Assembly (NCBI GenBank): GCA_017412925.1
Contig: JAFPVP010000095.1
Location: 9,981 to 73,980 of the forward strand
Length of the DNA: 64,000 nt
Direction of reading: 5' to 3'
From: Selenomonadaceae bacterium
Lineage (GTDB): Bacteria; Bacillota; Negativicutes; Selenomonadales; Selenomonadaceae
A program made the position numbers and the translations under genes. Under the pieces are notes generated by a model, which ran no database searches, had not been told where the DNA came from, and worked only from the letters and a program-made list of their open reading frames with translations. Positions 1 to 64,000 of the stretch are shown piece after piece (position 1 is the first letter of the stretch; each line of letters begins with the position of its first letter).

Positions 1-90
1 TTTCGGCAGGTCGTAAGCTTGAGCAACGCCACTAGTCACGAGTAGGGCTGTTAGCAGTGCCGCCGATATTTTTTTGAGCACGCGACTCAC
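1..90 (-). CDS. 5' end of an exported protein (partial, runs off window start)
   Basis: Minus-strand reading from GTG at 90-88 gives VSRVLKKISAALLTALLVTSGVAQA/YDLPK. This is a typical Sec signal peptide with a basic n-region, hydrophobic core and AQA cleavage motif. GTGA overlap with the stop of the upstream YopX-like ORF suggests co-transcription. Confidence 0.35.
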   Translation of the reverse strand, partial: MSRVLKKISAALLTALLVTSGVAQAYDLPK

Positions 91-572
91 TCCCTCGCAA
101 TGAAGCTCGGTTCAAATTCGGGCATTCCGAGTTCTTGTTCTTCCGGTTCGTTTTTTTTTGGCGCGGTAGTGCTAACGAGCAATTCGGGATTCTCGAAGCG
201 ATTGCCTAGAATTGTCATGTTCCAATCTTGCACGTCGTAGAGAGCCTGCCGGGCACCGCTGCCGTAATTGACAACGAAACAGCCGTCATGAAAATTCACA
301 ACGCCGATTCGCCCGTTTTCTAGAGAGATAATATCGTCTTCGTAAATTTCTTTGCCTGTGCTGTCGACGAGCCCCGTAAATTGCCCAATCGTCTTCGAGT
401 CCACGCGATAGCCTTCGTAACCGTTCTCGTAAACGAAAATATGCGCTTGCGGACCGGGGTCGCCGTATGTGCCGCGCTTAAGGTAAAAACCGTAGATCCA
501 AACGCTCTTCTTTTCGCCGCTGAATATTTGAAAAGTTTTTAAGCCGCGATATTTGATTTCACGTTCAGCCAT
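87..572 (-). CDS. YopX-family (phage-associated) protein
   Basis: 161-aa ORF with a GGAGG RBS upstream of the ATG. The body and the ...ILGNRFENPELL motif near the C-terminus match the YopX domain as I recall it. Confidence 0.7.
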   Translation of the reverse strand: MAEREIKYRGLKTFQIFSGEKKSVWIYGFYLKRGTYGDPGPQAHIFVYENGYEGYRVDSKTIGQFTGLVDSTGKEIYEDDIISLENGRIGVVNFHDGCFVVNYGSGARQALYDVQDWNMTILGNRFENPELLVSTTAPKKNEPEEQELGMPEFEPSFIARE

Positions 573-622
573 GAAAGGACACCTCCGACTTTTTTAACAG
601 ATCCAAATTTTCAATGCCCGAA

Positions 623-631
623 ATTATAACA
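623..631 (-). promoter_or_regulatory. putative extended -10 promoter element (TGTTATAAT) for the YopX-like gene
   Basis: The minus strand reads GGTGTTATAATTTCGGG about 50 nt upstream of the ATG at 572. No good -35 was seen. Confidence 0.3.
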
Positions 632-820
632 CCAAAAAAATTTTTTTCCATAGGTGCGGCAAAAAATTTTATGGTTTATAAAAAGTTTATCGGGCGTCAG
701 CGAAGTTAGTCGATAGCCAAACCTCCTTTCTAAAGTTAAAACAAATTGACATCCTGCTTTTAAATTTTAAGTTCTTTCTATCTCCAGGCGAAAAATTCCT
801 GCAAGCGATAAAAAATTTTT

Positions 821-1945
821 TCAGAGATTCGACAGAAAATTTTGCAGGGTGATGCTCTTCACGTCGCCCAAATTTTTCTCCGGCTTCTTCGTGATTAAAA
901 TTTTCTCTACGTCACTTGGCAAGGCGCGCAAAGGTCGCGAGGCTTTTCGGGCGGAAGGATAATCCGCCGTCATTATCTGAACAAAAACTTTTTTGCCGTC
1001 GCGCTCCCCAACAAAACTAATATCCATCTTGCCGAACTTCACGCTGCTCACGTCGTAGCCGCGCTGCCAAAGTTCAACGCAAACCGCATTCTCTATCAAA
1101 ATATTTTCATTGAGCGTGGCAAACACAGAAAGCAAACCGTTGTCGACGCAGTAAAATTTTTCAAAGCCGTTTAAAAACTTTTCTGCCTTTGCGTCGAAGC
1201 GCGGAATTTTTCTGAAGAGACCCATGGCGCAACTCGAATAATTTTTAATCGTGCTGAACGTGGAGCCAAATTGCGCGGCTAACTGATTTAAATTAATCGA
1301 CTTGCCGATATTATGCGCGAAAGTTTTTATCAGCAAACGGAAAATGTCAGCCCGCTGCAAAGAATTTTTCTCGACAAGCTCAAAAAGCATCTCGTAAGCC
1401 GCGCCGCGCAGAATTCTTTGCCAAGAATTTTTGTTCGCGCCGAACGTGGCTGGCAACCCGCCGAAGTGCAGATAATTTTGCAGAACCTCCTCCGACGACG
1501 GGAAATGTGTTTTGTATTCGGCAAAAGACGGCGGGTATATTCTCAACACGTCGCAGTTATCGGGCAGGAGCGCGGAAATTTTTTCGGCTAGTAGCTCGCT
1601 TGAACACGTCACGTAAATTTCGGCGGGCGCACCGACGAACAGCGCGTTAATCGCCTTTTCGCATTCGCTGACGCGGTCAATCTCGTCGACCAGCAAGAAA
1701 AATTTTTCCAAATCCGCCGTCTGCGTCGCCACGAATTCATAAAACGCTTGGAAATTTCTGAGCCGCTCGTCCGCCTCGCAATCGATTGAAATTATTTCCG
1801 CCGTGCTGACTCCCTCCGCGCGCAATTTTTCCGCGAACGCCTTCAGCAAAGTTGTCTTGCCGACGCCGCGCACGCCCGAAATTATTTTCACGGAGAAATT
1901 GCTTTTCAACTTTAACAGCTTTTCGAGATAAAAACTTTGCTCCAA
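821..1945 (-). CDS. AAA-family ATPase (DUF4143-type ATP-binding protein)
   Basis: 374-aa ORF with Walker A GVRGVGKTTL near the N-terminus and a Walker B-like LLVDEID. Overall layout resembles the widespread AAA_14/DUF4143 ATPases. Confidence 0.7.
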   Translation of the reverse strand: MEQSFYLEKLLKLKSNFSVKIISGVRGVGKTTLLKAFAEKLRAEGVSTAEIISIDCEADERLRNFQAFYEFVATQTADLEKFFLLVDEIDRVSECEKAINALFVGAPAEIYVTCSSELLAEKISALLPDNCDVLRIYPPSFAEYKTHFPSSEEVLQNYLHFGGLPATFGANKNSWQRILRGAAYEMLFELVEKNSLQRADIFRLLIKTFAHNIGKSINLNQLAAQFGSTFSTIKNYSSCAMGLFRKIPRFDAKAEKFLNGFEKFYCVDNGLLSVFATLNENILIENAVCVELWQRGYDVSSVKFGKMDISFVGERDGKKVFVQIMTADYPSARKASRPLRALPSDVEKILITKKPEKNLGDVKSITLQNFLSNL

Positions 1946-2012
1946 AGTGATTCACCACGCTACAAATTTTTTTCAATTTTATAACAGACGGCGGCTTTTA
2001 TCAAGCGGCATA

Positions 2013-2040
2013 TTGACAAAGCGTCTTCGCAGTGTAAAAT
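2013..2040 (+). promoter_or_regulatory. putative sigma70-type promoter of the flbD-flhA operon
   Basis: TTGACA (2013-2018), 16-nt spacer, TAAAAT (2035-2040), about 95 nt upstream of flbD. The upstream gene is divergent. Confidence 0.45.
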
Positions 2041-2135
2041 ATTCCTGCGAAAATTTTTGATTTGATATTTAAAGGGTTTTGCAAATTTGCGGCGAAGATT
2101 TTTAAACCAAAAGGCAGTTTACAGGAGGTCAATTC

Positions 2136-2336
2136 ATGATTAAGCTTACGAAATTTAATTCGGACTCGAACAAGCGCGGGGAATTCATTCTCAACGCCGA
2201 ATTGATTCAGACAATCGAGTCCACGCCCGACACCGTCATCACGCTTGTCAACGAGAAAAAACTTATCGTCGAAGAGCCGACCGAAGAAGTTGTGCGCCGC
2301 GTGATGAAATATCGCCGCGCCTTGAGACAATTTTAA
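2136..2336 (+). CDS. flbD: flagellar protein FlbD
   Basis: 66 aa: MIKLTKFNS...EFILNAELIQTIESTPDTVITLVNEKKLIVEEPTEEVVRRVMKY matches the FlbD family pattern. AGGAGG RBS. Sits directly upstream of fliL. Confidence 0.8.
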   Translation: MIKLTKFNSDSNKRGEFILNAELIQTIESTPDTVITLVNEKKLIVEEPTEEVVRRVMKYRRALRQF

Positions 2337-2354
2337 TCGTGGAGGGAAAAGATT

Positions 2355-2897
2355 ATGCCTGATGAAGAAAAGGACATCGATACAGTAGCTCCGCCTCCTC
2401 CCGACCCTGCAAAATCCAAAAAGAAAACGATAATATTAATCGTCGTGCTGGTGATAGTTGGTTTGGCGTTGGCGGCGGGCATTTCGCTTTTCGTCGTGAC
2501 AAAAGTTATGGGCGACATACCTGCCGGCTCGGAGGATGAAGATTCGGGACCGCGCTACCATGACGCCGGAGTTTTCGTCAAGTTGGGCGACCCGAAGGAA
2601 GGAATTTTAGTCAACGTCGGCGGTCCGCGCAGCGGAAAATATCTTAAAGCCAGCATTATCGTCGAGTATAACCCCGGCAAAAAATCTGTCATAAACGAAG
2701 AGACGCACGCCCTGCAGCCCGACGCCGAAGTTAAAGTTAATGACGTTGCCACGCAATTTTTGCGCTCGACTTCTATGGAAGATTTCGACGCCGATAAGCA
2801 GGACGAATTTAAAAAGCAACTCAAAGACGCGCTCAACGCCGCGCTCGGTGGCGGTTCCGTTTACGACGTTTACGTTACGAGTTTCCTCTTGCAATGA
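2355..2897 (+). CDS. fliL: flagellar basal-body-associated protein FliL
   Basis: 180 aa with a single N-terminal TM helix (IILIVVLVIVGLALAAGISLFVV) followed by a FliL-like periplasmic domain (FVKLGD...ILVNVGG...KYLKASIIVEYN). Synteny between flbD and fliM. Confidence 0.75.
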   Translation: MPDEEKDIDTVAPPPPDPAKSKKKTIILIVVLVIVGLALAAGISLFVVTKVMGDIPAGSEDEDSGPRYHDAGVFVKLGDPKEGILVNVGGPRSGKYLKASIIVEYNPGKKSVINEETHALQPDAEVKVNDVATQFLRSTSMEDFDADKQDEFKKQLKDALNAALGGGSVYDVYVTSFLLQ

Positions 2898-2912
2898 CGG
2901 GAGGGAAATAAC

Positions 2913-3920
2913 TTGTCCGTTGATGTTTTAACTCAAGAGCAGATAGACGCGCTACTTGCCGCCGCCAATGACGAATCGACTGACTTGGAGGAGCTAAAGA
3001 AGGAAGAGACTACCCGGAAAATTAAAACTTACGACTTCAAACGCCCCGATAAATTTTCCAAAGACCAAATCCGAACGCTCTACATGCTCCACGAAAGTTT
3101 TGCGCGGCTGTTGAATACTTACATGAGTTCGCACCTGCGCACGCTGGTCAATGTCGACGTGGCGTCGGTCGAACAGCTCACCTATCAAGAATTCGTTCAA
3201 TCGCTGATGAATCCCAGCGTTATAACAATACTTGGCGTCCCGCCGCTCAAGGGCAACATAATTTTTGAAATGAGCACGGAGATTGCCTTTGCTTATCTTG
3301 ACCGCGTGTTCGGCGGCGACGGCTCCACGGCAATGAAAACGCGCGTCTTAACGGAAATTGAAGATGCGGTTATGCGCCGTTTCGTTAATTCGGCAATGGA
3401 GCGTTTCAAAGAATCTTGGTCGAACGTCACGCCGATGAACCCCGTGCTTGAGGCGACGGAATCAAATCCGCAGTTCACGCAAATCGTCCCGCCCAATGAC
3501 ATGGTCGTTGTCATCACGATGAACACCAAACTCGGCGAGGTCGAAGGCTTGATGAATATCTGCATACCCTACCTTGTGCTGGAGCCGATTATGTCGAAGC
3601 TGACGACGACTTTCTGGGTCGCCGCCTCCGCCGCCAAAGACGAGAGCGGAGGTCACGCGGATATTATTCGCAAGCAACTAAACAGAACGAAAGTTCCGTT
3701 CGTCGTCGAAGTCGGGCGCGTGCAAATTACAATTCGCGAATTCCTGACGTTGGGTTTCGGCGACGTGCTTCAGCTAAATACTAAGGTCAAAGAAGATTTC
3801 CCCTGCATGATTGGCACGAACGCGAAATTTCTTTGCAGACCGGGCACTTTCGGCAAAAAGCTGGCGGTGCAAATAACTCAAGTCGTGCAAAAAGGAGAGG
3901 ATGCGGCTGATGATGAGTGA
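2913..3920 (+). CDS. fliM: flagellar motor switch protein FliM
   Basis: 335 aa, TTG start after a GGGAGGGA RBS. N-terminal VLTQEQIDALL CheY-P binding-type motif, FliM middle domain and C-terminal SpoA-like domain. Confidence 0.9.
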   Translation: MSVDVLTQEQIDALLAAANDESTDLEELKKEETTRKIKTYDFKRPDKFSKDQIRTLYMLHESFARLLNTYMSSHLRTLVNVDVASVEQLTYQEFVQSLMNPSVITILGVPPLKGNIIFEMSTEIAFAYLDRVFGGDGSTAMKTRVLTEIEDAVMRRFVNSAMERFKESWSNVTPMNPVLEATESNPQFTQIVPPNDMVVVITMNTKLGEVEGLMNICIPYLVLEPIMSKLTTTFWVAASAAKDESGGHADIIRKQLNRTKVPFVVEVGRVQITIREFLTLGFGDVLQLNTKVKEDFPCMIGTNAKFLCRPGTFGKKLAVQITQVVQKGEDAADDE

Positions 3921-5148
3921 TTTGTCTCAAGCTGAAATTGATGCGCTGTTGGCGGGAGCCGGCGGTGATTCAAATGATAATCCTTCGGGCGGCGATTTTG
4001 TCGGCGGCGACAATACAGACGACCTTTTATCGCCGATAGAAAAGGACGCGCTCGGAGAAATCGGAAATATTTCCATGGGCAGTGCAGCGACGACTTTGTC
4101 CACTCTGCTCGGTCACAAAGTTTCCATAACGACGCCGTCGGTTACTGTCGCGCCGATGAATGTCATTCAGCAACATTACCCGTTGCCTTATCTTGTCGTC
4201 GAAGTCGCTTACACCGTGGGCATTGACGGCAGTAACGTTTTTGCAATTCAAGCGTCGGACGCCGCAGTTATCGCCGATTTGATGATGGGCGGCGACGGCA
4301 CCAATCCCGACCCCGAACTCAACGAAATTCACATGAGCGCGGTCGGCGAGGCGATGAATCAGATGATGGGCGCGGTCGCAACGAGCTTGTCGACCATGTT
4401 CAGTAAAAAAATTGATATTTCTCCGCCCAAAGTTAATCTCGTCGATTTCGGCAAGGAAGATTTGCCGGACAAGGACAGAACTGAACCAGTTGTTCGCGCC
4501 GCGTTCCGCATGGAAGTTGACGGCTTAATCGACAGCGAGATTATGCAAATTATCACGCTCAAGGTTGCAAAGGAAATGGTCGATTCGTTAATGGGCGGCG
4601 GCGAAGAAGAACCTGCGCCAGCTCCGGCTCCGGCTCCGGCACCGACTCCCGCGCCTCCTCCGACACCGCAACCACCGCCCGCGCAGCAACCTGTCGCACC
4701 GCCTGCACCACAGCAGAATTATCCGCCGCCGCAAACAAATTATCCACCGCCACCGCCTCAGCAAGGTTACACACCACCGCCTGGCTATGGATATGGGGGA
4801 AATCAAATGCAGCCTAACGTCGTAACAAATATGCCTGTCTCGCCCGCGCAATTCACGCCCCTTTCAACGGAGCCGGTACAAATCAACGAGGCGAATATCG
4901 GATTAATTTTGGACGTGCCGCTTCAAGTGACGGTTGAGCTTGGGCGCACGAAAAAGACAATCAAAGAAATTCTCGACCTGTCAACCGGCTCGATTGTGGA
5001 GCTGGATAAATTGGCAGGCGAACCCGTGGAGATTCAAGTAAACGGACACTTTTTGGCGAAGGGCGAAGTCGTCGTTATCGATGAAAACTTCGGTGTGAGG
5101 ATAACGGAAATTGCTACGCCCGCCGAACGCGCCGCGCATTTGAAGTAA
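3910..5148 (+). CDS. fliY: flagellar motor switch phosphatase FliY (CheC-like domains + FliN/SpoA domain)
   Basis: Two CheC-type motifs (EKDALGEIGNISMGSAATTLS and EIHMSAVGEAMNQMMGAVATSLS) and a C-terminal FliN domain (LDVPLQVTVELGRT...VELDKLAGEPVEIQVNG). Start placed at ATG 3910, 10 nt after GGAGAGG; the ORF-track ATG at 3901 abuts the RBS. Confidence 0.85.
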   Translation: MMSDLSQAEIDALLAGAGGDSNDNPSGGDFVGGDNTDDLLSPIEKDALGEIGNISMGSAATTLSTLLGHKVSITTPSVTVAPMNVIQQHYPLPYLVVEVAYTVGIDGSNVFAIQASDAAVIADLMMGGDGTNPDPELNEIHMSAVGEAMNQMMGAVATSLSTMFSKKIDISPPKVNLVDFGKEDLPDKDRTEPVVRAAFRMEVDGLIDSEIMQIITLKVAKEMVDSLMGGGEEEPAPAPAPAPAPTPAPPPTPQPPPAQQPVAPPAPQQNYPPPQTNYPPPPPQQGYTPPPGYGYGGNQMQPNVVTNMPVSPAQFTPLSTEPVQINEANIGLILDVPLQVTVELGRTKKTIKEILDLSTGSIVELDKLAGEPVEIQVNGHFLAKGEVVVIDENFGVRITEIATPAERAAHLK

Positions 5149-5162
5149 GTGGGGAAATTTTT

Positions 5163-5813
5163 ATGTTCTATAAAGCTGAAGATGTTCGCGCTGTGTTTCA
5201 ACTTTTAAACGATTACAAAATAAATTATCTGCTTACGAAAAATATCGCGGATGAACTTCCCGACAAGCTCAAACTCGGCAAAGACATTGATTTAATCGTG
5301 CATATTAAAGATTACGAAAAATTTCAAGCCGTATTGAATCACTTCGGCTGGCAAAGAATCATTCACCCGCACGGCAAGGAACGCGGCTGGATTTTTATGT
5401 ACGGTGCTCACGAAAATTTTTTCATGACAAATCCTGCAAACGGCTTGATTGTGGACTTTTACGCCGAACTTTGCACGAAAAGCATCGAAAGAAATGCTTG
5501 GTTGCCGCTCGATAAAGTTATCCAGAAATCCATTTGGGAAAATAAAGTTTGGGACGCCGCCAATCAATGGTGGATCATGGACGATGAGAACATGGTCGTT
5601 TATCTCTTGACTAGGAGCATCTTTGAAAAAAATGGCTTTTCCGATGCTTACGTTCGCGAGATTGAGAAGCGCAAAAAATTCTTGGCTAATCCGACTGCGC
5701 GGCAGAAATTGGAAAAAGTTTTCTTCAAGTTCACGGATACTCTTATCGAAAAGGTAAATGGGGGGGGGTATGGAAAGATTCTTCTTTCCTACCTCACATT
5801 CACGGATTATTGA
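5163..5813 (+). CDS. nucleotidyltransferase-fold protein (NTP_transf_5-like), function unknown
   Basis: 216 aa. GKDIDLIV matches the hG[GS]...D-h-D-h NTase signature, in a context (LLNDYKINYLLTKN...FQAVLNHFGW) resembling the uncharacterised nucleotidyltransferase family. Visibly more AT-rich than the flanking flagellar genes. Contains a G9 tract at 5760-5768. Confidence 0.5.
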   Translation: MFYKAEDVRAVFQLLNDYKINYLLTKNIADELPDKLKLGKDIDLIVHIKDYEKFQAVLNHFGWQRIIHPHGKERGWIFMYGAHENFFMTNPANGLIVDFYAELCTKSIERNAWLPLDKVIQKSIWENKVWDAANQWWIMDDENMVVYLLTRSIFEKNGFSDAYVREIEKRKKFLANPTARQKLEKVFFKFTDTLIEKVNGGGYGKILLSYLTFTDY

Positions 5814-6049
5814 CGGAGGAAGAAATTTTGGGAGAAGTTTTGAAAGTCCTAAAAGAAACTAAACTCGGCGGCGGAAAACTTTTAGTCGAATTGAACGAAC
5901 CGCTGGCAAAAGGTGCTCCAAGAATCATACACTTGCAAAACGACAAATTCCGCATGGAAATGATAGAGCCGGAATTTTTGAAAATCGCTGGCGCGGTTGC
6001 TTATGCCCGAAAAAGATTTGACGACATGAAAGGTTGGGGAGCGCAATGA
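5810..6049 (+). CDS. hypothetical small protein (79 aa)
   Basis: The ORF overlaps the upstream stop by 4 nt (TTG start) and the downstream start by ATGA. No recognisable motif. It could be a C-terminal extension of the upstream ORF after a +1 slip in the G9 tract. Confidence 0.35.
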   Translation: MTEEEILGEVLKVLKETKLGGGKLLVELNEPLAKGAPRIIHLQNDKFRMEMIEPEFLKIAGAVAYARKRFDDMKGWGAQ

Positions 6050-6708
6050 GCAACCCTGGCGTAATTCAACTTTTTGGTTTTAATTATAAAATTAATGACG
6101 TTTCCCATTCGTTCCGCGTGGAAGACAATATCGGCGAAGCGATTCATTTCCACTTCGACAATTTCAGGCTCGACCTTACAGTCAAGGAGTTCCGCGCTTT
6201 TGCCGACGATATGTTGGACGCGATAACCGCCGCCGTTAATGTTGAAGGTTTCGACGCGCGAAAACAGGATTTAGAATCTTTATTTCGACACGCCAACCAG
6301 CTTTCTTTTCTCCGTGAAGTCAGAATTGAGTACATGCCCGTAAAAAACATCATCGTTGACACGCTAGATAAAAGCGGGAACGTTGTATACAAATATCTCA
6401 AACATTCCCGCGTAGTGAAGGCTTTGCGCGGCGATTACGCCGAAAATGACGTGCACTACCAGCAAAATCTTATCGGGCAAAATAATCTGCAACGACTTTT
6501 CTCAATCTTTGAGAGCGTGCGGAAAAACGGATACCCGCTTAACGGAGAACTTATTACTTTATACAATAATCAAAACATTATACATGACGGACAACACAGA
6601 GCCGCCTCGATTTATGTTTTGAATCCCGAAGCCGTGGTTCCGATTCAGCGTTGGATTTTTTATAACAATGCTTTCAGTGTACCGAATCCTGTATTTGATT
6701 TAAGCTGA
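6046..6708 (+). CDS. ParB/sulfiredoxin-fold (ParB-like nuclease domain) protein
   Basis: The C-terminal half (VKNIIVDT...SVRKNGYPLNGELITLYNNQNIIHDGQHRAASIYVLN) shows the ParB/Srx pattern, including the DGxHR motif. Start placed at ATG 6046 (ATGA overlap, GGGGAG RBS); the ORF-track TTG is at 6034. Confidence 0.5.
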   Translation: MSNPGVIQLFGFNYKINDVSHSFRVEDNIGEAIHFHFDNFRLDLTVKEFRAFADDMLDAITAAVNVEGFDARKQDLESLFRHANQLSFLREVRIEYMPVKNIIVDTLDKSGNVVYKYLKHSRVVKALRGDYAENDVHYQQNLIGQNNLQRLFSIFESVRKNGYPLNGELITLYNNQNIIHDGQHRAASIYVLNPEAVVPIQRWIFYNNAFSVPNPVFDLS

Positions 6709-6720
6709 GCAAAAAATACC

Positions 6721-6749
6721 TTGCCGATTGTCAAATTATCGTTTATAAT
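6721..6749 (+). promoter_or_regulatory. putative internal promoter ahead of cheY
   Basis: TTGCCG (6721-6726), 17-nt spacer, TATAAT (6744-6749), in the 110-nt gap that follows the inserted cassette. Confidence 0.4.
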
Positions 6750-6819
6750 CAAAAGCCTAGAATGCTTAGTGTTGTGATTGAAATTAAAACTAAATTCTTT
6801 TAAACGGGAGAGATGGATT

Positions 6820-7182
6820 ATGGCAGTACGAGTTTTAGTCGTCGACGACGCGGCTTTCATGAGAATGATGGTCAAGGATATTCTTTCCAAAAACGGATAT
6901 GAAGTCGTCGGCGAGGCCGAAAACGGAATGAAGGCAGTCGAAAAATTTGCCGAACTGCGCCCCGATTTGGTGACGATGGACATCACGATGCCCGAAATGG
7001 ACGGAATCTCCGCAGTCAAGGCGATTAGGAAAATCGACCCGAAAGCTAAAATCGTCATGTGCAGTGCCATGGGACAGCAGGCGATGGTTATAGAGGCAAT
7101 TCAAGCGGGCGCACGCGACTTTATTGTTAAACCTTTCCAAGCAGACCGCGTGCTCGAAGCAGTGCGCAAAGCCGTCGGCTGA
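6820..7182 (+). CDS. cheY: chemotaxis response regulator CheY
   Basis: MAVRVLVVDDAAFMR...DLVTMDITMPEMDG...KIVMCSAMG...FIVKPF: a full receiver domain with the DD/D/T-S/K residues. Start at ATG 6820 after a GGGAGAG RBS; the ORF-track start at 6778 has no RBS. Confidence 0.9.
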   Translation: MAVRVLVVDDAAFMRMMVKDILSKNGYEVVGEAENGMKAVEKFAELRPDLVTMDITMPEMDGISAVKAIRKIDPKAKIVMCSAMGQQAMVIEAIQAGARDFIVKPFQADRVLEAVRKAVG

Positions 7183-7700
7183 TGGCAGAAAAGATAAAGT
7201 TTTATCTCCCGACTGCGCTTGTGCTTTTTTGTTTGATTTATTTTGGCGGCTCTGCCGTGGAGGCTGCGGGCGGCTACTTGGAGGGCTACGAAGAAGTTGA
7301 CCCAAGACCGACCGCCGTCTCCTGGTGGTCGACGCTCGCCTATCTTGTTAGCTTGCTTGCCGTCTTTGCCGTCGTGCTGGTTATGGCGTATTTCGCCGCA
7401 AGATTTATCGGCGGACGTTTTAACGCGGCGCGGCTTTCGGCTAGCGGCGGCAGAATTCTGGAAAATTTACCACTCGGACCTAATCGCTCTGTCTGCACAG
7501 TTGAAATGGCCGGCAGGGTGTTTTTGTTAGGCGTGACTGACCACAACATAAATCTTTTGGGCGAGATAACCGACAAAGATTTAATCGAACACCTGCACGC
7601 ACAAGCAATGAATTCGGGCGATATGTTTTCTCAAGAATTCGGCACGCTGTCGGGATTGGTTAAAAAAATTCCACTGTTTAAAAGAGGTAGTGGAAAGTGA
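7182..7700 (+). CDS. fliO: flagellar biosynthesis protein FliO/FliZ
   Basis: 172 aa with a signal-like N-terminus plus one TM helix (LAYLVSLLAVFAVVLVMAYFAA), then GRILENLPLGPNRSVCTVEMAGRVFLLGVTDHNINLL, typical of FliZ/FliO. Position is immediately upstream of fliP. Confidence 0.7.
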   Translation: MAEKIKFYLPTALVLFCLIYFGGSAVEAAGGYLEGYEEVDPRPTAVSWWSTLAYLVSLLAVFAVVLVMAYFAARFIGGRFNAARLSASGGRILENLPLGPNRSVCTVEMAGRVFLLGVTDHNINLLGEITDKDLIEHLHAQAMNSGDMFSQEFGTLSGLVKKIPLFKRGSGK

Positions 7701-8437
7701 CAAGATTTTTTTTAATCTGCGCGGTCGGCGTGCTTTTGACGAACTGCACGGAGGCGGCACCGATTATCCCAAGCGTCAACGTGGAAGTCGGCACGGCAGA
7801 AAATCCCGAACAAGTCGCCTCGACGTTGCAGGTTATCGCAATTTTGACGCTGGCGACGCTCGCGCCGGGAATTTTGATGATGACAACTTCCTTTGTGCGA
7901 ATCGTCGTGATAATCGGCTTCCTAAGAAACGCGCTCGCCACGCAGAACGTCCCGCCGAACCAAGTTATCGTGTCGCTGGCGTTGTTCCTGACGTTTTACA
8001 TCATGGCTCCTTACTGGTCGCAGGCGAACGACAACGGCTTACAACCATATTTAGCGGGACAAATCACGCAGGAAGAAGCGATAACCAACGTCCTCGAACC
8101 AATGCGCGAATTCATGTTCCGTCAAACGCGCGAATCGGACTTAGCACTTTTTGTGAACTTGTCGGAGGCTGAACGCCCGAATTCGCAGGAAGATGTTTCG
8201 ACGTTCACGCTAATTCCCGCGTTCATAATCAGCGAGCTAAAAACCGCGTTCCAAATCGGCTTTATGTTGTACGTGCCGTTTATCGTCATAGATATGATTG
8301 TCGCGACGACGCTAATGTCAATGGGTATGATGATGTTGCCGCCCGTCATGATTTCCTTGCCGTTCAAAATTTTGCTGTTCGTTATGATTGACGGCTGGCA
8401 TTTGCTGATTCAGTCGATAATCGTGAGTTTCCGATAG
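7697..8437 (+). CDS. fliP: flagellar export apparatus protein FliP
   Basis: 246 aa. Conserved FliP blocks (TLAPGILMMTTSFVRIVVIIGFLRNALATQNVPPNQV; LIPAFIISELKTAFQIGF). GTG start overlaps the fliO stop. Confidence 0.92.
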   Translation: MTRFFLICAVGVLLTNCTEAAPIIPSVNVEVGTAENPEQVASTLQVIAILTLATLAPGILMMTTSFVRIVVIIGFLRNALATQNVPPNQVIVSLALFLTFYIMAPYWSQANDNGLQPYLAGQITQEEAITNVLEPMREFMFRQTRESDLALFVNLSEAERPNSQEDVSTFTLIPAFIISELKTAFQIGFMLYVPFIVIDMIVATTLMSMGMMMLPPVMISLPFKILLFVMIDGWHLLIQSIIVSFR

Positions 8438-8449
8438 CGGAGGTGCGTC

Positions 8450-8719
8450 ATGTCGGGAGATTTGGTAATTCAGCTGGGGCAAGAGGCGTTGATGATCGTT
8501 TTAATCGTGTCCGCGCCCATGCTCGGCTTGGGCTTGACGGTCGGCTTGATGGTCAGCGTCTTTCAAGCGACAACTTCAATTCAAGAGCAGACGCTGGCTT
8601 TTATCCCGAAGATTATCGCGGTCTTCGTGGCGATTTTGATTTTCGGACCGTGGATGCTTAGAATCATGGTTGAATTTTTTTCAGATATATTTATCGGCTT
8701 GCCGTCGCGTATCGGCTGA
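8450..8719 (+). CDS. fliQ: flagellar export apparatus protein FliQ
   Basis: 89 aa with two TM helices. ...GLTVGLMVSVFQATTSIQEQTLAFIPKI... is the FliQ signature. GGAGG RBS. Confidence 0.9.
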   Translation: MSGDLVIQLGQEALMIVLIVSAPMLGLGLTVGLMVSVFQATTSIQEQTLAFIPKIIAVFVAILIFGPWMLRIMVEFFSDIFIGLPSRIG

Positions 8720-8749
8720 GCAAAGTCACTTTGTCAGGAGGTCGAAGGC

Positions 8750-9544
8750 TTGACAGAAATTGATTTTTTCGACATTCTTCAAGGGCAGGTGGCGTGCTTT
8801 CTGCTCGTGCTGACACGGACGAGCGGCATTTTTTTTATTTCGCCATTCTTCGGCAGCTTGAACGTTTCGGCAAGGTTAAGAGCCGGCGCGGCGATTTTGC
8901 TGGCGACGTTGCTTTTTCCGGTCGTCGTGAAAATGTACGTCGTAGAAGCTCCCGCAAATCTGATAATGTTCGCGTTCACCGTCGTCAAAGAACTTTTCGT
9001 CGGCTGGCTTATCGGGCTTGTCGGCTACATAACTTTAGCCGCAGTGAACATGGCGGGCAAAATTATGGATATGCAAGTCGGCTTCGCGGTCGTGCAGATG
9101 ATGGATCCAACTACGCAACATCAAAGCGGCATGATTGGAACTTTTCTTTACAACTTGACGATAATTTACTTTATTGTAACGAACGGGCACCACGTGATAC
9201 TTTCCGCGTTGACGGAGAGTTTCCGAATTATCCCGCTGGACGCCATGCTTTGGAATCAATCGCTTTCCGAACTTATGATTGACTTGACGGCGGGAATTTT
9301 TATGAACGGCATGAAAATCGCAATGCCCGTGACTTTTGCAATCCTGCTGACGAACGTCGGAATGGGTATCCTCGCCCGCACCATGCCGCAGATGAATATT
9401 TTTGTTGTCGGCATTCCGCTCCAGCTGACCATTGGCACAAGTATGCTGTCGATGGTTCTGCCGTTTTACATTCTCTTTTTGGACGTGATTTTTAATGAAA
9501 TGTACGCAAACATTTCCATTGCCCTCAAAGCCCTCGCGCCCTGA
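8750..9544 (+). CDS. fliR: flagellar export apparatus protein FliR
   Basis: 264-aa polytopic membrane protein in the fliPQR position. TTG start after an AGGAGG RBS. Confidence 0.9.
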   Translation: MTEIDFFDILQGQVACFLLVLTRTSGIFFISPFFGSLNVSARLRAGAAILLATLLFPVVVKMYVVEAPANLIMFAFTVVKELFVGWLIGLVGYITLAAVNMAGKIMDMQVGFAVVQMMDPTTQHQSGMIGTFLYNLTIIYFIVTNGHHVILSALTESFRIIPLDAMLWNQSLSELMIDLTAGIFMNGMKIAMPVTFAILLTNVGMGILARTMPQMNIFVVGIPLQLTIGTSMLSMVLPFYILFLDVIFNEMYANISIALKALAP

Positions 9545-10634
9545 CGACGAGCTAAAAAATTTCGTCTTCGACCTGCAACGTTTCGACGGCGAAAAAACCG
9601 AAGAGCCGACCGATAAAAAGCGGCAGGACGCGCGCAAGAAAGGTCAAGTCGCAAAGAGCCAAGAGCTAAATACGGCGTTCGTCCTGCTTATCGGCTTTTT
9701 GATTCTGCGAATTTTGTGGGAGTTCATTTACGGCAACATCGCCGAGTACACAGTTTATCTTTACTCGCACCTGTCAAACAGCGCGTCGACCGAGGCAATC
9801 TCCGAACTTTTTATCGGGATAATGCTTCTTTTGGCAAAAACAGTTATGCCCGTGATGTTCGCGATTTTAATCGTCGGACTCGCCATAAATTGTTTCCAAG
9901 TCGGCTTAATGGTGTCGACGGAAAAATTGGAGCCGAAACTCAGCAACCTAAACCCGATTAACGGCTTCGGGAGAATTTTTTCCAAGCGGTCAATCGTCGA
10001 GCTATTCAAGTCGCTGTTCAAAATAATTGTTATCGGCTACTTCCTCTATCTTTATCTCAAAGAGCAAATCCCGCTCCTGCCGCAATTTATTTTCTTCGAC
10101 TTGCCGCATTCACTGGCGACGGCGGCGGATATTATCTTCACAATGGCGTTTCAAGTTATCGGCGTGATATTCATCATGGCGGTAGCGGACTATGCCTATC
10201 AAAAATGGCAGACGACGCAGGATTTGAAAATGAGCAAGCAGGAAGTCAAAGACGAATTCAAGCAAATGGAAGGTGACCCGCAAATCAAGGGCAAAATTAA
10301 ACAGAAACAGCGTCAGATGGCAATGCAGCGCATGATGCAGGAAGTGCCCAAAGCTGACGTCATCGTCACGAACCCGACGCATTTAGCGGTTGCGCTCCAA
10401 TACAAAAAGGGAATGGTCGCGCCGCTCGTCGTGGCTAAAGGTCAAGACCTCGTTGCGGAGAAAATAAAGGAAATCGCCCGCGAACATCATATCCTAATCG
10501 TCGAAAACAAACCTGTGGCGCGTGCGCTATTTGAAGCCGTCGACGTGGGCGGCACAGTTCCCGCAGAACTTTATCAAGCCGTGGCAGAAATTCTCGCTTA
10601 CGTCTACAGAATCAAACACCGCAAAGCCGCATGA
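9495..10634 (+). CDS. flhB: flagellar export switch protein FlhB
   Basis: N-terminal FDLQRFDGEKTEEPTDKKRQDARKKGQVAKSQEL and the NPTH autocleavage motif (VIVTNPTHLAVAL). The only in-frame start is ATG 9495, which overlaps the fliR 3' end by 50 nt. Confidence 0.9.
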   Translation: MKCTQTFPLPSKPSRPDDELKNFVFDLQRFDGEKTEEPTDKKRQDARKKGQVAKSQELNTAFVLLIGFLILRILWEFIYGNIAEYTVYLYSHLSNSASTEAISELFIGIMLLLAKTVMPVMFAILIVGLAINCFQVGLMVSTEKLEPKLSNLNPINGFGRIFSKRSIVELFKSLFKIIVIGYFLYLYLKEQIPLLPQFIFFDLPHSLATAADIIFTMAFQVIGVIFIMAVADYAYQKWQTTQDLKMSKQEVKDEFKQMEGDPQIKGKIKQKQRQMAMQRMMQEVPKADVIVTNPTHLAVALQYKKGMVAPLVVAKGQDLVAEKIKEIAREHHILIVENKPVARALFEAVDVGGTVPAELYQAVAEILAYVYRIKHRKAA

Positions 10635-10646
10635 CGGAGGTTTTAA

Positions 10647-11039
10647 GTGATGACTATTGAACAATTCGCCGAAAGATATTATCTACACGACAGTAGCTTG
10701 GAGAAGGTTGACTTCGACGCCGATAAAAAAATTCTCGCGCTAACAATCGAATTCTGTTTCTGGATGCAAAATTGGTACGATAAATCCGAGCCGACTAACG
10801 GTTTGATTCGCGCGACGTTCAAGGACGTTTCGATTTTTGAATACGACGACTGCATTGCCGAAAAAATTTTTTCCAACATCGACAGCGAAATTCGCTACGG
10901 CAAAATCGACGCGGACGGAAATTTTATTCTGTTCGCAGTCGAGGCGGCTGACTACGCGGAGCAGGACGATATTTATTTTCTGCTCAAAATCAGCGCGGCG
11001 AGCGTCGACGTTGAAGAATTGGAGCGATACAATTTATAA
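10647..11039 (+). CDS. hypothetical cytoplasmic acidic protein inserted between flhB and flhA
   Basis: 130-aa ORF with an ACGGAGG RBS (the ATG at 10650 is equally possible). No TM helix, no signal peptide and no flagellar family motif that I recognise. Confidence 0.45.
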   Translation: MMTIEQFAERYYLHDSSLEKVDFDADKKILALTIEFCFWMQNWYDKSEPTNGLIRATFKDVSIFEYDDCIAEKIFSNIDSEIRYGKIDADGNFILFAVEAADYAEQDDIYFLLKISAASVDVEELERYNL

Positions 11040-11069
11040 GAAAAATTTTTCCCGACGGAAAATCAATCG

Positions 11070-11099
11070 TTGAAGTCAACGCGGATATTGTGTTATAGT
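11070..11099 (+). promoter_or_regulatory. putative promoter ahead of flhA
   Basis: TTGAAG (11070-11075), 18-nt spacer, TATAGT (11094-11099), preceded by TG. Confidence 0.3.
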
Positions 11100-11127
11100 A
11101 GTAAAAAATTTTTTAGGAGAAAACTAA

Positions 11128-13215
11128 ATGGCCGCACCCGCAGATATTTTAGAGAGCGAGCCCCAAACATTAGGCTCGTTTATCCAAAGGTACAGTGACG
11201 TTATAATCGCGGTGACGCTCGTCATGATTGTTATCATGATGATTATCCCGTTGCCGACGCCGCTTTTGGACTTGCTAATCTGTTTGAACATCACAATCGC
11301 CCTAGTCGTCATCATGAGCGCGATTTACAACGAGGAGGCTCTGGACTTATCCGTCTTCCCGTCGCTACTTTTGGTGACGACGCTTTTCCGATTGGCTCTG
11401 AACATTTCCTCCACGCGCCTGATTTTGATTAACGGCTACGCGGGCGAAGTCATCACGGCGTTCGGAAATTTCGTCGTCGGCGGCAATCCTGTCGTCGGCT
11501 TCATCATGTTTATCATCTTGGTTATCATCAACTTTATCGTCATAACCAAAGGCTCCGAACGTGTCGCTGAAGTTTCGGCGCGTTTCACTTTGGACGCAAT
11601 GCCTGGTAAGCAAATGGCAATCGACGCGGACTTGAATCAGGGCGCGATAAACGACGAAGAGGCTAAGGAACGCCGCACGAAAATTCAGCGCGAGGCGGAC
11701 TTCTTCGGCGCGATGGACGGTGCTTCCAAGTTCGTCAAGGGCGACGCCATTGCCGCGATTATCATCATGTTGATTAATATCGGCGGCGGTTTCGTTATCG
11801 GCATGGCGCAAAAGGACATGGACGCCGCGACCGCGCTCCAAACTTACACGCTGCTGACCGTCGGCGAAGGTCTCGTCAGCCAAATTCCCGCGCTGTTAAT
11901 TTCCACGGCGACAGGTATCATCGTCACGCGCGCCGCCTCGGAGGGCAATCTCGGTGCCGACCTCGTCAAGCAACTTTTCAACAACGAAAGAATTTTCTTC
12001 ATCAATACGGGCGTCCTGCTCATGCTGTCAATCGTCCCTGGCTTGCCCGGCATTCCGTTCGCGTCGCTGGCGGCTATCTGCGCGTTTATCGGCTACAGCT
12101 TGCACAAGAAAAATATCGTGCCGGAAGAAGTCAAGGAAGAACAAGCTCAAGCTAAGGAAAAAACGGAGGCGACGCGCCCCGAAAATATTATCTCGCTGTT
12201 GCAAGTCGACCCAATGGAATTGGAAATTGGTTACTCATTGATTCCGCTCGTCGACACGGGGCAGGGCGGCGATTTGCTCGACCGTATCGTCATGATTCGA
12301 CGACAATGCGCCCTTGAACTCGGTTTGGTTGTCCCGACGATTCGTATCCGCGATAACATTCAGATTAAACCGAACGCCTATATCATCAAGCTAAAGGGCA
12401 TGGAGATTGCTCGCGGCGAATTAATGCTAGACCATTTCTTGGCAATGAACAGCGGCACGGTTTTTGAAGAAATTCCTGGCATTGAAACTGTTGAGCCGGC
12501 TTTTGGACTGCCCGCGCTGTGGATTCCCGAAAGTCAACGCGAACAGGCGGAACTCAGCGGCTATACTGTCGTCGACGCCGTCTCGGTGCTCGCTACGCAT
12601 TTAACGGAGGTCATCAAGCAACACGCCTCGGAAATTCTCGGTCGTCAAGAAACTCAAAACCTTATCGACAATCTTGCAAAGTCAAATCGCGGGCTCGTCG
12701 ACGAAGTTGTCCCCGAACTTTTGGGTATCGGCGAAATTCAAAAGGTCTTGGCGAATTTGCTCAACGAACGAGTTTCAATCCGCGATATGGCTACGATTAT
12801 GGAAGTGCTCGCCGATTACTCACGCGCCACGAAAGACCCCGAAATTTTAACGGAATATGTGCGCCACGCCATGGGCAGACAAATTACGCATCAAGTTGTT
12901 CAAGGAAATACTCTGCCTTGCGTCACGCTCGACCCTGCGCTGGAAAATCGGATTGTCGGCGCGATTCAGCGCACAGATCACGGCTCCTACGTCAGCCTCG
13001 ACCCCGATTCTATGCGCCGCATGGTTTCTTCGATCAACAACGAGATAGAAAAGCTCGCAAATCAAGGTTATCCCGCCGTCGTGCTCACAAGTCCCGCCGT
13101 GCGTCTCTATTTCCGCAAACTCGTCGAACGTTCGGTTCAAGGTCTTACAATCGTCTCGCACGCTGAAATTGACCAGTCCGTTGAGATTCAAATTATCGGC
13201 GTCATCAGAATTTAA
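11128..13215 (+). CDS. flhA: flagellar export apparatus protein FlhA
   Basis: 695 aa with the FHIPEP signature region (RVAEVSARFTLDAMPGKQMAIDADLNQG...EREADFFGAMDGASKFVKGDAIA) and an FlhA-type C-terminal cytoplasmic domain. Confidence 0.95.
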   Translation: MAAPADILESEPQTLGSFIQRYSDVIIAVTLVMIVIMMIIPLPTPLLDLLICLNITIALVVIMSAIYNEEALDLSVFPSLLLVTTLFRLALNISSTRLILINGYAGEVITAFGNFVVGGNPVVGFIMFIILVIINFIVITKGSERVAEVSARFTLDAMPGKQMAIDADLNQGAINDEEAKERRTKIQREADFFGAMDGASKFVKGDAIAAIIIMLINIGGGFVIGMAQKDMDAATALQTYTLLTVGEGLVSQIPALLISTATGIIVTRAASEGNLGADLVKQLFNNERIFFINTGVLLMLSIVPGLPGIPFASLAAICAFIGYSLHKKNIVPEEVKEEQAQAKEKTEATRPENIISLLQVDPMELEIGYSLIPLVDTGQGGDLLDRIVMIRRQCALELGLVVPTIRIRDNIQIKPNAYIIKLKGMEIARGELMLDHFLAMNSGTVFEEIPGIETVEPAFGLPALWIPESQREQAELSGYTVVDAVSVLATHLTEVIKQHASEILGRQETQNLIDNLAKSNRGLVDEVVPELLGIGEIQKVLANLLNERVSIRDMATIMEVLADYSRATKDPEILTEYVRHAMGRQITHQVVQGNTLPCVTLDPALENRIVGAIQRTDHGSYVSLDPDSMRRMVSSINNEIEKLANQGYPAVVLTSPAVRLYFRKLVERSVQGLTIVSHAEIDQSVEIQIIGVIRI

Positions 13216-13278
13216 CGGTAAAATTTATTCCACGCTCTTTGTCCACTTTTCAAAAGTGGCGGCGTCATCAGAATTTAA
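13197..13278. repeat. 19-nt direct repeat (CGGCGTCATCAGAATTTAA) duplicating the flhA 3' end, flanking a 44-bp segment with a 17-nt palindrome
   Basis: Copies at 13197-13215 (contains the flhA stop) and 13260-13278. Palindrome CCACTTTTCAAAAGTGG at 13243-13259. Confidence 0.8.
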
Positions 13279-13281
13279 ACC

Positions 13282-13322
13282 AAAAAAATTAACCTCCGCG
13301 CAACTTGCGGAGGTTTTTTTGT
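13282..13322. terminator. bidirectional intrinsic terminator shared by flhA (+) and RTX gene 1 (-)
   Basis: A7 run, stem CCTCCGC (13293-13299) / GCGGAGG (13307-13313), then a T9 run. Confidence 0.7.
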
Positions 13323-13337
13323 TACCGCTGATTTTTT

Positions 13338-16160
13338 TTACTGCTTAACAAGTTTTTCGTCGCTGACGGTGTAAGTTTCGCCGTTAATATTTATGTTTTC
13401 AAAGTATCCGCCGTCGAAAACGACTTTGCCGCCGCCCGAAATTGTAAGCGTGAGTTTGTTGTCGACAAATCCAGAATCACTGAACGTGCCGCCCTCCGAG
13501 CCGTCCTTATTGAGAATCTTCAACATGTCGCCGTCGCTTTCATAGTAATCCAAAATCGTATCGGTGCCTTCGCCTGGCTTATAAATGAAAATATCTGCGT
13601 CGCCGCCGCCGTCAAGATAATCATCGCCTGCGCCGCCCCAGAGAGTATCCTTGTCGTAACCACCAAAAATCCAATCAGCACCTGCGCCGCCCAATAAATA
13701 ATCATTTCCGGCGTGACCTTCCAGATAATCATCGCCTGCGCCGCCGTCGAGATAATCATTGTCATCTTGCCCCAAAAGCGTATCGTCGTTCGCGCCGCCG
13801 AATAAAGAATCTTTGCCGGCATCACCGCTGATTAAATCTGCGCCCGCGCCGCCGTTAATATAATCGTTGCCGTCGTCACCGTTAAGATAATCATCGCCCG
13901 CATTGCCGAGAAGGCTATCATTTCCTGCGCCGCCGCTTATCGTATCATTAGCTTTGCCGCCGCTTATGGAGTTTGCAAGCGTGTTGCCGGTAATTTCAAT
14001 GGCGGTCGTGCGTTTGGCGGCGTTGACAACTTTAACTTTAGAGCCGATAGTCAACGGAGATTCGGTTGCATTCGTTATTGCCAGCGTCGTAGTATTTGCG
14101 GGCGTTGCGGAATAAGTTTTGGTAGTTTCTTCGCCGTTCTCGTCAACGATTGTAATTTTCTTGCCCGTACCATTTTTAACGGTGAGCGTGCCGCTGCCAA
14201 CCGTAAAAACGACGTTTGAGCCGCTGATTGTTGATTTAGAAATCGCCGCGCTGAATTTAATTTTATCGCCCGCCGCATAGTCGCTGATAACGTCTTTGCC
14301 TGCCGTATAAACGAAAATATCTTTGCCGTCGCCGCCAGTGAGCGTGTCATTGCCTTTTCCGCCGTCCAAAACGTCTGCGCCGGCGTCACCCAAAAGTTTA
14401 TCGTTGCCCGCGTTGCCGAGAAGGGTATCATTGCCCGCCCCGCCGTGAATTATATCGTTTTTCGTGCCGCCGCTTATGGAATTTGCAAGAGTGTTGCCGA
14501 TAATTTCAATAGCTTTCGTGCGTTTGGTCGCGTTGACGACTTTTATCTTGGAGCCGATAGTCAGCGGCGATTCAGTCGAATTCGTAACGGTCAGCGTCGT
14601 TGATTCGGCGGAATAAGTTTTGGTAGTTTCTTCGCCGTTCTCGTCAACGATTGTAATTTTCTTGCCCTTGCCATTTTTAACGGTGAGCGTGCCGCTACCA
14701 ACCGTGAAAACGACGTTTGAGCCGCTGATTGTTGATTTAGAAATCGCCGCGCTGAATTTAATTTTATCTTCCGCCGAGTAGTCGCTGATAACGTCTTTTC
14801 CAGCCGTGTAAACGAAAATATCTTCGCCGTCGCCGCCAGTGAGCGTGTCATTGCCTTTTCCGCCGTTTAAAGTGTCGTTTCCTTTGCCGCCGTCGATTAA
14901 ATCGTTACCGGAGCCGCTTACGATTGAATTATTCTTGGCGTTGCCGATAATTGTAATGTCGTTCTTGAGTTTGGAGGCGTTGACGGTTTTAACGGTGCTT
15001 TCAAAGTCCGCCAAGTCGATTGTGTCGCCCTTAAATGCTGTCGAAGCCGTCAAGACCGTTTTATTTTTGTTATAACTTAGTCCTGCGGGTAGTTCGTCTT
15101 CATCGGGCAAGCCGTCCGAATAATTTTTGGCAAGATAGCGCAAAAATCCATAGCCAAGAGCTTGAGGATTCCCAGAATAACGAGAATCATCTTGGAATTC
15201 TGCTATGTCAAACAAGTAGCCGCCGCTGTCAAAGCCACCAACAATTTCACAAAGTCCGGCTCTAATTTCACTAGGAAGATTATAAGCGTAGCTAACATTA
15301 GATTTTATCGCCACTTCAGTTAGTGTTTGCAAAATGATTCTGTCGAGATAATTGCTGAAATATGTTGTATGGTCGGAGTAGTCTGTATGAGGAATATTTA
15401 ATTTTCCATAAGCACTTCCTGAAAAATTAATTCTACCATAAAAATTTGAGTAAATGGCTTTATTGCCTTCGAGCGTGCCGTTTTTGTCGTCGGCGGTCAT
15501 GTTATAAAGAATTCTAGGATTTATACACAACGTAACACTTGATGCGCGCCCCATATCATAACTAATGTTATTAATTGACGTTGCGTATGGATTATTATTA
15601 AAACCATCATCGAAGACAATGTTAATCTCGTTAATGGAGGCGCGACCGTCGGTAAAATTAATTCCGAGCGATTTATTGATAAGATCGAGTGATTCGGGAA
15701 TCCACCAATTATAAAGCGCACGAACGACAAGTTTTTGTTTCTCCAGATAAGTTTCGCCGCTGTAATTAAATTTTTCGCCGGCGTCAACGTCGCCTTTTTC
15801 GTTGTAAGTGATATTGACGGTCAATCCGTTCTTCGTGAAGGATTTGTACTGCGCGGCGGTGAGTTCTTTAGCTTTGGCGGTTTCCGGAACGATACTTTCG
15901 GCGGTTTTAGTAGTGGAGCCGCCCGCGTCCGAGCCGGTAATTGCGCCCGTGTCGGTGTTGTTTACGCGAATGCCGCATTTTTGCTCAAGAAAATCCTGCG
16001 TGCCCAAGCCGGACTTCGCTGCGTTGAATTTTTGCCTGAAAATGCCGTAACTGACTGCGCCGACGGATTTAAAAGCCTCATCAGCAGCGGCTTCGCCTTG
16101 CGCGGAAGTCTTTGTCAGTGTGTCGACAAATTTTTTGATAATGCCAACGGGTGTAGACAT
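13338..16160 (-). CDS. RTX-type calcium-binding repeat protein, paralog 1 (N-terminal ~370-aa non-RTX domain)
   Basis: 940 aa, AAGGAGA RBS, no Sec signal. Many GGxGxD nonapeptides ([24 protein letters not shown]...). Two ~167-aa internal repeats. The N-terminal domain is homologous to that of paralog 3. The C-terminal tail is related to the family tail and ends ...VSDEKLVKQ. Confidence 0.85.
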   Translation of the reverse strand: MSTPVGIIKKFVDTLTKTSAQGEAAADEAFKSVGAVSYGIFRQKFNAAKSGLGTQDFLEQKCGIRVNNTDTGAITGSDAGGSTTKTAESIVPETAKAKELTAAQYKSFTKNGLTVNITYNEKGDVDAGEKFNYSGETYLEKQKLVVRALYNWWIPESLDLINKSLGINFTDGRASINEINIVFDDGFNNNPYATSINNISYDMGRASSVTLCINPRILYNMTADDKNGTLEGNKAIYSNFYGRINFSGSAYGKLNIPHTDYSDHTTYFSNYLDRIILQTLTEVAIKSNVSYAYNLPSEIRAGLCEIVGGFDSGGYLFDIAEFQDDSRYSGNPQALGYGFLRYLAKNYSDGLPDEDELPAGLSYNKNKTVLTASTAFKGDTIDLADFESTVKTVNASKLKNDITIIGNAKNNSIVSGSGNDLIDGGKGNDTLNGGKGNDTLTGGDGEDIFVYTAGKDVISDYSAEDKIKFSAAISKSTISGSNVVFTVGSGTLTVKNGKGKKITIVDENGEETTKTYSAESTTLTVTNSTESPLTIGSKIKVVNATKRTKAIEIIGNTLANSISGGTKNDIIHGGAGNDTLLGNAGNDKLLGDAGADVLDGGKGNDTLTGGDGKDIFVYTAGKDVISDYAAGDKIKFSAAISKSTISGSNVVFTVGSGTLTVKNGTGKKITIVDENGEETTKTYSATPANTTTLAITNATESPLTIGSKVKVVNAAKRTTAIEITGNTLANSISGGKANDTISGGAGNDSLLGNAGDDYLNGDDGNDYINGGAGADLISGDAGKDSLFGGANDDTLLGQDDNDYLDGGAGDDYLEGHAGNDYLLGGAGADWIFGGYDKDTLWGGAGDDYLDGGGDADIFIYKPGEGTDTILDYYESDGDMLKILNKDGSEGGTFSDSGFVDNKLTLTISGGGKVVFDGGYFENININGETYTVSDEKLVKQ
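13960..14880. repeat. intragenic tandem duplication (two ~0.5-kb near-identical copies) inside RTX paralog 1
   Basis: Sequence blocks at about 13960-14375 and 14470-14880 align with an offset of 501-510 bp. For example GGAATAAGTTTTGGTAGTTTCTTCGCCGTTCTCGTCAACGATTGTAATTTTCTTGCCC occurs at 14109 and 14610. Confidence 0.85.
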
Positions 16161-16192
16161 AAAACCATCTCCTTAAACTTTTTACAAAAGTT

Positions 16193-16218
16193 ATTATACC
16201 TGTTTTTTTTTTTGACAA
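16193..16218 (-). promoter_or_regulatory. putative promoter of RTX paralog 1 with an A-run in the spacer
   Basis: Minus strand: TTGTCA (16218-16213), 14-nt spacer (A10 + CAGG), TATAAT (16198-16193). The spacer is sub-optimal as sequenced. Confidence 0.4.
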
Positions 16219-16241
16219 TTCCCCACCGCAAATTTTTTTGC

Positions 16242-16271
16242 AAAAAAAAATTTCCCGCCGCAATGACGGGA
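16242..16271 (-). terminator. intrinsic terminator of RTX paralog 2
   Basis: Minus strand: TCCCGTC-ATTGC-GGCGGGA hairpin followed by AAA and T9. Confidence 0.65.
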
Positions 16272-16294
16272 AAAAATTTTTTTCCGCGCAGATT

Positions 16295-19200
16295 TTATTG
16301 CTTTTTTAAAGTGGAGCCGCTGATTTTATACGTTTCGTCGTTTATGTGGAAAGTTTTGGCGGTGAAATCTTTAAGAGTGACGGAGCCGCCACTGACTTTG
16401 AAAGTAATCGTGCCTTTGGATTTATTGTAAGAGGTCGTGAAGTCCAATCCGTCAAGTGTCAACGTGTCCTTAGAATCGAAGCCGAAGATTATATCTTTGC
16501 CGTCGCCGCTGTTGTAAATGAAAATATCCGCGCCGGCGTCGCCCCAGAGCGAATCATTGCCCGCGCCGCCAATGAGCGTGTCATTTCCTGCGTCGCCGTA
16601 AAGTTTATCATTGCCCGCGTTGCCGATGATTGAATCGTTGCCCGCCGCGCCATAGATCGTATCGGCTTTCGTGCCGCCGCTAATTATATTGTCAAGCGCG
16701 TTGCCCGTGATTTTAATGCCCTTTTTGAGCGCGGAGGCGTCGATAATTTTTGTTGTCAAATCAACGGTTACGGGCGAGGAAGTTTTACTTGTTACAATCA
16801 AACGCTTTGTGCCCGTGATGTTGAGCTTGTCCGAGTCAGCCGCACCGACCAAAGTTATCTTGCCCTTGCCGACCGTGACGATAATATTTTTGTTACTTGT
16901 CGTTGTCGAATAATAATCGCCCGAAACTGCAAGCGTCGAGGTCTTGTCGAAACCGTAAATAATATCGTTGCCGTCGCCCGACTTGTAATTAATCAAATTG
17001 TTCGCGCTCTCAAGTGAGATGCGATCATTGCCTTTGCCGCCCGTTATCGTCGCCGCCGTGCCGAAGACGCTGATTGTATCGTTGCCCTTGCCGCCGTCGA
17101 TTAAATTGTTCGCGGAGTTTGAGTTGCCGTAAATATAATCGTTACCGTCGCCGCCGAGAATGGTCGCATATTCTGCGCGGCTGTAAACGGAATCATTTCC
17201 CGCGCCGCCGTTTATTGAAGTTTTCGCGCCGCTGTTGGTAATGTAATCATTTCCTTTGTTTGCGTTGATTTTTACGGAGCCGGTTGCGTTCTCAATGTAA
17301 TCATCTTTTGTCGTGCCCTTGACGAGGGAGGAGCCGTCCCGGTTGCGGATAATGTTCCAAGTTTTATTAACGTCACTTATCGACGAAACGACATTAACTT
17401 TTTCCGCTCCGTAATCCGTCAACGTCAACTTTTTATTGTTGCTGAGCTTGAGGGTAATTTTATCGTTTGAACGCGAGGTAGCTTTTACTTTGAGCGAGCC
17501 GAGGACGATTGTATCGATTGCGTCAAAGCCGTTGAGTGTGTCGTTGCCCGCGCTGTAGACATAAGCCGTGCCGATACCTTCCTGCTTTGCAACATAATCA
17601 TTGCCCGTGCCGCCCGCAATCGTGTTGTAATCGCCGTAAGAGAAGACAGAATCATTGCCAGCCCCGCCGACGATTGAGGAATTCGCGCCGTTGTTGGTAA
17701 TGGAGTCATTGCCTTTGCCGCCGTCAATCACAGATTTTAATCCGTTGCTCGTGACAGTATCGTTATCGTCGCCGCCTTTGATTGTAACTTTCGAGCCGGC
17801 ACTGTAAATATAATTTTTCCCTGCGCCGCTGTTGATTGAAACGTTGCTGCCCGTGTTGGTGATTGAGTCGTTGCCCGCGCCGCCGTTCAATGTCACGTTG
17901 GATTCGCTGTTTACAATGGAATCGTTACCTTTGCCCGCGCTTATATTGAGTTTCTTTAACTTCGCCGCGCCGACTAAAGTTATCTTCCCGTCGCCGACCG
18001 TGATAATTAAATCGTCGCCGCTCTTGCTCTGAATGTAGGTGCCTTTGCCGCCGTCGATTTGGAGCGTCGAGGTCGTGTTGAAACCTTGAATAATGTCGTT
18101 GCCGTCGCCCGTCGTGTACTTGAATAAAACTTTCGAGCCGCCATTAGTAATGTAATCGTTGCCCGTGCCGGCGGTGATTGTGACTTTGGAGCCGCTGTTA
18201 GAAATGGTATCGTCACCTGCGCCCGCAGTGATTGTTGCATTTTCACCGTCGTAAGAGTTGGAAATATAATCGTTGCCCGCGCCGCTGTCGAGTTTTGCCT
18301 TTGTGCCCTCGTTGACGATTGAGTCGTTGCCGTCGCCGACGAGGATTTTTGCGCCGCTTCCCTTGTTATCAACAGAATCATTGCCCGCCCCGCCGACGAT
18401 TGAGACGTTCGCGCCGCTGTTAGTAATGTGGTCATCGTCTGCGCCGCCGTTTATCGTAACTTTTTGAGCGTCTTTGTTGATGATTATATCTTTACCTGCG
18501 CCGCCGTCAATTAAAGCTGTTGCGCCGCTGTTGCTGATTGAATCGTTGTCTGCCCCGCCGTTGATTGTCGAACTTGCGCCGCTGTTGCTAACGGTATCAT
18601 TGCCCGCGCCGCCATTGATTAAAACTTTCGAGCCGCTGTTGATAATTTTATCGTCGCCGTCGCCCGCGTCGAGTGTCGAATTCGTGCCGCTGTTTTTAAT
18701 TGAGTCGTTGCCCGCGCCGCTGACGATTGAGACGTTCGCGCCGCTGTTGCTAATTGTATCTTTGCCCGTGCCGCCGATAATGCTAACTTTTTTGCCGCCA
18801 GCGTTCGTGATTAAATTATCTCCGTTGCCGCCGTCAAGTGTCGAAGTCGCGCCGCTGTTGATTATGGTGTCGTTGTCGTCGCCGCCGCTGATTGAAACTT
18901 TGATGCCGCTGTTGCTGATTGAATCATTTCCGCCGCTACCGCTGATTGAGACGTTATCCGCATCGTTGAGCACGGTATCATTGCCCGCGCCGCCGACGAT
19001 TGTTTCTTGCGAGGAGTTGTTCTGGACATAATCGCCGTTATCGCTCAAATACGTTACGACCCTTTTGAATATCCCGTTAATGCTCACGGAAGGCAAAGAC
19101 GCCGCGCCGAGCAGAGTTATCTTGCTGTCGCCGACCGTTACGAAGATGTCATTACCGCTCGTCCGCCTAGCATAAGTGCCGGTGCCGTCGCCGATTACAA

Positions 19201-20473
19201 GGATTGCGCTTTCGTTAAAGCCTTCGATAGTGTCGTTACCGTCGCCCGTCGTATACTTGAACAGAACTTTTTCGCCGTCGTAGTTGCGAATGTAATCATC
19301 ACCTGCGCCGCTTTCGATTGTAGCTCTTTCATTCCATTGGTTAATGATTGTATCATTGCCCGCGCCGCCGACGATTGACGAGCTGTCGCCGCCGTAGCCG
19401 TTGTCAATGTAATCATCACCCGCGCCCGAATTAATTGTAGCTTTAGAACCGCCGTTGCTGATTGAGTCGTTGCCTGCGCCGCCATTGATTGACATGTTCG
19501 AGCCGGCGTCATGAGTACCTCCGTCGTAAAAGCCATTTTCGATCGTGTCGTTGCCGTCCCCGCCGTCGACTATAGAGTTATCGCCGCTGTGGTAAATTAA
19601 ATCATTACCCGCGCCGCCATTTATTGAAACTTGCGAGCCTTCGTTATAGATATAATCGTTACCGTCGCTGGCGTTGATTGAAACGTTTTCGCCGCCGTCG
19701 TTGCGAATGGAATCGTCGCCCGCGCCACCGTCGATTGTAACTTTTGAGCCGCCGCTGTTTTTAATGGAATCATTGCCCGCACCGCTAACGATTGACGAGT
19801 TTTCGCCTTCGTTTTCAATAGTGTCTGCGCCGTCGCCGCCAAGGAGCGTCGCAAAGTCGCTTTCGTATCTGTTAAATATGTAGTCATTGCCGTCGCCACT
19901 ATCGACTAAGCTGTTCTTGCCTTCGTTCCAAATGGAATCATTGCCCGCACCGCTGACGATTGACGAGTTTTCGCCGCCGTTTTCAATGGTATCGTTGCCT
20001 TCGCCGCCGTCGATTAAGCTGTTCTCGCCTTCCCAGCGGTTGTAAATGTAATCATCGCCCGCGCCCGCCTCGATTGAAACGTTCGAGCCGGCGTCGTAAG
20101 AGTAAGCGTCGTAGGAGCCGTTTTTAATCGTGTCGTCACCGTCGCCTCCGACGAGCAGAGCATAGTCGCCCTTCTCGTTTTCAATGTTGTCGTTGTCCGC
20201 GCCGCCGTAAATTTGAACATAAGCCGCCTCATCATTCCAGAAGGAGCCGTTGCCGCGCATAATCCTGTTGTCGCCCGAAATGATAATGTCGTCGCCTTCT
20301 TCAGGGTTGCCGTCCTCGTCGTAGTTGATCGTGTATCCGATGACGAGTTCCTTGTAATTGAAATTGCTTGGCGCGTAATAACGCTCAGTTGTCGAGTCAT
20401 TGAAAGTCTTTGTGCCCGTCGTGAATTCATAAGTAGCCGAGAACCTTTGGAGATTAAACGTGAACACCTTCAT
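16295..20473 (-). CDS. giant RTX-like calcium-binding repeat protein, paralog 2
   Basis: 1392 aa from ATG 20473 (AAGGAGAGG RBS 6 nt upstream; the ORF-track start at 20521 has none). Long arrays of ~19-aa units of the type xVSI(N/D)GGAGND(S/T/Y)IxNxGxx. Three GDGND-I-x-GF...ITL(V/L)GAA modules. Family C-terminal tail ...TFHINDETYKISGSTLKKQ. No Sec signal. Confidence 0.85.
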   Translation of the reverse strand: MKVFTFNLQRFSATYEFTTGTKTFNDSTTERYYAPSNFNYKELVIGYTINYDEDGNPEEGDDIIISGDNRIMRGNGSFWNDEAAYVQIYGGADNDNIENEKGDYALLVGGDGDDTIKNGSYDAYSYDAGSNVSIEAGAGDDYIYNRWEGENSLIDGGEGNDTIENGGENSSIVSGAGNDSIWNEGKNSLVDSGDGNDYIFNRYESDFATLLGGDGADTIENEGENSSIVSGAGNDSIKNSGGSKVTIDGGAGDDSIRNDGGENVSINASDGNDYIYNEGSQVSINGGAGNDLIYHSGDNSIVDGGDGNDTIENGFYDGGTHDAGSNMSINGGAGNDSISNGGSKATINSGAGDDYIDNGYGGDSSSIVGGAGNDTIINQWNERATIESGAGDDYIRNYDGEKVLFKYTTGDGNDTIEGFNESAILVIGDGTGTYARRTSGNDIFVTVGDSKITLLGAASLPSVSINGIFKRVVTYLSDNGDYVQNNSSQETIVGGAGNDTVLNDADNVSISGSGGNDSISNSGIKVSISGGDDNDTIINSGATSTLDGGNGDNLITNAGGKKVSIIGGTGKDTISNSGANVSIVSGAGNDSIKNSGTNSTLDAGDGDDKIINSGSKVLINGGAGNDTVSNSGASSTINGGADNDSISNSGATALIDGGAGKDIIINKDAQKVTINGGADDDHITNSGANVSIVGGAGNDSVDNKGSGAKILVGDGNDSIVNEGTKAKLDSGAGNDYISNSYDGENATITAGAGDDTISNSGSKVTITAGTGNDYITNGGSKVLFKYTTGDGNDIIQGFNTTSTLQIDGGKGTYIQSKSGDDLIITVGDGKITLVGAAKLKKLNISAGKGNDSIVNSESNVTLNGGAGNDSITNTGSNVSINSGAGKNYIYSAGSKVTIKGGDDNDTVTSNGLKSVIDGGKGNDSITNNGANSSIVGGAGNDSVFSYGDYNTIAGGTGNDYVAKQEGIGTAYVYSAGNDTLNGFDAIDTIVLGSLKVKATSRSNDKITLKLSNNKKLTLTDYGAEKVNVVSSISDVNKTWNIIRNRDGSSLVKGTTKDDYIENATGSVKINANKGNDYITNSGAKTSINGGAGNDSVYSRAEYATILGGDGNDYIYGNSNSANNLIDGGKGNDTISVFGTAATITGGKGNDRISLESANNLINYKSGDGNDIIYGFDKTSTLAVSGDYYSTTTSNKNIIVTVGKGKITLVGAADSDKLNITGTKRLIVTSKTSSPVTVDLTTKIIDASALKKGIKITGNALDNIISGGTKADTIYGAAGNDSIIGNAGNDKLYGDAGNDTLIGGAGNDSLWGDAGADIFIYNSGDGKDIIFGFDSKDTLTLDGLDFTTSYNKSKGTITFKVSGGSVTLKDFTAKTFHINDETYKISGSTLKKQ

Positions 20474-20519
20474 AAAAATCCTCTCCTTATACAAAAATTT
20501 TTTGGGGTGTTTTATATGC

Positions 20520-20549
20520 ATTATAGTAATTGTTTTTTTTTTTTGTCAA
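20520..20549 (-). promoter_or_regulatory. putative strong sigma70 promoter of RTX paralog 2 with an A-run in the spacer
   Basis: Minus strand: TTGACA (20549-20544), 18-nt spacer (A11 + CAATTAC), TATAAT (20525-20520). Confidence 0.55.
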
Positions 20550-20573
20550 TTCCCTACCGCAAATTTTTTTCGC

Positions 20574-20601
20574 AAAAAAAAATTCCCGCCTTTCGACGGG
20601 A
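20574..20601 (-). terminator. intrinsic terminator of RTX paralog 3
   Basis: Minus strand: TCCCG-TCGAAAGG-CGGGA hairpin followed by a T-run (A9 on the + strand at 20574-20582). Confidence 0.55.
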
Positions 20602-20620
20602 AAAAATTTCCGCGCAGATT

Positions 20621-22636
20621 TTATTGCTTAACGAGCTTTGAACCGCTGATTTTATACGTGTCGTCGTTTATGTTGAAAGTTTTGGCGGTAAAATCTTTCA
20701 GCGTTAAAGTTCCGTCTTCAAATTTAAACGTGACGGCAGAATTTTTATAAGTCGCCGTGAAATCAAGAGAATCAAGCGTCAAAGTGTCCTTTGCGTCGAA
20801 GCCGAAGATAATATCTTTGCCGGTGCCCGCCGAGTAAATGAAAACGTCCGCGCCGGCGTCGCCCCAGAGTGAATCATTGCCCGCGCCGCCGATAAGCGTA
20901 TCATTTCCCGCGCCGCCTTTGAGCGTGTCGCTACCAAGTCCGCCGTAAAGTTTATCGTTGCCCTTGTTGCCGATAATCGAATCGTTTCCGCCCTCGCCGT
21001 AAATTATATCGTTCTTGCTACCGCCCAAAATCACGTTGTCGAGCTTGTTGCCGACGATTTTAACCGCCGACGTGCGTTTAGAGGCGTCCGCCGTTCCAAT
21101 ATCCGCCGAAAGTGTCACGGGTGAAGTTGTTTTGTTATTAATCGTCAAAGTCGTCGCGCCGCTGACAACCGTCGTGTATTCCTTGCCTTTGGAATTAATC
21201 ATGCTGAGTTTTTTATCCGCGCCGTTTTTAACAGTCAACGTGCCCTTGCCGATAGTGAAGACGACATCGGAGCCGCTTAAAGTCGCCTTTGAAATCGCCG
21301 AGCCGACGGAAATTTTATCGCCCGCCGAATAATCGCTGATAACGTCCTTGCCCGCCGTGTAAATGAAAATATCGTTGCCTGCGCCGCCTTTTAACGTGTC
21401 ATTGCCCTTTCCGCCGTTCAAAGTGTCGTTTCCTTTGCCGCCGAGCAAATAATCGTTGCCCGCGCCGCTGATAATTGAATTTTCAAGCGCGTTGCCCGTG
21501 ATTTTTATATTTTTCTTGAGCGCGGAGGCTTTAACGTGCTTAACGGTGCTTTCAAAGTCCGCCAAATCCAGCGTGTCTTCCGTGTAGTCCGCCGTGACAG
21601 TCAAAACCGTTTTCTTTGCATTATAAGAGACGCCGTCGGGCACGCCGTCCGAATAATTTTTTGCGAGATAACGAAGACGAGTATACCCTGTAACTGAATT
21701 ATTGTTGTCCCTGTTGACAAAATCGCCATAGTTTTGCGAGGCGTCATCATAACCGCCGACGATTGCGCAAAGTCCCTCAAAAACATCTTTTGGCAAGTCT
21801 TCGAGATAGGCGATATTGGACTTCAAAGCAATTTCTGTAAAAGCCATTAAAAATAATCTGTCCAGATAGTTGGTAAATGGCGCAGTGTTGCCGTAACCTG
21901 TTGTCACATAAGGATAAGCCGTGCGATTGTAATATTGTTTACTGTCTAACGTTCCGTTTTTGTCGTTTTCGGTTAAATTATTGAGCAAATTGGCGTTGAG
22001 TATAATTTTAGCCTTGGAAAGGCGTCCCAAATCGTATTCAAAGTATATTGACATCGCGGTATGAATATTCATCGGATTCCAGTAGTCAAATTCTATGTCG
22101 ACTTCTTTGAGATTAGATGAATCGTCTGTAAAATTTATTCCGAGTGATTCGTTAATCAAGTCGACGGATTCGGGAATCCACCAATTATAAAGCGCACGAG
22201 TGACGAGTTTTTGTTTCGCGAGGAAATTTGCGCCGCTGTAGCCGAAATTTTCTCCGGCATCGACATCACTTTTCTCGACGTAGCTTATATTGAATTTTAA
22301 ACCGTTTTTCGTGAAGGAGTTGTATTGTGAGTTGGTGAGTTTTGTAGCCTTTGCGCTTTCGGGAACGATAGATTCGGCAGTTTTGGTAGTTTTACCACCG
22401 GCATCCGAACCTGTTATCGCACCTGTATCGGTATTAGTAATGCGAACGCCGCAATTTTGTTCGGCAAAATTTTGAGAAGCAACACCATAAGACGCATTGG
22501 TATATTTCTCTCTAAACACGTCATAACTGATTGCGCCCACAGCTTTAAAAGCCTCATCGGCAGCTTCTTCGCCGGTTTTTTTTGTTTCCACGAGAGTCTT
22601 GACGAATTTTTTGATAACTCCAACGGGTGTTGACAT
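20621..22636 (-). CDS. RTX-type calcium-binding repeat protein, paralog 3 (same N-terminal domain as paralog 1)
   Basis: 671 aa, AAGGAGA RBS. The N-terminus MSTPVGVIKKFV...NTDTGAITGSDAGG...ALYNWWIPESVDLINESLGINFTD aligns with paralog 1. RTX nonapeptides present. Family tail ...[19 protein letters not shown]. Confidence 0.85.
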   Translation of the reverse strand: MSTPVGVIKKFVKTLVETKKTGEEAADEAFKAVGAISYDVFREKYTNASYGVASQNFAEQNCGVRITNTDTGAITGSDAGGKTTKTAESIVPESAKATKLTNSQYNSFTKNGLKFNISYVEKSDVDAGENFGYSGANFLAKQKLVTRALYNWWIPESVDLINESLGINFTDDSSNLKEVDIEFDYWNPMNIHTAMSIYFEYDLGRLSKAKIILNANLLNNLTENDKNGTLDSKQYYNRTAYPYVTTGYGNTAPFTNYLDRLFLMAFTEIALKSNIAYLEDLPKDVFEGLCAIVGGYDDASQNYGDFVNRDNNNSVTGYTRLRYLAKNYSDGVPDGVSYNAKKTVLTVTADYTEDTLDLADFESTVKHVKASALKKNIKITGNALENSIISGAGNDYLLGGKGNDTLNGGKGNDTLKGGAGNDIFIYTAGKDVISDYSAGDKISVGSAISKATLSGSDVVFTIGKGTLTVKNGADKKLSMINSKGKEYTTVVSGATTLTINNKTTSPVTLSADIGTADASKRTSAVKIVGNKLDNVILGGSKNDIIYGEGGNDSIIGNKGNDKLYGGLGSDTLKGGAGNDTLIGGAGNDSLWGDAGADVFIYSAGTGKDIIFGFDAKDTLTLDSLDFTATYKNSAVTFKFEDGTLTLKDFTAKTFNINDDTYKISGSKLVKQ

Positions 22637-22764
22637 ACAAATCTCATCTCCTTAAAGGTTTCTCCAATGATATTACTAAAAATAACTTAATGAAAGAAAC
22701 CATAGGTAATACTTTTTGAACATTATACAGGTCGGAAAAAATTTTTGGTGTCCTGCCGGGACAC

Positions 22765-22791
22765 AAAAAAATCCCGCCGCTTTGACGGGAT
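22765..22791 (-). terminator. intrinsic terminator of RTX paralog 4
   Basis: Minus strand: ATCCCGTC-AAAGC-GGCGGGAT followed by T7. A second hairpin, GTGTCC-CGGCA-GGACAC, follows at 22748-22764. Confidence 0.65.
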
Positions 22792-22811
22792 TAAAAGTTT
22801 CAGTGCAGATT

Positions 22812-24755
22812 TTATTGTTTTTTGAAGCTTGAGCCGCTGATTTTATACGTTTCGTCGTTAATGTTAAAGGTTGTGGCTGTAAAATTCTTCAAAGTGATTG
22901 AACCGCTGCCAACCGTCAACGTAACAGCTCCATTTTTGTAAGCGGGCGTGAAATCGTCCATAATTTGTAAGAAATCGTCGTTGTCAAAGCCGAAAATAAC
23001 ATCTTTGCCGTCGCCGGTCATGTAAACAAAAGTATCTGCGCCCGCGTCGCCCCAAAGACTGTCATTTCCTTTGCCGCCCCAAATATTATCGTCGCCGTCG
23101 CCGCCGTAAATCTTATCGTTGCCAGCATTGCCGAGCAAATAATCATTTCCGCCCGCGCCGCGAATTGTATCGCCCTTCGAGCCGCCGTTTATCGTGTTTG
23201 CGATGTCGTTGCCGATAATTTCAACGGCGGTTTTGCGTTTCGAGGCATTTATAACTTTAATCGTGCTCCCCGCCGTGATTGGCGACTTTATATCGTCGGT
23301 TATGCTCAAAGTCGTGCCTCCAACAACCGTAACATAAGATTCTCCGTCAGAATCAGTCATTTTGAGCGTTTTTCCTTTGCCATCTTTGATAGTTAGGGTG
23401 CCTTTGCCGACTGTGAAGACAACATTAGAGCTTTTTACCGCAGATTTGGAGATTTCCGCGCCTAAAGCAATCGTATCGCCCGTTTCGTAGTCGGTGATCG
23501 TATCTTTTCCGCCCGTGTAGAAGAAAATATCGTTGCCCGCACCGCCCGTGAGCGTGTCATTGCCCGTTCCGCCCGCAAGTGAATCGTTTCCAGCACCGCC
23601 GAGGAGTTTATCATTGCCTTTTCCGCCGCTTAAAGTATCATTTCCAGCATCTCCCGCGAGTGAATCGTTGCCTGACTCGCCGAAAAGTTTATCGTTGCCC
23701 TTGCCGCCGCGAATTGTATCGTTATTTGAGCCGCCGTTTATCGTGTTTGCGATGTTATTGCCGATTATTTGAATTGGAGTCGTGCGTTTCGTGGCATTTA
23801 TAACTTTTATCTCGTTTCCTGCCGTCACGGGCGATTTTGTCTTGTCATTTACGGTCAATTCGGTCTCTCCGCTGACAATCGTATCATATTCCTTGCCAGA
23901 CGAATTAATAATGCTCAATTTCTTGCCTTTGCCGTCTTTAACAGTCAAATTTCCATTGCCAATAGTAAAAATAACGTCCGAACCGCTTAAATTTGCCTTT
24001 GAAATCGCCGCGGAGAGCTTAATTTTGTCTTCGCCCGCCGAATAATCGCTGATAACGTCCTTTCCACCCGTATAAATGAAAATATCGTTGCCTGCGCCGC
24101 CTGTAAGTGAATCATTTCCAGCTCCGCCGGTCAGACTGTCGTTGCCTTTGCCGCCTTTAATCAAATCATTGCCGCTACCGCCGATTAAGTAATCATTGCC
24201 GCTGCCGCCGACGATTGAATTATTCAGCGCGTTGCCCGTGATTTTTATAGCTTTGGTACGTGAGGAAGCGTCGATTTTTTCAATATCGGAGTCGACAGTT
24301 ATTTTTGAAGGGTCTGCATTAGTAATTTTCAAAAAATACGGCGTATCCCATTCGCAAATGAAATAATCGCCGCTGAAGAAGTACCTGTCATTCCATTTAT
24401 CTATGAACTTTCCATTTCTGGGAACAATACATGCATAATTTTCTGCTCCACGTTCACCATGATTATTTGGCTCACCACTTGCCCAATTTGTGTATGTTAC
24501 GGCTTCGCCCGTTACCCAAGTCCAATTTCCTTCATGTTCGGCATCGCTAAATCCAATGTAATATATCTTGTCTTCATTTCGACTGAAAAGATAGCTAACG
24601 ATTGCATTATTCTCTTCAGAATCATTGATAACAGCGAGGTGCCCGCCAAGAGATTCGCAATAAGCTTCTGCCGCTTCCCAAGTATCGGCTACATTCGAGT
24701 AGACATAATATTTGTGTCCGTCGTAAACGAAGGCGTCGGAAGGAATTTTATTCAT
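22812..24755 (-). CDS. C-type-lectin-domain / RTX calcium-binding repeat fusion protein, paralog 4
   Basis: 647 aa. The N-terminal ~135 aa has CTLD hallmarks (WEAAEAYCESLGGHLAVINDSEEN...WTW..G....YTNWASGEPNN...ENYACI...WNDRYF...FICEW). The rest is RTX repeats plus modules shared with paralogs 1 and 3. Family tail ...TFNINDETYKISGSSFKKQ. Confidence 0.85.
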   Translation of the reverse strand: MNKIPSDAFVYDGHKYYVYSNVADTWEAAEAYCESLGGHLAVINDSEENNAIVSYLFSRNEDKIYYIGFSDAEHEGNWTWVTGEAVTYTNWASGEPNNHGERGAENYACIVPRNGKFIDKWNDRYFFSGDYFICEWDTPYFLKITNADPSKITVDSDIEKIDASSRTKAIKITGNALNNSIVGGSGNDYLIGGSGNDLIKGGKGNDSLTGGAGNDSLTGGAGNDIFIYTGGKDVISDYSAGEDKIKLSAAISKANLSGSDVIFTIGNGNLTVKDGKGKKLSIINSSGKEYDTIVSGETELTVNDKTKSPVTAGNEIKVINATKRTTPIQIIGNNIANTINGGSNNDTIRGGKGNDKLFGESGNDSLAGDAGNDTLSGGKGNDKLLGGAGNDSLAGGTGNDTLTGGAGNDIFFYTGGKDTITDYETGDTIALGAEISKSAVKSSNVVFTVGKGTLTIKDGKGKTLKMTDSDGESYVTVVGGTTLSITDDIKSPITAGSTIKVINASKRKTAVEIIGNDIANTINGGSKGDTIRGAGGNDYLLGNAGNDKIYGGDGDDNIWGGKGNDSLWGDAGADTFVYMTGDGKDVIFGFDNDDFLQIMDDFTPAYKNGAVTLTVGSGSITLKNFTATTFNINDETYKISGSSFKKQ

Positions 24756-24807
24756 AAAATCATCTCCTCTTCAAAATATTGTTATTGTTATTACTAAACT
24801 CAGCCAT

Positions 24808-24868
24808 AAAATAGCCTCCTCACTAAAAATAAACGATATCGACAGAAATTTTTGCCGTGCAGACCTCC
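24808..24868 (-). promoter_or_regulatory. conserved 5' leader, copy 1 (upstream of the lectin-RTX gene)
   Basis: About 60 nt, nearly identical to 30010-30072. Minus strand: GGAGGTCTGCACGGCAAAAATTTCTGTCGATATCGTTTATTTTTAGTGAGGAGGCTATTTT-ATG. Confidence 0.6.
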
Positions 24869-24908
24869 TTTTTTACTAAAGAACAAAGAAAACAATACTT
24901 TCCCGCTT

Positions 24909-24939
24909 ATTATCCCCCCCCCCAATGCCCCGTTGTCAA
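24909..24939 (-). promoter_or_regulatory. putative promoter of the lectin-RTX gene with a G-run in the spacer
   Basis: Minus strand: TTGACA (24939-24934), 19-nt spacer (ACGGGGCATT + G9), GATAAT (24914-24909). The C10 run on the + strand is at 24914-24923. Confidence 0.45.
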
Positions 24940-24989
24940 GACTTTTTATAAAAAATTTTAAAAAAAACATGCGCGGCACTTAAAATAAT

Positions 24990-25023
24990 AAAAAAAAGCG
25001 GCTCCGCCATGTGACGAAGCCGT
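24990..25023 (-). terminator. intrinsic terminator of RTX paralog 5
   Basis: Minus strand: CGGCTTCG-TCACATGG-CGGAGCCG (one mismatch) followed by T8. Confidence 0.6.
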
Positions 25024-25046
25024 TATTTTTGTGTTTAAGCAGATTT

Positions 25047-27014
25047 TTATTGCTTAACGAGCTTTGAACCGCTGATTTTATACGTGTCGCTGTTAATGTG
25101 GAAGGTCGTAGCGGTAAATTCTTTAAGAGTGACCGAACCACCGCTAACTTTGAACGTAATCGCGTCATTTTTACTGTTGTAAGACGCCGTGAAGGCTAAA
25201 TTATCAAAAGTGAGCGTGTCTCCGTCTTCAAAACCGTAAATTATATCCTTGCCGTCGCCTTTCGCGTAGTAAAAATTATCTTTTCCGTCGTCGCCCCATA
25301 AACTGTCATTTCCTGCGCCACCCCACAACGAATCTCTGCCCGTGCCGCCTTTTATGCAGTCATTTCCTACGCCGCCGAGTAAAATATCGCCGTCTGCGCC
25401 GCCGTCGAGCGTGTCATTGCCTTTTCCGCCAACTAAACTGTCGTTTCCAGCCTCGCCAAGCAATTTATCATTGCCATCGCTGCCGTCAATCGTATCATTG
25501 CCCGCTCCTCCGAGCAAATTATCATTTCCTTTGCCGCCGTTAATCGTATCGTTGCCTTTGTCGCCGTTTAAGCTGTCATTTCCCGCGCCGCCGACTAATG
25601 TATCGTCATCATCGCCGCCAGAAATCGTATCGTCGCCATTTCCGCCAACTAAACTGTCATAACCCTTGTCTCCGAGTAAAATATCGTCGTCATCGCCGCC
25701 GGAAAGCGTATCGTCGCCTTGTCCGCCGCTTAAACTGTCATTTCCCTCGTCGCCAATCAAAATATCGTCGCCAGTGTAGCCTGAAAGCGTGTCATTGCCT
25801 TCGCCGCCGTTTAAACTGTCATTTCCTGCGCCGCCAAGCAAAATATCGTTATCATCGCCGCCGTCTAGCGTATCATTGCCCGCTCCGCCGTTTAAACTGT
25901 CGTGATTCGTGCCGCCGAGCAAAATATCATTGCCCGCGCCGCCGGAAAGCGTATCTTTTCCGTCTCCGCCGTACAAACTATCGTTTCCGCCGTTTCCGAA
26001 CAGTTTATCGTTGCCAATTCCGCCCCAAAGCGTATCTTTAGCCTTGCCGCCGACTATAGAATTGTTTTGCTCGTTGCCTTTTATCTTGATTGCCTTCGTT
26101 CGAGCCGTTCCGTCGATTGTTACGATGTCCGAATTGACCGTTACGACAGATTTATCCGAGTTCGTGACGATTTTAAGCGCAGTTTCTGCTTTTTTGCTGA
26201 CAATGTTGACCTTCGACAAGTCAGCCGCGCCGATTAAAGTAATTTTTCCGTCTCCAACAGTGATAATAACATCATTACCGCTCTTAGTCGTTGATAAATT
26301 CGCACCAGAAATGCTAAGAGTCGAAGTTTCGTTAAAACCTTCGATTGAATCGTTGCCGTCGCCATTTTTATAGGTAAGTAAAGCCTCTCTGCCGTTTCCG
26401 TACAAAATAATTTGGTCGTCGCCCTTGCCGCCAGTGATAGTTGCTTTATTCGCTCCGTTTTTAATGACATCAGCACCGTTTCCGCCGTCGAGTGTCATAC
26501 AAGATGCCCAGCCGTTTGAAATTGTATCCGCTCCATCGCCGCCGTAAATCGCTGTCAGCGAGCTGTAACTGTAATAATTGACAATTAAATCGTAACTCGC
26601 GCCGCCGTATATCGTTACTTCCGCGCCTTGATTAGAAATAGTGTCTGCGCCGTCGCCGCCGTCAATTTTGCAGCGATAACCGTAGTTTGAAATGTTATCT
26701 TCGCCTTCGCCGCCATAAATTGAAGTTAGCGAGGCGGAACTTTGGTAGTTGTAGAGATAATCTTTTCCCGATTCGCCGTCAATTATAGTTTTTGCAGCGT
26801 AGTTTAAGATTTTATCTGCGCCGTCGCCGCCATAAACCGCACTAATCGAGCCGTTACTGTCGTTGCAAAGGAAATCATCGCCGGATTTGCCATTTATCGT
26901 TACTTTCACGCCGCCAGAACAATCAATACTCAACCAATCGCCATTAAAAATTGAATCATCGCTGTTTGTGCCGGCAAGCAATGTATTCGAGGCGGTATTT
27001 TCTATCGTCGCCAT
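25047..27014 (-). CDS. RTX-type calcium-binding repeat protein, paralog 5
   Basis: 655 aa, AAGGAGG RBS. N-terminus [20 protein letters not shown]. Dense GGxGNDxL / GGDDDD repeats. The C-terminal half is near-identical to paralog 6. Tail ...[19 protein letters not shown]. Confidence 0.85.
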
Positions 27015-27031
27015 GAATTTAGCCTCCTTAT

Positions 27032-27057
27032 AAAAAAATCCCGCCGATTTGACGGGA
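27032..27057 (-). terminator. intrinsic terminator (possibly leaky) between RTX paralogs 6 and 5
   Basis: Minus strand: TCCCGTC-AAATC-GGCGGGA followed by T7. It is followed at once by the RBS of paralog 5, with no separate promoter visible. Confidence 0.6.
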
Positions 27058-27079
27058 AAAAAAGTTTCAGTGCAGATTT

Positions 27080-28798
27080 TTATTGCTTAACGAGCTTTGA
27101 ACCGCTGATTTTGTACGTGTCGCTGTTAATGTTGAATGTTGTCGCGGTGAAATCTTTAAGAGTGACCGAACCACCGCTGACTTTGAATGTAATTGCGTCA
27201 TTTTTACTGTTGTAAGACGCCGTGAACGCGAGATTATCAAAAGTGAGCGTGTCTTTGCTGTCGAAGCCGAAAATAACGTCTTTGCCGTCGCCTTTTGCGT
27301 AGAAAAATTTATCCGCGCCGTCGTCGCCCCATAAACTGTCATTTCCTGCGCCGCCCCACAAAGAATCTTTGCCCGTTCCGCCTTTTATGCAGTCATTTCC
27401 CGCGCCGCCGACTAATTTATCGCTATCCGCGCCACCGTCGAGCATATCATTGCCTTTTCCGCCGTTTAAGCTGTCATTTCCCGCGCTTCCGAGCAAATTA
27501 TCATTTCCCGCGCCGCCGTCGAGCGTATCATTGCCTTTTCCGCCGTTTAAGCTGTCATTTCCCGCGCCGCCGAACAATTCATCATCATCATCGCCGCCGG
27601 AGAGCGTATCGTTGCCATTTCCGCCTACTAAACTGTCATAACCCTTGTCTCCGAGTAAAATATCGTCGTCATCGCCGCCAGAAATCGTATCGTCGCCTTG
27701 TCCGCCGCTCAAACTGTCATTTCCCTCGTCGCCAATCAAAATATCGTCGCCAGTGTAGCCTGAAAGCGTATCATCGCCCTCTCCGCCGTTTAAACTGTCA
27801 TTTCCTGCGCCGCCGAGTAAAATATCGTCGTCATCGCCGCCGTCGAGCGTGTCATTGCCGATTCCGCCGTTCAAACTGTCATCATTACTGCCTCCGAGCA
27901 GAAAATCATTGCCTTTTCCGCCGTCGAGCGTATCTTTTCCGTCTCCGCCGTACAAACTATCATTTCCAGCGTTTCCGAGCAAAATATCGTTGCCGACGCC
28001 GCCCCAAAGTGTATCTTTTCCGCTTCCGCCGCTTATCGAGTTCGCTAATTTGTTGCCTTTTATCTTGATTGCCTTAGTTCTGGCGGTCGCGTTGATTGTT
28101 ACCACCGAAGAATTGACCGTTACAAGCGCGGCGTCAGAATTTGTGACAGTTTTAAGCGCAGTTTCCGACGGAGTGCCCTTTATGTTGATAGAATAGTTGC
28201 TAGACGCGCCGACGAGCGTAATATTCCCCGTTCCGACCGTGACGATGACATTATCGCCGCTTTTTTTGGTTGCGTAGGTGCCGCTCGCGATTGAAAGCGT
28301 GTCATTGTCGTTGAAACCGTAAATTATATTCTTTCCGTCGCCGTCATTGTAAATAATTACGTTTTTATCGGCATTCGCGCCCAAACTTATTTGATTATTG
28401 CCCGCACCGGCGTTGATTGTAGCATTTTCACTTTCATTTATAATGGTATCCGAGCCGGATTCACCATTTATTTTAATATTTGTGCCTTCTGAACCTTCAT
28501 TATATATATAATCGTTACCTTCGCCGGCGTTTATCGTTACGTTATAGCCATTTGATGTGCTGTGAATTGAATCATTACCTTTTCCGCCATTTATTGTGAC
28601 ATTATCGGCTCCATTATAAATGTCATCGTTGCCATCACCGCCGTAGATTATAACTTTTTCTGCAGCAGAATAATTACTAACTTCATCATCGCCATTTGCA
28701 GCACTAATCGTGACGTTTGAGCCGTTATTTTCGATATAATCATCGCTACTCGTGCCTGCAACCAGAGTATTGTTATCCCAATTACTAAAATTAGCCAT
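27080..28798 (-). CDS. RTX-type calcium-binding repeat protein, paralog 6
   Basis: 572 aa from ATG 28798 (AGGAGG RBS; the ORF-track start at 28846 lies inside the Uma2 3' end). N-terminus [20 protein letters not shown]. Tail ...[19 protein letters not shown]. Confidence 0.85.
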
Positions 28799-28830
28799 AA
28801 AACTACCTCCTAAATAAAAATCTTTAAAAA

Positions 28831-29415
28831 TTATCTGTAACCCCACTTGAAAATATATTTTAGCGGTATTTTTAAGCCTTCGAGAGTTTTAACCGGCACT
28901 TCATGCTTAATTTCGGCTTTTTCCTCGTCCGTCAGCAACTCCAATTCTTTATCGTCGAAGAGAATATATTCATCATCAAGATAATATTTGCCTTCATGCA
29001 GAAAATAAACGCTAATTACCTTCATGTACGGGTCGATAATCCAATATTCGCTAACGCCTTGAGCCTCATAAATGTCTTTTTTAATAGTGAGGTCATTTTT
29101 GCGCGTAGATTTCGATAAAACTTCGACGATCATATCAGGAACTCCATAAATTCCTCTGAACCAGTCGATAATCGACGAATTTTTTTCCGTAACGACTGAC
29201 AAATCGGGCTTTAAAGTTGTACCGTCTGGAAAATGAACGTCGGTATTGTCAGAAAACACGTATCCGCTATCGTTTTCGTCCAAAAAGCTCCCGATAATCA
29301 TTCCTAGACGCATAATTACTCCACCGTGAGTGGGATTCGGTGCAGGTGCCATAATTTTTTTACCTCTGATGATTTCATAGGACGGATAAAGAAGTCGTTC
29401 ATTGATAACCTCCAT
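28831..29415 (-). CDS. Uma2-family (DUF820, PD-(D/E)XK) putative endonuclease
   Basis: ...PDLSVV...[39 protein letters not shown]... is the Uma2 core pattern. ATG 29415 preferred, with an AGGAAG RBS. Confidence 0.8.
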
Positions 29416-29427
29416 AAAAACCACTTC

Positions 29428-30009
29428 CTATTCAAAGTACCAGCCAAAAATATTTCTAATTTTGACCTTGAAGCCGTCCAAAACAGCAACTGGAATTTCA
29501 AATTGGACTTCAGCGCGTTCTTCATCAGTCATATTCTCTAAATCATTGTCTTTGTAGTTCTGATATACATTGTCGAGAAAATATTTGCCGTCGCGAAGAA
29601 GATAAACTTCAATGCTCTCGCTCCAAGGATTGATAAGCCAATATTCTTTGACACCGTTGCGCTCGTAAACGTCTTTTTTAATCGTCATGTCTCGTTTCAT
29701 GGTTGAACGGGAAAAAATTTCTGCAACCATATCTGGTACGCCATAAAAATTTTCATCTTCATTGTTGAAGACGATATTATCATTTGCCGCGCCGATAAAT
29801 ATAAAATCTGGGCGCAAAGTATTTCCGTCGGGGAGATTAACATCAAAGTTATCGGAAAATGACGAGCCAAGCTTGTTAATGAATGCATGATTGCCAATCG
29901 TGAACATTAATCTGCCTACAATTTTACCATGACGCTTAAAAGGACTCGGTGCCATAAATTTTTCCCCCTCGATAAGCTCATAATCGTCGCGAATATCGAA
30001 AGCGAGCAT
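29428..30009 (-). CDS. Uma2-family (DUF820, PD-(D/E)XK) putative endonuclease, tandem paralog
   Basis: ...RPDFIFI...GVPDMVAEIFSRSTMKRDMTIKKDVYERNGVKEYWLINP... AAGGAGG RBS. Confidence 0.8.
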   Translation of the reverse strand: MLAFDIRDDYELIEGEKFMAPSPFKRHGKIVGRLMFTIGNHAFINKLGSSFSDNFDVNLPDGNTLRPDFIFIGAANDNIVFNNEDENFYGVPDMVAEIFSRSTMKRDMTIKKDVYERNGVKEYWLINPWSESIEVYLLRDGKYFLDNVYQNYKDNDLENMTDEERAEVQFEIPVAVLDGFKVKIRNIFGWYFE

Positions 30010-30072
30010 AAAATCACCTCCTTAACTAAAAATCAACCGACATCGACAGAAATTTTTGCCATTCACACCTCC
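30010..30072 (-). promoter_or_regulatory. conserved 5' leader, copy 2 (upstream of the Uma2-Uma2-RTX operon)
   Basis: Minus strand: GGAGGTGTGAATGGCAAAAATTTCTGTCGATGTCGGTTGATTTTTAGTTAAGGAGGTGATTTT-ATG. Aligns with 24808-24868 through the start codon. Confidence 0.6.
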
Positions 30073-30112
30073 TCCGCGCCGAAAAACCAATGGAAACGAG
30101 ATTTTCACAACG

Positions 30113-30140
30113 ATTATACACTATCGCGCCGATTTATCAA
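30113..30140 (-). promoter_or_regulatory. putative sigma70 promoter of the Uma2-Uma2-RTX6(-RTX5) transcription unit
   Basis: Minus strand: TTGATA (30140-30135), 16-nt spacer, TATAAT (30118-30113). Confidence 0.5.
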
Positions 30141-30145
30141 GGTTT

Positions 30146-30470
30146 CCAATGAAAATTTAAGTGTTGAGCTGAAATTTTTTGTTTTGAAACTGATTTTCTG
30201 GCTGTGAAACTGCTTTTCGGGCGTCGAAACCGATTTTTTGGCTGTGAAACGGATTTTGGAGCTGTGAAACGGATTTTTGAGTGTTGAAACGGATTTTTGA
30301 GTGTTGAAACGGATTTTTGAGCCGCGAAACGGAATTTTGAGCCTCGAAACGGAATTTTGAGCCTCGAAACGGAATTTTGAGCTGTGAACGGGCTTTGAAA
30401 GTGATTTTCGGGCGTTGAAAGTGATTTTGGGGCTCGAAAGTGGGGTTTGAGGGTGCGATTTTAGGGTCAA
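30146..30470. repeat. phased 20-bp tandem repeat array (~16 units, consensus GAAACGGATTTTTGAGYNNN), non-coding
   Basis: Unit starts fall exactly every 20 bp at 30186, 30206 ... 30386. There are two perfect adjacent duplicates (30266/30286 and 30326/30346). Units degenerate toward both ends. Confidence 0.85.
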
Positions 30471-30621
30471 AGTGCAAATTCCCATATTTGGGAATTGAAC
30501 ACTAAAAAAAGCCGCGTCACAATGCGGTTTTTTCGGGCATAAAAAAAACCCCCTGTTTTTGGGGTGATTTTGAGCGTGCAAAGTTCCAATTCCCAAATAC
30601 GGGAATTTGACATTTGGGCGC

Positions 30622-30651
30622 AAAAAAAGCCCCCGACGCTTTGTCGAGGGC
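30622..30651 (-). terminator. intrinsic terminator of the GH32 gene
   Basis: Minus strand: GCCCTCGAC-AAAGC-GTCGGGGGC followed by T7. Confidence 0.7.
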
Positions 30652-30663
30652 GAAAAACTTCTT

Positions 30664-32214
30664 TTAGTCTTTAAGGAACGGGAATTTTTCTTTCAAATCT
30701 TCGGGCGTGTCCTTAATGTGGGGGTGCGGCAGTCCGAAATCGAGTTTGTAATACTCCAGCGAATCAATTACAAGCGTTTCAGCCTCTGGCGTGAAGATAA
30801 TCTTCTGGGAAGTGCGTTTAGGATAAATTCTCGCCGAAATAACTTCCTCGCCGTCGTTGATGAAGACTTCGATGCTTGATCTGTCGATAAAAATATGGAG
30901 TTTGAGCTTATCTTGGGGTTCGATTTGAATTTCGCGGACGGAAGCAATGCCGTTAATGACTTCTCCGGCGTTTGTGCGGTCGAGTTTAAAGATTCCGTTC
31001 GCATTGTAAGTCAAAATGGTCTGTTCGAGTTCGGAAGCGCGCAAGGCGATAGAAAATTTCTTAGATTTTGCGGCGTCAATCGTCAAAACGAGTTCATAAG
31101 CCTCGCCGGAAACGCCTTCAAAGGTTGTCGCCTCGTCAATCACAAGGTTTCCGAAGGTAATTGGCTTCCATTTGCGGAGTTTTTCGAGTTCTTTAGCGGG
31201 CGTGGAGAAAATTTTGCCGTTTTTAACGTGGAGTACGCGCGGAACAGTCATCATACCAGCCCAACCGTCCTTAGCTTCGTGCATATCGACGTTCCACATG
31301 TCAAGCCAGGCAATCATAATGGTTCGACCGTCGGGAGTTTGCATAATTTGGGGCGCGTAGAAGTCAAAACCCCTGTCGAGGTACTGAAAATCGCCGTGTT
31401 TAAAGATTCCGGTCTTATAATTGAGCTTACCGATAAGAACTCCGGCTGCTTTGTCGTGATAAAAGGTTCCGTCGTCGGTTTTCAAGTCCATAGGCGAGAA
31501 AATCAGGACATCTTGCCCGTCAATTTCCGCAAAGTTGGGACATTCCCACATTCCGCCGAGATTTCCTTCAGAACGGGCGGAAATTGCTTTTAATCGCCAA
31601 GAATTGGTCAAATCTTTGGAAACGAACAGCAAAATTTGCCCGTGAGCCATATCTGGGGTGCGCGAGCCGAGAACGGCGTAATATTTTCCGTTATGTTCCC
31701 AAACTTTGGGGTCGCGAATGTCATTTATAGAAATTTCTTCGCTTTTAACGTCGCTGTCCTCGATAACGGGATTTTTTTCGGATTTTTCAAAGTGGATGCC
31801 GTCTTCGGAGGACGCTAGGCACTGAAATTCGATATGCCCGTAACCGACAGCGGCTTCTTCTTCGGGAGTTGCGCTCAAATGACCGGTGTACATGAGGTAA
31901 AGTTTGCCATCTTTCTCGATAGCGGAGCCGGAAAAGCAGCCGCCGCCCTGTTCATAGGGTTTTTCGGGCTTCAAAGCGATGGGCAAGTGCTTCCAATAGG
32001 CTAAATCGTCTGAAACGGCGTGTCCCCAGTGCATCGGACCCCATTGCGGCGCGTAGGGGTAATGCTGATAGAAAAAATGGTACTGATTTTTGTAAAAACA
32101 CATGCCGTTAGGGTCATTGCACCAACCAAACGGCGCGGCGAGGTGATAACGCGGATACCAGCGGGCGTCCGTCACCTGCGAAAAGGTTTTGAAGTCTAAA
32201 ATTGCTTCTGACAT
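30664..32214 (-). CDS. GH32 sucrose-6-phosphate hydrolase / beta-fructofuranosidase
   Basis: 516 aa with the GH32 catalytic motifs WCNDPNG (nucleophile block), RDPKV and MWECPNF. AGGAGG RBS. Confidence 0.9.
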   Translation of the reverse strand: MSEAILDFKTFSQVTDARWYPRYHLAAPFGWCNDPNGMCFYKNQYHFFYQHYPYAPQWGPMHWGHAVSDDLAYWKHLPIALKPEKPYEQGGGCFSGSAIEKDGKLYLMYTGHLSATPEEEAAVGYGHIEFQCLASSEDGIHFEKSEKNPVIEDSDVKSEEISINDIRDPKVWEHNGKYYAVLGSRTPDMAHGQILLFVSKDLTNSWRLKAISARSEGNLGGMWECPNFAEIDGQDVLIFSPMDLKTDDGTFYHDKAAGVLIGKLNYKTGIFKHGDFQYLDRGFDFYAPQIMQTPDGRTIMIAWLDMWNVDMHEAKDGWAGMMTVPRVLHVKNGKIFSTPAKELEKLRKWKPITFGNLVIDEATTFEGVSGEAYELVLTIDAAKSKKFSIALRASELEQTILTYNANGIFKLDRTNAGEVINGIASVREIQIEPQDKLKLHIFIDRSSIEVFINDGEEVISARIYPKRTSQKIIFTPEAETLVIDSLEYYKLDFGLPHPHIKDTPEDLKEKFPFLKD

Positions 32215-32226
32215 GAAATTCCTCCT

Positions 32227-32433
32227 TTAAATGAATCCGTGGTGCTTTAATTGGCGATAAACGGAGTAAATCGCGATAGGAAAGCCCAAAATTATTCCGA
32301 TAATCCTGCCTTTGCCGCCGAGTTGAAAAAAATCGTCGACGAGCCCGCCCAAATACAAACAAATAAAAATTACGGCGGCGATATAAATCCCAACGCCTGA
32401 GAGAATCGCCGCCGCCTTCCAAAAATTATTCAT
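32227..32433 (-). CDS. small two-TM membrane protein (AtpZ/AtpI-like)
   Basis: 68 aa with two hydrophobic helices separated by LGGLVDDFFQLGGKG. Resembles the AtpZ/AtpI small-protein family. Starts 3 nt after the pfkA stop. Confidence 0.4.
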   Translation of the reverse strand: MNNFWKAAAILSGVGIYIAAVIFICLYLGGLVDDFFQLGGKGRIIGIILGFPIAIYSVYRQLKHHGFI

Positions 32434-32436
32434 GCC

Positions 32437-33399
32437 TTAGACGAGCACGCTCGCCAAACGAACAAGTTCAGGGTCGAGCGGCTTTTTATTATTAACGGAA
32501 TCGAACAGATTAATCGAAACAACTTTGCCTTCGTCGAAGCCGAAAACGACATTGGAGACGCCGGAAATAATTGCAAGAGCTGCGCGTTCGCCGAGTTGGG
32601 AAGCCTTCATGCGGTCTTCGACAGTCGGGGAGCCGCCGCGCTGAATGTGTCCGAGAATGGAAACGCGGGTATCAATGCCGGTCTTCTCCTGCACGACGTT
32701 TTTCAAGCCGACACCAGAGCACGCGCCCTCCGCCACGACGATAATCGTATAGCGGCGACCTTTCTTGTAAGATTCGACAATTTCTTCGCACATTTCGTCG
32801 ATATTGTATTTGACTTCGGGAACGATGATATATTCCGCGCCGGAAGCGATGCCCGAAACCATAGCGAGCCAGCCGGAAGTGTGCCCCATGACTTCGACGA
32901 CCATGATGCGTTTGTGCGCCGAGGCAGTGTCGCGCAATTTGTTTATAGCTTCAACGGCGGTGTTGGCGGCGGTGTCGCAGCCGATTGTATAATCCGTGCC
33001 CCAAACGTCGTTGTCAATCGTGCCAGGCAAGCCGACAATCGGAATGCCGCCCATCTTCGACAGCAACGAGCCGCCCGTCAAGGAGCCGTCGCCGCCGATA
33101 ATTACAAGTCCTTCAATGCCGTGTTTCTGGAGATTATCCAAGCCCTTGCGACGACCTTCCTCCGTCTTGAACTCCTTGCAACGAGCCGTGCCAAGAAAAG
33201 TGCCGCCGCGCTGAATCAAATCGCTGACGCTCTTGCGTTGAAGTTCGATTATCTCGTCGTTGAGCATGCCTTTGTAGCCGTTTTGAATTCCGAAAACCTT
33301 TACGCCTTCATAAAGCGCAGTTCTGACGACCGCACGCGCCGCCGCGTTCATGCCGGGGCTATCGCCGCCAGAAGTCATTACCGCTATCGCATTTAACAT
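32437..33399 (-). CDS. pfkA: ATP-dependent 6-phosphofructokinase
   Basis: MLNAIAVMTSGGDSPGMNAAARAVVR..., GGDGS, PGTIDND and MGHTSGWLA motifs. Start at ATG 33399 after a GGGAGGGG RBS; the ORF-track start at 33441 has none. Confidence 0.92.
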   Translation of the reverse strand: MLNAIAVMTSGGDSPGMNAAARAVVRTALYEGVKVFGIQNGYKGMLNDEIIELQRKSVSDLIQRGGTFLGTARCKEFKTEEGRRKGLDNLQKHGIEGLVIIGGDGSLTGGSLLSKMGGIPIVGLPGTIDNDVWGTDYTIGCDTAANTAVEAINKLRDTASAHKRIMVVEVMGHTSGWLAMVSGIASGAEYIIVPEVKYNIDEMCEEIVESYKKGRRYTIIVVAEGACSGVGLKNVVQEKTGIDTRVSILGHIQRGGSPTVEDRMKASQLGERAALAIISGVSNVVFGFDEGKVVSINLFDSVNNKKPLDPELVRLASVLV

Positions 33400-33491
33400 A
33401 AATTGTCCCCTCCCGCTCAAGTTTCTAAGGTTAAAATCCACAGCGTTATTTTAAAAAATTTTCTAAGAATTGTAAAGCAAATTTTGAACCG

Positions 33492-36400
33492 TCAAGCCTC
33501 CAAAATTTCCACGAACTTTTTTTCAAGCAAGCGGCAATATTTAATCGGGTCTAGTGCCGCCGAATTTATGAACATGCCGCGCAGATTTTTATGCAGAAGG
33601 TCAAGCGTCTCAAAATCATTCGCCAAGCCGACCGCATTATTGATGTAATCTTCCACGTCGTTGACTGCCAGCTCGCTCAGCCCGACGCTGTTTAAAATAC
33701 TTTTGCCAAAGCGCGTGCTGTGCCTTGCGCCGTAAAAACTTATCACGGGGACGCCCATATACAGCGCGTCCAAAGTCGTCGCGCCGCCCACGTAAGGATA
33801 GCTGTCAAGGAGAATGTCAAGCTCGCTTATCGCGTCGAAATAATCCGGAACGGCGGGGCGGAAAATAACTCTGTCCATGTCGCAGCCGAGAGATTTTAGT
33901 TTGTTATAAAGTTCGTCGACAGTTTTGTTGCTGATGAATTCCTGCGCGCGCATTAAAAGTTTGGCGGTCGGCACGCGCTTTAAAATCTCCGTCCAAATCG
34001 TGAGCATTTCGTCGGTCATCTTCGAGTAGCGGCAAATCGTCCCGAAAGTCACGTAGCCATTTTTAACGCACGCCGCGCCGTCGGGAGTCAAAACATTTTC
34101 GCGGCGGGCGTAGCTGAACTGCGCGGGCATGTAAAGGAGTTTCTCGGAAAAATATTCGTCGTGTTCGCCGGGCGGGTCGAGCACCTCGTCGGTTATAAAA
34201 TAATCAATCGCCTTTAAGCCCGTCGTCGACATGTAGCCCAGCCCGCTGATTTGTACGGGCGCAGGACGATAAGCCAGCGCGGGCAAGCCGTTATAGCCCG
34301 TGTGCCCCGCCAAATCAAAGGCAATGTCAATCTCGTCGTCGTGAATTTTTTGGGCGATTTCGGCGGCGGAAAGTTTCTGCACGTTGATAAAATGTTCGGC
34401 GGCTTTCCTGTAAAGTTCGGTGAATTCGTCGTCCTTTTTATTTCTGCTGTAGCAAAAAATTTCAAACTTGCTCCTGTCGTGGCAAGAAATAAATCCGAAC
34501 GTGACCGCGAACGCCGCGTGCCGCCTGAAGTCTCCGGAAATGTAGCCAATCTTTATCCGCCCGCGCCGCTCGTGATAAGTCGTGAACGGCTTAACGTCCT
34601 CGAAAAATTTTTGGTAGTCGAAATGGAACGCCGCCATCTCCGCGTTGGAAATGTCAAGGAAATGCAAGCCCAAAAGTATCGCGTCGTAAACTTCAAGCCG
34701 ACTATCTTCCTCTGCGATAAGCTCAAAAGCCTTGCGGTCGTTCTCTATGCCCTCGACGTGGTTGCGGTTGTCGTGCGCGTACTTCGCCATTTTTTTATGA
34801 CACTCCGCGACAAAATCTTGCGGATATTTTTTCTCGGCGTAAATGTAATCCATGGTCTCGCGCATCGCCTCATACGCGCCGATATTGTCGTTCAACATGT
34901 AGCGGCGGTCGGCTATCGTCAACATCAACTTAGCGTCGCGTTTGGATTTACACTGCGCGGCAAGTTCGGCATAATACAACGTGCGCTTGAAATCAAAGCG
35001 GCTCTCAAATTTGCTCTCGCCAATTTTATCTTCCAGCGCAATGTATTCGTCCGCCCGCCCGCGATATTTATCGGAAAGCTCCTCCGTGATTGGCTCCGGC
35101 TCCTGTGGGAAATCGGGCAACGGCTTGCCATTAACCCACGCCGTGAAAATTTTTTCGTAGGCTTGCTCAACTTCGCCCATGTAAATTGTATCGTTCATGA
35201 CGGGCGATTGCTCCATTTTGCGCCGAATTGTTAAATGGTACTCGCGGATTCTGTCCCAATCGTTGCCAAGCTCAATCGCCTTTTGAACGTATTCTTCCTC
35301 ACTGAAGGCGCAAAGCTCCGCCAAGCCGATATTCATCAGCAAAGAATAGCCGAAGCGCGAATTGTGCCGCTCGCCGACCAAAGTTATCACGGGGACGCCC
35401 ATATACAGCGCGTCGCAAGTGGTGCCGCCGCCAGGGTAAGGGAAAGTGTCCAGCGCGATGTCCGTCTCCTCATATTTTTGCGTGTATTCGTCTTCGTTGA
35501 CTTCAAGGCGCACGCGCTCAAGGTCAATGCCAACCGCCCTAAGCCGCTTCTTGACGAACTCAAGCCCCCTGCCCTCAAAAAGAGCGTAGTGCTTAAGATA
35601 AAGTTTGGAATTCGGCACGCCGTCCAAAATTCGCGCCCAGAGCTTCAACATTTCGTCGGTAACTTTATTTAGATTGTTGAAACTCACGAACGTTACGTAG
35701 CCGGCTTTGGTGCACGGGGCGGGGGCGACAGGGTGCTGAATATCATGCCAAACGTAGCAGAAATGACTGTGTTGCAGACGCAAGATTTTCTCCGTGAAAA
35801 ATTTTTCGTTCAAGCCTTCGGGGTCGGTGAATTTATCGGCAAAAAAATAATCAATCGTGTCAAGCCCCGTCGAATCAATGTAGCCAATGCCCGACATTTG
35901 AATCGGCGCGGGTTTGTACGCCATGACGGGCAGAGAATTATCCGCCGTGTGTCCCGCCAAGTCAACCAAAATATCAATTTCATCTGCCATAATCTGCGCG
36001 GCGACTTCTTTAGCGGGCTTGCCTAAAATATTTCGGAAGGCGTCGACGTTTGCGCGGAATTTTTCGGAGATATTGTCCTCCTCGTTGTTGGCGTAGATAA
36101 AAACTTCAAAGCGCGTCCTGTCGTAGCTCGTGAAGAGATGATAAACGAAAAACGCCACCACGTGAAACCGAACGTCCGGAGAAATGTAGCCGACGCGAAT
36201 TTTTTTGTGCGCGGCGTGTTTCTTGCGATTGTGTTTGAAGCGGGGAATGTGCGCGAGGAGTTTGTTAAAGCCGAGCGTCTCCTCGAAAATTTTTTCGCGG
36301 CTGAAGTTGCGATTGTGCATGTTGAAGAGCATATTGTTATAATCTTCGCGCCGCATTTTTTCTGCCTGCGGAAAGCTCGGAGTATTTTTCACCGGCGCAA

Positions 36401-37868
36401 GATTTCTTTTGGCGTTGGTCGCATAATATTTGAGCGCGTTATCAATATCGCCGATACGCCAATGAGCCTGCCCCAAGGTGTTGCAAAGCATCATCGTCGT
36501 CATAAAATTGCCGTCGTCAGCGTCAAGCGCAGGTTTCGCAATTTTTATGGCTTCTAAGTGATTTTTCTTGAGTATGTAACCTTGAGCTTGAAGCAAGGAA
36601 CGGTATCGCGTCGGCGGGAAATTTTTTTTCAGATAATCCAAGACCTCGAAAGCCGCCACAAGTTTGCATTGAGTGTAAATGGAGGCGACTCTTTCCACGG
36701 GTTCAGGCTCGTCCGGTTTAAGCGCGAAAATTTTTCCGGCAATGCGTATCGCCGCGTTCGTGTCGTTCAAAATGTCCACGCAATGAATCAGCTCTTGTGT
36801 CAGCCGCGAAACTTCAAGGCGTTTTTCTTCGGGCGTGAAAATAATTTTCCCGCGCCATTCGTCAATCATCATCTGCGCGGCGTGTAATCTGACCTCGTCA
36901 AAATTCGTCGACTCGAATTGTTCGCCGTAGTTTTTGAACTTGTCAATCGCCCACGTCATTTCCGCCACTGCCCCGCGATAATCGCCCTGCCGCGCCAAAC
37001 AATCGGCAAGCACTGCGGAAAATTCCGGCACCTTCGGATAACGTTCGACTGCCAGCTTAGCGATCTCAAAACATTCCTCGAAACGCGACGAATCTTTTTC
37101 CAAAATCTCAAGCAAAATACTAATGGGGCGGTTCGACGGATTTTTTCGCGCCGCCAAGTCAAGCCGCGCAAATTTCTCCGCGTTCCTCCAATCTTCCACG
37201 GCATAGTAAGCGTCAACCAAATAGGCGTAAATTCTTTCGGGCTTGTCGGAAGTGTTCAGCTCTTCAAGCAGGAGTTTCAAATTCCGTTCTGCCTTAGCAC
37301 GCGAAATCGTCGCCGAATAGCCCGTATGATAAAGTGTCAGCAAATCGGCGGAAATCATTGCGCGGTTCAAAGGTTCGTCGTCCAAATAAACGTCCTCATG
37401 AATTTTGCCGACGTAACGGACGCCCTCCGTCTTCTCAAAAATCCTCAGCACGTAGGTCGCGTTGATAATTTTGTTGTCGTTGTCCGCGTCGACGTTCACC
37501 CACTTGACGAGGAGCCCCGGAATATTTTTGTTCTTTGCCTGCTTTATGGCGGCGCGGAGATTTTTGGTGGTGTTGTTTATAAAATATTCGTCGGAGTCGA
37601 TAAAAACAATCCAATCGCCCGTCGCCTCACGGAGAGCAACATTGCGCGGAGCGGAGAAATCATCTTGCCATGGTTCGTGAAAAATTTTCGCGCCGAATTC
37701 TTCCGCGACCGCAACAGTTGAATCCGTCGAGCCGGTATCAACAACAATAATTTCGTCGACGCACTTAACCAAACTTTCCAGCGAGCGGCGCAAATCGTTC
37801 GCGGCGTTCTTGACTATGTAGCACGCGGAAATTTTTAGCTTGCCGAATTTCTTTTTATGTTTAGCCAA
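33492..37868 (-). CDS. multidomain glycosyltransferase: GT2 + TPR region + two GT41 (OGT/SPINDLY-like) domains
   Basis: The N-terminal GT2 block is ISACYIVKNAANDL...IIVVDTGSTDSTV...FIDSDEYF. TPR-like helical repeats follow. Two copies of the OGT-type C-terminal catalytic region are present (RVGYISPDVRFHVVAFF...YKPAPIQMSGIGY...TFPYPGGGTTCDALYMGVPVITL and KIGYISGDFRRHAAFAV...YRPAPVQISGLGY...SYPYVGGATTLDALYMGVPVISF). Start moved to TTG 37868, 6 nt after GGAGGAG; ORF-track start is 37883. Confidence 0.8.
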   Translation of the reverse strand: MAKHKKKFGKLKISACYIVKNAANDLRRSLESLVKCVDEIIVVDTGSTDSTVAVAEEFGAKIFHEPWQDDFSAPRNVALREATGDWIVFIDSDEYFINNTTKNLRAAIKQAKNKNIPGLLVKWVNVDADNDNKIINATYVLRIFEKTEGVRYVGKIHEDVYLDDEPLNRAMISADLLTLYHTGYSATISRAKAERNLKLLLEELNTSDKPERIYAYLVDAYYAVEDWRNAEKFARLDLAARKNPSNRPISILLEILEKDSSRFEECFEIAKLAVERYPKVPEFSAVLADCLARQGDYRGAVAEMTWAIDKFKNYGEQFESTNFDEVRLHAAQMMIDEWRGKIIFTPEEKRLEVSRLTQELIHCVDILNDTNAAIRIAGKIFALKPDEPEPVERVASIYTQCKLVAAFEVLDYLKKNFPPTRYRSLLQAQGYILKKNHLEAIKIAKPALDADDGNFMTTMMLCNTLGQAHWRIGDIDNALKYYATNAKRNLAPVKNTPSFPQAEKMRREDYNNMLFNMHNRNFSREKIFEETLGFNKLLAHIPRFKHNRKKHAAHKKIRVGYISPDVRFHVVAFFVYHLFTSYDRTRFEVFIYANNEEDNISEKFRANVDAFRNILGKPAKEVAAQIMADEIDILVDLAGHTADNSLPVMAYKPAPIQMSGIGYIDSTGLDTIDYFFADKFTDPEGLNEKFFTEKILRLQHSHFCYVWHDIQHPVAPAPCTKAGYVTFVSFNNLNKVTDEMLKLWARILDGVPNSKLYLKHYALFEGRGLEFVKKRLRAVGIDLERVRLEVNEDEYTQKYEETDIALDTFPYPGGGTTCDALYMGVPVITLVGERHNSRFGYSLLMNIGLAELCAFSEEEYVQKAIELGNDWDRIREYHLTIRRKMEQSPVMNDTIYMGEVEQAYEKIFTAWVNGKPLPDFPQEPEPITEELSDKYRGRADEYIALEDKIGESKFESRFDFKRTLYYAELAAQCKSKRDAKLMLTIADRRYMLNDNIGAYEAMRETMDYIYAEKKYPQDFVAECHKKMAKYAHDNRNHVEGIENDRKAFELIAEEDSRLEVYDAILLGLHFLDISNAEMAAFHFDYQKFFEDVKPFTTYHERRGRIKIGYISGDFRRHAAFAVTFGFISCHDRSKFEIFCYSRNKKDDEFTELYRKAAEHFINVQKLSAAEIAQKIHDDEIDIAFDLAGHTGYNGLPALAYRPAPVQISGLGYMSTTGLKAIDYFITDEVLDPPGEHDEYFSEKLLYMPAQFSYARRENVLTPDGAACVKNGYVTFGTICRYSKMTDEMLTIWTEILKRVPTAKLLMRAQEFISNKTVDELYNKLKSLGCDMDRVIFRPAVPDYFDAISELDILLDSYPYVGGATTLDALYMGVPVISFYGARHSTRFGKSILNSVGLSELAVNDVEDYINNAVGLANDFETLDLLHKNLRGMFINSAALDPIKYCRLLEKKFVEILEA

Positions 37869-37881
37869 CGTCTTCTCCTCC

Positions 37882-37924
37882 AAAAAATTTTAGGGATTAG
37901 GAACGAAAAGCTCCTAACCCCTAA
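37882..37924 (-). terminator. intrinsic terminator of the symporter gene
   Basis: Minus strand: TTAGGGGTTAGGA-GCTTTTCG-TTCCTAATCCCTAA (13-bp stem, one G-T pair) followed by AATTTTTT. Confidence 0.7.
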
Positions 37925-37938
37925 TTCTTGACGAGTAA

Positions 37939-39318
37939 TTATTTTCCTTGCGCGATAAAATTCTTTTGGTAATCGAAACATTCATTGGCAACGTCTTTGC
38001 TGAGAATCAGTAGGCAAAGCAAGTTTGGAATCGCCATCAAGCCGTTCATCGTGTCGGAGAAATTCCAAACCACGTCGAGCGTTTGCGTCGCGCCGATAAA
38101 AGTTATCAGGCTGAAAATAATTCTGTAGCCGATAATCACGGGGCGCGCTTTGACGAGATACTCAAGCGACTTTTCGCCGTAATATTCCCAGCCGAGAATC
38201 GTAGAGTAAGCAAACAGCGCGAGGGCAATCGAGACGATATATTTCGCGCCCTCGCCGTAAACCGTGCTGAACGCCAGAATTGTCAGCGGTGCGCCCGAAA
38301 TTAATTTGCCGGTTTCAGGGTCGACGGTGCCGAGCACGCCCGAACTTGCGATAACCAAGCCCGTCAAAAAGCAGATAATCATCGTGTCGAAGAAAGTGCC
38401 CGTCATGTTGACGTAGCCTTGACGGGACGCATGGTCAGTTCTTGCCGCCGCCGCCGCGATTGGTGCCGAACCTAAGCCCGCCTCATTCGAGAAGACGCCG
38501 CGCGCCACACCCCAACGCATTGCCGTCAACATGCTCGCGACGATTGAACCGCCGACGCCGCCCGCGACTGCCTCAGGGGCAAACGCCATTTGGAACATTG
38601 TTGCTAAGCCGCTCGGTACATTGCCAAAATTTTTTATAACAATTATCAGCGTGAACAGGATATAGAAGAACGCCATGCTCGGCACGATAAAACTTGAGAC
38701 TTTGCCGATAGAACGGACACCGCGAATCAAAACCGCCAGCGAGCACACGACAAGGATAATCCCTGTGACTTCAGTAGATATGCCAAGGGAACTAAACGCG
38801 GAGCTGATAGAATTCGCCTGCGTCATGTTGCCGATACCGAACGAGGCGCACACCGCGAACAGCGCGAACAACGTCGCCATAATTTTGCCGAAGCCGCCGC
38901 CGATACCGTTTTTCATGGCGTACATCGGACCGCCAGCCATTTCGCCGACGGGGTTTATTTCACGATATTTGACTGCCAGAACCGATTCAGCGTATTTCGT
39001 CGACAGCCCGAACGCCGCGCTTATCCACATCCAAACAATCGCGCCCGGTCCGCCGAGCACCATTGCCGTTGACACGCCGACAATATTACCTGTGCCGACA
39101 GTCGCGCTAAGTGCCGTCATGAGCGATTGGAACGGCGACAGGTCGCCTTTGTTGTCCGCCTTGTGGAGCATGATCATTTTGATTGCGTAAATCAGATTGA
39201 TCCACGGCAAAAATTTCAGGCGGATTGTTAAGAAAATGCCCGTGCCGACCAGGAACGCCAGCATTATCGGACCCCAAACAAAATCGTTCACATCGGTCAA
39301 GAGTTGCGATAGATCCAT
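37939..39318 (-). CDS. alanine/glycine:cation symporter (AGCS family)
   Basis: 459 aa, polytopic. SPFQSLMTALSATVGTGNIVGV and GGPGAIVWMWISAAFG are AGCS signatures. ATG 39318 after an AGGAGGG RBS. Confidence 0.9.
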   Translation of the reverse strand: MDLSQLLTDVNDFVWGPIMLAFLVGTGIFLTIRLKFLPWINLIYAIKMIMLHKADNKGDLSPFQSLMTALSATVGTGNIVGVSTAMVLGGPGAIVWMWISAAFGLSTKYAESVLAVKYREINPVGEMAGGPMYAMKNGIGGGFGKIMATLFALFAVCASFGIGNMTQANSISSAFSSLGISTEVTGIILVVCSLAVLIRGVRSIGKVSSFIVPSMAFFYILFTLIIVIKNFGNVPSGLATMFQMAFAPEAVAGGVGGSIVASMLTAMRWGVARGVFSNEAGLGSAPIAAAAARTDHASRQGYVNMTGTFFDTMIICFLTGLVIASSGVLGTVDPETGKLISGAPLTILAFSTVYGEGAKYIVSIALALFAYSTILGWEYYGEKSLEYLVKARPVIIGYRIIFSLITFIGATQTLDVVWNFSDTMNGLMAIPNLLCLLILSKDVANECFDYQKNFIAQGK

Positions 39319-39370
39319 GAAAAAAAATCCCTCCTGCAAAATCTAAACGATAAAACTTTTCATGCCATAA

Positions 39371-39399
39371 ATTATATTTAATTTTGCATAGCCTGTCAA
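39371..39399 (-). promoter_or_regulatory. putative sigma70 promoter of the symporter gene
   Basis: Minus strand: TTGACA (39399-39394), 17-nt spacer, TATAAT (39376-39371). Confidence 0.55.
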
Positions 39400-39463
39400 A
39401 TTTTCGGCAATGAATACAAAAAAGACGCGCAAAATTTTGCACGCCTTTATTTCGGGAAGAACT

Positions 39464-39997
39464 TCACAGATTAAATTTTTCGCGATGAATATTTTTGAAC
39501 GGCAAATCTTTTTCAGCCCGCGCAGATTTATTTTCGCCCTTGCCGCCCAATGCCACGACGTTTAGCACGGAAAAATTATCGGGCACACCGAGCAGTTGCC
39601 GAATTTCTTTATCGGCGGAGAGATGTTGCCCTGCGCGGTTGCGAATGTGAATCCAGCACGCGCCAACGTCGAATTGTTCCGCCGCGAGCAAAATGTAAGT
39701 CGAGGCAACGGCGGCGTCTTCAATCCAAAGTTCCAAGCCCGCCGTGTTCGCCATGACGACGATAGCAACGTCGGCTTGCGACAGAGGACCCGCGCCCATG
39801 CGTTTGCAGCGGGCAATTTTTTTTATCATATCTTTATCGCGGACGACGACAAATTCAATCGGGTGCCCGCCCCAAGATGACGGCGCGAGCAGAGCAACTT
39901 TTAAAATTTCGTCAACGATTTCGTCGGGAATTTTTTCGCCGGAATATCTTCTGCAAGAACGCCGCCGCCTTGCCAGCTCGAAAAGTTCATTTGTCAT
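39464..39997 (-). CDS. nitroreductase-family protein
   Basis: 177 aa. RRRSCRRYSGEKIPDE...LLAPSSWGG...VVV matches the nitroreductase fold pattern. Confidence 0.85.
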   Translation of the reverse strand: MTNELFELARRRRSCRRYSGEKIPDEIVDEILKVALLAPSSWGGHPIEFVVVRDKDMIKKIARCKRMGAGPLSQADVAIVVMANTAGLELWIEDAAVASTYILLAAEQFDVGACWIHIRNRAGQHLSADKEIRQLLGVPDNFSVLNVVALGGKGENKSARAEKDLPFKNIHREKFNL

Positions 39998-40006
39998 GAC
40001 GCAACC

Positions 40007-40657
40007 TCAATCAAAAATGTACTCAAAAGAATTTTTCTCGGCGTAGAGTTGCCAATAAGCTTCGGCAATATTTTTCGGCGCGAAGTGTTCATTGCTGCCG
40101 ACCACGCCCATGATCTGCACGACGCCCGCGAAAATTCCTTTGTCCTTGAGTTCGGCGTTAAGCATTTGAGCCAGCGCACGCAAAGCCGCCTTGTCCATCG
40201 ACATGCACGCAAAGTCAAAATTCGCGTTGGGATAGACGCCGAATAAGCCGCCCGTGAAAATTATTGCGCCGTCGCCGCGCTCAATTTGTTTAGGCAAAAC
40301 TTGTTGGACGCAGTGAATCGCTCCCGCCACGTCAACTTTGAAATGTTCGACCGCCTCCGCTACAGAAATTTCAGACGCGCGACCGCCGCTCATAAACGCC
40401 GCGTTATAAATCAGCACGTCGACCGCGCCGATTTCCGCAAAAAGTTTCGTCAGCGATTCGGCGTCGGAAACGTCAGCCGCTTTGCCAATAACGTCGTAGC
40501 CCTGCGCACAAAGTTCAGCCGCGTATTCGTCCAAAAGTTTTTGCCGACGCGCAACCAACACCACGCGGAAATTTTCTTTTGCGAACCGTTCGGCGATGTG
40601 ATTGCCCATGCCGCGCCCCGCGCCGATTACTACCGCCAATTTTTTCATGCCGCTCAC
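40007..40657 (-). CDS. SDR-family oxidoreductase
   Basis: 216 aa. Rossmann motif VVIGAGRGMGNHIA and NAA motif (LIYNAAF). Confidence 0.85.
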   Translation of the reverse strand: MSGMKKLAVVIGAGRGMGNHIAERFAKENFRVVLVARRQKLLDEYAAELCAQGYDVIGKAADVSDAESLTKLFAEIGAVDVLIYNAAFMSGGRASEISVAEAVEHFKVDVAGAIHCVQQVLPKQIERGDGAIIFTGGLFGVYPNANFDFACMSMDKAALRALAQMLNAELKDKGIFAGVVQIMGVVGSNEHFAPKNIAEAYWQLYAEKNSFEYIFD

Positions 40658-40661
40658 CCCG

Positions 40662-41792
40662 TCATAAAAATGTATTCTTAATCAAATAATCTTCCGCCGC
40701 GCGAACAAGTTCAGTAATATCCTTGCCCGTCTTGTCGATAATTCGCCCCTCAATCCACGTCTTGCCGGTCTCACGTCCCGCCAAAAATTGCAGCCCGCGA
40801 TAGTAGCCGTTCTCCGCCTGAATCACGAATCCATTGGCATTTTGAACCATGATTGAGTTGTAGGCGTCGAGCACGGCGGCGACCGGCATTCCGTTTTCGC
40901 AAATATTTTCGTAAATGCTAAAGTCACTGCGCGCGACTGGTCCGCTCTCCTTGAAAATTTTCACGGCGTCGAAGAGCAAAGATTTTTCTTCGGCGGACAG
41001 CGGCACAAAATTTTTCGCGAGCGCGATGTTGTCTTTGACCTGCGCCAAACTCGACATGCCCGACAAAATAATTTCCACGCCGTCAAGCCCCGCCGCGAAT
41101 CTGAAACCGTAGGAAGCGTCGGAGGCGGCAGGATTTATTTTTTGTAAGGCGTCGTGAATCTGCGCGGGCAATTTGGCAAGCAAGCCGCCCTTGACCGGCT
41201 CCATGACAAAAATTTTCACGCCGTGCCGCCGAGCAACTTCATAACTGCGCCGCGCCTGAATAAACGGACTTTCCCAATCGTAATAATTTATGACGAGCTG
41301 GACAAAATCCGTTTCGGGGTGCTCAGTCAGCACTCTGTCCAAAATTTCGGGCGTGTCGTGGAAGGAAAAGCCGAATTCGCGAATTCTGCCCTGCCGCTTC
41401 ATTTCCTGCCCGAACTCGAACATATCATACGCGAGAATTTTGCTGTCGTAGGTCGTGGAGTAAATGCTGTGCAGGAGGTAGCGATCAAGATAATCGACGC
41501 CGAGATTTTTTAACTGCTCCTCGAAAGTCGCCCGAACTTTTTCCTTTGAATCCATAAAGAACGTTGGCAATTTCGTCGCCAGCTCAAAGTCGTCGCGCTT
41601 ATGCCGTTCAACCAAAACTTTGCGGACGGTCTCCTCGTTGTGCCCGCCCTGATAAACGTAGCTCGTATCGAAATATTTTCCGCCGCTGCTCAAAAATTCG
41701 TCGACCATGGCGCACGATTCACTAAAATTAATCGCGCCGTCGCTTTGAGAGGGCAAGCGCATCATTCCGAATCCCAACTTATAATTGCTCAT
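40662..41792 (-). CDS. aldo/keto reductase
   Basis: 376 aa. LGFGMMRLP...FDTSYVYQGGHNEE...DYLDRYLLHS is typical of AKR enzymes. Confidence 0.85.
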   Translation of the reverse strand: MSNYKLGFGMMRLPSQSDGAINFSESCAMVDEFLSSGGKYFDTSYVYQGGHNEETVRKVLVERHKRDDFELATKLPTFFMDSKEKVRATFEEQLKNLGVDYLDRYLLHSIYSTTYDSKILAYDMFEFGQEMKRQGRIREFGFSFHDTPEILDRVLTEHPETDFVQLVINYYDWESPFIQARRSYEVARRHGVKIFVMEPVKGGLLAKLPAQIHDALQKINPAASDASYGFRFAAGLDGVEIILSGMSSLAQVKDNIALAKNFVPLSAEEKSLLFDAVKIFKESGPVARSDFSIYENICENGMPVAAVLDAYNSIMVQNANGFVIQAENGYYRGLQFLAGRETGKTWIEGRIIDKTGKDITELVRAAEDYLIKNTFL

Positions 41793-41877
41793 TTCAATTC
41801 ACCTCGCCGAAATTTTATGTTTAGAATTTGCGCGGCGTCGAATACATTTTGATTCATGGGAGGATAAACGCAAGGTT

Positions 41878-42714
41878 ATGATTTCGCACAGCTTGAAAAT
41901 TTTTTTGAGCGTCGCCGAAAAAGGCAGCGTCACAGAGACGGCGAACGAACTTTTTATTTCCCAGCCCGCCGTAAGCAAGACGATTAAAACTTTGGAGCAG
42001 AAATTGAACTTGAAACTTTTTTATCGCGATAAACGGCGCGGCTTAATTCTCACTGACGCGGGCGAAAAAATTTTGTTGCTCGCTCGGCAAATGGAAAATC
42101 TGGAAGAGCGGATTTATCAGACGGCTTTTAGCGAAAATAATTTTCTCGGCGGCAAAGTGCGCGTCGCTTCCGTGCCGATTGCCACGACTTTGATTTTATC
42201 CGGAGCTTTGAAAGATTATCGCGCAAAATATCCTGCGGTGACCGTCGAACTCAAAGAGGGCACGCCCGCCAATGTTCAAAAGATGTTGGAAAATTATATC
42301 GTCGACTTCGCGATAACTTATTCGCCGTTCGGGAATTTTGATTCGGAAATTTTGCTTGAAGATGAGATGGTCGGCACTGGCTCCGCGAAAAATTCCGTCG
42401 AGCTTGGTGACGGCGTCGAGAATTTAATTTTTTGCCGCGCAGGTTTCGAGGTCGTGCGGAAAATTTTCGACATCGACGCGGATAAAAATCTCGTGGTGCA
42501 AAATGCCGAGACTGCCGTTAAATTTGTTGAGGCGGGCAACGGCGTTGGCGTCATATCGAAATTGGTTTTGGCGACGACAAACGGGCGAGTAAAAATTTGT
42601 CGTGTCGAGCCGTCAATCAAAATGCAACTGGGCTTGGCGGCGCACGACTTGAAAGATTTACCGCCACTTGCCGCCGAACTTGTGCGCCTGATAAAAAATC
42701 ATATCGCCGCGTGA
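41878..42714 (+). CDS. LysR-family transcriptional regulator (divergent from the AKR/SDR/nitroreductase operon)
   Basis: HTH block LKIFLSVAEKGSVTETANELFISQPAVSKTIKTLEQKL. Start placed at ATG 41878; the ORF-track start at 41785 overlaps the divergent gene. Confidence 0.85.
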   Translation: MISHSLKIFLSVAEKGSVTETANELFISQPAVSKTIKTLEQKLNLKLFYRDKRRGLILTDAGEKILLLARQMENLEERIYQTAFSENNFLGGKVRVASVPIATTLILSGALKDYRAKYPAVTVELKEGTPANVQKMLENYIVDFAITYSPFGNFDSEILLEDEMVGTGSAKNSVELGDGVENLIFCRAGFEVVRKIFDIDADKNLVVQNAETAVKFVEAGNGVGVISKLVLATTNGRVKICRVEPSIKMQLGLAAHDLKDLPPLAAELVRLIKNHIAA

Positions 42715-42767
42715 ATAATTTTTGCGCAAACAAAAAATGCCCGCCGATTGTGACGAGCGTTTTTTGT

Positions 42768-44849
42768 TTAGAAAGAAGTGCCAACGGTGAAATGGAATCT
42801 GCCGCCTTGAGAGCCGCGCCCATAATCCAGACGCATAGGTCCCATTGGCGTATTCATCGCGACGCCGATACCATAGCTGCCTTTTAAGTTTCGCGGACGC
42901 AAGCCCGTATCCCACACGCCGCCAAAGTCCGCGAAGAGTGCGCCTTGAACTTTTTTATACAGCGGGAAACGATATTCAATAGAGCCGAGAATCAATCTGT
43001 CGCCGCGGAATTGGTCATCGCGGTAGCCGCGCAGGGAGCCTTGTCCGCCGAGCCTGAACTGGTTAAATTCCGTCAAGTCGCCGCGCCCGTAGCCGTACAT
43101 GCCGCGAAATGCCCAAACTTGATTGTGGTCGCCGGCAGGACGATAGTGCTGATGTTCAATCGACACCTTTTGGAAATTGAAATCGCCGCCGAAAGTTCCG
43201 ACTTCCAGCGCGAGATTAACTTTGTTGCCCGTTGTCGGTTCGTAGATGTTGTCGCGGGTATCGGTGACGTGTTCTAAGGTAATGGAGCGCGTCAAGCCGA
43301 AATTTTTCTTGCGCCAATCGCTAAAGGCTTCTGTGCTGCGGTCGCCCATGTTGCCGCTTGAAACGTGGCGAACATATCTATCTTTGCGGTTGCGGAAGGT
43401 GATAAAGTTCGTCGAATACTCGCTGACGGGACGGCTAACCGTAATTTCGCCGCCGACATATTTGCGCATGTATTCTTCCTTGAAATGTCCGCGCGTATCG
43501 TAATCGTTGTAAGCGTAGGTGCGGTTGTAAACTTGAAGTCTAACTGCGGTCTCGTGACGATCAATCCACGGGTGGCGGTAAGTAAAGCTGTAGCCGTGAG
43601 CGTCGTTCTCGTCGCCGCTCTTTTCGTACATGATGGCAATCGTATCGCCGACGCCGCGAAAGTTCGTGTCGCTGACGCTGACCATGCCGATTATGCCGTC
43701 GGAAGTGGAATAGCCCGCGCCTATGCCGAAAGTGCCCGTGCGTTTTTCCTTGACGTTGACCTCCATGATGACCGCGTTAGGCTCAACGCCAGGATTCATC
43801 TTTAAGTTGACGTCCTCGAAAAAGCCTAGGTTGTAGACACGCTGCATACTGCGCCGCGCTAACTTTGCATTAAAAGGCGTGCCGACTTCTTGGCGCATTT
43901 CGCGCAGGATAACTTTGTCCTTGGTCTTCTTGTTGCCCTTGACGGCGTAACCTTCCAAAATGCCCTCGTTGATTCTAAGCGTGAGGACGCCTTCCTTGTC
44001 GATATTCATGTCGGTAACTTTCATGAGGATAAAGCCTTCGTTGCGATAATCCTCCTGAATCGCCGAAATGTTGTCGTGCAGGGTGTTGCTGTTGAGAATT
44101 TCGCCCTTCTTAAGCGTGACGATATGGTCAAGTTCTTCCTTGGTGTAGAGCGTGTTGCCCGTGTAGACAATGTCCTTGAGAATCGGATTTTCCAGCACGT
44201 GGAAAGTTATGACGATGCCTTCGGGGATTTCCTCGAAAGTCTGATAAGCCTCATAAAAATAGCCCGTGTTGACAAGAGCGTTTCTGTCGCGAAGAGCCGC
44301 CGCCGCGCTGAAGGTGTCGCCGACGTGTTCTGTCACAGCAACTTTGACGGTGGGCAAGGTCGCTTCGCTCGCGCCCTCGAATTCAATATCGACAATCGTC
44401 TTGCCCTCGAATTGTTTCATGTAGTCAAGGATGACCGTGTCGACTTGCGAACGATAAGGTTCGGGGACGGGCTCGCTTTGCTCCACAGTCGGAGCACCGG
44501 GCGCAGTCGCGTCAGCTTTTGCCGTGTCGCTCTTTGAAGTGTCAACGGGTTTGTCCGCAGGCTGTTCCGTCGGCTTAGTTTCCGCCGGAGTCTCGACAGG
44601 TTGAGCCGGTGCCTCGACGGGTTGAGCGGGAGTCTCGGCAGGTTGAGTGGGAGTTTCGACGGGTTGAGCTTTAAGCTTAGACTGTTCGGGGTCAACGACT
44701 TCCACTTCCTTGTTATCTTCAAATGGTTGATTGACAACAGAGGACTGCGCGGGAGCCGCCTCACTTGTCGCGAATCCGAACATAAACGGCAACGTCATCG
44801 CCGCGATTAACGACGCTCGTCTCCTCCGCAAAAATTTTTTAGCTTTCAA
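42768..44849 (-). CDS. bamA: outer membrane protein assembly factor BamA (Omp85 family)
   Basis: 693 aa. Signal peptide, Pro/Thr/Glu-rich repeat linker, POTRA-like repeats, and a C-terminal beta-barrel ending ...RFHFTVGTSF (terminal Phe). Confidence 0.9.
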   Translation of the reverse strand: MKAKKFLRRRRASLIAAMTLPFMFGFATSEAAPAQSSVVNQPFEDNKEVEVVDPEQSKLKAQPVETPTQPAETPAQPVEAPAQPVETPAETKPTEQPADKPVDTSKSDTAKADATAPGAPTVEQSEPVPEPYRSQVDTVILDYMKQFEGKTIVDIEFEGASEATLPTVKVAVTEHVGDTFSAAAALRDRNALVNTGYFYEAYQTFEEIPEGIVITFHVLENPILKDIVYTGNTLYTKEELDHIVTLKKGEILNSNTLHDNISAIQEDYRNEGFILMKVTDMNIDKEGVLTLRINEGILEGYAVKGNKKTKDKVILREMRQEVGTPFNAKLARRSMQRVYNLGFFEDVNLKMNPGVEPNAVIMEVNVKEKRTGTFGIGAGYSTSDGIIGMVSVSDTNFRGVGDTIAIMYEKSGDENDAHGYSFTYRHPWIDRHETAVRLQVYNRTYAYNDYDTRGHFKEEYMRKYVGGEITVSRPVSEYSTNFITFRNRKDRYVRHVSSGNMGDRSTEAFSDWRKKNFGLTRSITLEHVTDTRDNIYEPTTGNKVNLALEVGTFGGDFNFQKVSIEHQHYRPAGDHNQVWAFRGMYGYGRGDLTEFNQFRLGGQGSLRGYRDDQFRGDRLILGSIEYRFPLYKKVQGALFADFGGVWDTGLRPRNLKGSYGIGVAMNTPMGPMRLDYGRGSQGGRFHFTVGTSF

Positions 44850-44869
44850 AAGTAAATCCTCCTTCTACT

Positions 44870-47800
44870 TCAGAACTTAAATCGTGCTTCTATGCCGAAA
44901 ATATAATCCTTACCTTCGCGATCTATTGTAAGACCTATATTGTCGTTGAAGTCGTATTGAATACCGAAGCGGTGAACTTTGTGGCTGCCGAAGCCGTGCG
45001 TGTAGCGAAACATAAATCTATCGCCGATATATTTTCCGACGGTGAAGTTGTAATCCTTGTCGCGGATATTGGCGTTTTGTTCGCCAGGATTGTGTTGCTC
45101 AAACATGGAGCCCGAACCTCTCGAAACCGTGAATTGATCGATTCCGAGCGTGCGTTTCAAAGCTTCTTCAATTCCGGAAAGAACCGTCATTTGCAAGCCG
45201 ATTGCAATCGCGTCCGCAGAGGTAAAGTTCAGTTCGCCGCCCTTTTGATAAGATTCGCGCAGGGTAAGCAACATGATAATTTCCTCCTGCGTCATTTCGG
45301 GGCTTGAAGTCAGGTTGAATACCATTTTATTTGGCGCGCCTTCCACGCTCAAGAAAATTTTTGTGGAAGCAACTCGCGTGTCGGCGGCAAAATGCACCGT
45401 CGGCATAAAAGTTCCGATTTGGTTGAAGTGCGCCTCGCCTTCACGAATATTAAACACTGATTCCAAATAAGTCAAGGTGCCGCCGCGTTTAACTGTGATT
45501 ATTCCCGCAGTTTTGGGATAATTGAGCGTGCCTTTGAAGTTCGTGCTACCCGTCAAATACATATCGCAGAGCCGTGGACTGTAAAGACGAACTTTGTCGC
45601 CGAGATTTATAGAAACGTCCAGAATAATATTCGGGAGCTCAGAATCGTCGTCGGGAATGTCTGGAATACCTATGCGGCATTTTTCCAAGTTAATTTGTCC
45701 CGATAACTTCGGCAGCTGGTTATGGAAAAAAGTACCCTCGCTGAAATTAAAGTTCGCGTTGAGGAGCCCCTTGTAAAGATCGCTCTTAATATCCAAATTG
45801 TTCGCCGCGAAGTCAAAGTTGTAATCTGTAATTTCAAGGTGTGGGAAACTGAAGCCGCCCGTCAGCGCGAAAGTGCCCGCGCCGATATTCCCCGAAAAAT
45901 TTTCCACGTCGAAACGCTCGCCCTTGAACAGCATGGAAATATTTATGTGCTCAATCAAGCTGTCCATGTCCTTAACTTTAATCGAGCCGTCGTTTAGGGA
46001 AATTGCGCCGTTGATTTGCGGATTGGCGGCGGTGCCCGTGATTTTAACTGCGCCGTCCAAATCGCCGACGCCCCATTTTATCATCTTGCTTAGAACCGGC
46101 AACAAGCTCAAATCCGCGTCGTCGAGTGACACGGTTAAGTTAAGCTGTTCGTCGTCGGGGAGATTTTCTTTACTGCGGGCAGTCAGAGCCTTCAGCGGAA
46201 TGAAACCTTCTGCCGTCGCGCCGTAAATTTTCCCGCCCAATTCGCGCTGAACAATCAATTCTTCGACGTTGACGCGCCAATCTTTTAACAGGAAATGACC
46301 GCGCAGGAGGTCGAAAGTCGAACCTTTAATGCCGCCCTTTGCCGTCCACAGCAGCTCGCCGAAAGGATTATCGACGGTGCCGCTAAGTTTGGCGATCATA
46401 TCCGACGTGCCGACCATTTCAACATCGTAGCCCGCCGCCTTGCTGAACATGCCCAGCGCAATTTCCCTAGCAACCAAAGTCAAATCGAGCGGTCCGCTCA
46501 AATTCGCCGAGCCGAGCAAGCTGAACGTGCCCTGTTCGCCCTGCTTGCCTTCAAGTCTGTTGACGTAGATGATATTGTTCAGGAGCCGCGCGTCTAGGGC
46601 TATGTCGTGAATGTCGTAGCCAGCCAGCGTGCCTTGCGGAATATCGCCCATAACAGAACCTTGCGGTTTTTTAAAAGTGCCGCTCACCAAAATTTTGCTG
46701 TTCAAAGTTCCGTCGAGCAATTCATTTTTCTGCCCGGCGATTATAAACATTCGGGCGATATTTGCGTCCGTCAAGTCGAGTTCGCCGCTGATGTTCTCGC
46801 TGTCTAAGTTCATGGAAAGTTGCATTTGGCAACGAGCCGCGCCGTCGCTGAAATGAAATTCGTCCAAGTAGACGTTCGCGCCGTTGGAAAGGATATGCCC
46901 GTAAATGTCAGTGAGCGCGACGCCGTTTAAAGTAATTTCTTCCGCCTTGAGTTCGCCGTCGAAAATCGGGACGTCGGGCGTGCCCTTGATGATTCCTTCA
47001 AAAGTCGTGTGACCTTCGGCGATATAATTTTCGGGGAGCTTGCCCTTGAAGCGTTCCAGATTAATATCCTTGCCCTCAACGACAAAATCCATTACCTGCG
47101 TATTTTTATTAATCGTGCCATTCAAAACCATGTCGACCATCGGCGAAGTAATTTCAAAGTTCTGCAGACGGAGGATGTCGCCTTCCAAAAAATAATCGCC
47201 CGTCATGCCGCTCAACAGCACGCCGCGATAGGAGCCGCGATTGAATTTGATGTTGCCGGCGACTTGCGGGTTATCTATTGTGCCGGTAATTTTGACGGTG
47301 TTGAAGACGTTGCCGGTTATCGGCTGGTCAGGGGCGACGAGCGCGGCAATATCTTCTGCGCGGACGGCGGTGGTGTCGAGTTGCAGATTAATTTTCCTTT
47401 CGCCCGTCAAGCCGACGTTGCCTTCGATAACCGTCCATCTTATTTTGCCGCCCTTTTCCAGATTAAATTTGTCTATGTTGACGCCGTCGAGACTGCCCGA
47501 AGCCGCCAGCTGAATCGAATCGAAGGGCTGCTTAAAAAATTTCCCGACGAAACGAGAGTTGTCCTCGGAGCGGTCGACGGCGGAAAGTTCTAAAGTCACG
47601 TTGGGATTGTCTGCATCGCCGTGAACAGTCCCCTTGAAATCGGTAAGCCCGCTCATGTCTAGCGCGGCGTTGAAATTTTTTAAAAGGGACATGTCGACGT
47701 GCGCGCCGTAAAAGTTCAGATTAAGATTGGTTATGTCGGTGATTGTGCCCTCAAGACCGAGCGTGCCGTTGCCGGGCAGTTTCGCACTGAGGTAGTCAAT

Positions 47801-49264
47801 CGTCAAGTCGTCGTCAACAAAATAAAAAGAGGCGTCCGCGTCGTTGATGTAGAAGCCCTCCACGTCGAGCCCCGACGCCTTCGCACTGCCGTAAATTTTA
47901 AATTGTTCAAGCTCCGAAACTCTGCCGTTAATGCCGACGTCCGCGAAAAGTCTGCCCGTGACAATTTTGTCAGAGCCGCCGAATTCCGATAAGGACGCCG
48001 CGTCGAGACCGTTCGCCTTGACGTGTGCATTAAAAGCAAAATCGTCCGTCTTAATCTCCGCCGAGCCGGTGACGGAGCCGCCGAAAACATTCGCGCTGGT
48101 ATCGGTCAGGTAAATCATCTCGCCGACGTAGCGGAGCCTTGTGGAAATATTTTGCGCGGAAAGATTTTCATAGCCGAGCCAATCGGAATAAATATCAGCG
48201 TCGACTTGGGGATTGCTCGCGGTGCCGACCAGATGCGCCCGAATGTTCGCCGCGCCCGCAATGCCTATGTCGCTGATAATCGCGGCGGGCGCAAAGCTAT
48301 CAGATTCGCCGTAAATATCAAAAAAAGGCTCGTCGGTGTCCAGGCGCACGGAGCCGCTCGCGGAGGCGTATTGTTCGTTAGCCGCCGCTGAAATGTCCAA
48401 AAAAATTTCGCGTTCGTTGAAAGTCAAATTGCCGTTGATGTTCTCCACGTTGGTCTCCTCAACTTTGACGGCGGCATTTTTAATTTGCGTGGAGCCGAGG
48501 TAAGTCAAAGCGTCGTCCTTGCGCAGGAGGTGGATAGAAAAATTTTCCGCCGCGCCACCGAGAATTTCCAAGCCTTCAGGGATTTTATCGGCGGGCAGAT
48601 ACGGCAGAATTTTATCAAAATTAATCGCGTCGACTTCGGCGTTGACAATCTGTTGATCCAAGCTGACTGTGCCCGAAGCGTTGACGGTCGCGCCCAAAGT
48701 TTTCGCGTTCAAAGTGGCGGGAATGGCGTTCATGTCCGTGCAATCAGCCTCGGCAGAAATTTCTTCCACAGAAATATTTTTCCCGTCGAAGCCGGCATTA
48801 AAAGTTCCGTGCGCCAAAGAAATTTTCGCGCCGAAAGTTGATTCGCCCTCGCTCTCCAACGTGATGTCGTTGACGTTCCAAGAATCGTCGTCGCGCTGTT
48901 TAAGGTTGACGGTCGCGCCGTCCAATTTAATTTCGTCGAGCGCGGCAACAGGGTCTTCCGTCAAGGCGAACAATTTAAAATTAACGTTCGCGGTGTCGAC
49001 GCGGGCAAGCAGTTCGTCGCTCTTGTCGAAAATTTCAATGTCGTGAATTGTTATATCGCTGAGTTTGTCGCGGTCAAAAAAATTTATATCGTTGAAATCA
49101 ACACTGCCGATTTTAACGGGCACGCCCAAAGTTTTGGAGGCAGTTTCTTCCGCCGCCATCAAAGCCCTTTCGATAATCTCCGCCCGCTGTGAATTTATGT
49201 AAAGCCCGCCGCATACTGCAAGAGCAATAAACGCGCCGCCCAGGATTTTTAGAAATTTCCACAC
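44870..49264 (-). CDS. tamB: TamB/AsmA-like translocation and assembly module protein
   Basis: About 1464 aa. N-terminal TM anchor, very long beta-rich body, and a DUF490-like C-terminus ending ...IFGIEARFKF. GTG 49264 preferred (9 nt after GAGGAG); the ORF-track TTG at 49273 abuts the RBS. Confidence 0.85.
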   Translation of the reverse strand: MWKFLKILGGAFIALAVCGGLYINSQRAEIIERALMAAEETASKTLGVPVKIGSVDFNDINFFDRDKLSDITIHDIEIFDKSDELLARVDTANVNFKLFALTEDPVAALDEIKLDGATVNLKQRDDDSWNVNDITLESEGESTFGAKISLAHGTFNAGFDGKNISVEEISAEADCTDMNAIPATLNAKTLGATVNASGTVSLDQQIVNAEVDAINFDKILPYLPADKIPEGLEILGGAAENFSIHLLRKDDALTYLGSTQIKNAAVKVEETNVENINGNLTFNEREIFLDISAAANEQYASASGSVRLDTDEPFFDIYGESDSFAPAAIISDIGIAGAANIRAHLVGTASNPQVDADIYSDWLGYENLSAQNISTRLRYVGEMIYLTDTSANVFGGSVTGSAEIKTDDFAFNAHVKANGLDAASLSEFGGSDKIVTGRLFADVGINGRVSELEQFKIYGSAKASGLDVEGFYINDADASFYFVDDDLTIDYLSAKLPGNGTLGLEGTITDITNLNLNFYGAHVDMSLLKNFNAALDMSGLTDFKGTVHGDADNPNVTLELSAVDRSEDNSRFVGKFFKQPFDSIQLAASGSLDGVNIDKFNLEKGGKIRWTVIEGNVGLTGERKINLQLDTTAVRAEDIAALVAPDQPITGNVFNTVKITGTIDNPQVAGNIKFNRGSYRGVLLSGMTGDYFLEGDILRLQNFEITSPMVDMVLNGTINKNTQVMDFVVEGKDINLERFKGKLPENYIAEGHTTFEGIIKGTPDVPIFDGELKAEEITLNGVALTDIYGHILSNGANVYLDEFHFSDGAARCQMQLSMNLDSENISGELDLTDANIARMFIIAGQKNELLDGTLNSKILVSGTFKKPQGSVMGDIPQGTLAGYDIHDIALDARLLNNIIYVNRLEGKQGEQGTFSLLGSANLSGPLDLTLVAREIALGMFSKAAGYDVEMVGTSDMIAKLSGTVDNPFGELLWTAKGGIKGSTFDLLRGHFLLKDWRVNVEELIVQRELGGKIYGATAEGFIPLKALTARSKENLPDDEQLNLTVSLDDADLSLLPVLSKMIKWGVGDLDGAVKITGTAANPQINGAISLNDGSIKVKDMDSLIEHINISMLFKGERFDVENFSGNIGAGTFALTGGFSFPHLEITDYNFDFAANNLDIKSDLYKGLLNANFNFSEGTFFHNQLPKLSGQINLEKCRIGIPDIPDDDSELPNIILDVSINLGDKVRLYSPRLCDMYLTGSTNFKGTLNYPKTAGIITVKRGGTLTYLESVFNIREGEAHFNQIGTFMPTVHFAADTRVASTKIFLSVEGAPNKMVFNLTSSPEMTQEEIIMLLTLRESYQKGGELNFTSADAIAIGLQMTVLSGIEEALKRTLGIDQFTVSRGSGSMFEQHNPGEQNANIRDKDYNFTVGKYIGDRFMFRYTHGFGSHKVHRFGIQYDFNDNIGLTIDREGKDYIFGIEARFKF

Positions 49265-49288
49265 GGCAGGCAACTCCTCTCAAAAAAT

Positions 49289-50803
49289 TTATTTAAAAGC
49301 ACCGTCCTTAGTCGTATCCTTTTCAACGTTTTCGGAAGGCAACGGCGACGGATTTTCAAAGTCAATCATCACGACGGGCGCGACTTCCTTGACTTCGGGG
49401 ACAGCAGCGGCTTCACTTGTCAAAGCGGCGTCTTCGCGGGACTGCGCGGCGGTCTTGCCTTCTTGCTCGGATTCGATATAGCGCACAACGTCAATTTCGA
49501 CGGGCACGCCCATATATCTATCGAGCGAGGCTTTGGCGGTGTTGTAGTTGTAAAGCGCGGTGAAATAATTCGAGCGAGCCTCCGTCAATTTGCGGGAAGC
49601 GTCCATGACGTCGAGGTTCGTGCCGACGCCCGCCGCATAACGAACTTGCGCGATTTTGTAGTTCTCTTCGCCGAGGACGACCGCCGCTTGAGTGGTGCCG
49701 ATATTTCTTTCGGCGGCGTGCAGGTCAAGGAAAGCGGATTGAACTTCAAGCTGAATTTGTTCGCGGGTTTGAGCGGCGACTTCCTGTGCGCGGGTAAGTT
49801 CGGCGTCCGCCTGATTAACTTGCGCCCGTGTTATTCCGCCGTCAAAAATATCCCACGACGCGCTGAAACCGATTGACCATTGGTCGGTGACTTTTTTGCT
49901 GACGAGATTTTCGTTAGTGTGCCCCTTTGAAATTGAAGCATTGACGCTCGGATACCAGCCCGACTTAGCAGATTTTTTTGCGGATTCGGCGCGCTTGACG
50001 GCATAATCAGCCATCGCGGCATCTGCGCGGTTTTCGAGCGCGTAAGCCGTGCAATCACCCAATTTCAAATCGTATCGCCTGTAAGTGAGCGTGTCTTGCG
50101 GACGAATCACGGTATCTGCGGGCAAGCCGATAAAATTATTCAAATTGGCAACGGCAACGTCGTAGCGGTTCTGAATGTTTACAAGGTTTTGCATGGCGTT
50201 GGCAAGTTCAACCTGCGACTCCAACACGTCGACTTTGGCGACCGTGCCGACGCGGAACTGAGCATTAACGTTGCGCAAATGCTCCTGCAATGTCAAAACT
50301 TCTTCCTCGTAAACCGCGATTAAATTTCTATACTGCAGAACGTCAAAGTAATAAACCGTCGATTGCAAGCGAACCTCCTGCATTGTATTTTCCAGCGACA
50401 AATCCGCCGAGCTCAAGGCGTAACGAGCAGCTTTGCGTCCTTCTCTAAGACGCCCGCCTTGATAAATCGGCATGGAAATTGTACCGCTGTTCGTAAAGGC
50501 GCGATGATAAGAATAATCTCTATATTGATCTCCGCCGAATTTTTGTCCGCTCATGTCCCACGTGACTTTCGGATTGGTCTGACGGCGCGCTTCACTCAAG
50601 CCCCAGAAAGCTCCTTCGCGTTCGGCAACCGACTCTTTAATCGTGCGGTTGTTTTCATAGGCGCGTTGGATTGTCTCGTCGAGTGTGATATTAATAGCAT
50701 CAGCGGCATCAACCGCTCCAAAAGAAAAAGTTATCACGCCCGCCGCGATTAATGCCGCCAGCCTTCTGCGAAAATTTTTCCGTATACGCTTGCAAATTTT
50801 CAT
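49289..50803 (-). CDS. tolC: TolC-family outer membrane channel protein
   Basis: 504 aa. Signal peptide, then two OEP-type repeats with long coiled-coil heptads (LDETIQRAYENNRTIK...; ...LEVQSAFLDLHAAERNI...). Confidence 0.85.
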   Translation of the reverse strand: MKICKRIRKNFRRRLAALIAAGVITFSFGAVDAADAINITLDETIQRAYENNRTIKESVAEREGAFWGLSEARRQTNPKVTWDMSGQKFGGDQYRDYSYHRAFTNSGTISMPIYQGGRLREGRKAARYALSSADLSLENTMQEVRLQSTVYYFDVLQYRNLIAVYEEEVLTLQEHLRNVNAQFRVGTVAKVDVLESQVELANAMQNLVNIQNRYDVAVANLNNFIGLPADTVIRPQDTLTYRRYDLKLGDCTAYALENRADAAMADYAVKRAESAKKSAKSGWYPSVNASISKGHTNENLVSKKVTDQWSIGFSASWDIFDGGITRAQVNQADAELTRAQEVAAQTREQIQLEVQSAFLDLHAAERNIGTTQAAVVLGEENYKIAQVRYAAGVGTNLDVMDASRKLTEARSNYFTALYNYNTAKASLDRYMGVPVEIDVVRYIESEQEGKTAAQSREDAALTSEAAAVPEVKEVAPVVMIDFENPSPLPSENVEKDTTKDGAFK

Positions 50804-50804
50804 A

Positions 50805-51776
50805 TCAATCTCTCCCTATTTTCTCTTTAAGCGGCGTGCCTTCGCGCAGATTGGTCAAGCCTTCGACAACAACCGAATCGCCCGCCTTCAAGCCGTCATT
50901 TACGATAAAATTATTTCCCAACTTGCCGCCGAGCGAAATTTTTTTCAAAGCGGCTTTTTTATCTGAATCGACGAAGACAAAATTTTCTCCGTCGCGTTGT
51001 TGAACAGCCCTTTCGGGCACGAGCAGGACATTTGAAATTTTCACGTCGCCAAGCTCAATCTGAACCGTGTTGCCCAAAAGTAAAAGTTCGTCGGGGTTGT
51101 CGAAGATTGCCTCGGCTGTCGTCGCGTCGGGGAAATTAAGCCTGCCCGGTCGGTTGTAAGCCATGCCGTCGATAAACTTCAAGGAAACTTTCGGCGAGCT
51201 TTCCGTCAAAAATTTTTTCTCCTCCGGCGAAATTTCAAAGCGGACGACAGCGGGATTTTTATTGCCGAGCGTCGCGAGAATCGTTTCATTTGCCTTTACC
51301 TCCGCGTTGAGTCGGGCGTTGTTTATTCCGAGTTGCCCTGCCACTGGCGCGTAAATCATTCCCGTCGCCGATTTCTCCTCCAAAATTTTTACGCGCTCTT
51401 GATGTTCGGCGATTTCGGCTTGCAGTTCGTCGACGGGATTTTTCTGCGCGAGTTCCTTAGCCAAATTTGTCATTGCTTCGGCGAGTGCCGCCTTTGTCTG
51501 CAGGAGTTCGGTTTCCTCTTCAAAGCTGCCAATTTTAAAAAGAGGTTGCCTTTCCGTCACGTCGTCGCCGTCCTTAAAATATTTTTCTATGACACTGCCT
51601 GACACCGGCGAAAAAATTTTTTTCTCGCTGCTCAAAGAAATTTTCCCTTCGTGCGTTAAAGTCAAAGCCGTATCCGCCAATAAAATTTTTTCCGTGGTGA
51701 CTTCGACGGTCGACTCATTTGAACAGCCCGCAAAAAAAATTATTGCCACGCTTATTAATGCCAAAAATTTTTTCAT
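50805..51776 (-). CDS. periplasmic adaptor (membrane fusion protein, HlyD/RND-MFP family) lipoprotein
   Basis: 323 aa. Lipobox IIFFAGC, biotinyl-lipoyl-like hairpin (SPVSGSVIEKYFKDGDDVTERQPLFKI), coiled-coil, and beta-barrel domain (APVAGQL...). Confidence 0.8.
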   Translation of the reverse strand: MKKFLALISVAIIFFAGCSNESTVEVTTEKILLADTALTLTHEGKISLSSEKKIFSPVSGSVIEKYFKDGDDVTERQPLFKIGSFEEETELLQTKAALAEAMTNLAKELAQKNPVDELQAEIAEHQERVKILEEKSATGMIYAPVAGQLGINNARLNAEVKANETILATLGNKNPAVVRFEISPEEKKFLTESSPKVSLKFIDGMAYNRPGRLNFPDATTAEAIFDNPDELLLLGNTVQIELGDVKISNVLLVPERAVQQRDGENFVFVDSDKKAALKKISLGGKLGNNFIVNDGLKAGDSVVVEGLTNLREGTPLKEKIGRD

Positions 51777-51777
51777 C

Positions 51778-53082
51778 CTAAAACTCCTGCTTCAGCCCGA
51801 AATAAAAGGCTCGGTCTTTCTTTTTGTTGACGTTGTGGAGTTCGCCGAGAATGTAAGTTGATTCAGCGACGCGAAATTGAGATTTCAAACGAACTCTGCC
51901 GTGGTTAAGGTCGTAGGCTTCGGCGGAGAATTTAAAGTTGTCGCCAGCGTAAGCGTCCAGCCCGATACCTGGTTTGCCCGCGATAACTCCGGCTCGCGCC
52001 CCGAAATCTGTCCCGAATTTTTTTCCGCCCTGCAAATTTAATTTCGTGTGGTTGCCTATATCCTCCGCGCCGAGTATCAAAGATTTATCGTCGCTCGTCA
52101 CGTCCAGATTAAAATTCGTTTTCCAGTTGTGCGCTTTGCCGCTGTATAATATATCAACCGAAGGCGTCACGTCAATCTTAGAAATTTTATCGGCGGTGCC
52201 CTCCACCTTGCCCAACAACTTATCGGCTCGTTCGGTTATGCTGCGGGCATTGCTCACCGTCGCTTTCAAGTCTTCGGCAACTTTCGGGTCGCCGGCGAAT
52301 TTGTTCATGTTGTCCGCCATGTTCGCCACGGAGCTTGAAGTTTTAGCAATGTTATCCAACGTAAATTTTAGTTCTTCGACGGTCTTAGGGTCGCCAGCGA
52401 ATTTATCTAAGTTTGCCGTCATGTGCTCGACGTTCGCCATAGCATTATTCATGCCGGTAATCGCGCTGTTCATCTGCGCAATCATGTCGTTGAAAATGTC
52501 TTCGTTCTGAACCGCGATTCTCTCAAAAGTTCCGGTCATGTTGTTCACATTTTCTGAAGCCTCTTCCATGTTTCTGCTCATCTCGACGACAGATTTTTTA
52601 AAAGTTTCGTCGCCGATTATCGCGTGCACGTCGTTTAAAAGAAGTTCGACCTTGTCCATAACTTTTGTCAGTCCGTCGAACATTTGCGCCATGCCTGCTT
52701 CGTCCACGCCGTAAAGATAATCGCCGTTCTGAAGATATTCGCCGTTGTCGACCTTAGGTTGAAAGTTTATAAATTTTTCGCCCATGACGCCGCTTGAGGT
52801 TATCATAACTTTGGATTGCTTAGGAATTTTCGCATCTTCGTTAATCGCCATCGTGACAGTAACGCCCGTGCCTTCAGTCGTGATTTGCGTGACCTTGCCG
52901 ACTAAAACGCCGCTCAAGCGAACGTCCGATTGTTGCTGAAGTCCGACGACCTGTTTAAAGCCCGCGTACAAAGTATAATCATCACTTCCGCCTATATGAA
53001 AATCTCCAAGACCCGCCGCCGCGCCGCCTAGCAACATTAGCCCACCGACCGTAAAAGCTCCGACCTTTGCTTCAACTGACAT
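51778..53082 (-). CDS. mlaD: long MlaD/MCE-domain protein with coiled-coil and C-terminal beta-barrel-like extension
   Basis: N-terminal TM plus MCE domain (YTLYAGFKQVVGLQQQSDVRLSGVLVGKVTQI). Helical repeats (KFAGDPKTVEELKFTLDNI / KFAGDPKVAEDLKATVSNA). The C-terminal ~130 aa has alternating beta-strand patterns and ends ...AFYFGLKQEF. ATG 53082 after GGGGAGG. Confidence 0.8.
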   Translation of the reverse strand: MSVEAKVGAFTVGGLMLLGGAAAGLGDFHIGGSDDYTLYAGFKQVVGLQQQSDVRLSGVLVGKVTQITTEGTGVTVTMAINEDAKIPKQSKVMITSSGVMGEKFINFQPKVDNGEYLQNGDYLYGVDEAGMAQMFDGLTKVMDKVELLLNDVHAIIGDETFKKSVVEMSRNMEEASENVNNMTGTFERIAVQNEDIFNDMIAQMNSAITGMNNAMANVEHMTANLDKFAGDPKTVEELKFTLDNIAKTSSSVANMADNMNKFAGDPKVAEDLKATVSNARSITERADKLLGKVEGTADKISKIDVTPSVDILYSGKAHNWKTNFNLDVTSDDKSLILGAEDIGNHTKLNLQGGKKFGTDFGARAGVIAGKPGIGLDAYAGDNFKFSAEAYDLNHGRVRLKSQFRVAESTYILGELHNVNKKKDRAFYFGLKQEF

Positions 53083-53597
53083 CACTTCGCCTCCCCTGTT
53101 TGCTTTTTAAATCTTGCTGATTCGGTTATCGGAATTCCAGCTTCCGTTGGAATGTAAATCACTTCGTTGCTCGATTCGCGCAGAGCTTCAATCCAAAGGT
53201 AATGAATGTAGGCTTCGTTGTTCTGCAGACTGTCGCCGATAATTTTATTTGCTTGGGCGACACCCTCGGCGCGAATAATTTCGGCGTTCGCAAGGGATTT
53301 TGCAGATTCTTCCTTGGCTCGCGCCTCTTGAATTGCTATTTGGCGATTTTGTTCGGCTCGTGCAAGTTCCGCCTCGCCTGCCTTGTTTTGTTGCCAGACA
53401 TAATATTGGGGCATCGCGAACAAAATTATCGTCGCCACGGCTGAAGTAAAAATCGCGCACGCCACGCCCGATTTGATAAAAAGTGTTGCGTTGCCCTTCT
53501 CGCGTTTGTTGGCTTCCTTCGCCGCGAAAAATGAAATCGCTAAAATCACGAAGCCGGCGACGAACAAGACCGCAGGTACAATAATCACAAAAATCAC
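53082..53597 (-). CDS. membrane-anchored SPFH/Band-7-like coiled-coil protein (weak call)
   Basis: 171 aa. Two N-terminal hydrophobic helices, then AGEAELARAEQNRQIAIQEARAKEESAKSLANAEIIRAEGVAQANKIIGDSL...YLWIEAL...VIYIPTE, which resembles the C-terminal part of prohibitin/HflC-type proteins. Overlaps both neighbours at start and stop. Confidence 0.4.
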   Translation of the reverse strand: MIFVIIVPAVLFVAGFVILAISFFAAKEANKREKGNATLFIKSGVACAIFTSAVATIILFAMPQYYVWQQNKAGEAELARAEQNRQIAIQEARAKEESAKSLANAEIIRAEGVAQANKIIGDSLQNNEAYIHYLWIEALRESSNEVIYIPTEAGIPITESARFKKQTGEAK

Positions 53598-54229
53598 CTG
53601 TCCAATCCATTATTCAGAATGTTTAAATCTTCGCTCCGATAAGCAAAATAATTTTCGTAGAAATAACTTGCGTCAAGCCCCTTCATAAAAATTTCGCGGT
53701 CGCTGATTTTTTCCGTCAAGGCGGCGGCAAGAAGTTTTTTTATTTCCGAATCGTCAATCGGACTGCGCTCCATTGCCTGAAGATATTTATTCTTGTCGAC
53801 CGCGCTCCAATCAATCACTTTGCCGAGGGAGCTTTTCAAAATATCGTCAAGCCAGAGCCGCATACTTCGTCCGTTGCCTTCGCGGAAAGGATGCGCAACG
53901 TTCATTTCAACATATTTCTCAACGATTTGCTCAAAAGTTTTCTGCGGCATTTTCTCGACACTCAAAATCGCCTCTCTAAGATAAAGCGCGGAAGCAAATC
54001 TGAAATTTCCCCTGCTTATATTTTCGTCGCGAATTTTCCCCGCGAAGTAATAAATTTCCTCGAACAATTTTTTATGAATCTGCGCGAGCTTTTCAAACGT
54101 CCCAGCTTGAAAATTTTTTAACTCGTCGCTTTTCCAAAGTTGAATTGCCTTTTGCTTGCTGATTTTTTCTTCCGCCCGCGCCAAGTCTGCAGGATTTTCA
54201 AGTCCTAATTTATTTTTCAACGCCCTCAC
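53594..54229 (-). CDS. fic: Fic-family AMPylase, class III-like (C-terminal inhibitory helix)
   Basis: Canonical Fic motif HPFREGNGRSMR. The C-terminal SYFYEN matches the (S/T)xxxE(G/N) auto-inhibition motif. Start GTG 54229 or TTG 54220. Confidence 0.85.
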   Translation of the reverse strand: MRALKNKLGLENPADLARAEEKISKQKAIQLWKSDELKNFQAGTFEKLAQIHKKLFEEIYYFAGKIRDENISRGNFRFASALYLREAILSVEKMPQKTFEQIVEKYVEMNVAHPFREGNGRSMRLWLDDILKSSLGKVIDWSAVDKNKYLQAMERSPIDDSEIKKLLAAALTEKISDREIFMKGLDASYFYENYFAYRSEDLNILNNGLDR

Positions 54230-54233
54230 CGCC

Positions 54234-54959
54234 TCAATTTATTATACGGAAAAATTCTTTGACGCGCGGGTCTTGAATTTTTTTGAAGTTTTCGGGCGTG
54301 TCGACGGCAATTAAATCGCCGTTGTAAACCATGGCAATTCTATCGGCAATGCGGCACGCGCTAACCATGTCATGAGTAACGACGACGCTCGTGACTTTCA
54401 AAGCGCGTTGCGTCTCGATAATCAGCTCGTCAATTCTGTTCGTGGTAATCGGGTCAAGCCCGCTGCTCGGCTCGTCATAAAAAATAATTTCCGGACCAAA
54501 GGCAATCGCCCGCGCCAAGGAAACTCTTTTCTTCATGCCGCCCGAAAGTTCGTTGGGCATACGATTTTCCACGCCCTCCAAGCCGACTTGATGAAGTTTT
54601 TCGCGGACGATGGATTGAATTTTTTCGCGGCTATAATCCGTGTGTTCGACAAGCCCGAAGGCAACGTTATCGCCGACCGTCATCGAATCGAACAGCGCGC
54701 TATATTGAAAGACCATGCCCATACGCAAACGGACGCGCATCATTTCCTTTTCGCTAAAGCGGGAAATTTCGTCGTCGCCAATCCAAATCTCTCCGCTCGT
54801 CGGCTGAATCAAACCAATCATCAAGCGGAGCAATGTCGACTTGCCGCTGCCCGAACCGCCGATAATCGCGAGCGTCTCCCCGTCGGCTATTTCCAAATTT
54901 ATATTATTCAGCGCAACTTTCTTGCCAAATTTTTTTGTGACATTAACAATCCTAATCAT
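54234..54959 (-). CDS. mlaF: ABC transporter ATP-binding protein MlaF-type
   Basis: 241 aa. Walker A GGSGSGKST, signature LSGGMKKRV, Walker B IIFYDEPSSGLD. Sits next to the MlaE permease. Confidence 0.88.
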   Translation of the reverse strand: MIRIVNVTKKFGKKVALNNINLEIADGETLAIIGGSGSGKSTLLRLMIGLIQPTSGEIWIGDDEISRFSEKEMMRVRLRMGMVFQYSALFDSMTVGDNVAFGLVEHTDYSREKIQSIVREKLHQVGLEGVENRMPNELSGGMKKRVSLARAIAFGPEIIFYDEPSSGLDPITTNRIDELIIETQRALKVTSVVVTHDMVSACRIADRIAMVYNGDLIAVDTPENFKKIQDPRVKEFFRIIN

Positions 54960-54962
54960 CGT

Positions 54963-55736
54963 TCACCTATAGATAATAAACGTCAAAAGTGCGTTCAAAA
55001 TAAAAATTACGATAATCGACGTGACGACGGTTTTAGTTGTGGCTATGCCAACACCTTCCGCGCCGTCGGGGCAATTCAAGCCGTAGTAGCAACCGAGCAC
55101 CGCGATAACATTGCCGAAGAAAATCGCTTTAATCATGCCGCCCGTCAAGTCGTAAATGTCCGCGAACATCTTAATCGAGTTTGTAAAAAGATAGGAACTG
55201 ATGCCCGAATATTGCGTGGCGACGAGCCAGCCGCCCGCGACGCCGATAATATCGCCAAAGACCGTAAGAATCGGGACGACTATCATGCAGGCTATCATGC
55301 GCGGAACGATTAGATAATTGACGGGGCTGACTGCCATGACTTTGAGCGCGTCAATTTGTTCGGTGACTTTCATTGTACTAATCTCCGCTGTTATCGCCGC
55401 GCCAACACGCCCCGCACAAACTACGCCGACTAAAACCGGTCCCAGCTCTCTGCCGATTGCGATTGCAATTACTCCGCCGACCGTCGACTGTGCGCCGAAA
55501 CGAATAAATTCGTGTGCCGTCTGCAACGTGAAAACCACGCCCGTAAATAAAAGCGTCAGCGAAACTATAGTCAGCGAGTCAACGCCCAAATGCGACATCT
55601 GCGCGAGGATAAGTTTGATTCGCGGCTTGTGCAGAACTTGTTTCATCGTGTCGACGTAGAGTAAAATTATTGTGCCGAATTCTTCAAAGCGTCGTATCAT
55701 GAACGCGCCGATAAGCTCAAAAAATTTCGTCAGCAA
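54963..55736 (-). CDS. mlaE: ABC transporter permease MlaE-type
   Basis: 257 aa. Conserved MlaE block GRELGPVLVGVVCAGRVGAAITAEISTMKVTEQIDALKVMAVSPVNYLIVPR. TTG start 8 nt after GGAGG. Confidence 0.88.
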   Translation of the reverse strand: MLTKFFELIGAFMIRRFEEFGTIILLYVDTMKQVLHKPRIKLILAQMSHLGVDSLTIVSLTLLFTGVVFTLQTAHEFIRFGAQSTVGGVIAIAIGRELGPVLVGVVCAGRVGAAITAEISTMKVTEQIDALKVMAVSPVNYLIVPRMIACMIVVPILTVFGDIIGVAGGWLVATQYSGISSYLFTNSIKMFADIYDLTGGMIKAIFFGNVIAVLGCYYGLNCPDGAEGVGIATTKTVVTSIIVIFILNALLTFIIYR

Positions 55737-55760
55737 TGCGCCGCCTCCTTTCGGGCAAGT

Positions 55761-55769
55761 ATTATATCA
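55761..55769 (-). promoter_or_regulatory. putative extended -10 (TGATATAAT) promoter element of the mla operon
   Basis: The minus strand reads TTTTATGATATAATACTTGCC about 25 nt upstream of the mlaE start. Confidence 0.35.
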
Positions 55770-55912
55770 TAAAATCTGTTTGTACATGGATAGCGGCTGA
55801 AAAAATTTTCTTGAAAAAATTTTGCTGAACCACTTGATAATTATTATCATGCGTGCTATACTTCGTGTAGGCTTTCGTTAAAGCTCTCCTAAAATATAAT
55901 ACACATACGCTT

Positions 55913-55950
55913 AAAAAAAAGCTCCGTGCTGCTCACGCGGAGCTTTTTTT
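55913..55950. terminator. strong bidirectional intrinsic terminator-like hairpin
   Basis: A8 run, stem GCTCCGTG (55921-55928), 7-nt loop, CGCGGAGC (55936-55943), then T7. Confidence 0.7.
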
Positions 55951-55965
55951 GACGGCATAATCACA

Positions 55966-56697
55966 ATGAAAAATTTTTGGCAGGATATTTTCCGCCGCAA
56001 CAAGAATATCAAGGTTAACTTTTTTGGGGAGGTTGAAAATTTGATTCACATAGTGATTGATTTGGAGATGAACCCCGTCAGTAAAACTTTTAAGGACGTG
56101 CGCAGGTTCACCACCGACGAAGTTATAGAAATCGGCGCGGTTAAGCTCGACGACAACTACGACATGATCGACGAGTTTCAATGCTACGTCAAGCCCGAAT
56201 ACGGCGAGATAACCAAACACATAACCAAGTTGACGGGCATAACTCAAGAGACCGTCGCCGATAAACCGACTTTTGCCGAAGCGTTTCAAAATTTTATGGA
56301 TTGGATAGGGACGTGGGACATGACGCTTTACTCGTGGAGCAATTCGGATATAAATCAGCTGCGCGACGAATGCCGCTTTAAAATGCCCAAATATGAAATT
56401 GGTAAGTTGGAGCGGAAGTGGCGCGATTTGCAGAAGGCGTTCGACGACCGAATTGGTCTGCATTCCAGCTTGGCACTCAAGCACGCAATCGGCGCGATGA
56501 ATCGTGACTTCGAGGGCACCGAACACACCGCCCTTGCCGACGCCGCCAACACCGCCGCAATTCTCGCGCTGATGCAGGACGACGAAGAATTTTTCCGCGT
56601 AATGCAACCGGTTATCGACTTGCTAAAGCCCAAGGAACTTTCGCAATCAATCGGCGACCTTTTCCCCGAACTTAGCAAACTGAAATTTGGTGATTGA
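55966..56697 (+). CDS. DEDDh 3'-5' exonuclease (KapD/ERI-1-like)
   Basis: ExoI block VIDLEMNP, the middle blocks, and the ExoIII block HTALADAANTA. The true start may be the in-frame TTG at 56041, 8 nt after GGGGAGG; ATG 55966 has no RBS and sits 15 nt after a terminator. Confidence 0.8.
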   Translation: MKNFWQDIFRRNKNIKVNFFGEVENLIHIVIDLEMNPVSKTFKDVRRFTTDEVIEIGAVKLDDNYDMIDEFQCYVKPEYGEITKHITKLTGITQETVADKPTFAEAFQNFMDWIGTWDMTLYSWSNSDINQLRDECRFKMPKYEIGKLERKWRDLQKAFDDRIGLHSSLALKHAIGAMNRDFEGTEHTALADAANTAAILALMQDDEEFFRVMQPVIDLLKPKELSQSIGDLFPELSKLKFGD

Positions 56698-56698
56698 C

Positions 56699-57550
56699 AT
56701 GAAGACTTTAGGAATCCTCGGACCGCGCGGCACCCATTCGGAGGAGGCGGCTCTTTGGCTGAAAAAATTTTCGCGGGAAGAATTTAAACTGGAAATCTGC
56801 GCGGACATCTTCGACATATTGACGGCGGTCAAGGAGCGCACATTGGACGCGGGATTGGTGCCCGTGGAAAATTCGCTGGAAGGCTCGATAAACATCACGC
56901 TCGACACGCTGGCAAGGAGCGACACGTTGACAGTCGGGCGCGAACTCGTCTGGCCAGTGAAAAATTTTTTGATGACAAAGCCGCTCGTCGACGTTCAAAC
57001 GGTAAAAAAAATTTTCTCGCACACTCAACCGCTCGCGCAGTGCAGAAAATTTCTCCGTAAAAATTTCCCCGACGCCGAAATTATTTCCACGAACTCGACT
57101 GCCCGCGCCGCTGAAATTGTTGCCGCCTCTGACGAAAATTTTGCCGCCATCTGCACCGAACGCGCCGGCAAATTAAACGGACTGGCAATCGCCGCAAAAA
57201 ATATTCAGGACAACCCGAACAACTCCACGCGCTTTTTTGAAATTCGCTACCGCCCGCGCGCCGCCGCCCCGATTGAAACTTTCGACGGCGACAAAGTTTT
57301 AATCATCTGCCAGATTGACGGCTCCCGCGCAGGTTCCCTTTGCGACGTGCTCAATGAATTTGCCAAGCGCGGCGTGAACATGACCCGAATCGAATCGCGA
57401 CCCGCCCGGACAATTTTGGGCGCGTACATTTTTTTCTTCGAGCTGGAAACTGACGCCGGCGACGACGCGCTAAAAGAATCAATCCGCGCCGTTTACGACA
57501 AAAGCATTTGGCTGAAAAATCTGGGCGTCTTCCCCGTCATATACGCTTAA
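56699..57550 (+). CDS. pheA: prephenate dehydratase
   Basis: 283 aa. PDT domain (LGILGPRGTHSEEAA...VPVENSLEGSI...) and C-terminal ACT domain with an ESRP motif (MTRIESRPAR). ATG 56699 comes just after the exonuclease stop. Confidence 0.9.
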   Translation: MKTLGILGPRGTHSEEAALWLKKFSREEFKLEICADIFDILTAVKERTLDAGLVPVENSLEGSINITLDTLARSDTLTVGRELVWPVKNFLMTKPLVDVQTVKKIFSHTQPLAQCRKFLRKNFPDAEIISTNSTARAAEIVAASDENFAAICTERAGKLNGLAIAAKNIQDNPNNSTRFFEIRYRPRAAAPIETFDGDKVLIICQIDGSRAGSLCDVLNEFAKRGVNMTRIESRPARTILGAYIFFFELETDAGDDALKESIRAVYDKSIWLKNLGVFPVIYA

Positions 57551-57554
57551 AGAA

Positions 57555-57590
57555 AATCCCTCCCGACTCCGAGAGGGATTCTTCTTTTTT
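57555..57590 (+). terminator. intrinsic terminator of the exonuclease-pheA unit
   Basis: Stem AATCCCTC (57555-57562) / GAGGGATT (57573-57580), followed by a T-rich run. Confidence 0.7.
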
Positions 57591-57653
57591 ACTGAAAAAA
57601 TTTTGAAGACAGCGCGGCGAATTCATGATAAAATAATTTAAACGATAGCGGAG

Positions 57654-59048
57654 GTGAAAATTTTTTTGGAAAATAAAACTAAGGCGACGGCGACATTGGC
57701 GACGAGCGCGCTCTTTGCAATCTCGACACTGCCGGAAATTTCGCCGCTGAAATTCATATTGACGGGCGCGACGGGCAATTTTATTCTCGGTTTGCTCAAT
57801 CACGGATTTTTGGCGGCGACAATCGGCGGCATGGCTGACTGGTTCGGCGTGACGGCTCTTTTCCGCAAACCGCTGGGCATTGGCTTCCACACGGAAATTT
57901 TGCGGCGCAATCGCGGGCGAATCATGGACGCAATCGTCGAATTCGTCGGCACCGATTTGCTTAACACGAAAAATATTATGGAGACCGTCAAGGACGAAAA
58001 CACCGCGCAACTTTTAATCGACTACTTTGAACAAAACAAGGGGCGCGCCAAAACTAAAACGCTCGTGCGCGAAGTTTTGACGGAACTTTTTAACGAACTC
58101 GACACGCAAAAAATTTCAAAGAACGTCGCGCCGATTCTGGAGAACGAAATTAAAAATCTCGACGCGGAAAAACTTTTCAACGCGGTGATTAAAGTCGCAA
58201 CTAACGACAAGCACAGCCGCAAAATTTTAATCACGCTCTTCGACACGGGGCACAAAATTTTACGCAGTCCGCACATGCAGGAAGAAATTTTAAAAAAGAT
58301 AACCGAACTGCGCGAGGCTTACGAGGGCGATTCGGCGGGGCGTGCGCTGGTGCTGTCGACCATGGACTTGACCGACGAAAAAATTTTGAACATCTTAAAC
58401 GAAACCGTCGAGAAAAAAATCAGCGACGCGGAAAAAATTTTGAACACGACGGGCGCACTTGTTGACAGCGAGACGGCTCAAGCGGCTGACGAGATGATTA
58501 AAATGTTCGGCGGCTTCGTGAATTCGGCGGCGGGCAATCTTAACACTAAAAAATTTCTCAACGATTTGCTGAAACTTTTCCTGCAGAAATTCGACACGGA
58601 GGGTTTCGTCAAGACGTGGCTCGACGTTAATGTTAAGGGCGAGACCGATCCGAAAATTTTGGAGAAATTGCGGCGGCAACAGGCGGCTAATCCGAACACT
58701 CCGCGCGTCGTCGAAGTCGAACGCAAGCCCGTCATTTGGAAGGAGGCAGTAAATTATCTCGTCGACGCAAAGATTGACGAATTCATTAAGGATACCGAAC
58801 TTCAGCGGAAATTCGACAAGCTGATAAAAGATTTTATAGAAAACCTGCTGAACGAATACCGCGGGCAAATTCCGATGATGATTCGCGAACGGCTCGACAA
58901 GTTCAGCGACGACGAACTGACGGAATTTGTCGAAGGGCACGTGGCGGACGATTTGCAGATGATTCGTATCAACGGCTCGATTTGCGGCGGGCTGGTCGGC
59001 ATGTTTTTATTTATCGTCTCGCAGATTATTGAACATTTTGCGCATTAA
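57654..59048 (+). CDS. DUF445-family membrane protein
   Basis: 464 aa. GGMADWFGVTALFRKPLG near the N-terminus and ...IRINGSICGGLVGMFLFIVSQ at the C-terminus are DUF445 hallmarks. The start is uncertain: GTG 57654 overlaps the RBS, and TTG 57666 is plausible. Confidence 0.75.
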   Translation: MKIFLENKTKATATLATSALFAISTLPEISPLKFILTGATGNFILGLLNHGFLAATIGGMADWFGVTALFRKPLGIGFHTEILRRNRGRIMDAIVEFVGTDLLNTKNIMETVKDENTAQLLIDYFEQNKGRAKTKTLVREVLTELFNELDTQKISKNVAPILENEIKNLDAEKLFNAVIKVATNDKHSRKILITLFDTGHKILRSPHMQEEILKKITELREAYEGDSAGRALVLSTMDLTDEKILNILNETVEKKISDAEKILNTTGALVDSETAQAADEMIKMFGGFVNSAAGNLNTKKFLNDLLKLFLQKFDTEGFVKTWLDVNVKGETDPKILEKLRRQQAANPNTPRVVEVERKPVIWKEAVNYLVDAKIDEFIKDTELQRKFDKLIKDFIENLLNEYRGQIPMMIRERLDKFSDDELTEFVEGHVADDLQMIRINGSICGGLVGMFLFIVSQIIEHFAH

Positions 59049-59070
59049 TTTTTTTGAGGAGTGAATTACT

Positions 59071-60561
59071 TTGGCACAAGGATTTTCATTTCCGATTTCA
59101 CGGCGGGATTTATTGAAGCTTGCGGGCGTGACGGCGGCGGGCGTCGTCTTGAGCGGCTCAGTCGAAATTAATCGCGCGGAGGCGGCTGAAAAAATTTCTG
59201 GCGCGGCAATTAAATACGGCGACAAAAAAATTCCCGTGCTGTGTTCGGTCGACGTTTGCATTTGCGGCGGTGGACCTGCAGGCACGGCGGCGGCTGTCAA
59301 CGCTGCCAAAAACGGCGCGGAAACTCTTTTAATCGAACGCGGCATTGCGCTCGGCGGGCTGGGAGTTTTGGGTTGCGTCTATCCCTTCATGGACACGCAC
59401 GCGCCAAATTCCGACACGCCCTATCTTGTCGAACTCAAAAATCGTCTTCGCGCAAAGGGTATTGAACCTTTCGACGGCGTCACTCAACAGACGTGGCACA
59501 ATCCAGAAATTTTAGCGGAGATTCATGACGAAATGTGCGCGGAGGCGGGCGTCAACATTTTATATCAAGCGGTCGTCGTCGATTCGATTTCGAGCGGCGG
59601 AAAAATTTCTGCGGTGATTGTTCAAACTATCGCGGGGCTGACGGCGGTCAAGGCGAAAATTTTCATTGACGCGACGGGCGACGCTTATCTTGCACGTAAT
59701 GCCGGCGTCGATTATGAGCGCGGCTACGAGAAGACCGGCAACAATCAGCCGCTAAGTTTCCGCTTTGAAATGGGCGGCATCGACACGGAGAAACTTTATA
59801 AATACGTGGCGATTGAACTGCAGGAGGATTGGTGCAAGTCGAAGTTGCCGTACTTTGAAATTGCCGAAGCCATGCACCGCAAGCAACGCTACAAGCTGGA
59901 AGATTTCATGGCGCGCGGCGTAGAGAGCGGCGAAATTACTCAAGACGAGGCGGAATACATGCAGGGCTACACGATTATTGGCAAGAACGGCGTGATGAGT
60001 ATGAACTGCCCCGAAATTCCTGTGAAATTTTCTGCGACCGACCCCGTCAGCTACAGCAAGGCGGTTTCCTTCGGGCGCAAGATGATGCGCAACATTGCCC
60101 GCTATCTGATTAAACATTTGCCCGGCTTTGAGAACGCTTTTATCAGCCGCGAAGCCGTCATGCTCGGTGCCCGCGAATCGTGGCGCATTAAAGGCAAATA
60201 TTACATGGTCGAGGACGACTATCACAACCAAAGCCGTTTCCCCGACGCGGTTTGTCGCACGGCTTGGTTTATCGACGCGCACGGCGAAAAAGTTTCCGAG
60301 AAACTTCCTGCGGGCGGCTTTTATGAAATTCCCTACCGAGCACTCGTCACGGATAAAATTTCCAACTTAATCGTCGCGGGCAGGTGTATCAGCGCGAGTT
60401 TCATTTTGCAGGCGTCGATGAGAATTCAGCCGACGTGCGCCAGTATCGGCGAGGCGGCGGGCATTGCTGCGGCTTACGGTCTGGAAAACGGAATTGCTGC
60501 CAACGCGATTGATTGGGCGAAAATTCCCGCGCACATTCGCAGTTACGTCAGCAAAGGGTGA
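59071..60561 (+). CDS. Tat-exported FAD-dependent oxidoreductase
   Basis: Twin-arginine signal (ISRRDLLKLAGVTAAGVVL), dinucleotide-binding motif VCICGGGPAGTAAAVNAAKNG, then a long FAD_oxidored-type body. TTG start 8 nt after GAGGAG. Confidence 0.8.
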   Translation: MAQGFSFPISRRDLLKLAGVTAAGVVLSGSVEINRAEAAEKISGAAIKYGDKKIPVLCSVDVCICGGGPAGTAAAVNAAKNGAETLLIERGIALGGLGVLGCVYPFMDTHAPNSDTPYLVELKNRLRAKGIEPFDGVTQQTWHNPEILAEIHDEMCAEAGVNILYQAVVVDSISSGGKISAVIVQTIAGLTAVKAKIFIDATGDAYLARNAGVDYERGYEKTGNNQPLSFRFEMGGIDTEKLYKYVAIELQEDWCKSKLPYFEIAEAMHRKQRYKLEDFMARGVESGEITQDEAEYMQGYTIIGKNGVMSMNCPEIPVKFSATDPVSYSKAVSFGRKMMRNIARYLIKHLPGFENAFISREAVMLGARESWRIKGKYYMVEDDYHNQSRFPDAVCRTAWFIDAHGEKVSEKLPAGGFYEIPYRALVTDKISNLIVAGRCISASFILQASMRIQPTCASIGEAAGIAAAYGLENGIAANAIDWAKIPAHIRSYVSKG

Positions 60562-60567
60562 TTTATA

Positions 60568-62055
60568 ATGGAGAAAAATTTTCTTATTCCGATTAGTCGC
60601 CGCGAACTTTTGAAGCTTGCGGGCGTGACGGCGGTCGGAGTTGCTCTTGGCTCTGATAAAAATGTCGAGGCGGCGGAAACTCCTAAACCGCAAAATTTTA
60701 GTTTTAACGGCGCACAAATTCCCACTTTGCTCCGCGCTGATGTCTGCGTATGTGGCGGCGGTCCTTCGGGCACGGCGGCGGCTGTCACTGCGGCTAGGAA
60801 CGGTTTAAAAGTCGTTCTTATCGAGCAGGGAACTGTTTTGGGCGGTCTGCAAACGCAAGGGCTGGTTTATCCCGCCATGCCCACAAAAGTTTTGAACAGC
60901 GACACGCCCTACATAACCGACTTGAACAAAAGATTCGCCATGCACGGCATAAACGTCAGCTTCACCGACGACGCGAAATATAAAAACGGCGGCGACGCTC
61001 GCGAATATACGCCCGAACTTTTAGCTTTTATTTACGACGAACTTTGCGCCGATTACAACGTCGAAGTTCTCTACAACGCGACTTTAATTGGAGCAAACAC
61101 TTCAGGCGGGAAAATTTCTGCGGCGATTGTTCACACGGTCGAGGGTCTTAGCAAAATCGAAGCAAATATTTTTATTGACGCGACGGGCGACGCTACGCTC
61201 TCCAGATTTGCGGGCGTCAAAGTCGAGCGCGGCTCCGAACACACGGGACGCAATCAGAAGATGAGTTTCCGCTTTGAAATGGGCGGCGTCGAGGAGATGA
61301 AAGTCTACAAATTTTTTGTCAAGAAACTCAAAGACGGCTGGTGCGAAACCAAACCGCCCGAATTTGAATTCGCTAAGACGACGCACACCGAAAAATTTTA
61401 TTACGAGGGAATTCAGCGCGGCGAAGTCACTAAAGACGACGTTGCGTATATTCAAGCGTTCACAATTCTTGGCAAGCCTGGCGTCATGTCGATGAATTGC
61501 CCCGAAGTTTCGCCGTATCTTTACAGTTCGACAAGCGCATTGGACAGGAGCAAAGCCATTCGTCAAGGGCGCATTATGATTCGGCGGCTGGCGCATTTCT
61601 TCCGGAAAAATATTCCAGGCTTCAAGAACGCTTACATAAGCCGCGAGGCGTCAATGCTGGGCGTGCGCGAATCGTGGCGCATTCACGGAAAATATTACAT
61701 GACCGGCGAAGATTATTTCAACGCGCAAAAATTCCCCGACGCCGTCTGTCGCTCTGCTTATCCGATTGATATTCATGACGAAGTGTTGAATCTCGAAAAA
61801 AAGCTTGCCAAGGGCGAATTCTACGAAATTCCCTACCGCGCACTTATCACGAACGAAATTTCAAACTTGATTGTCGTCGGCAGGTGTATCAGCGCGAATT
61901 TTGCCGCACAAGCCGCCGTGCGAATTCAGCCGTCGTGCATGAGCATGGGCGAGGCGGCGGGCATTGCTGCGGCTTACGGCTTGAAAAACGGAATTGCTGC
62001 CAACGCGGTTGATTGGATGAGCATTCCGAATCGCAGTTATGTAAGCGCAGGATAA
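60568..62055 (+). CDS. Tat-exported FAD-dependent oxidoreductase, tandem paralog
   Basis: ISRRELLKLAGVTAVGVAL and VCVCGGGPSGTAAAVTAARNG. Collinear similarity to 59071-60561 along the full length. Confidence 0.8.
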   Translation: MEKNFLIPISRRELLKLAGVTAVGVALGSDKNVEAAETPKPQNFSFNGAQIPTLLRADVCVCGGGPSGTAAAVTAARNGLKVVLIEQGTVLGGLQTQGLVYPAMPTKVLNSDTPYITDLNKRFAMHGINVSFTDDAKYKNGGDAREYTPELLAFIYDELCADYNVEVLYNATLIGANTSGGKISAAIVHTVEGLSKIEANIFIDATGDATLSRFAGVKVERGSEHTGRNQKMSFRFEMGGVEEMKVYKFFVKKLKDGWCETKPPEFEFAKTTHTEKFYYEGIQRGEVTKDDVAYIQAFTILGKPGVMSMNCPEVSPYLYSSTSALDRSKAIRQGRIMIRRLAHFFRKNIPGFKNAYISREASMLGVRESWRIHGKYYMTGEDYFNAQKFPDAVCRSAYPIDIHDEVLNLEKKLAKGEFYEIPYRALITNEISNLIVVGRCISANFAAQAAVRIQPSCMSMGEAAGIAAAYGLKNGIAANAVDWMSIPNRSYVSAG

Positions 62056-62067
62056 ATTCCTAAAGAG

Positions 62068-62232
62068 GTGAAAATTTTTGAACAGGTGGAACACGGCGGA
62101 TAGCCGCTTTAAAAGCGGCGGAACAGTTAGCGCGATTAATCGCTCGAAACTTTTAGCTTGTCGCCGCGATTGGAATTATCATTGCTCTTGAAAGGTCGTG
62201 AAATTTTTTGAATAGGTGGAACACGGCGGATA
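62068..62232. repeat. 35-nt direct repeat duplicating the RBS/start of the second DUF445 gene, 130 bp apart
   Basis: GTGAAAATTTTTGAACAGGTGGAACACGGCGGATA (62068-62102) versus GTGAAATTTTTTGAATAGGTGGAACACGGCGGATA (62198-62232). The intervening segment contains the palindrome GCCGCTTTAAAAGCGGC (62103-62119). Confidence 0.8.
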
Positions 62233-63485
62233 CAATTTTGCTCTGCGCCGCGTTGTTTTTCTTAATGGCAGTCGGCTTTAAAATCGTCTTCCCTGGCAAC
62301 GTCGCGGCGGAGGGATTTTTATTCGTGACGGAGGCGGCACTCGTCGGCGGCATTGCTGACTGGTTCGCGGTAACTGCGCTCTTTAAAAAGCCGCTGGGAT
62401 TTTCCTTCCACACGGCGATACTCCCGCGCAGAAGAAAAGATTTCGTCAAGGCGTCGGTCGTCATGGTTCAGCAAGAATTTTTTTCTCGGCGCACGATTTT
62501 TAAAAAACTCGGCGACTTCAAACTCATGCCGCGCATCGTCGACTACTTTGCCCGCGAAGAAACGCGCAAGATGGTCGTCGAAGAACTCTTCGGCATGGTG
62601 AAAAAGTTCGTCGCCGCGCAGAACAAAGAGACGCGCTCCAAGGCGATTGCCAACGAGTTGCGCCGAATTTTACGCGACATTCCCGCGCAAGGTTTGATTA
62701 ACGATTTCGGCGCGCACTTCAAACGCAACGACAAAGACCGCGAACTTTTTATCAGCATCGTCAAAGCGATGAGACGCACCGCCGCTAAGCCCGAAACTTG
62801 CGACAAACTCCAAGAAATTTTGGAGGAATACGCCAACGAGAAAACTAAAAACATGGGCGGCTTTTCAATTTTAATGGCGGGGCTGGCGCAAATGTTGGAC
62901 TTGGTGAACTTCGAGGAAGCCGCGCGAATCATGCAGGTTCAGCTGCTGAAACTTCTTGACGAACTCGCCGCCGATACGCAACTGCACCGCCGCACGCTCA
63001 ACGAATGCCGCTTGAAAATTTCGGAGCTGAGTGACACGCCAGAATTTAAAGATTTAGTCGAACGAATTCAAATGGACGCCGCGACTGCCCTGCCGCTGGA
63101 GGAGGCGATTGAACTCGCGCTGTTTCATTTGGAAAATCAAATTAAATCGCCCGACGCTCGCAACCTCGGCGGCTTGATAAAAAAACTTTTCGACGACGAA
63201 TACGGCAGATTTTTACGGCTCCTGCGCGAAGACACCGCCGCCAAAGTCGCCTTTGAAAAATTTATCGACGAGCTGACAGCGCGGGCAGCCCTCCATGCTC
63301 AACCGCTGGTCGGCGTCGTCGCAAAGTCGGCGCTCGACAAATTGACGGAAGAACAGCTCAACAATCTGGTTTACGACAAGGCGGAGCAAGATTTTATCTG
63401 GATAAGATTAAACGGCTCAATCGTCGGGTCTGTCGTCGGGCTTGCGATTTTTATTTTAATCAAGGCGGCGGGGCTCAGCGTATGA
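62208..63485 (+). CDS. DUF445-family membrane protein, paralog
   Basis: 425 aa. GGIADWFAVTALFKKPLG and ...IRLNGSIVGSVVGLAIFILIK. Same architecture as 57654-59048. Confidence 0.75.
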   Translation: MNRWNTADTILLCAALFFLMAVGFKIVFPGNVAAEGFLFVTEAALVGGIADWFAVTALFKKPLGFSFHTAILPRRRKDFVKASVVMVQQEFFSRRTIFKKLGDFKLMPRIVDYFAREETRKMVVEELFGMVKKFVAAQNKETRSKAIANELRRILRDIPAQGLINDFGAHFKRNDKDRELFISIVKAMRRTAAKPETCDKLQEILEEYANEKTKNMGGFSILMAGLAQMLDLVNFEEAARIMQVQLLKLLDELAADTQLHRRTLNECRLKISELSDTPEFKDLVERIQMDAATALPLEEAIELALFHLENQIKSPDARNLGGLIKKLFDDEYGRFLRLLREDTAAKVAFEKFIDELTARAALHAQPLVGVVAKSALDKLTEEQLNNLVYDKAEQDFIWIRLNGSIVGSVVGLAIFILIKAAGLSV

Positions 63486-64000
63486 AGATAGCGTTTTTCG
63501 ATTCGGGAATGGGCGGGCTTAGCGTCCTGCACCACGCGCGAAAAATTTTGCCGCAGGAGGAGTTCATCTTTTTTGCTGACGAGGACAACGTCCCCTACGG
63601 CACGAAATCGCCCGAAGAAGTTTTGCGTTTTGTCGACGCGGCGTTCAAATTTTTAATCGCGCAAAAAGTTTCGGCAATCGTCGTGGCGTGCAACACGGCA
63701 ACATCGGTGGCAGTCAAAGCCATGCGCGAAAAATATTCCTTGCCGATAATCGGAATGGAGCCAGCGTTAAAAGTCGCGTTGGACACGTTCCCGAACAGAA
63801 AAGTTTTGGTGGCGGCGACAGCGATAACAATCACGGGCAAAAAAATTCGGCGGCTGATTGAACGACTGCACGCAGAAAATTTCGCGGAGCTTAGGGCGTT
63901 GCCGCAGCTGGTCGAATTTGCGGAGCGGCAAGAATTCAAATCGGCGGCAGTGGAAAAATATCTGCGCGGGGAGCTTGCAGATTACGATTTTGAAAAATTT
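63482..64000 (+). CDS. murI: glutamate racemase (partial, runs off window end)
   Basis: MKIAFFDSGMGGLSVL...FFADEDNVPYGTKS...IVVACNTATS...IIGMEPA. ATGA overlap with the upstream stop. Absent from the ORF track because no stop lies in the window. Confidence 0.9.
   Translation, partial: MKIAFFDSGMGGLSVLHHARKILPQEEFIFFADEDNVPYGTKSPEEVLRFVDAAFKFLIAQKVSAIVVACNTATSVAVKAMREKYSLPIIGMEPALKVALDTFPNRKVLVAATAITITGKKIRRLIERLHAENFAELRALPQLVEFAERQEFKSAAVEKYLRGELADYDFEKF

Follow-up and report, generated by a model that had tools for sequence, protein, structure and literature searches.

What role could a block of 20-bp direct repeats play in the spacer between a gene for a GH32 sucrose-6-phosphate hydrolase and the promoter of a transcription unit made of two Uma2-family genes and six genes with RTX repeats? 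This question is raised by the locus described in Table 1, which lies in the stretch of 64,000 nucleotides analysed here (hereafter the window). The window carries flagellar, glycolytic, RTX and outer-membrane genes, and its context is chromosomal. The first-pass annotation of this DNA had described a phased array of about 16 units, and had proposed that it is either an array of binding sites for a regulator or a rheostat, based on curvature or copy number, of the RTX transcription unit.

Table 1. Features of the repeat array and of its surroundings; positions are those of the window
Feature	Position	Strand	Description
GH32 sucrose-6-phosphate hydrolase gene	30664-32214	-	Upstream side of the spacer
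Spacer GH32–Uma2	30010-30663		654 bp in the window
GH32 intrinsic terminator	30629-30651	-	9-bp stem, 7 GC pairs, T7
Distal module	30439-30619	-	~170 bp, conserved, adjoins the array
Hairpin H2	30588-30607 (core)		Core AATTCCCAAATACGGGAATT
GGGGTGATTTTGAGC box	30561-30575
Minus-strand terminator	30565-30548 plus T-run	-
Terminator T1	30504-30537		Small, bidirectional
Hairpin H1	30459-30478/30488-30507 (arms)		Core AATTCCCATATTTGGGAATT, 30477-30496
Degenerate units, distal flank	30397, 30417, 30436 (starts)		Three GAAAGTG-type units, up to 30455
Partial unit	30386-30396		11 bp, GAACGGGCTTT; shifts the register
Core array	30186-30385		10 head-to-tail 20-bp units, starts 30186, 30206 ... 30366 (direct reading)
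Proximal stretch	30146-30185		~40 bp, A/T-rich, barely unit-like (about 2 degenerate units); separates the -35 from the first good unit
Promoter of the Uma2-Uma2-RTX unit	30113-30140	-	Sigma-70 type, TTGATA-16-TATAAT, 11/12 consensus positions
5' leader	30010-30112	-	Upstream SD-like GGAGGT and motif GGCAAAAATTTCTGTCGA, common to RTX loci
Two Uma2-family genes	29428-30009 and 28831-29424	-	First after the promoter; PF05685, E about 1e-27 each
Six consecutive RTX-repeat (HemolysinCabind) genes	13338-28846	-	Short gaps between them; downstream of the Uma2 pair
169-aa ORF across array and hairpins	30114-30623	-	Spurious
106-aa ORF across array	30157-30477	-	Spurious

Direct reading places the units of the core array exactly 20 bp apart, as the first-pass annotation had stated. 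Tandem Repeats Finder delimited an array of period 20 that extends over 30174-30388, with 10.8 copies, 81% matches and a score of 158; a degenerate stretch of the same period follows at 30389-30442 (2.7 copies). On the plus strand, the unit of the core array is GAAAC-N-GATTTT-N-GAG-NNNN. Two perfect adjacent duplicates are present (30266/30286 and 30326/30346) and the array degenerates at both flanks, into three units on the distal side and about two on the proximal side; both features had been noticed earlier. The figure of about 16 units, in turn, stands only if the degenerate flanks are counted, the well-formed units being 10 in number. Nor does the array end 6 bp from the -35, as had been claimed: the first well-formed unit of the window lies 45 bp away, the sequence between the two being only vaguely unit-like. 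A similar distance of ~44 bp between the last good unit and the -35 was found at several loci, a value which hinges on how a unit is defined. Within the proximal stretch, AAATTTTC, located 11-17 bp upstream of the -35, resembles an UP element. The 'unit plus 11 bp' combination created by the partial unit (31 bp) was found again at two other loci (L006 and L025).

The repeat is concentrated at this one place in the window. With up to three mismatches, the 17-mer GAAACGGATTTTTGAGC was found eight times in the array and once elsewhere in the 64 kb; shuffled sequences contained 0.6 occurrences on average, and nine were reached by none of 100 shuffles. No solitary or paired units were seen elsewhere in the window by this 17-mer scan. 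Adjacent units of the window differ by 3.6 mismatches, compared with 5.2 for distant ones, and this greater similarity between neighbours indicates local duplication. We are highly confident in the anatomy and evolutionary history of the array as described here and below.

The minus-strand promoter with the -35 TTGATA, recognized at first pass, was found to be conserved in related strains and species: its hexamers and spacing are kept in L006, L019 and L018, with flank identities of 80–92%. No Rfam match was obtained in the leader. Two other types of promoter control were considered and rejected. A 10-nt inverted repeat (30088-30097/30142-30151) brackets the promoter in the manner of an invertible element; its arms are only 44 bp apart, therefore too short for a known invertase switch, and it is not conserved in L018. 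By manual inspection, spacings in the hairpins and in the promoter region do not fit the consensus sequences of sigma-54 and sigma-28 promoters.

The array is adjoined by a conserved distal module, which the first-pass annotation had missed. It places two long AT-rich hairpins, H1 and H2, between the array and the GH32 stop codon, and the hairpin region folds far better than shuffled sequences (z = -5.5 and -5.9). Changes in the stems are compensatory, both sides being altered in 9 of 13 predicted pairs. When the module was aligned over nine loci, the mean column identity was 66%, and the nhmmer profile matched with E=1.9e-36 in the window and with 1e-29 to 1e-40 across loci. A scan with this profile of about 330 kb, much of which consists of duplicate copies of the window locus, found one copy per locus, always adjoining the array, and none elsewhere. 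Eight of the nine non-redundant loci that were aligned or scanned possess the module; at the remaining one (L025) the array is present without a canonical module. The terminator T1 is composed of GCG-N7-8-GCGG followed by T5-6, in the same orientation in 9/9 aligned loci.

A comparison of copy number between strains, which the first-pass annotation had suggested, gave a positive answer. Exact-protein look-ups with the Uma2 and GH32 products recovered the window locus from more than 10 ruminant gut metagenome assemblies. Ten contigs have a spacer of 654 bp. One contig, seen as L003 and L015, has 634 bp, and an allele of 614 bp occurs in two independent samples (L005 and L014). These lengths correspond to 13, 12 and 11 units, respectively, the contigs being identical in other respects. 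Alignment reduces the differences between them to the loss of one copy from each perfect duplicate, plus one SNP. The allele sizes rest on short-read metagenome assemblies, which may mis-size repeats, but the units are individually distinguishable and the alleles were seen again in independent samples. A single allele is common to 10 of the 14 near-identical contigs, so that the array must change much less readily than classic contingency loci do.

Beyond these contigs, about 20 units in a different order precede the same promoter in L006, whose Uma2 gene and promoter region are ~92% identical to those of the window; about eight units are present in L019 (RGIG6564, ~90% identical) and about six in L018 (RGIG7246, ~81% identical). 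In the related species represented by L033/L034 (~84% identical), GH32, the terminator, one hairpin, the promoter, the same leader and RTX are all found and the array has no units. The promoter of these loci, TTGAAA-16-TATAAT, equals that of the window in consensus quality; judged by this measure, the array is dispensable for promoter function. The allele comparison shows the array, at the level of assembled sequence, to be resized by whole units, preferentially at perfect duplicates, which is the pattern that would be expected of slipped-strand mispairing or unequal recombination. Such growth and shrinkage by whole units results in strain-specific alleles, and related species can be without the array. 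On this comparative evidence, the array is gained, lost and resized quickly. A tie between the array and the Uma2 genes was rejected because the other array loci lack these genes. Among the orthologous loci, they are missing at L019, L018 and L033, and L006 has a single one. The GH32 orthologue loci L032 and L035-L040 have other neighbours, and no array was found there.

Relatives of the array were sought by scanning a stringent two-unit pattern against 185,579 species-representative genomes. True relatives came from four rumen Selenomonadaceae/Quinella MAGs only, at five loci; a scan of JGI metagenomes added one further locus (L025), and matches to the spurious ORFs of the array led to three more (L041/42, L043/44 and L045). 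Members of the family were thus found only in rumen Selenomonadaceae/Quinella MAGs and in rumen metagenomes. Pattern matches outside Selenomonadaceae (L016, L022-L024 and L026-L030) were discarded as unrelated short or different repeats. Neither blastn against plasmids and phages nor the pattern scan of viral contigs yielded relatives, the lone viral match being a chance one inside a gene. Overall, the family comprises eight distinct loci, all of them intergenic, and several can occur in one genome, for example adjoining rplU and typA; two were found in the MAG RGIG7246 (L018 and L020) and two in one metagenome (L044 and L045).

The broad consensus of the unit in this family is TGAAAC-T-GATTTTGGAG-NNN, of which the window carries the variant ending in TTTTTGAGC; arrays range from 3 to more than 20 units. 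At 8/8 independent loci, the distal module is followed by the array and, within at most 150 bp, by a promoter-like site and the start of a gene, so that the repeat lies upstream of a core promoter in the window and in the same arrangement at the eight loci. Followed along the coding strand of the gene that comes next, the units read GCTCCAAAATCNGTTTCA, and this shared orientation at all eight loci has a two-sided binomial p of 0.008 under random orientation. The genes downstream code for RTX proteins (the window group, L020 and L043), a TPR protein (L017), a methylase-like protein (L021), TypA (L025), a CMD-family protein (L041) and an unknown protein (L045). The array is therefore not specific to the RTX unit, since the same family precedes unrelated genes; judged from these loci, it is that part of a composite intergenic repeat which can expand in tandem, and the repeat is specific to one lineage of rumen Selenomonadaceae. 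We also note that the heterogeneity of the downstream genes (RTX, typA, CMD-family, methylase-like, TPR) is equally compatible with a selfish or neutral element and with a regulatory one.

The main rival to a regulatory role is indeed that the array is a neutral or selfish minisatellite, a by-product of slippage seeded by unit-like sequence flanking REP/BOX-like hairpins and tolerated in promoter spacers with no effect on transcription. The sequence directly after each hairpin is itself unit-like, the array fades by degrees at either end and its proximal boundary is not sharply defined, unit order turns over fast between strains that are 92% identical, the orthologous RTX promoter of a related species (L033) has no array, and arrays precede unrelated genes; all of this would be expected of a minisatellite. 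However, independent arrays and different species conserve identical positions of the unit, the orientation towards the downstream gene is the same in 8/8 loci, and the core motif is kept in lineages whose flanking genes are only ~80% identical. We consider this explanation doubtful, although it deserves serious attention.

To which class of repeats does the element belong? Plasmid iterons are direct repeats of 17–22 bp spaced by about two helical turns, and the ~20-bp direct repeats described here recall them. That the array might serve replication or partition in the manner of iterons, or be a degenerate relative of CRISPR arrays, is nevertheless effectively refuted: rep, par and cas genes and origin features were not found in the window, the units are contiguous and without spacers, the context is chromosomal with several loci per genome, among them those adjoining rplU and typA, and plasmid, phage and viral collections contained nothing similar. 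Rfam searches at E up to 10 returned sub-threshold noise only, with nothing near the gathering score. Two further well-known types are the MIRU units of Mycobacterium tuberculosis, which are 46–101 bp long and located inside operons, and the BIMEs of enterobacteria, composed of alternating inverted palindromic units. The element shares with MIRU-VNTRs and with REP/BIME sequences its dispersed intergenic tandem or mosaic repeats, strain-specific copy number, palindromes and proximity to terminators, but here short direct repeats adjoin two to three palindromes on the promoter side of the spacer. Attenuation by BIMEs has also been mentioned (PMC3049150).

Structurally, the nearest known element is the pneumococcal BOX, organized as boxA-(boxB)n-boxC, which is likewise composite, dispersed and extragenic, contains one tandem module of variable copy number and gives rise to artefactual ORFs; effects of BOX on the expression of neighbouring genes have been reported, and it can be used for strain typing (PMC3049150). 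The two differ in several respects. There is no sequence similarity between them, and the unit is 20 bp here compared with 45 bp for boxB; the density of the element also appears low, with one per locus in about 330 kb (including many duplicate copies) compared with more than 100 BOX per pneumococcal genome (PMC3049150). A conserved module is found on the distal side only, the proximal side decaying into locus-specific sequence, and unlike BOX, the array seems to consist of upstream DNA that is not transcribed. BOX and MITE elements are recognized by a variable module with conserved modules or terminal inverted repeats on both sides and by target-site duplication; here the second flank has no counterpart, and terminal inverted repeats were not seen. 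Because the hallmarks of BOX/MITE elements (two flanks or TIRs), iterons, CRISPRs and LytTR operators were not found, we class the array and its module as a dispersed intergenic VNTR or promoter-upstream repeat, a phenomenon known in general. We found no description of such a repeat in the literature on Selenomonadaceae or Quinella, and the paper on Quinella genomes mentions neither repeats nor RTX genes nor promoters. This repeat family is previously undescribed and lies outside any named family.

Across 43 units, positions 1-4, 7-12, 14 and 16 are nearly invariant and positions 6, 13 and 17-19 are free. Variability per position in the arrays of the window and L006 correlates with that at the other loci (Spearman 0.71, p=4e-4), a pattern that random decay after duplication would not produce. 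The constraint on the unit points to selection on its sequence, either as A/T tracts or as a protein recognition motif, or else to very recent common descent. The second possibility within selection, an array of operators, was one of the two readings of the first-pass annotation: each unit would be the site of a sequence-specific protein, such as a direct-repeat response regulator, polymerizing along the array and activating or repressing the promoter. The bipartite conserved core, TGAAAC plus GATTTT.G.G with free positions between, would suit such a protein, a spacing of about two turns would make neighbouring sites face almost the same side of the helix, and GATTTTG recurs in the right-hand hairpin arms. 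The unit, when read in gene orientation, also contains (A/T)CAGTT, which resembles the core of a LytTR box and is regarded as a lead only. The LytTR operator consists of two 9-bp direct repeats separated by a 12-bp spacer, that is, a period of 21 bp; here the period is 20 bp and the copies are 10–20, a number of contiguous sites far above that of known operators. Furthermore, 16 of the 20 positions are conserved, more than a single half-site needs. No regulator gene, a LytTR gene included, was found in the 64-kb window, which also lacks the solitary or paired units that a regulon should have. There is thus no positive evidence for an array of regulator-binding sites, and we regard this reading as quite improbable.

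The first possibility within selection, A/T tracts, leads to the predicted shape of the DNA, which was computed by a wedge model for dinucleotides; its Bolshoy-type parameters are approximate, and so are all values. In this model no other 200 bp of the 64-kb window are as curved as the array, a result in line with the curvature considered at first pass; curvature along the array averages 42.8 degrees per 31 bp, at the 99.85th percentile, whereas the average of the window is 20.1, and its ratio of end-to-end to contour length is 0.69 against 0.92. The tracts are indeed phased, as the earlier annotation had it, but only approximately so: with a period of 20 bp about 34 degrees of helical phase are lost per unit, and the bends consequently do not add up in one plane, the predicted path being superhelical rather than a planar curve. 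An idealized unit of 21 bp closes to a circle in the model (ratio 0.10), whereas the real 20-bp unit forms the superhelix. Across the family, predicted curvature is above the local mean in all arrays and at least about 1 SD above local background in 7/11; it is weak in L018, and no excess curvature is predicted for the L041 array.

Action of the array through RNA would take the form of a plus-strand transcript, antisense to the RTX unit, ending at H1 and T1 and acting as a sponge of single-stranded motifs. T1 is oriented as a terminator for the plus-strand direction in all nine aligned loci, many units contain GGA, and the array is predicted to lack structure, a property to be expected of a sponge: on the two strands its RNA folds no better than shuffled sequences (z = -1.4 and 0.0). 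Against such a transcript, a promoter scan and manual inspection found no promoter-like site on the plus strand within or upstream of the array, no Rfam family reached threshold, and the stems of T1 are only 3–4 bp. GGA and GGAG are not conserved in the units, position 6 being free and the window having TGAG where other loci have GGAG, and a sponge for CsrA or for Shine-Dalgarno sequences was ruled out for this reason. The non-coding RNA reading is therefore highly improbable, and our preferred reading remains one in which the array would be neither transcribed as a structured RNA nor protein-coding.

In this preferred reading the array would act at the level of DNA on the adjacent promoter, which seems the most likely route because the array abuts the promoter, has phased A/T tracts and is predicted to follow a superhelical path. 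Towards the downstream gene, the parts of the element are arranged in the order: terminator or 5' region belonging to the preceding gene, H2, the box with or without an extra terminator, T1, H1, the units, A/T-rich degenerate units, the sigma-70-type promoter and the gene. The hairpin/terminator module probably insulates the promoter from read-through, while the array may alter the contact of upstream DNA with RNA polymerase, by alpha-CTD contacts or wrapping, or with a nucleoid protein. The number of units would then set a graded, heritable promoter output, as a rheostat rather than an ON/OFF switch.

Rheostats built on repeats upstream of a promoter have precedents. In Helicobacter pylori, a promoter-proximal T-tract of sabA functions as a rheostat, and the same type of mechanism has been proposed for several genes of this species (PMC4081817). 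Like the array, the sabA tract is a slippage-prone repeat upstream of the -35; its effect is graded, not ON/OFF, and operates via local DNA structure and the alignment of an UP-like element to RNA polymerase, to which the array may be likened (PMC4081817). The sabA repeat is, however, a mononucleotide tract adjacent to the -35, in which single-bp steps rotate the helix (PMC4081817), whereas here the steps are of 20 bp, amounting to about -34 degrees of phase and 68 Angstrom of length. Moreover, unlike in sabA, the well-formed units of our array start about 45 bp from the -35. A regulatory effect of the array on the promoter is put forward tentatively.

A second parallel is offered by the RTX leukotoxin of Mannheimia haemolytica, whose core promoter is preceded by variable A-tract tandem repeats, ACAAAAAACA (PMC2697988). 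Here, too, repeats with A-tracts in their units lie upstream of an RTX core promoter in a ruminant-associated bacterium; copy number differs by lineage, perfect repeats are unstable, and the repeats are confined to one lineage and missing in relatives with the same promoter (PMC2697988). The leukotoxin unit is one of 10 bp, a single helical turn, in two to four copies (PMC2697988), in contrast to 20 bp and 3 to more than 20 copies in our case. The leukotoxin repeat is also a single locus in Pasteurellaceae, while the array of this Negativicute is a dispersed family with a hairpin/terminator module, present at non-RTX genes as well. If the effect on transcription is real, the family would be a dispersed upstream-repeat rheostat of 20-bp units controlling a large RTX cluster among others, and the parallel to the A-tract repeats of M. 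haemolytica (PMC2697988) would point to convergent evolution.

Taken as a whole, the array may be described as a slippage-prone, BOX/VNTR-like upstream repeat, predicted to be curved, that probably modulates its promoter quantitatively, a combined statement whose chance of being correct we put a little below even. One may further speculate that module and 20-mer array form a hitherto unknown, lineage-specific cis-regulatory cassette of uncultured rumen Selenomonadaceae related to Quinella. The units would offer multiple sites to a DNA-binding protein dedicated to them, or would be wrapped by RNA polymerase, and their number would be a heritable dial for the promoters of RTX surface or secreted proteins and of other genes. 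This extension is unlikely in our estimation; were it true, we would be dealing with a dispersed family of 'promoter rheostats' rather than with a lone contingency locus.

Finally, the array has practical consequences for annotation and strain typing. Public assemblies annotate 'proteins' of 169 and 148 aa at the array. A phmmer search with the array ORF against 1.84 billion representatives gave 27 matches, of which two, P0001 and P0127, are close relatives and both are variants of the window locus; the remaining 25, judged from their sequences, look like ORFs running through tandem repeats, and three of these (P0144, P0145 and P0147) were traced to the new arrays L041/42, L043/44 and L045. 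A protein search with the 169-aa ORF matched only a variant of the window locus, and one with a synthetic translation of the consensus array matched nothing. Since neither 20 nor 40 bp, the length differences between alleles, is divisible by three, the ORFs are frameshifted between strains. By these comparisons, the ORFs called across the array are artefacts, as the first-pass annotation had concluded, and the calls of 148–169 aa across it should be masked. Together with its companion module, the array offers a ready-made VNTR marker for strain tracking in metagenomes; Quinella, one of the groups that harbour the family, has been linked to low-methane sheep (PMC9585023).

The RTX loci of the window, of the approximately 92% identical strain L006, of three related loci (L019, L018 and the array-free L033) and of a further array locus, L043, have a conserved 5' leader in common. 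An upstream Shine–Dalgarno-like GGAGGT precedes GGCAAAAATTTCT(T)GTCGA, at about 50 nt 5' of the real ribosome-binding site, and the leader also contains a short upstream ORF, the frame of which is not conserved among loci. Comparison of the leader with Rfam gave no match; it may have a cis-regulatory role. Between promoter/leader and the first RTX gene, Uma2-family genes display a presence/absence polymorphism: the window carries two, L006 one, and L019, L018 and L033 none.

The -35/-10 promoter is flanked exactly by a 10-nt inverted repeat, CAATGGAAAC/GTTTCCAATG, which is largely kept in L006 and L019 and not in L018. These arms could represent an operator pair. An invertible switch at this repeat was also considered and rejected, as the arms are too closely spaced for a known type. 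A Pfam scan covering window ORFs of at least 150 aa revealed no transcription regulator.

The first RTX gene, 3' of the Uma2 pair, encodes 572, 545 or 599 aa among near-identical contigs (L001–L007). The tandem repeat flagged by TRF within it is nonapeptide-repeat DNA (27/81-nt), whose copy number, given these lengths, likewise appears to be polymorphic.

A protein of 169 (or 148) aa is annotated in public metagenomes across the array and hairpins (L001–L015); this ORF is an artefact of the stop-free repeat strand. In L006 the contig end may cut the array short; positions 1–18 of that contig (GCA_018396375.1) read GATGTGTATAAGAGACAG, which resembles a Nextera adapter remnant. The hairpin arms read AATTCCC..GGGAATT in the window and AAATCCC..GGGATTT in relatives, resembling half-sites of the Bacillus subtilis Noc-binding site. 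Some array units end in GT before GAAAC, and the resulting GTGAAAC is similar to a parS half-site; both resemblances are putative.

The wider gene content of the window is consistent with a flagellated, diderm Negativicute: it includes flagellar export genes and, further along, BamA, TamB, TolC-like, HlyD-like and Mla genes. A separate 21-bp tandem repeat (4.1 copies) lies within the Omp85/BamA-like gene.

Positions of features in the window
Feature	Positions	Strand	Remark
FliL/M/N-Y/P/R, FlhB, FlhA	2355-13215		convergent with RTX cluster
First RTX gene	27080-28846
TRF repeat	27392-28035
Uma2-family genes	28831-30009
5' leader	30010-30112	minus
Inverted repeat	30088-30097; 30142-30151
169-/148-aa ORF	30114-30623	minus
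Hairpin arms	30477-30496; 30588-30607
BamA to Mla genes	42768-55736
Omp85/BamA-like gene	42768-44849	minus
21-bp repeat	44584-44669
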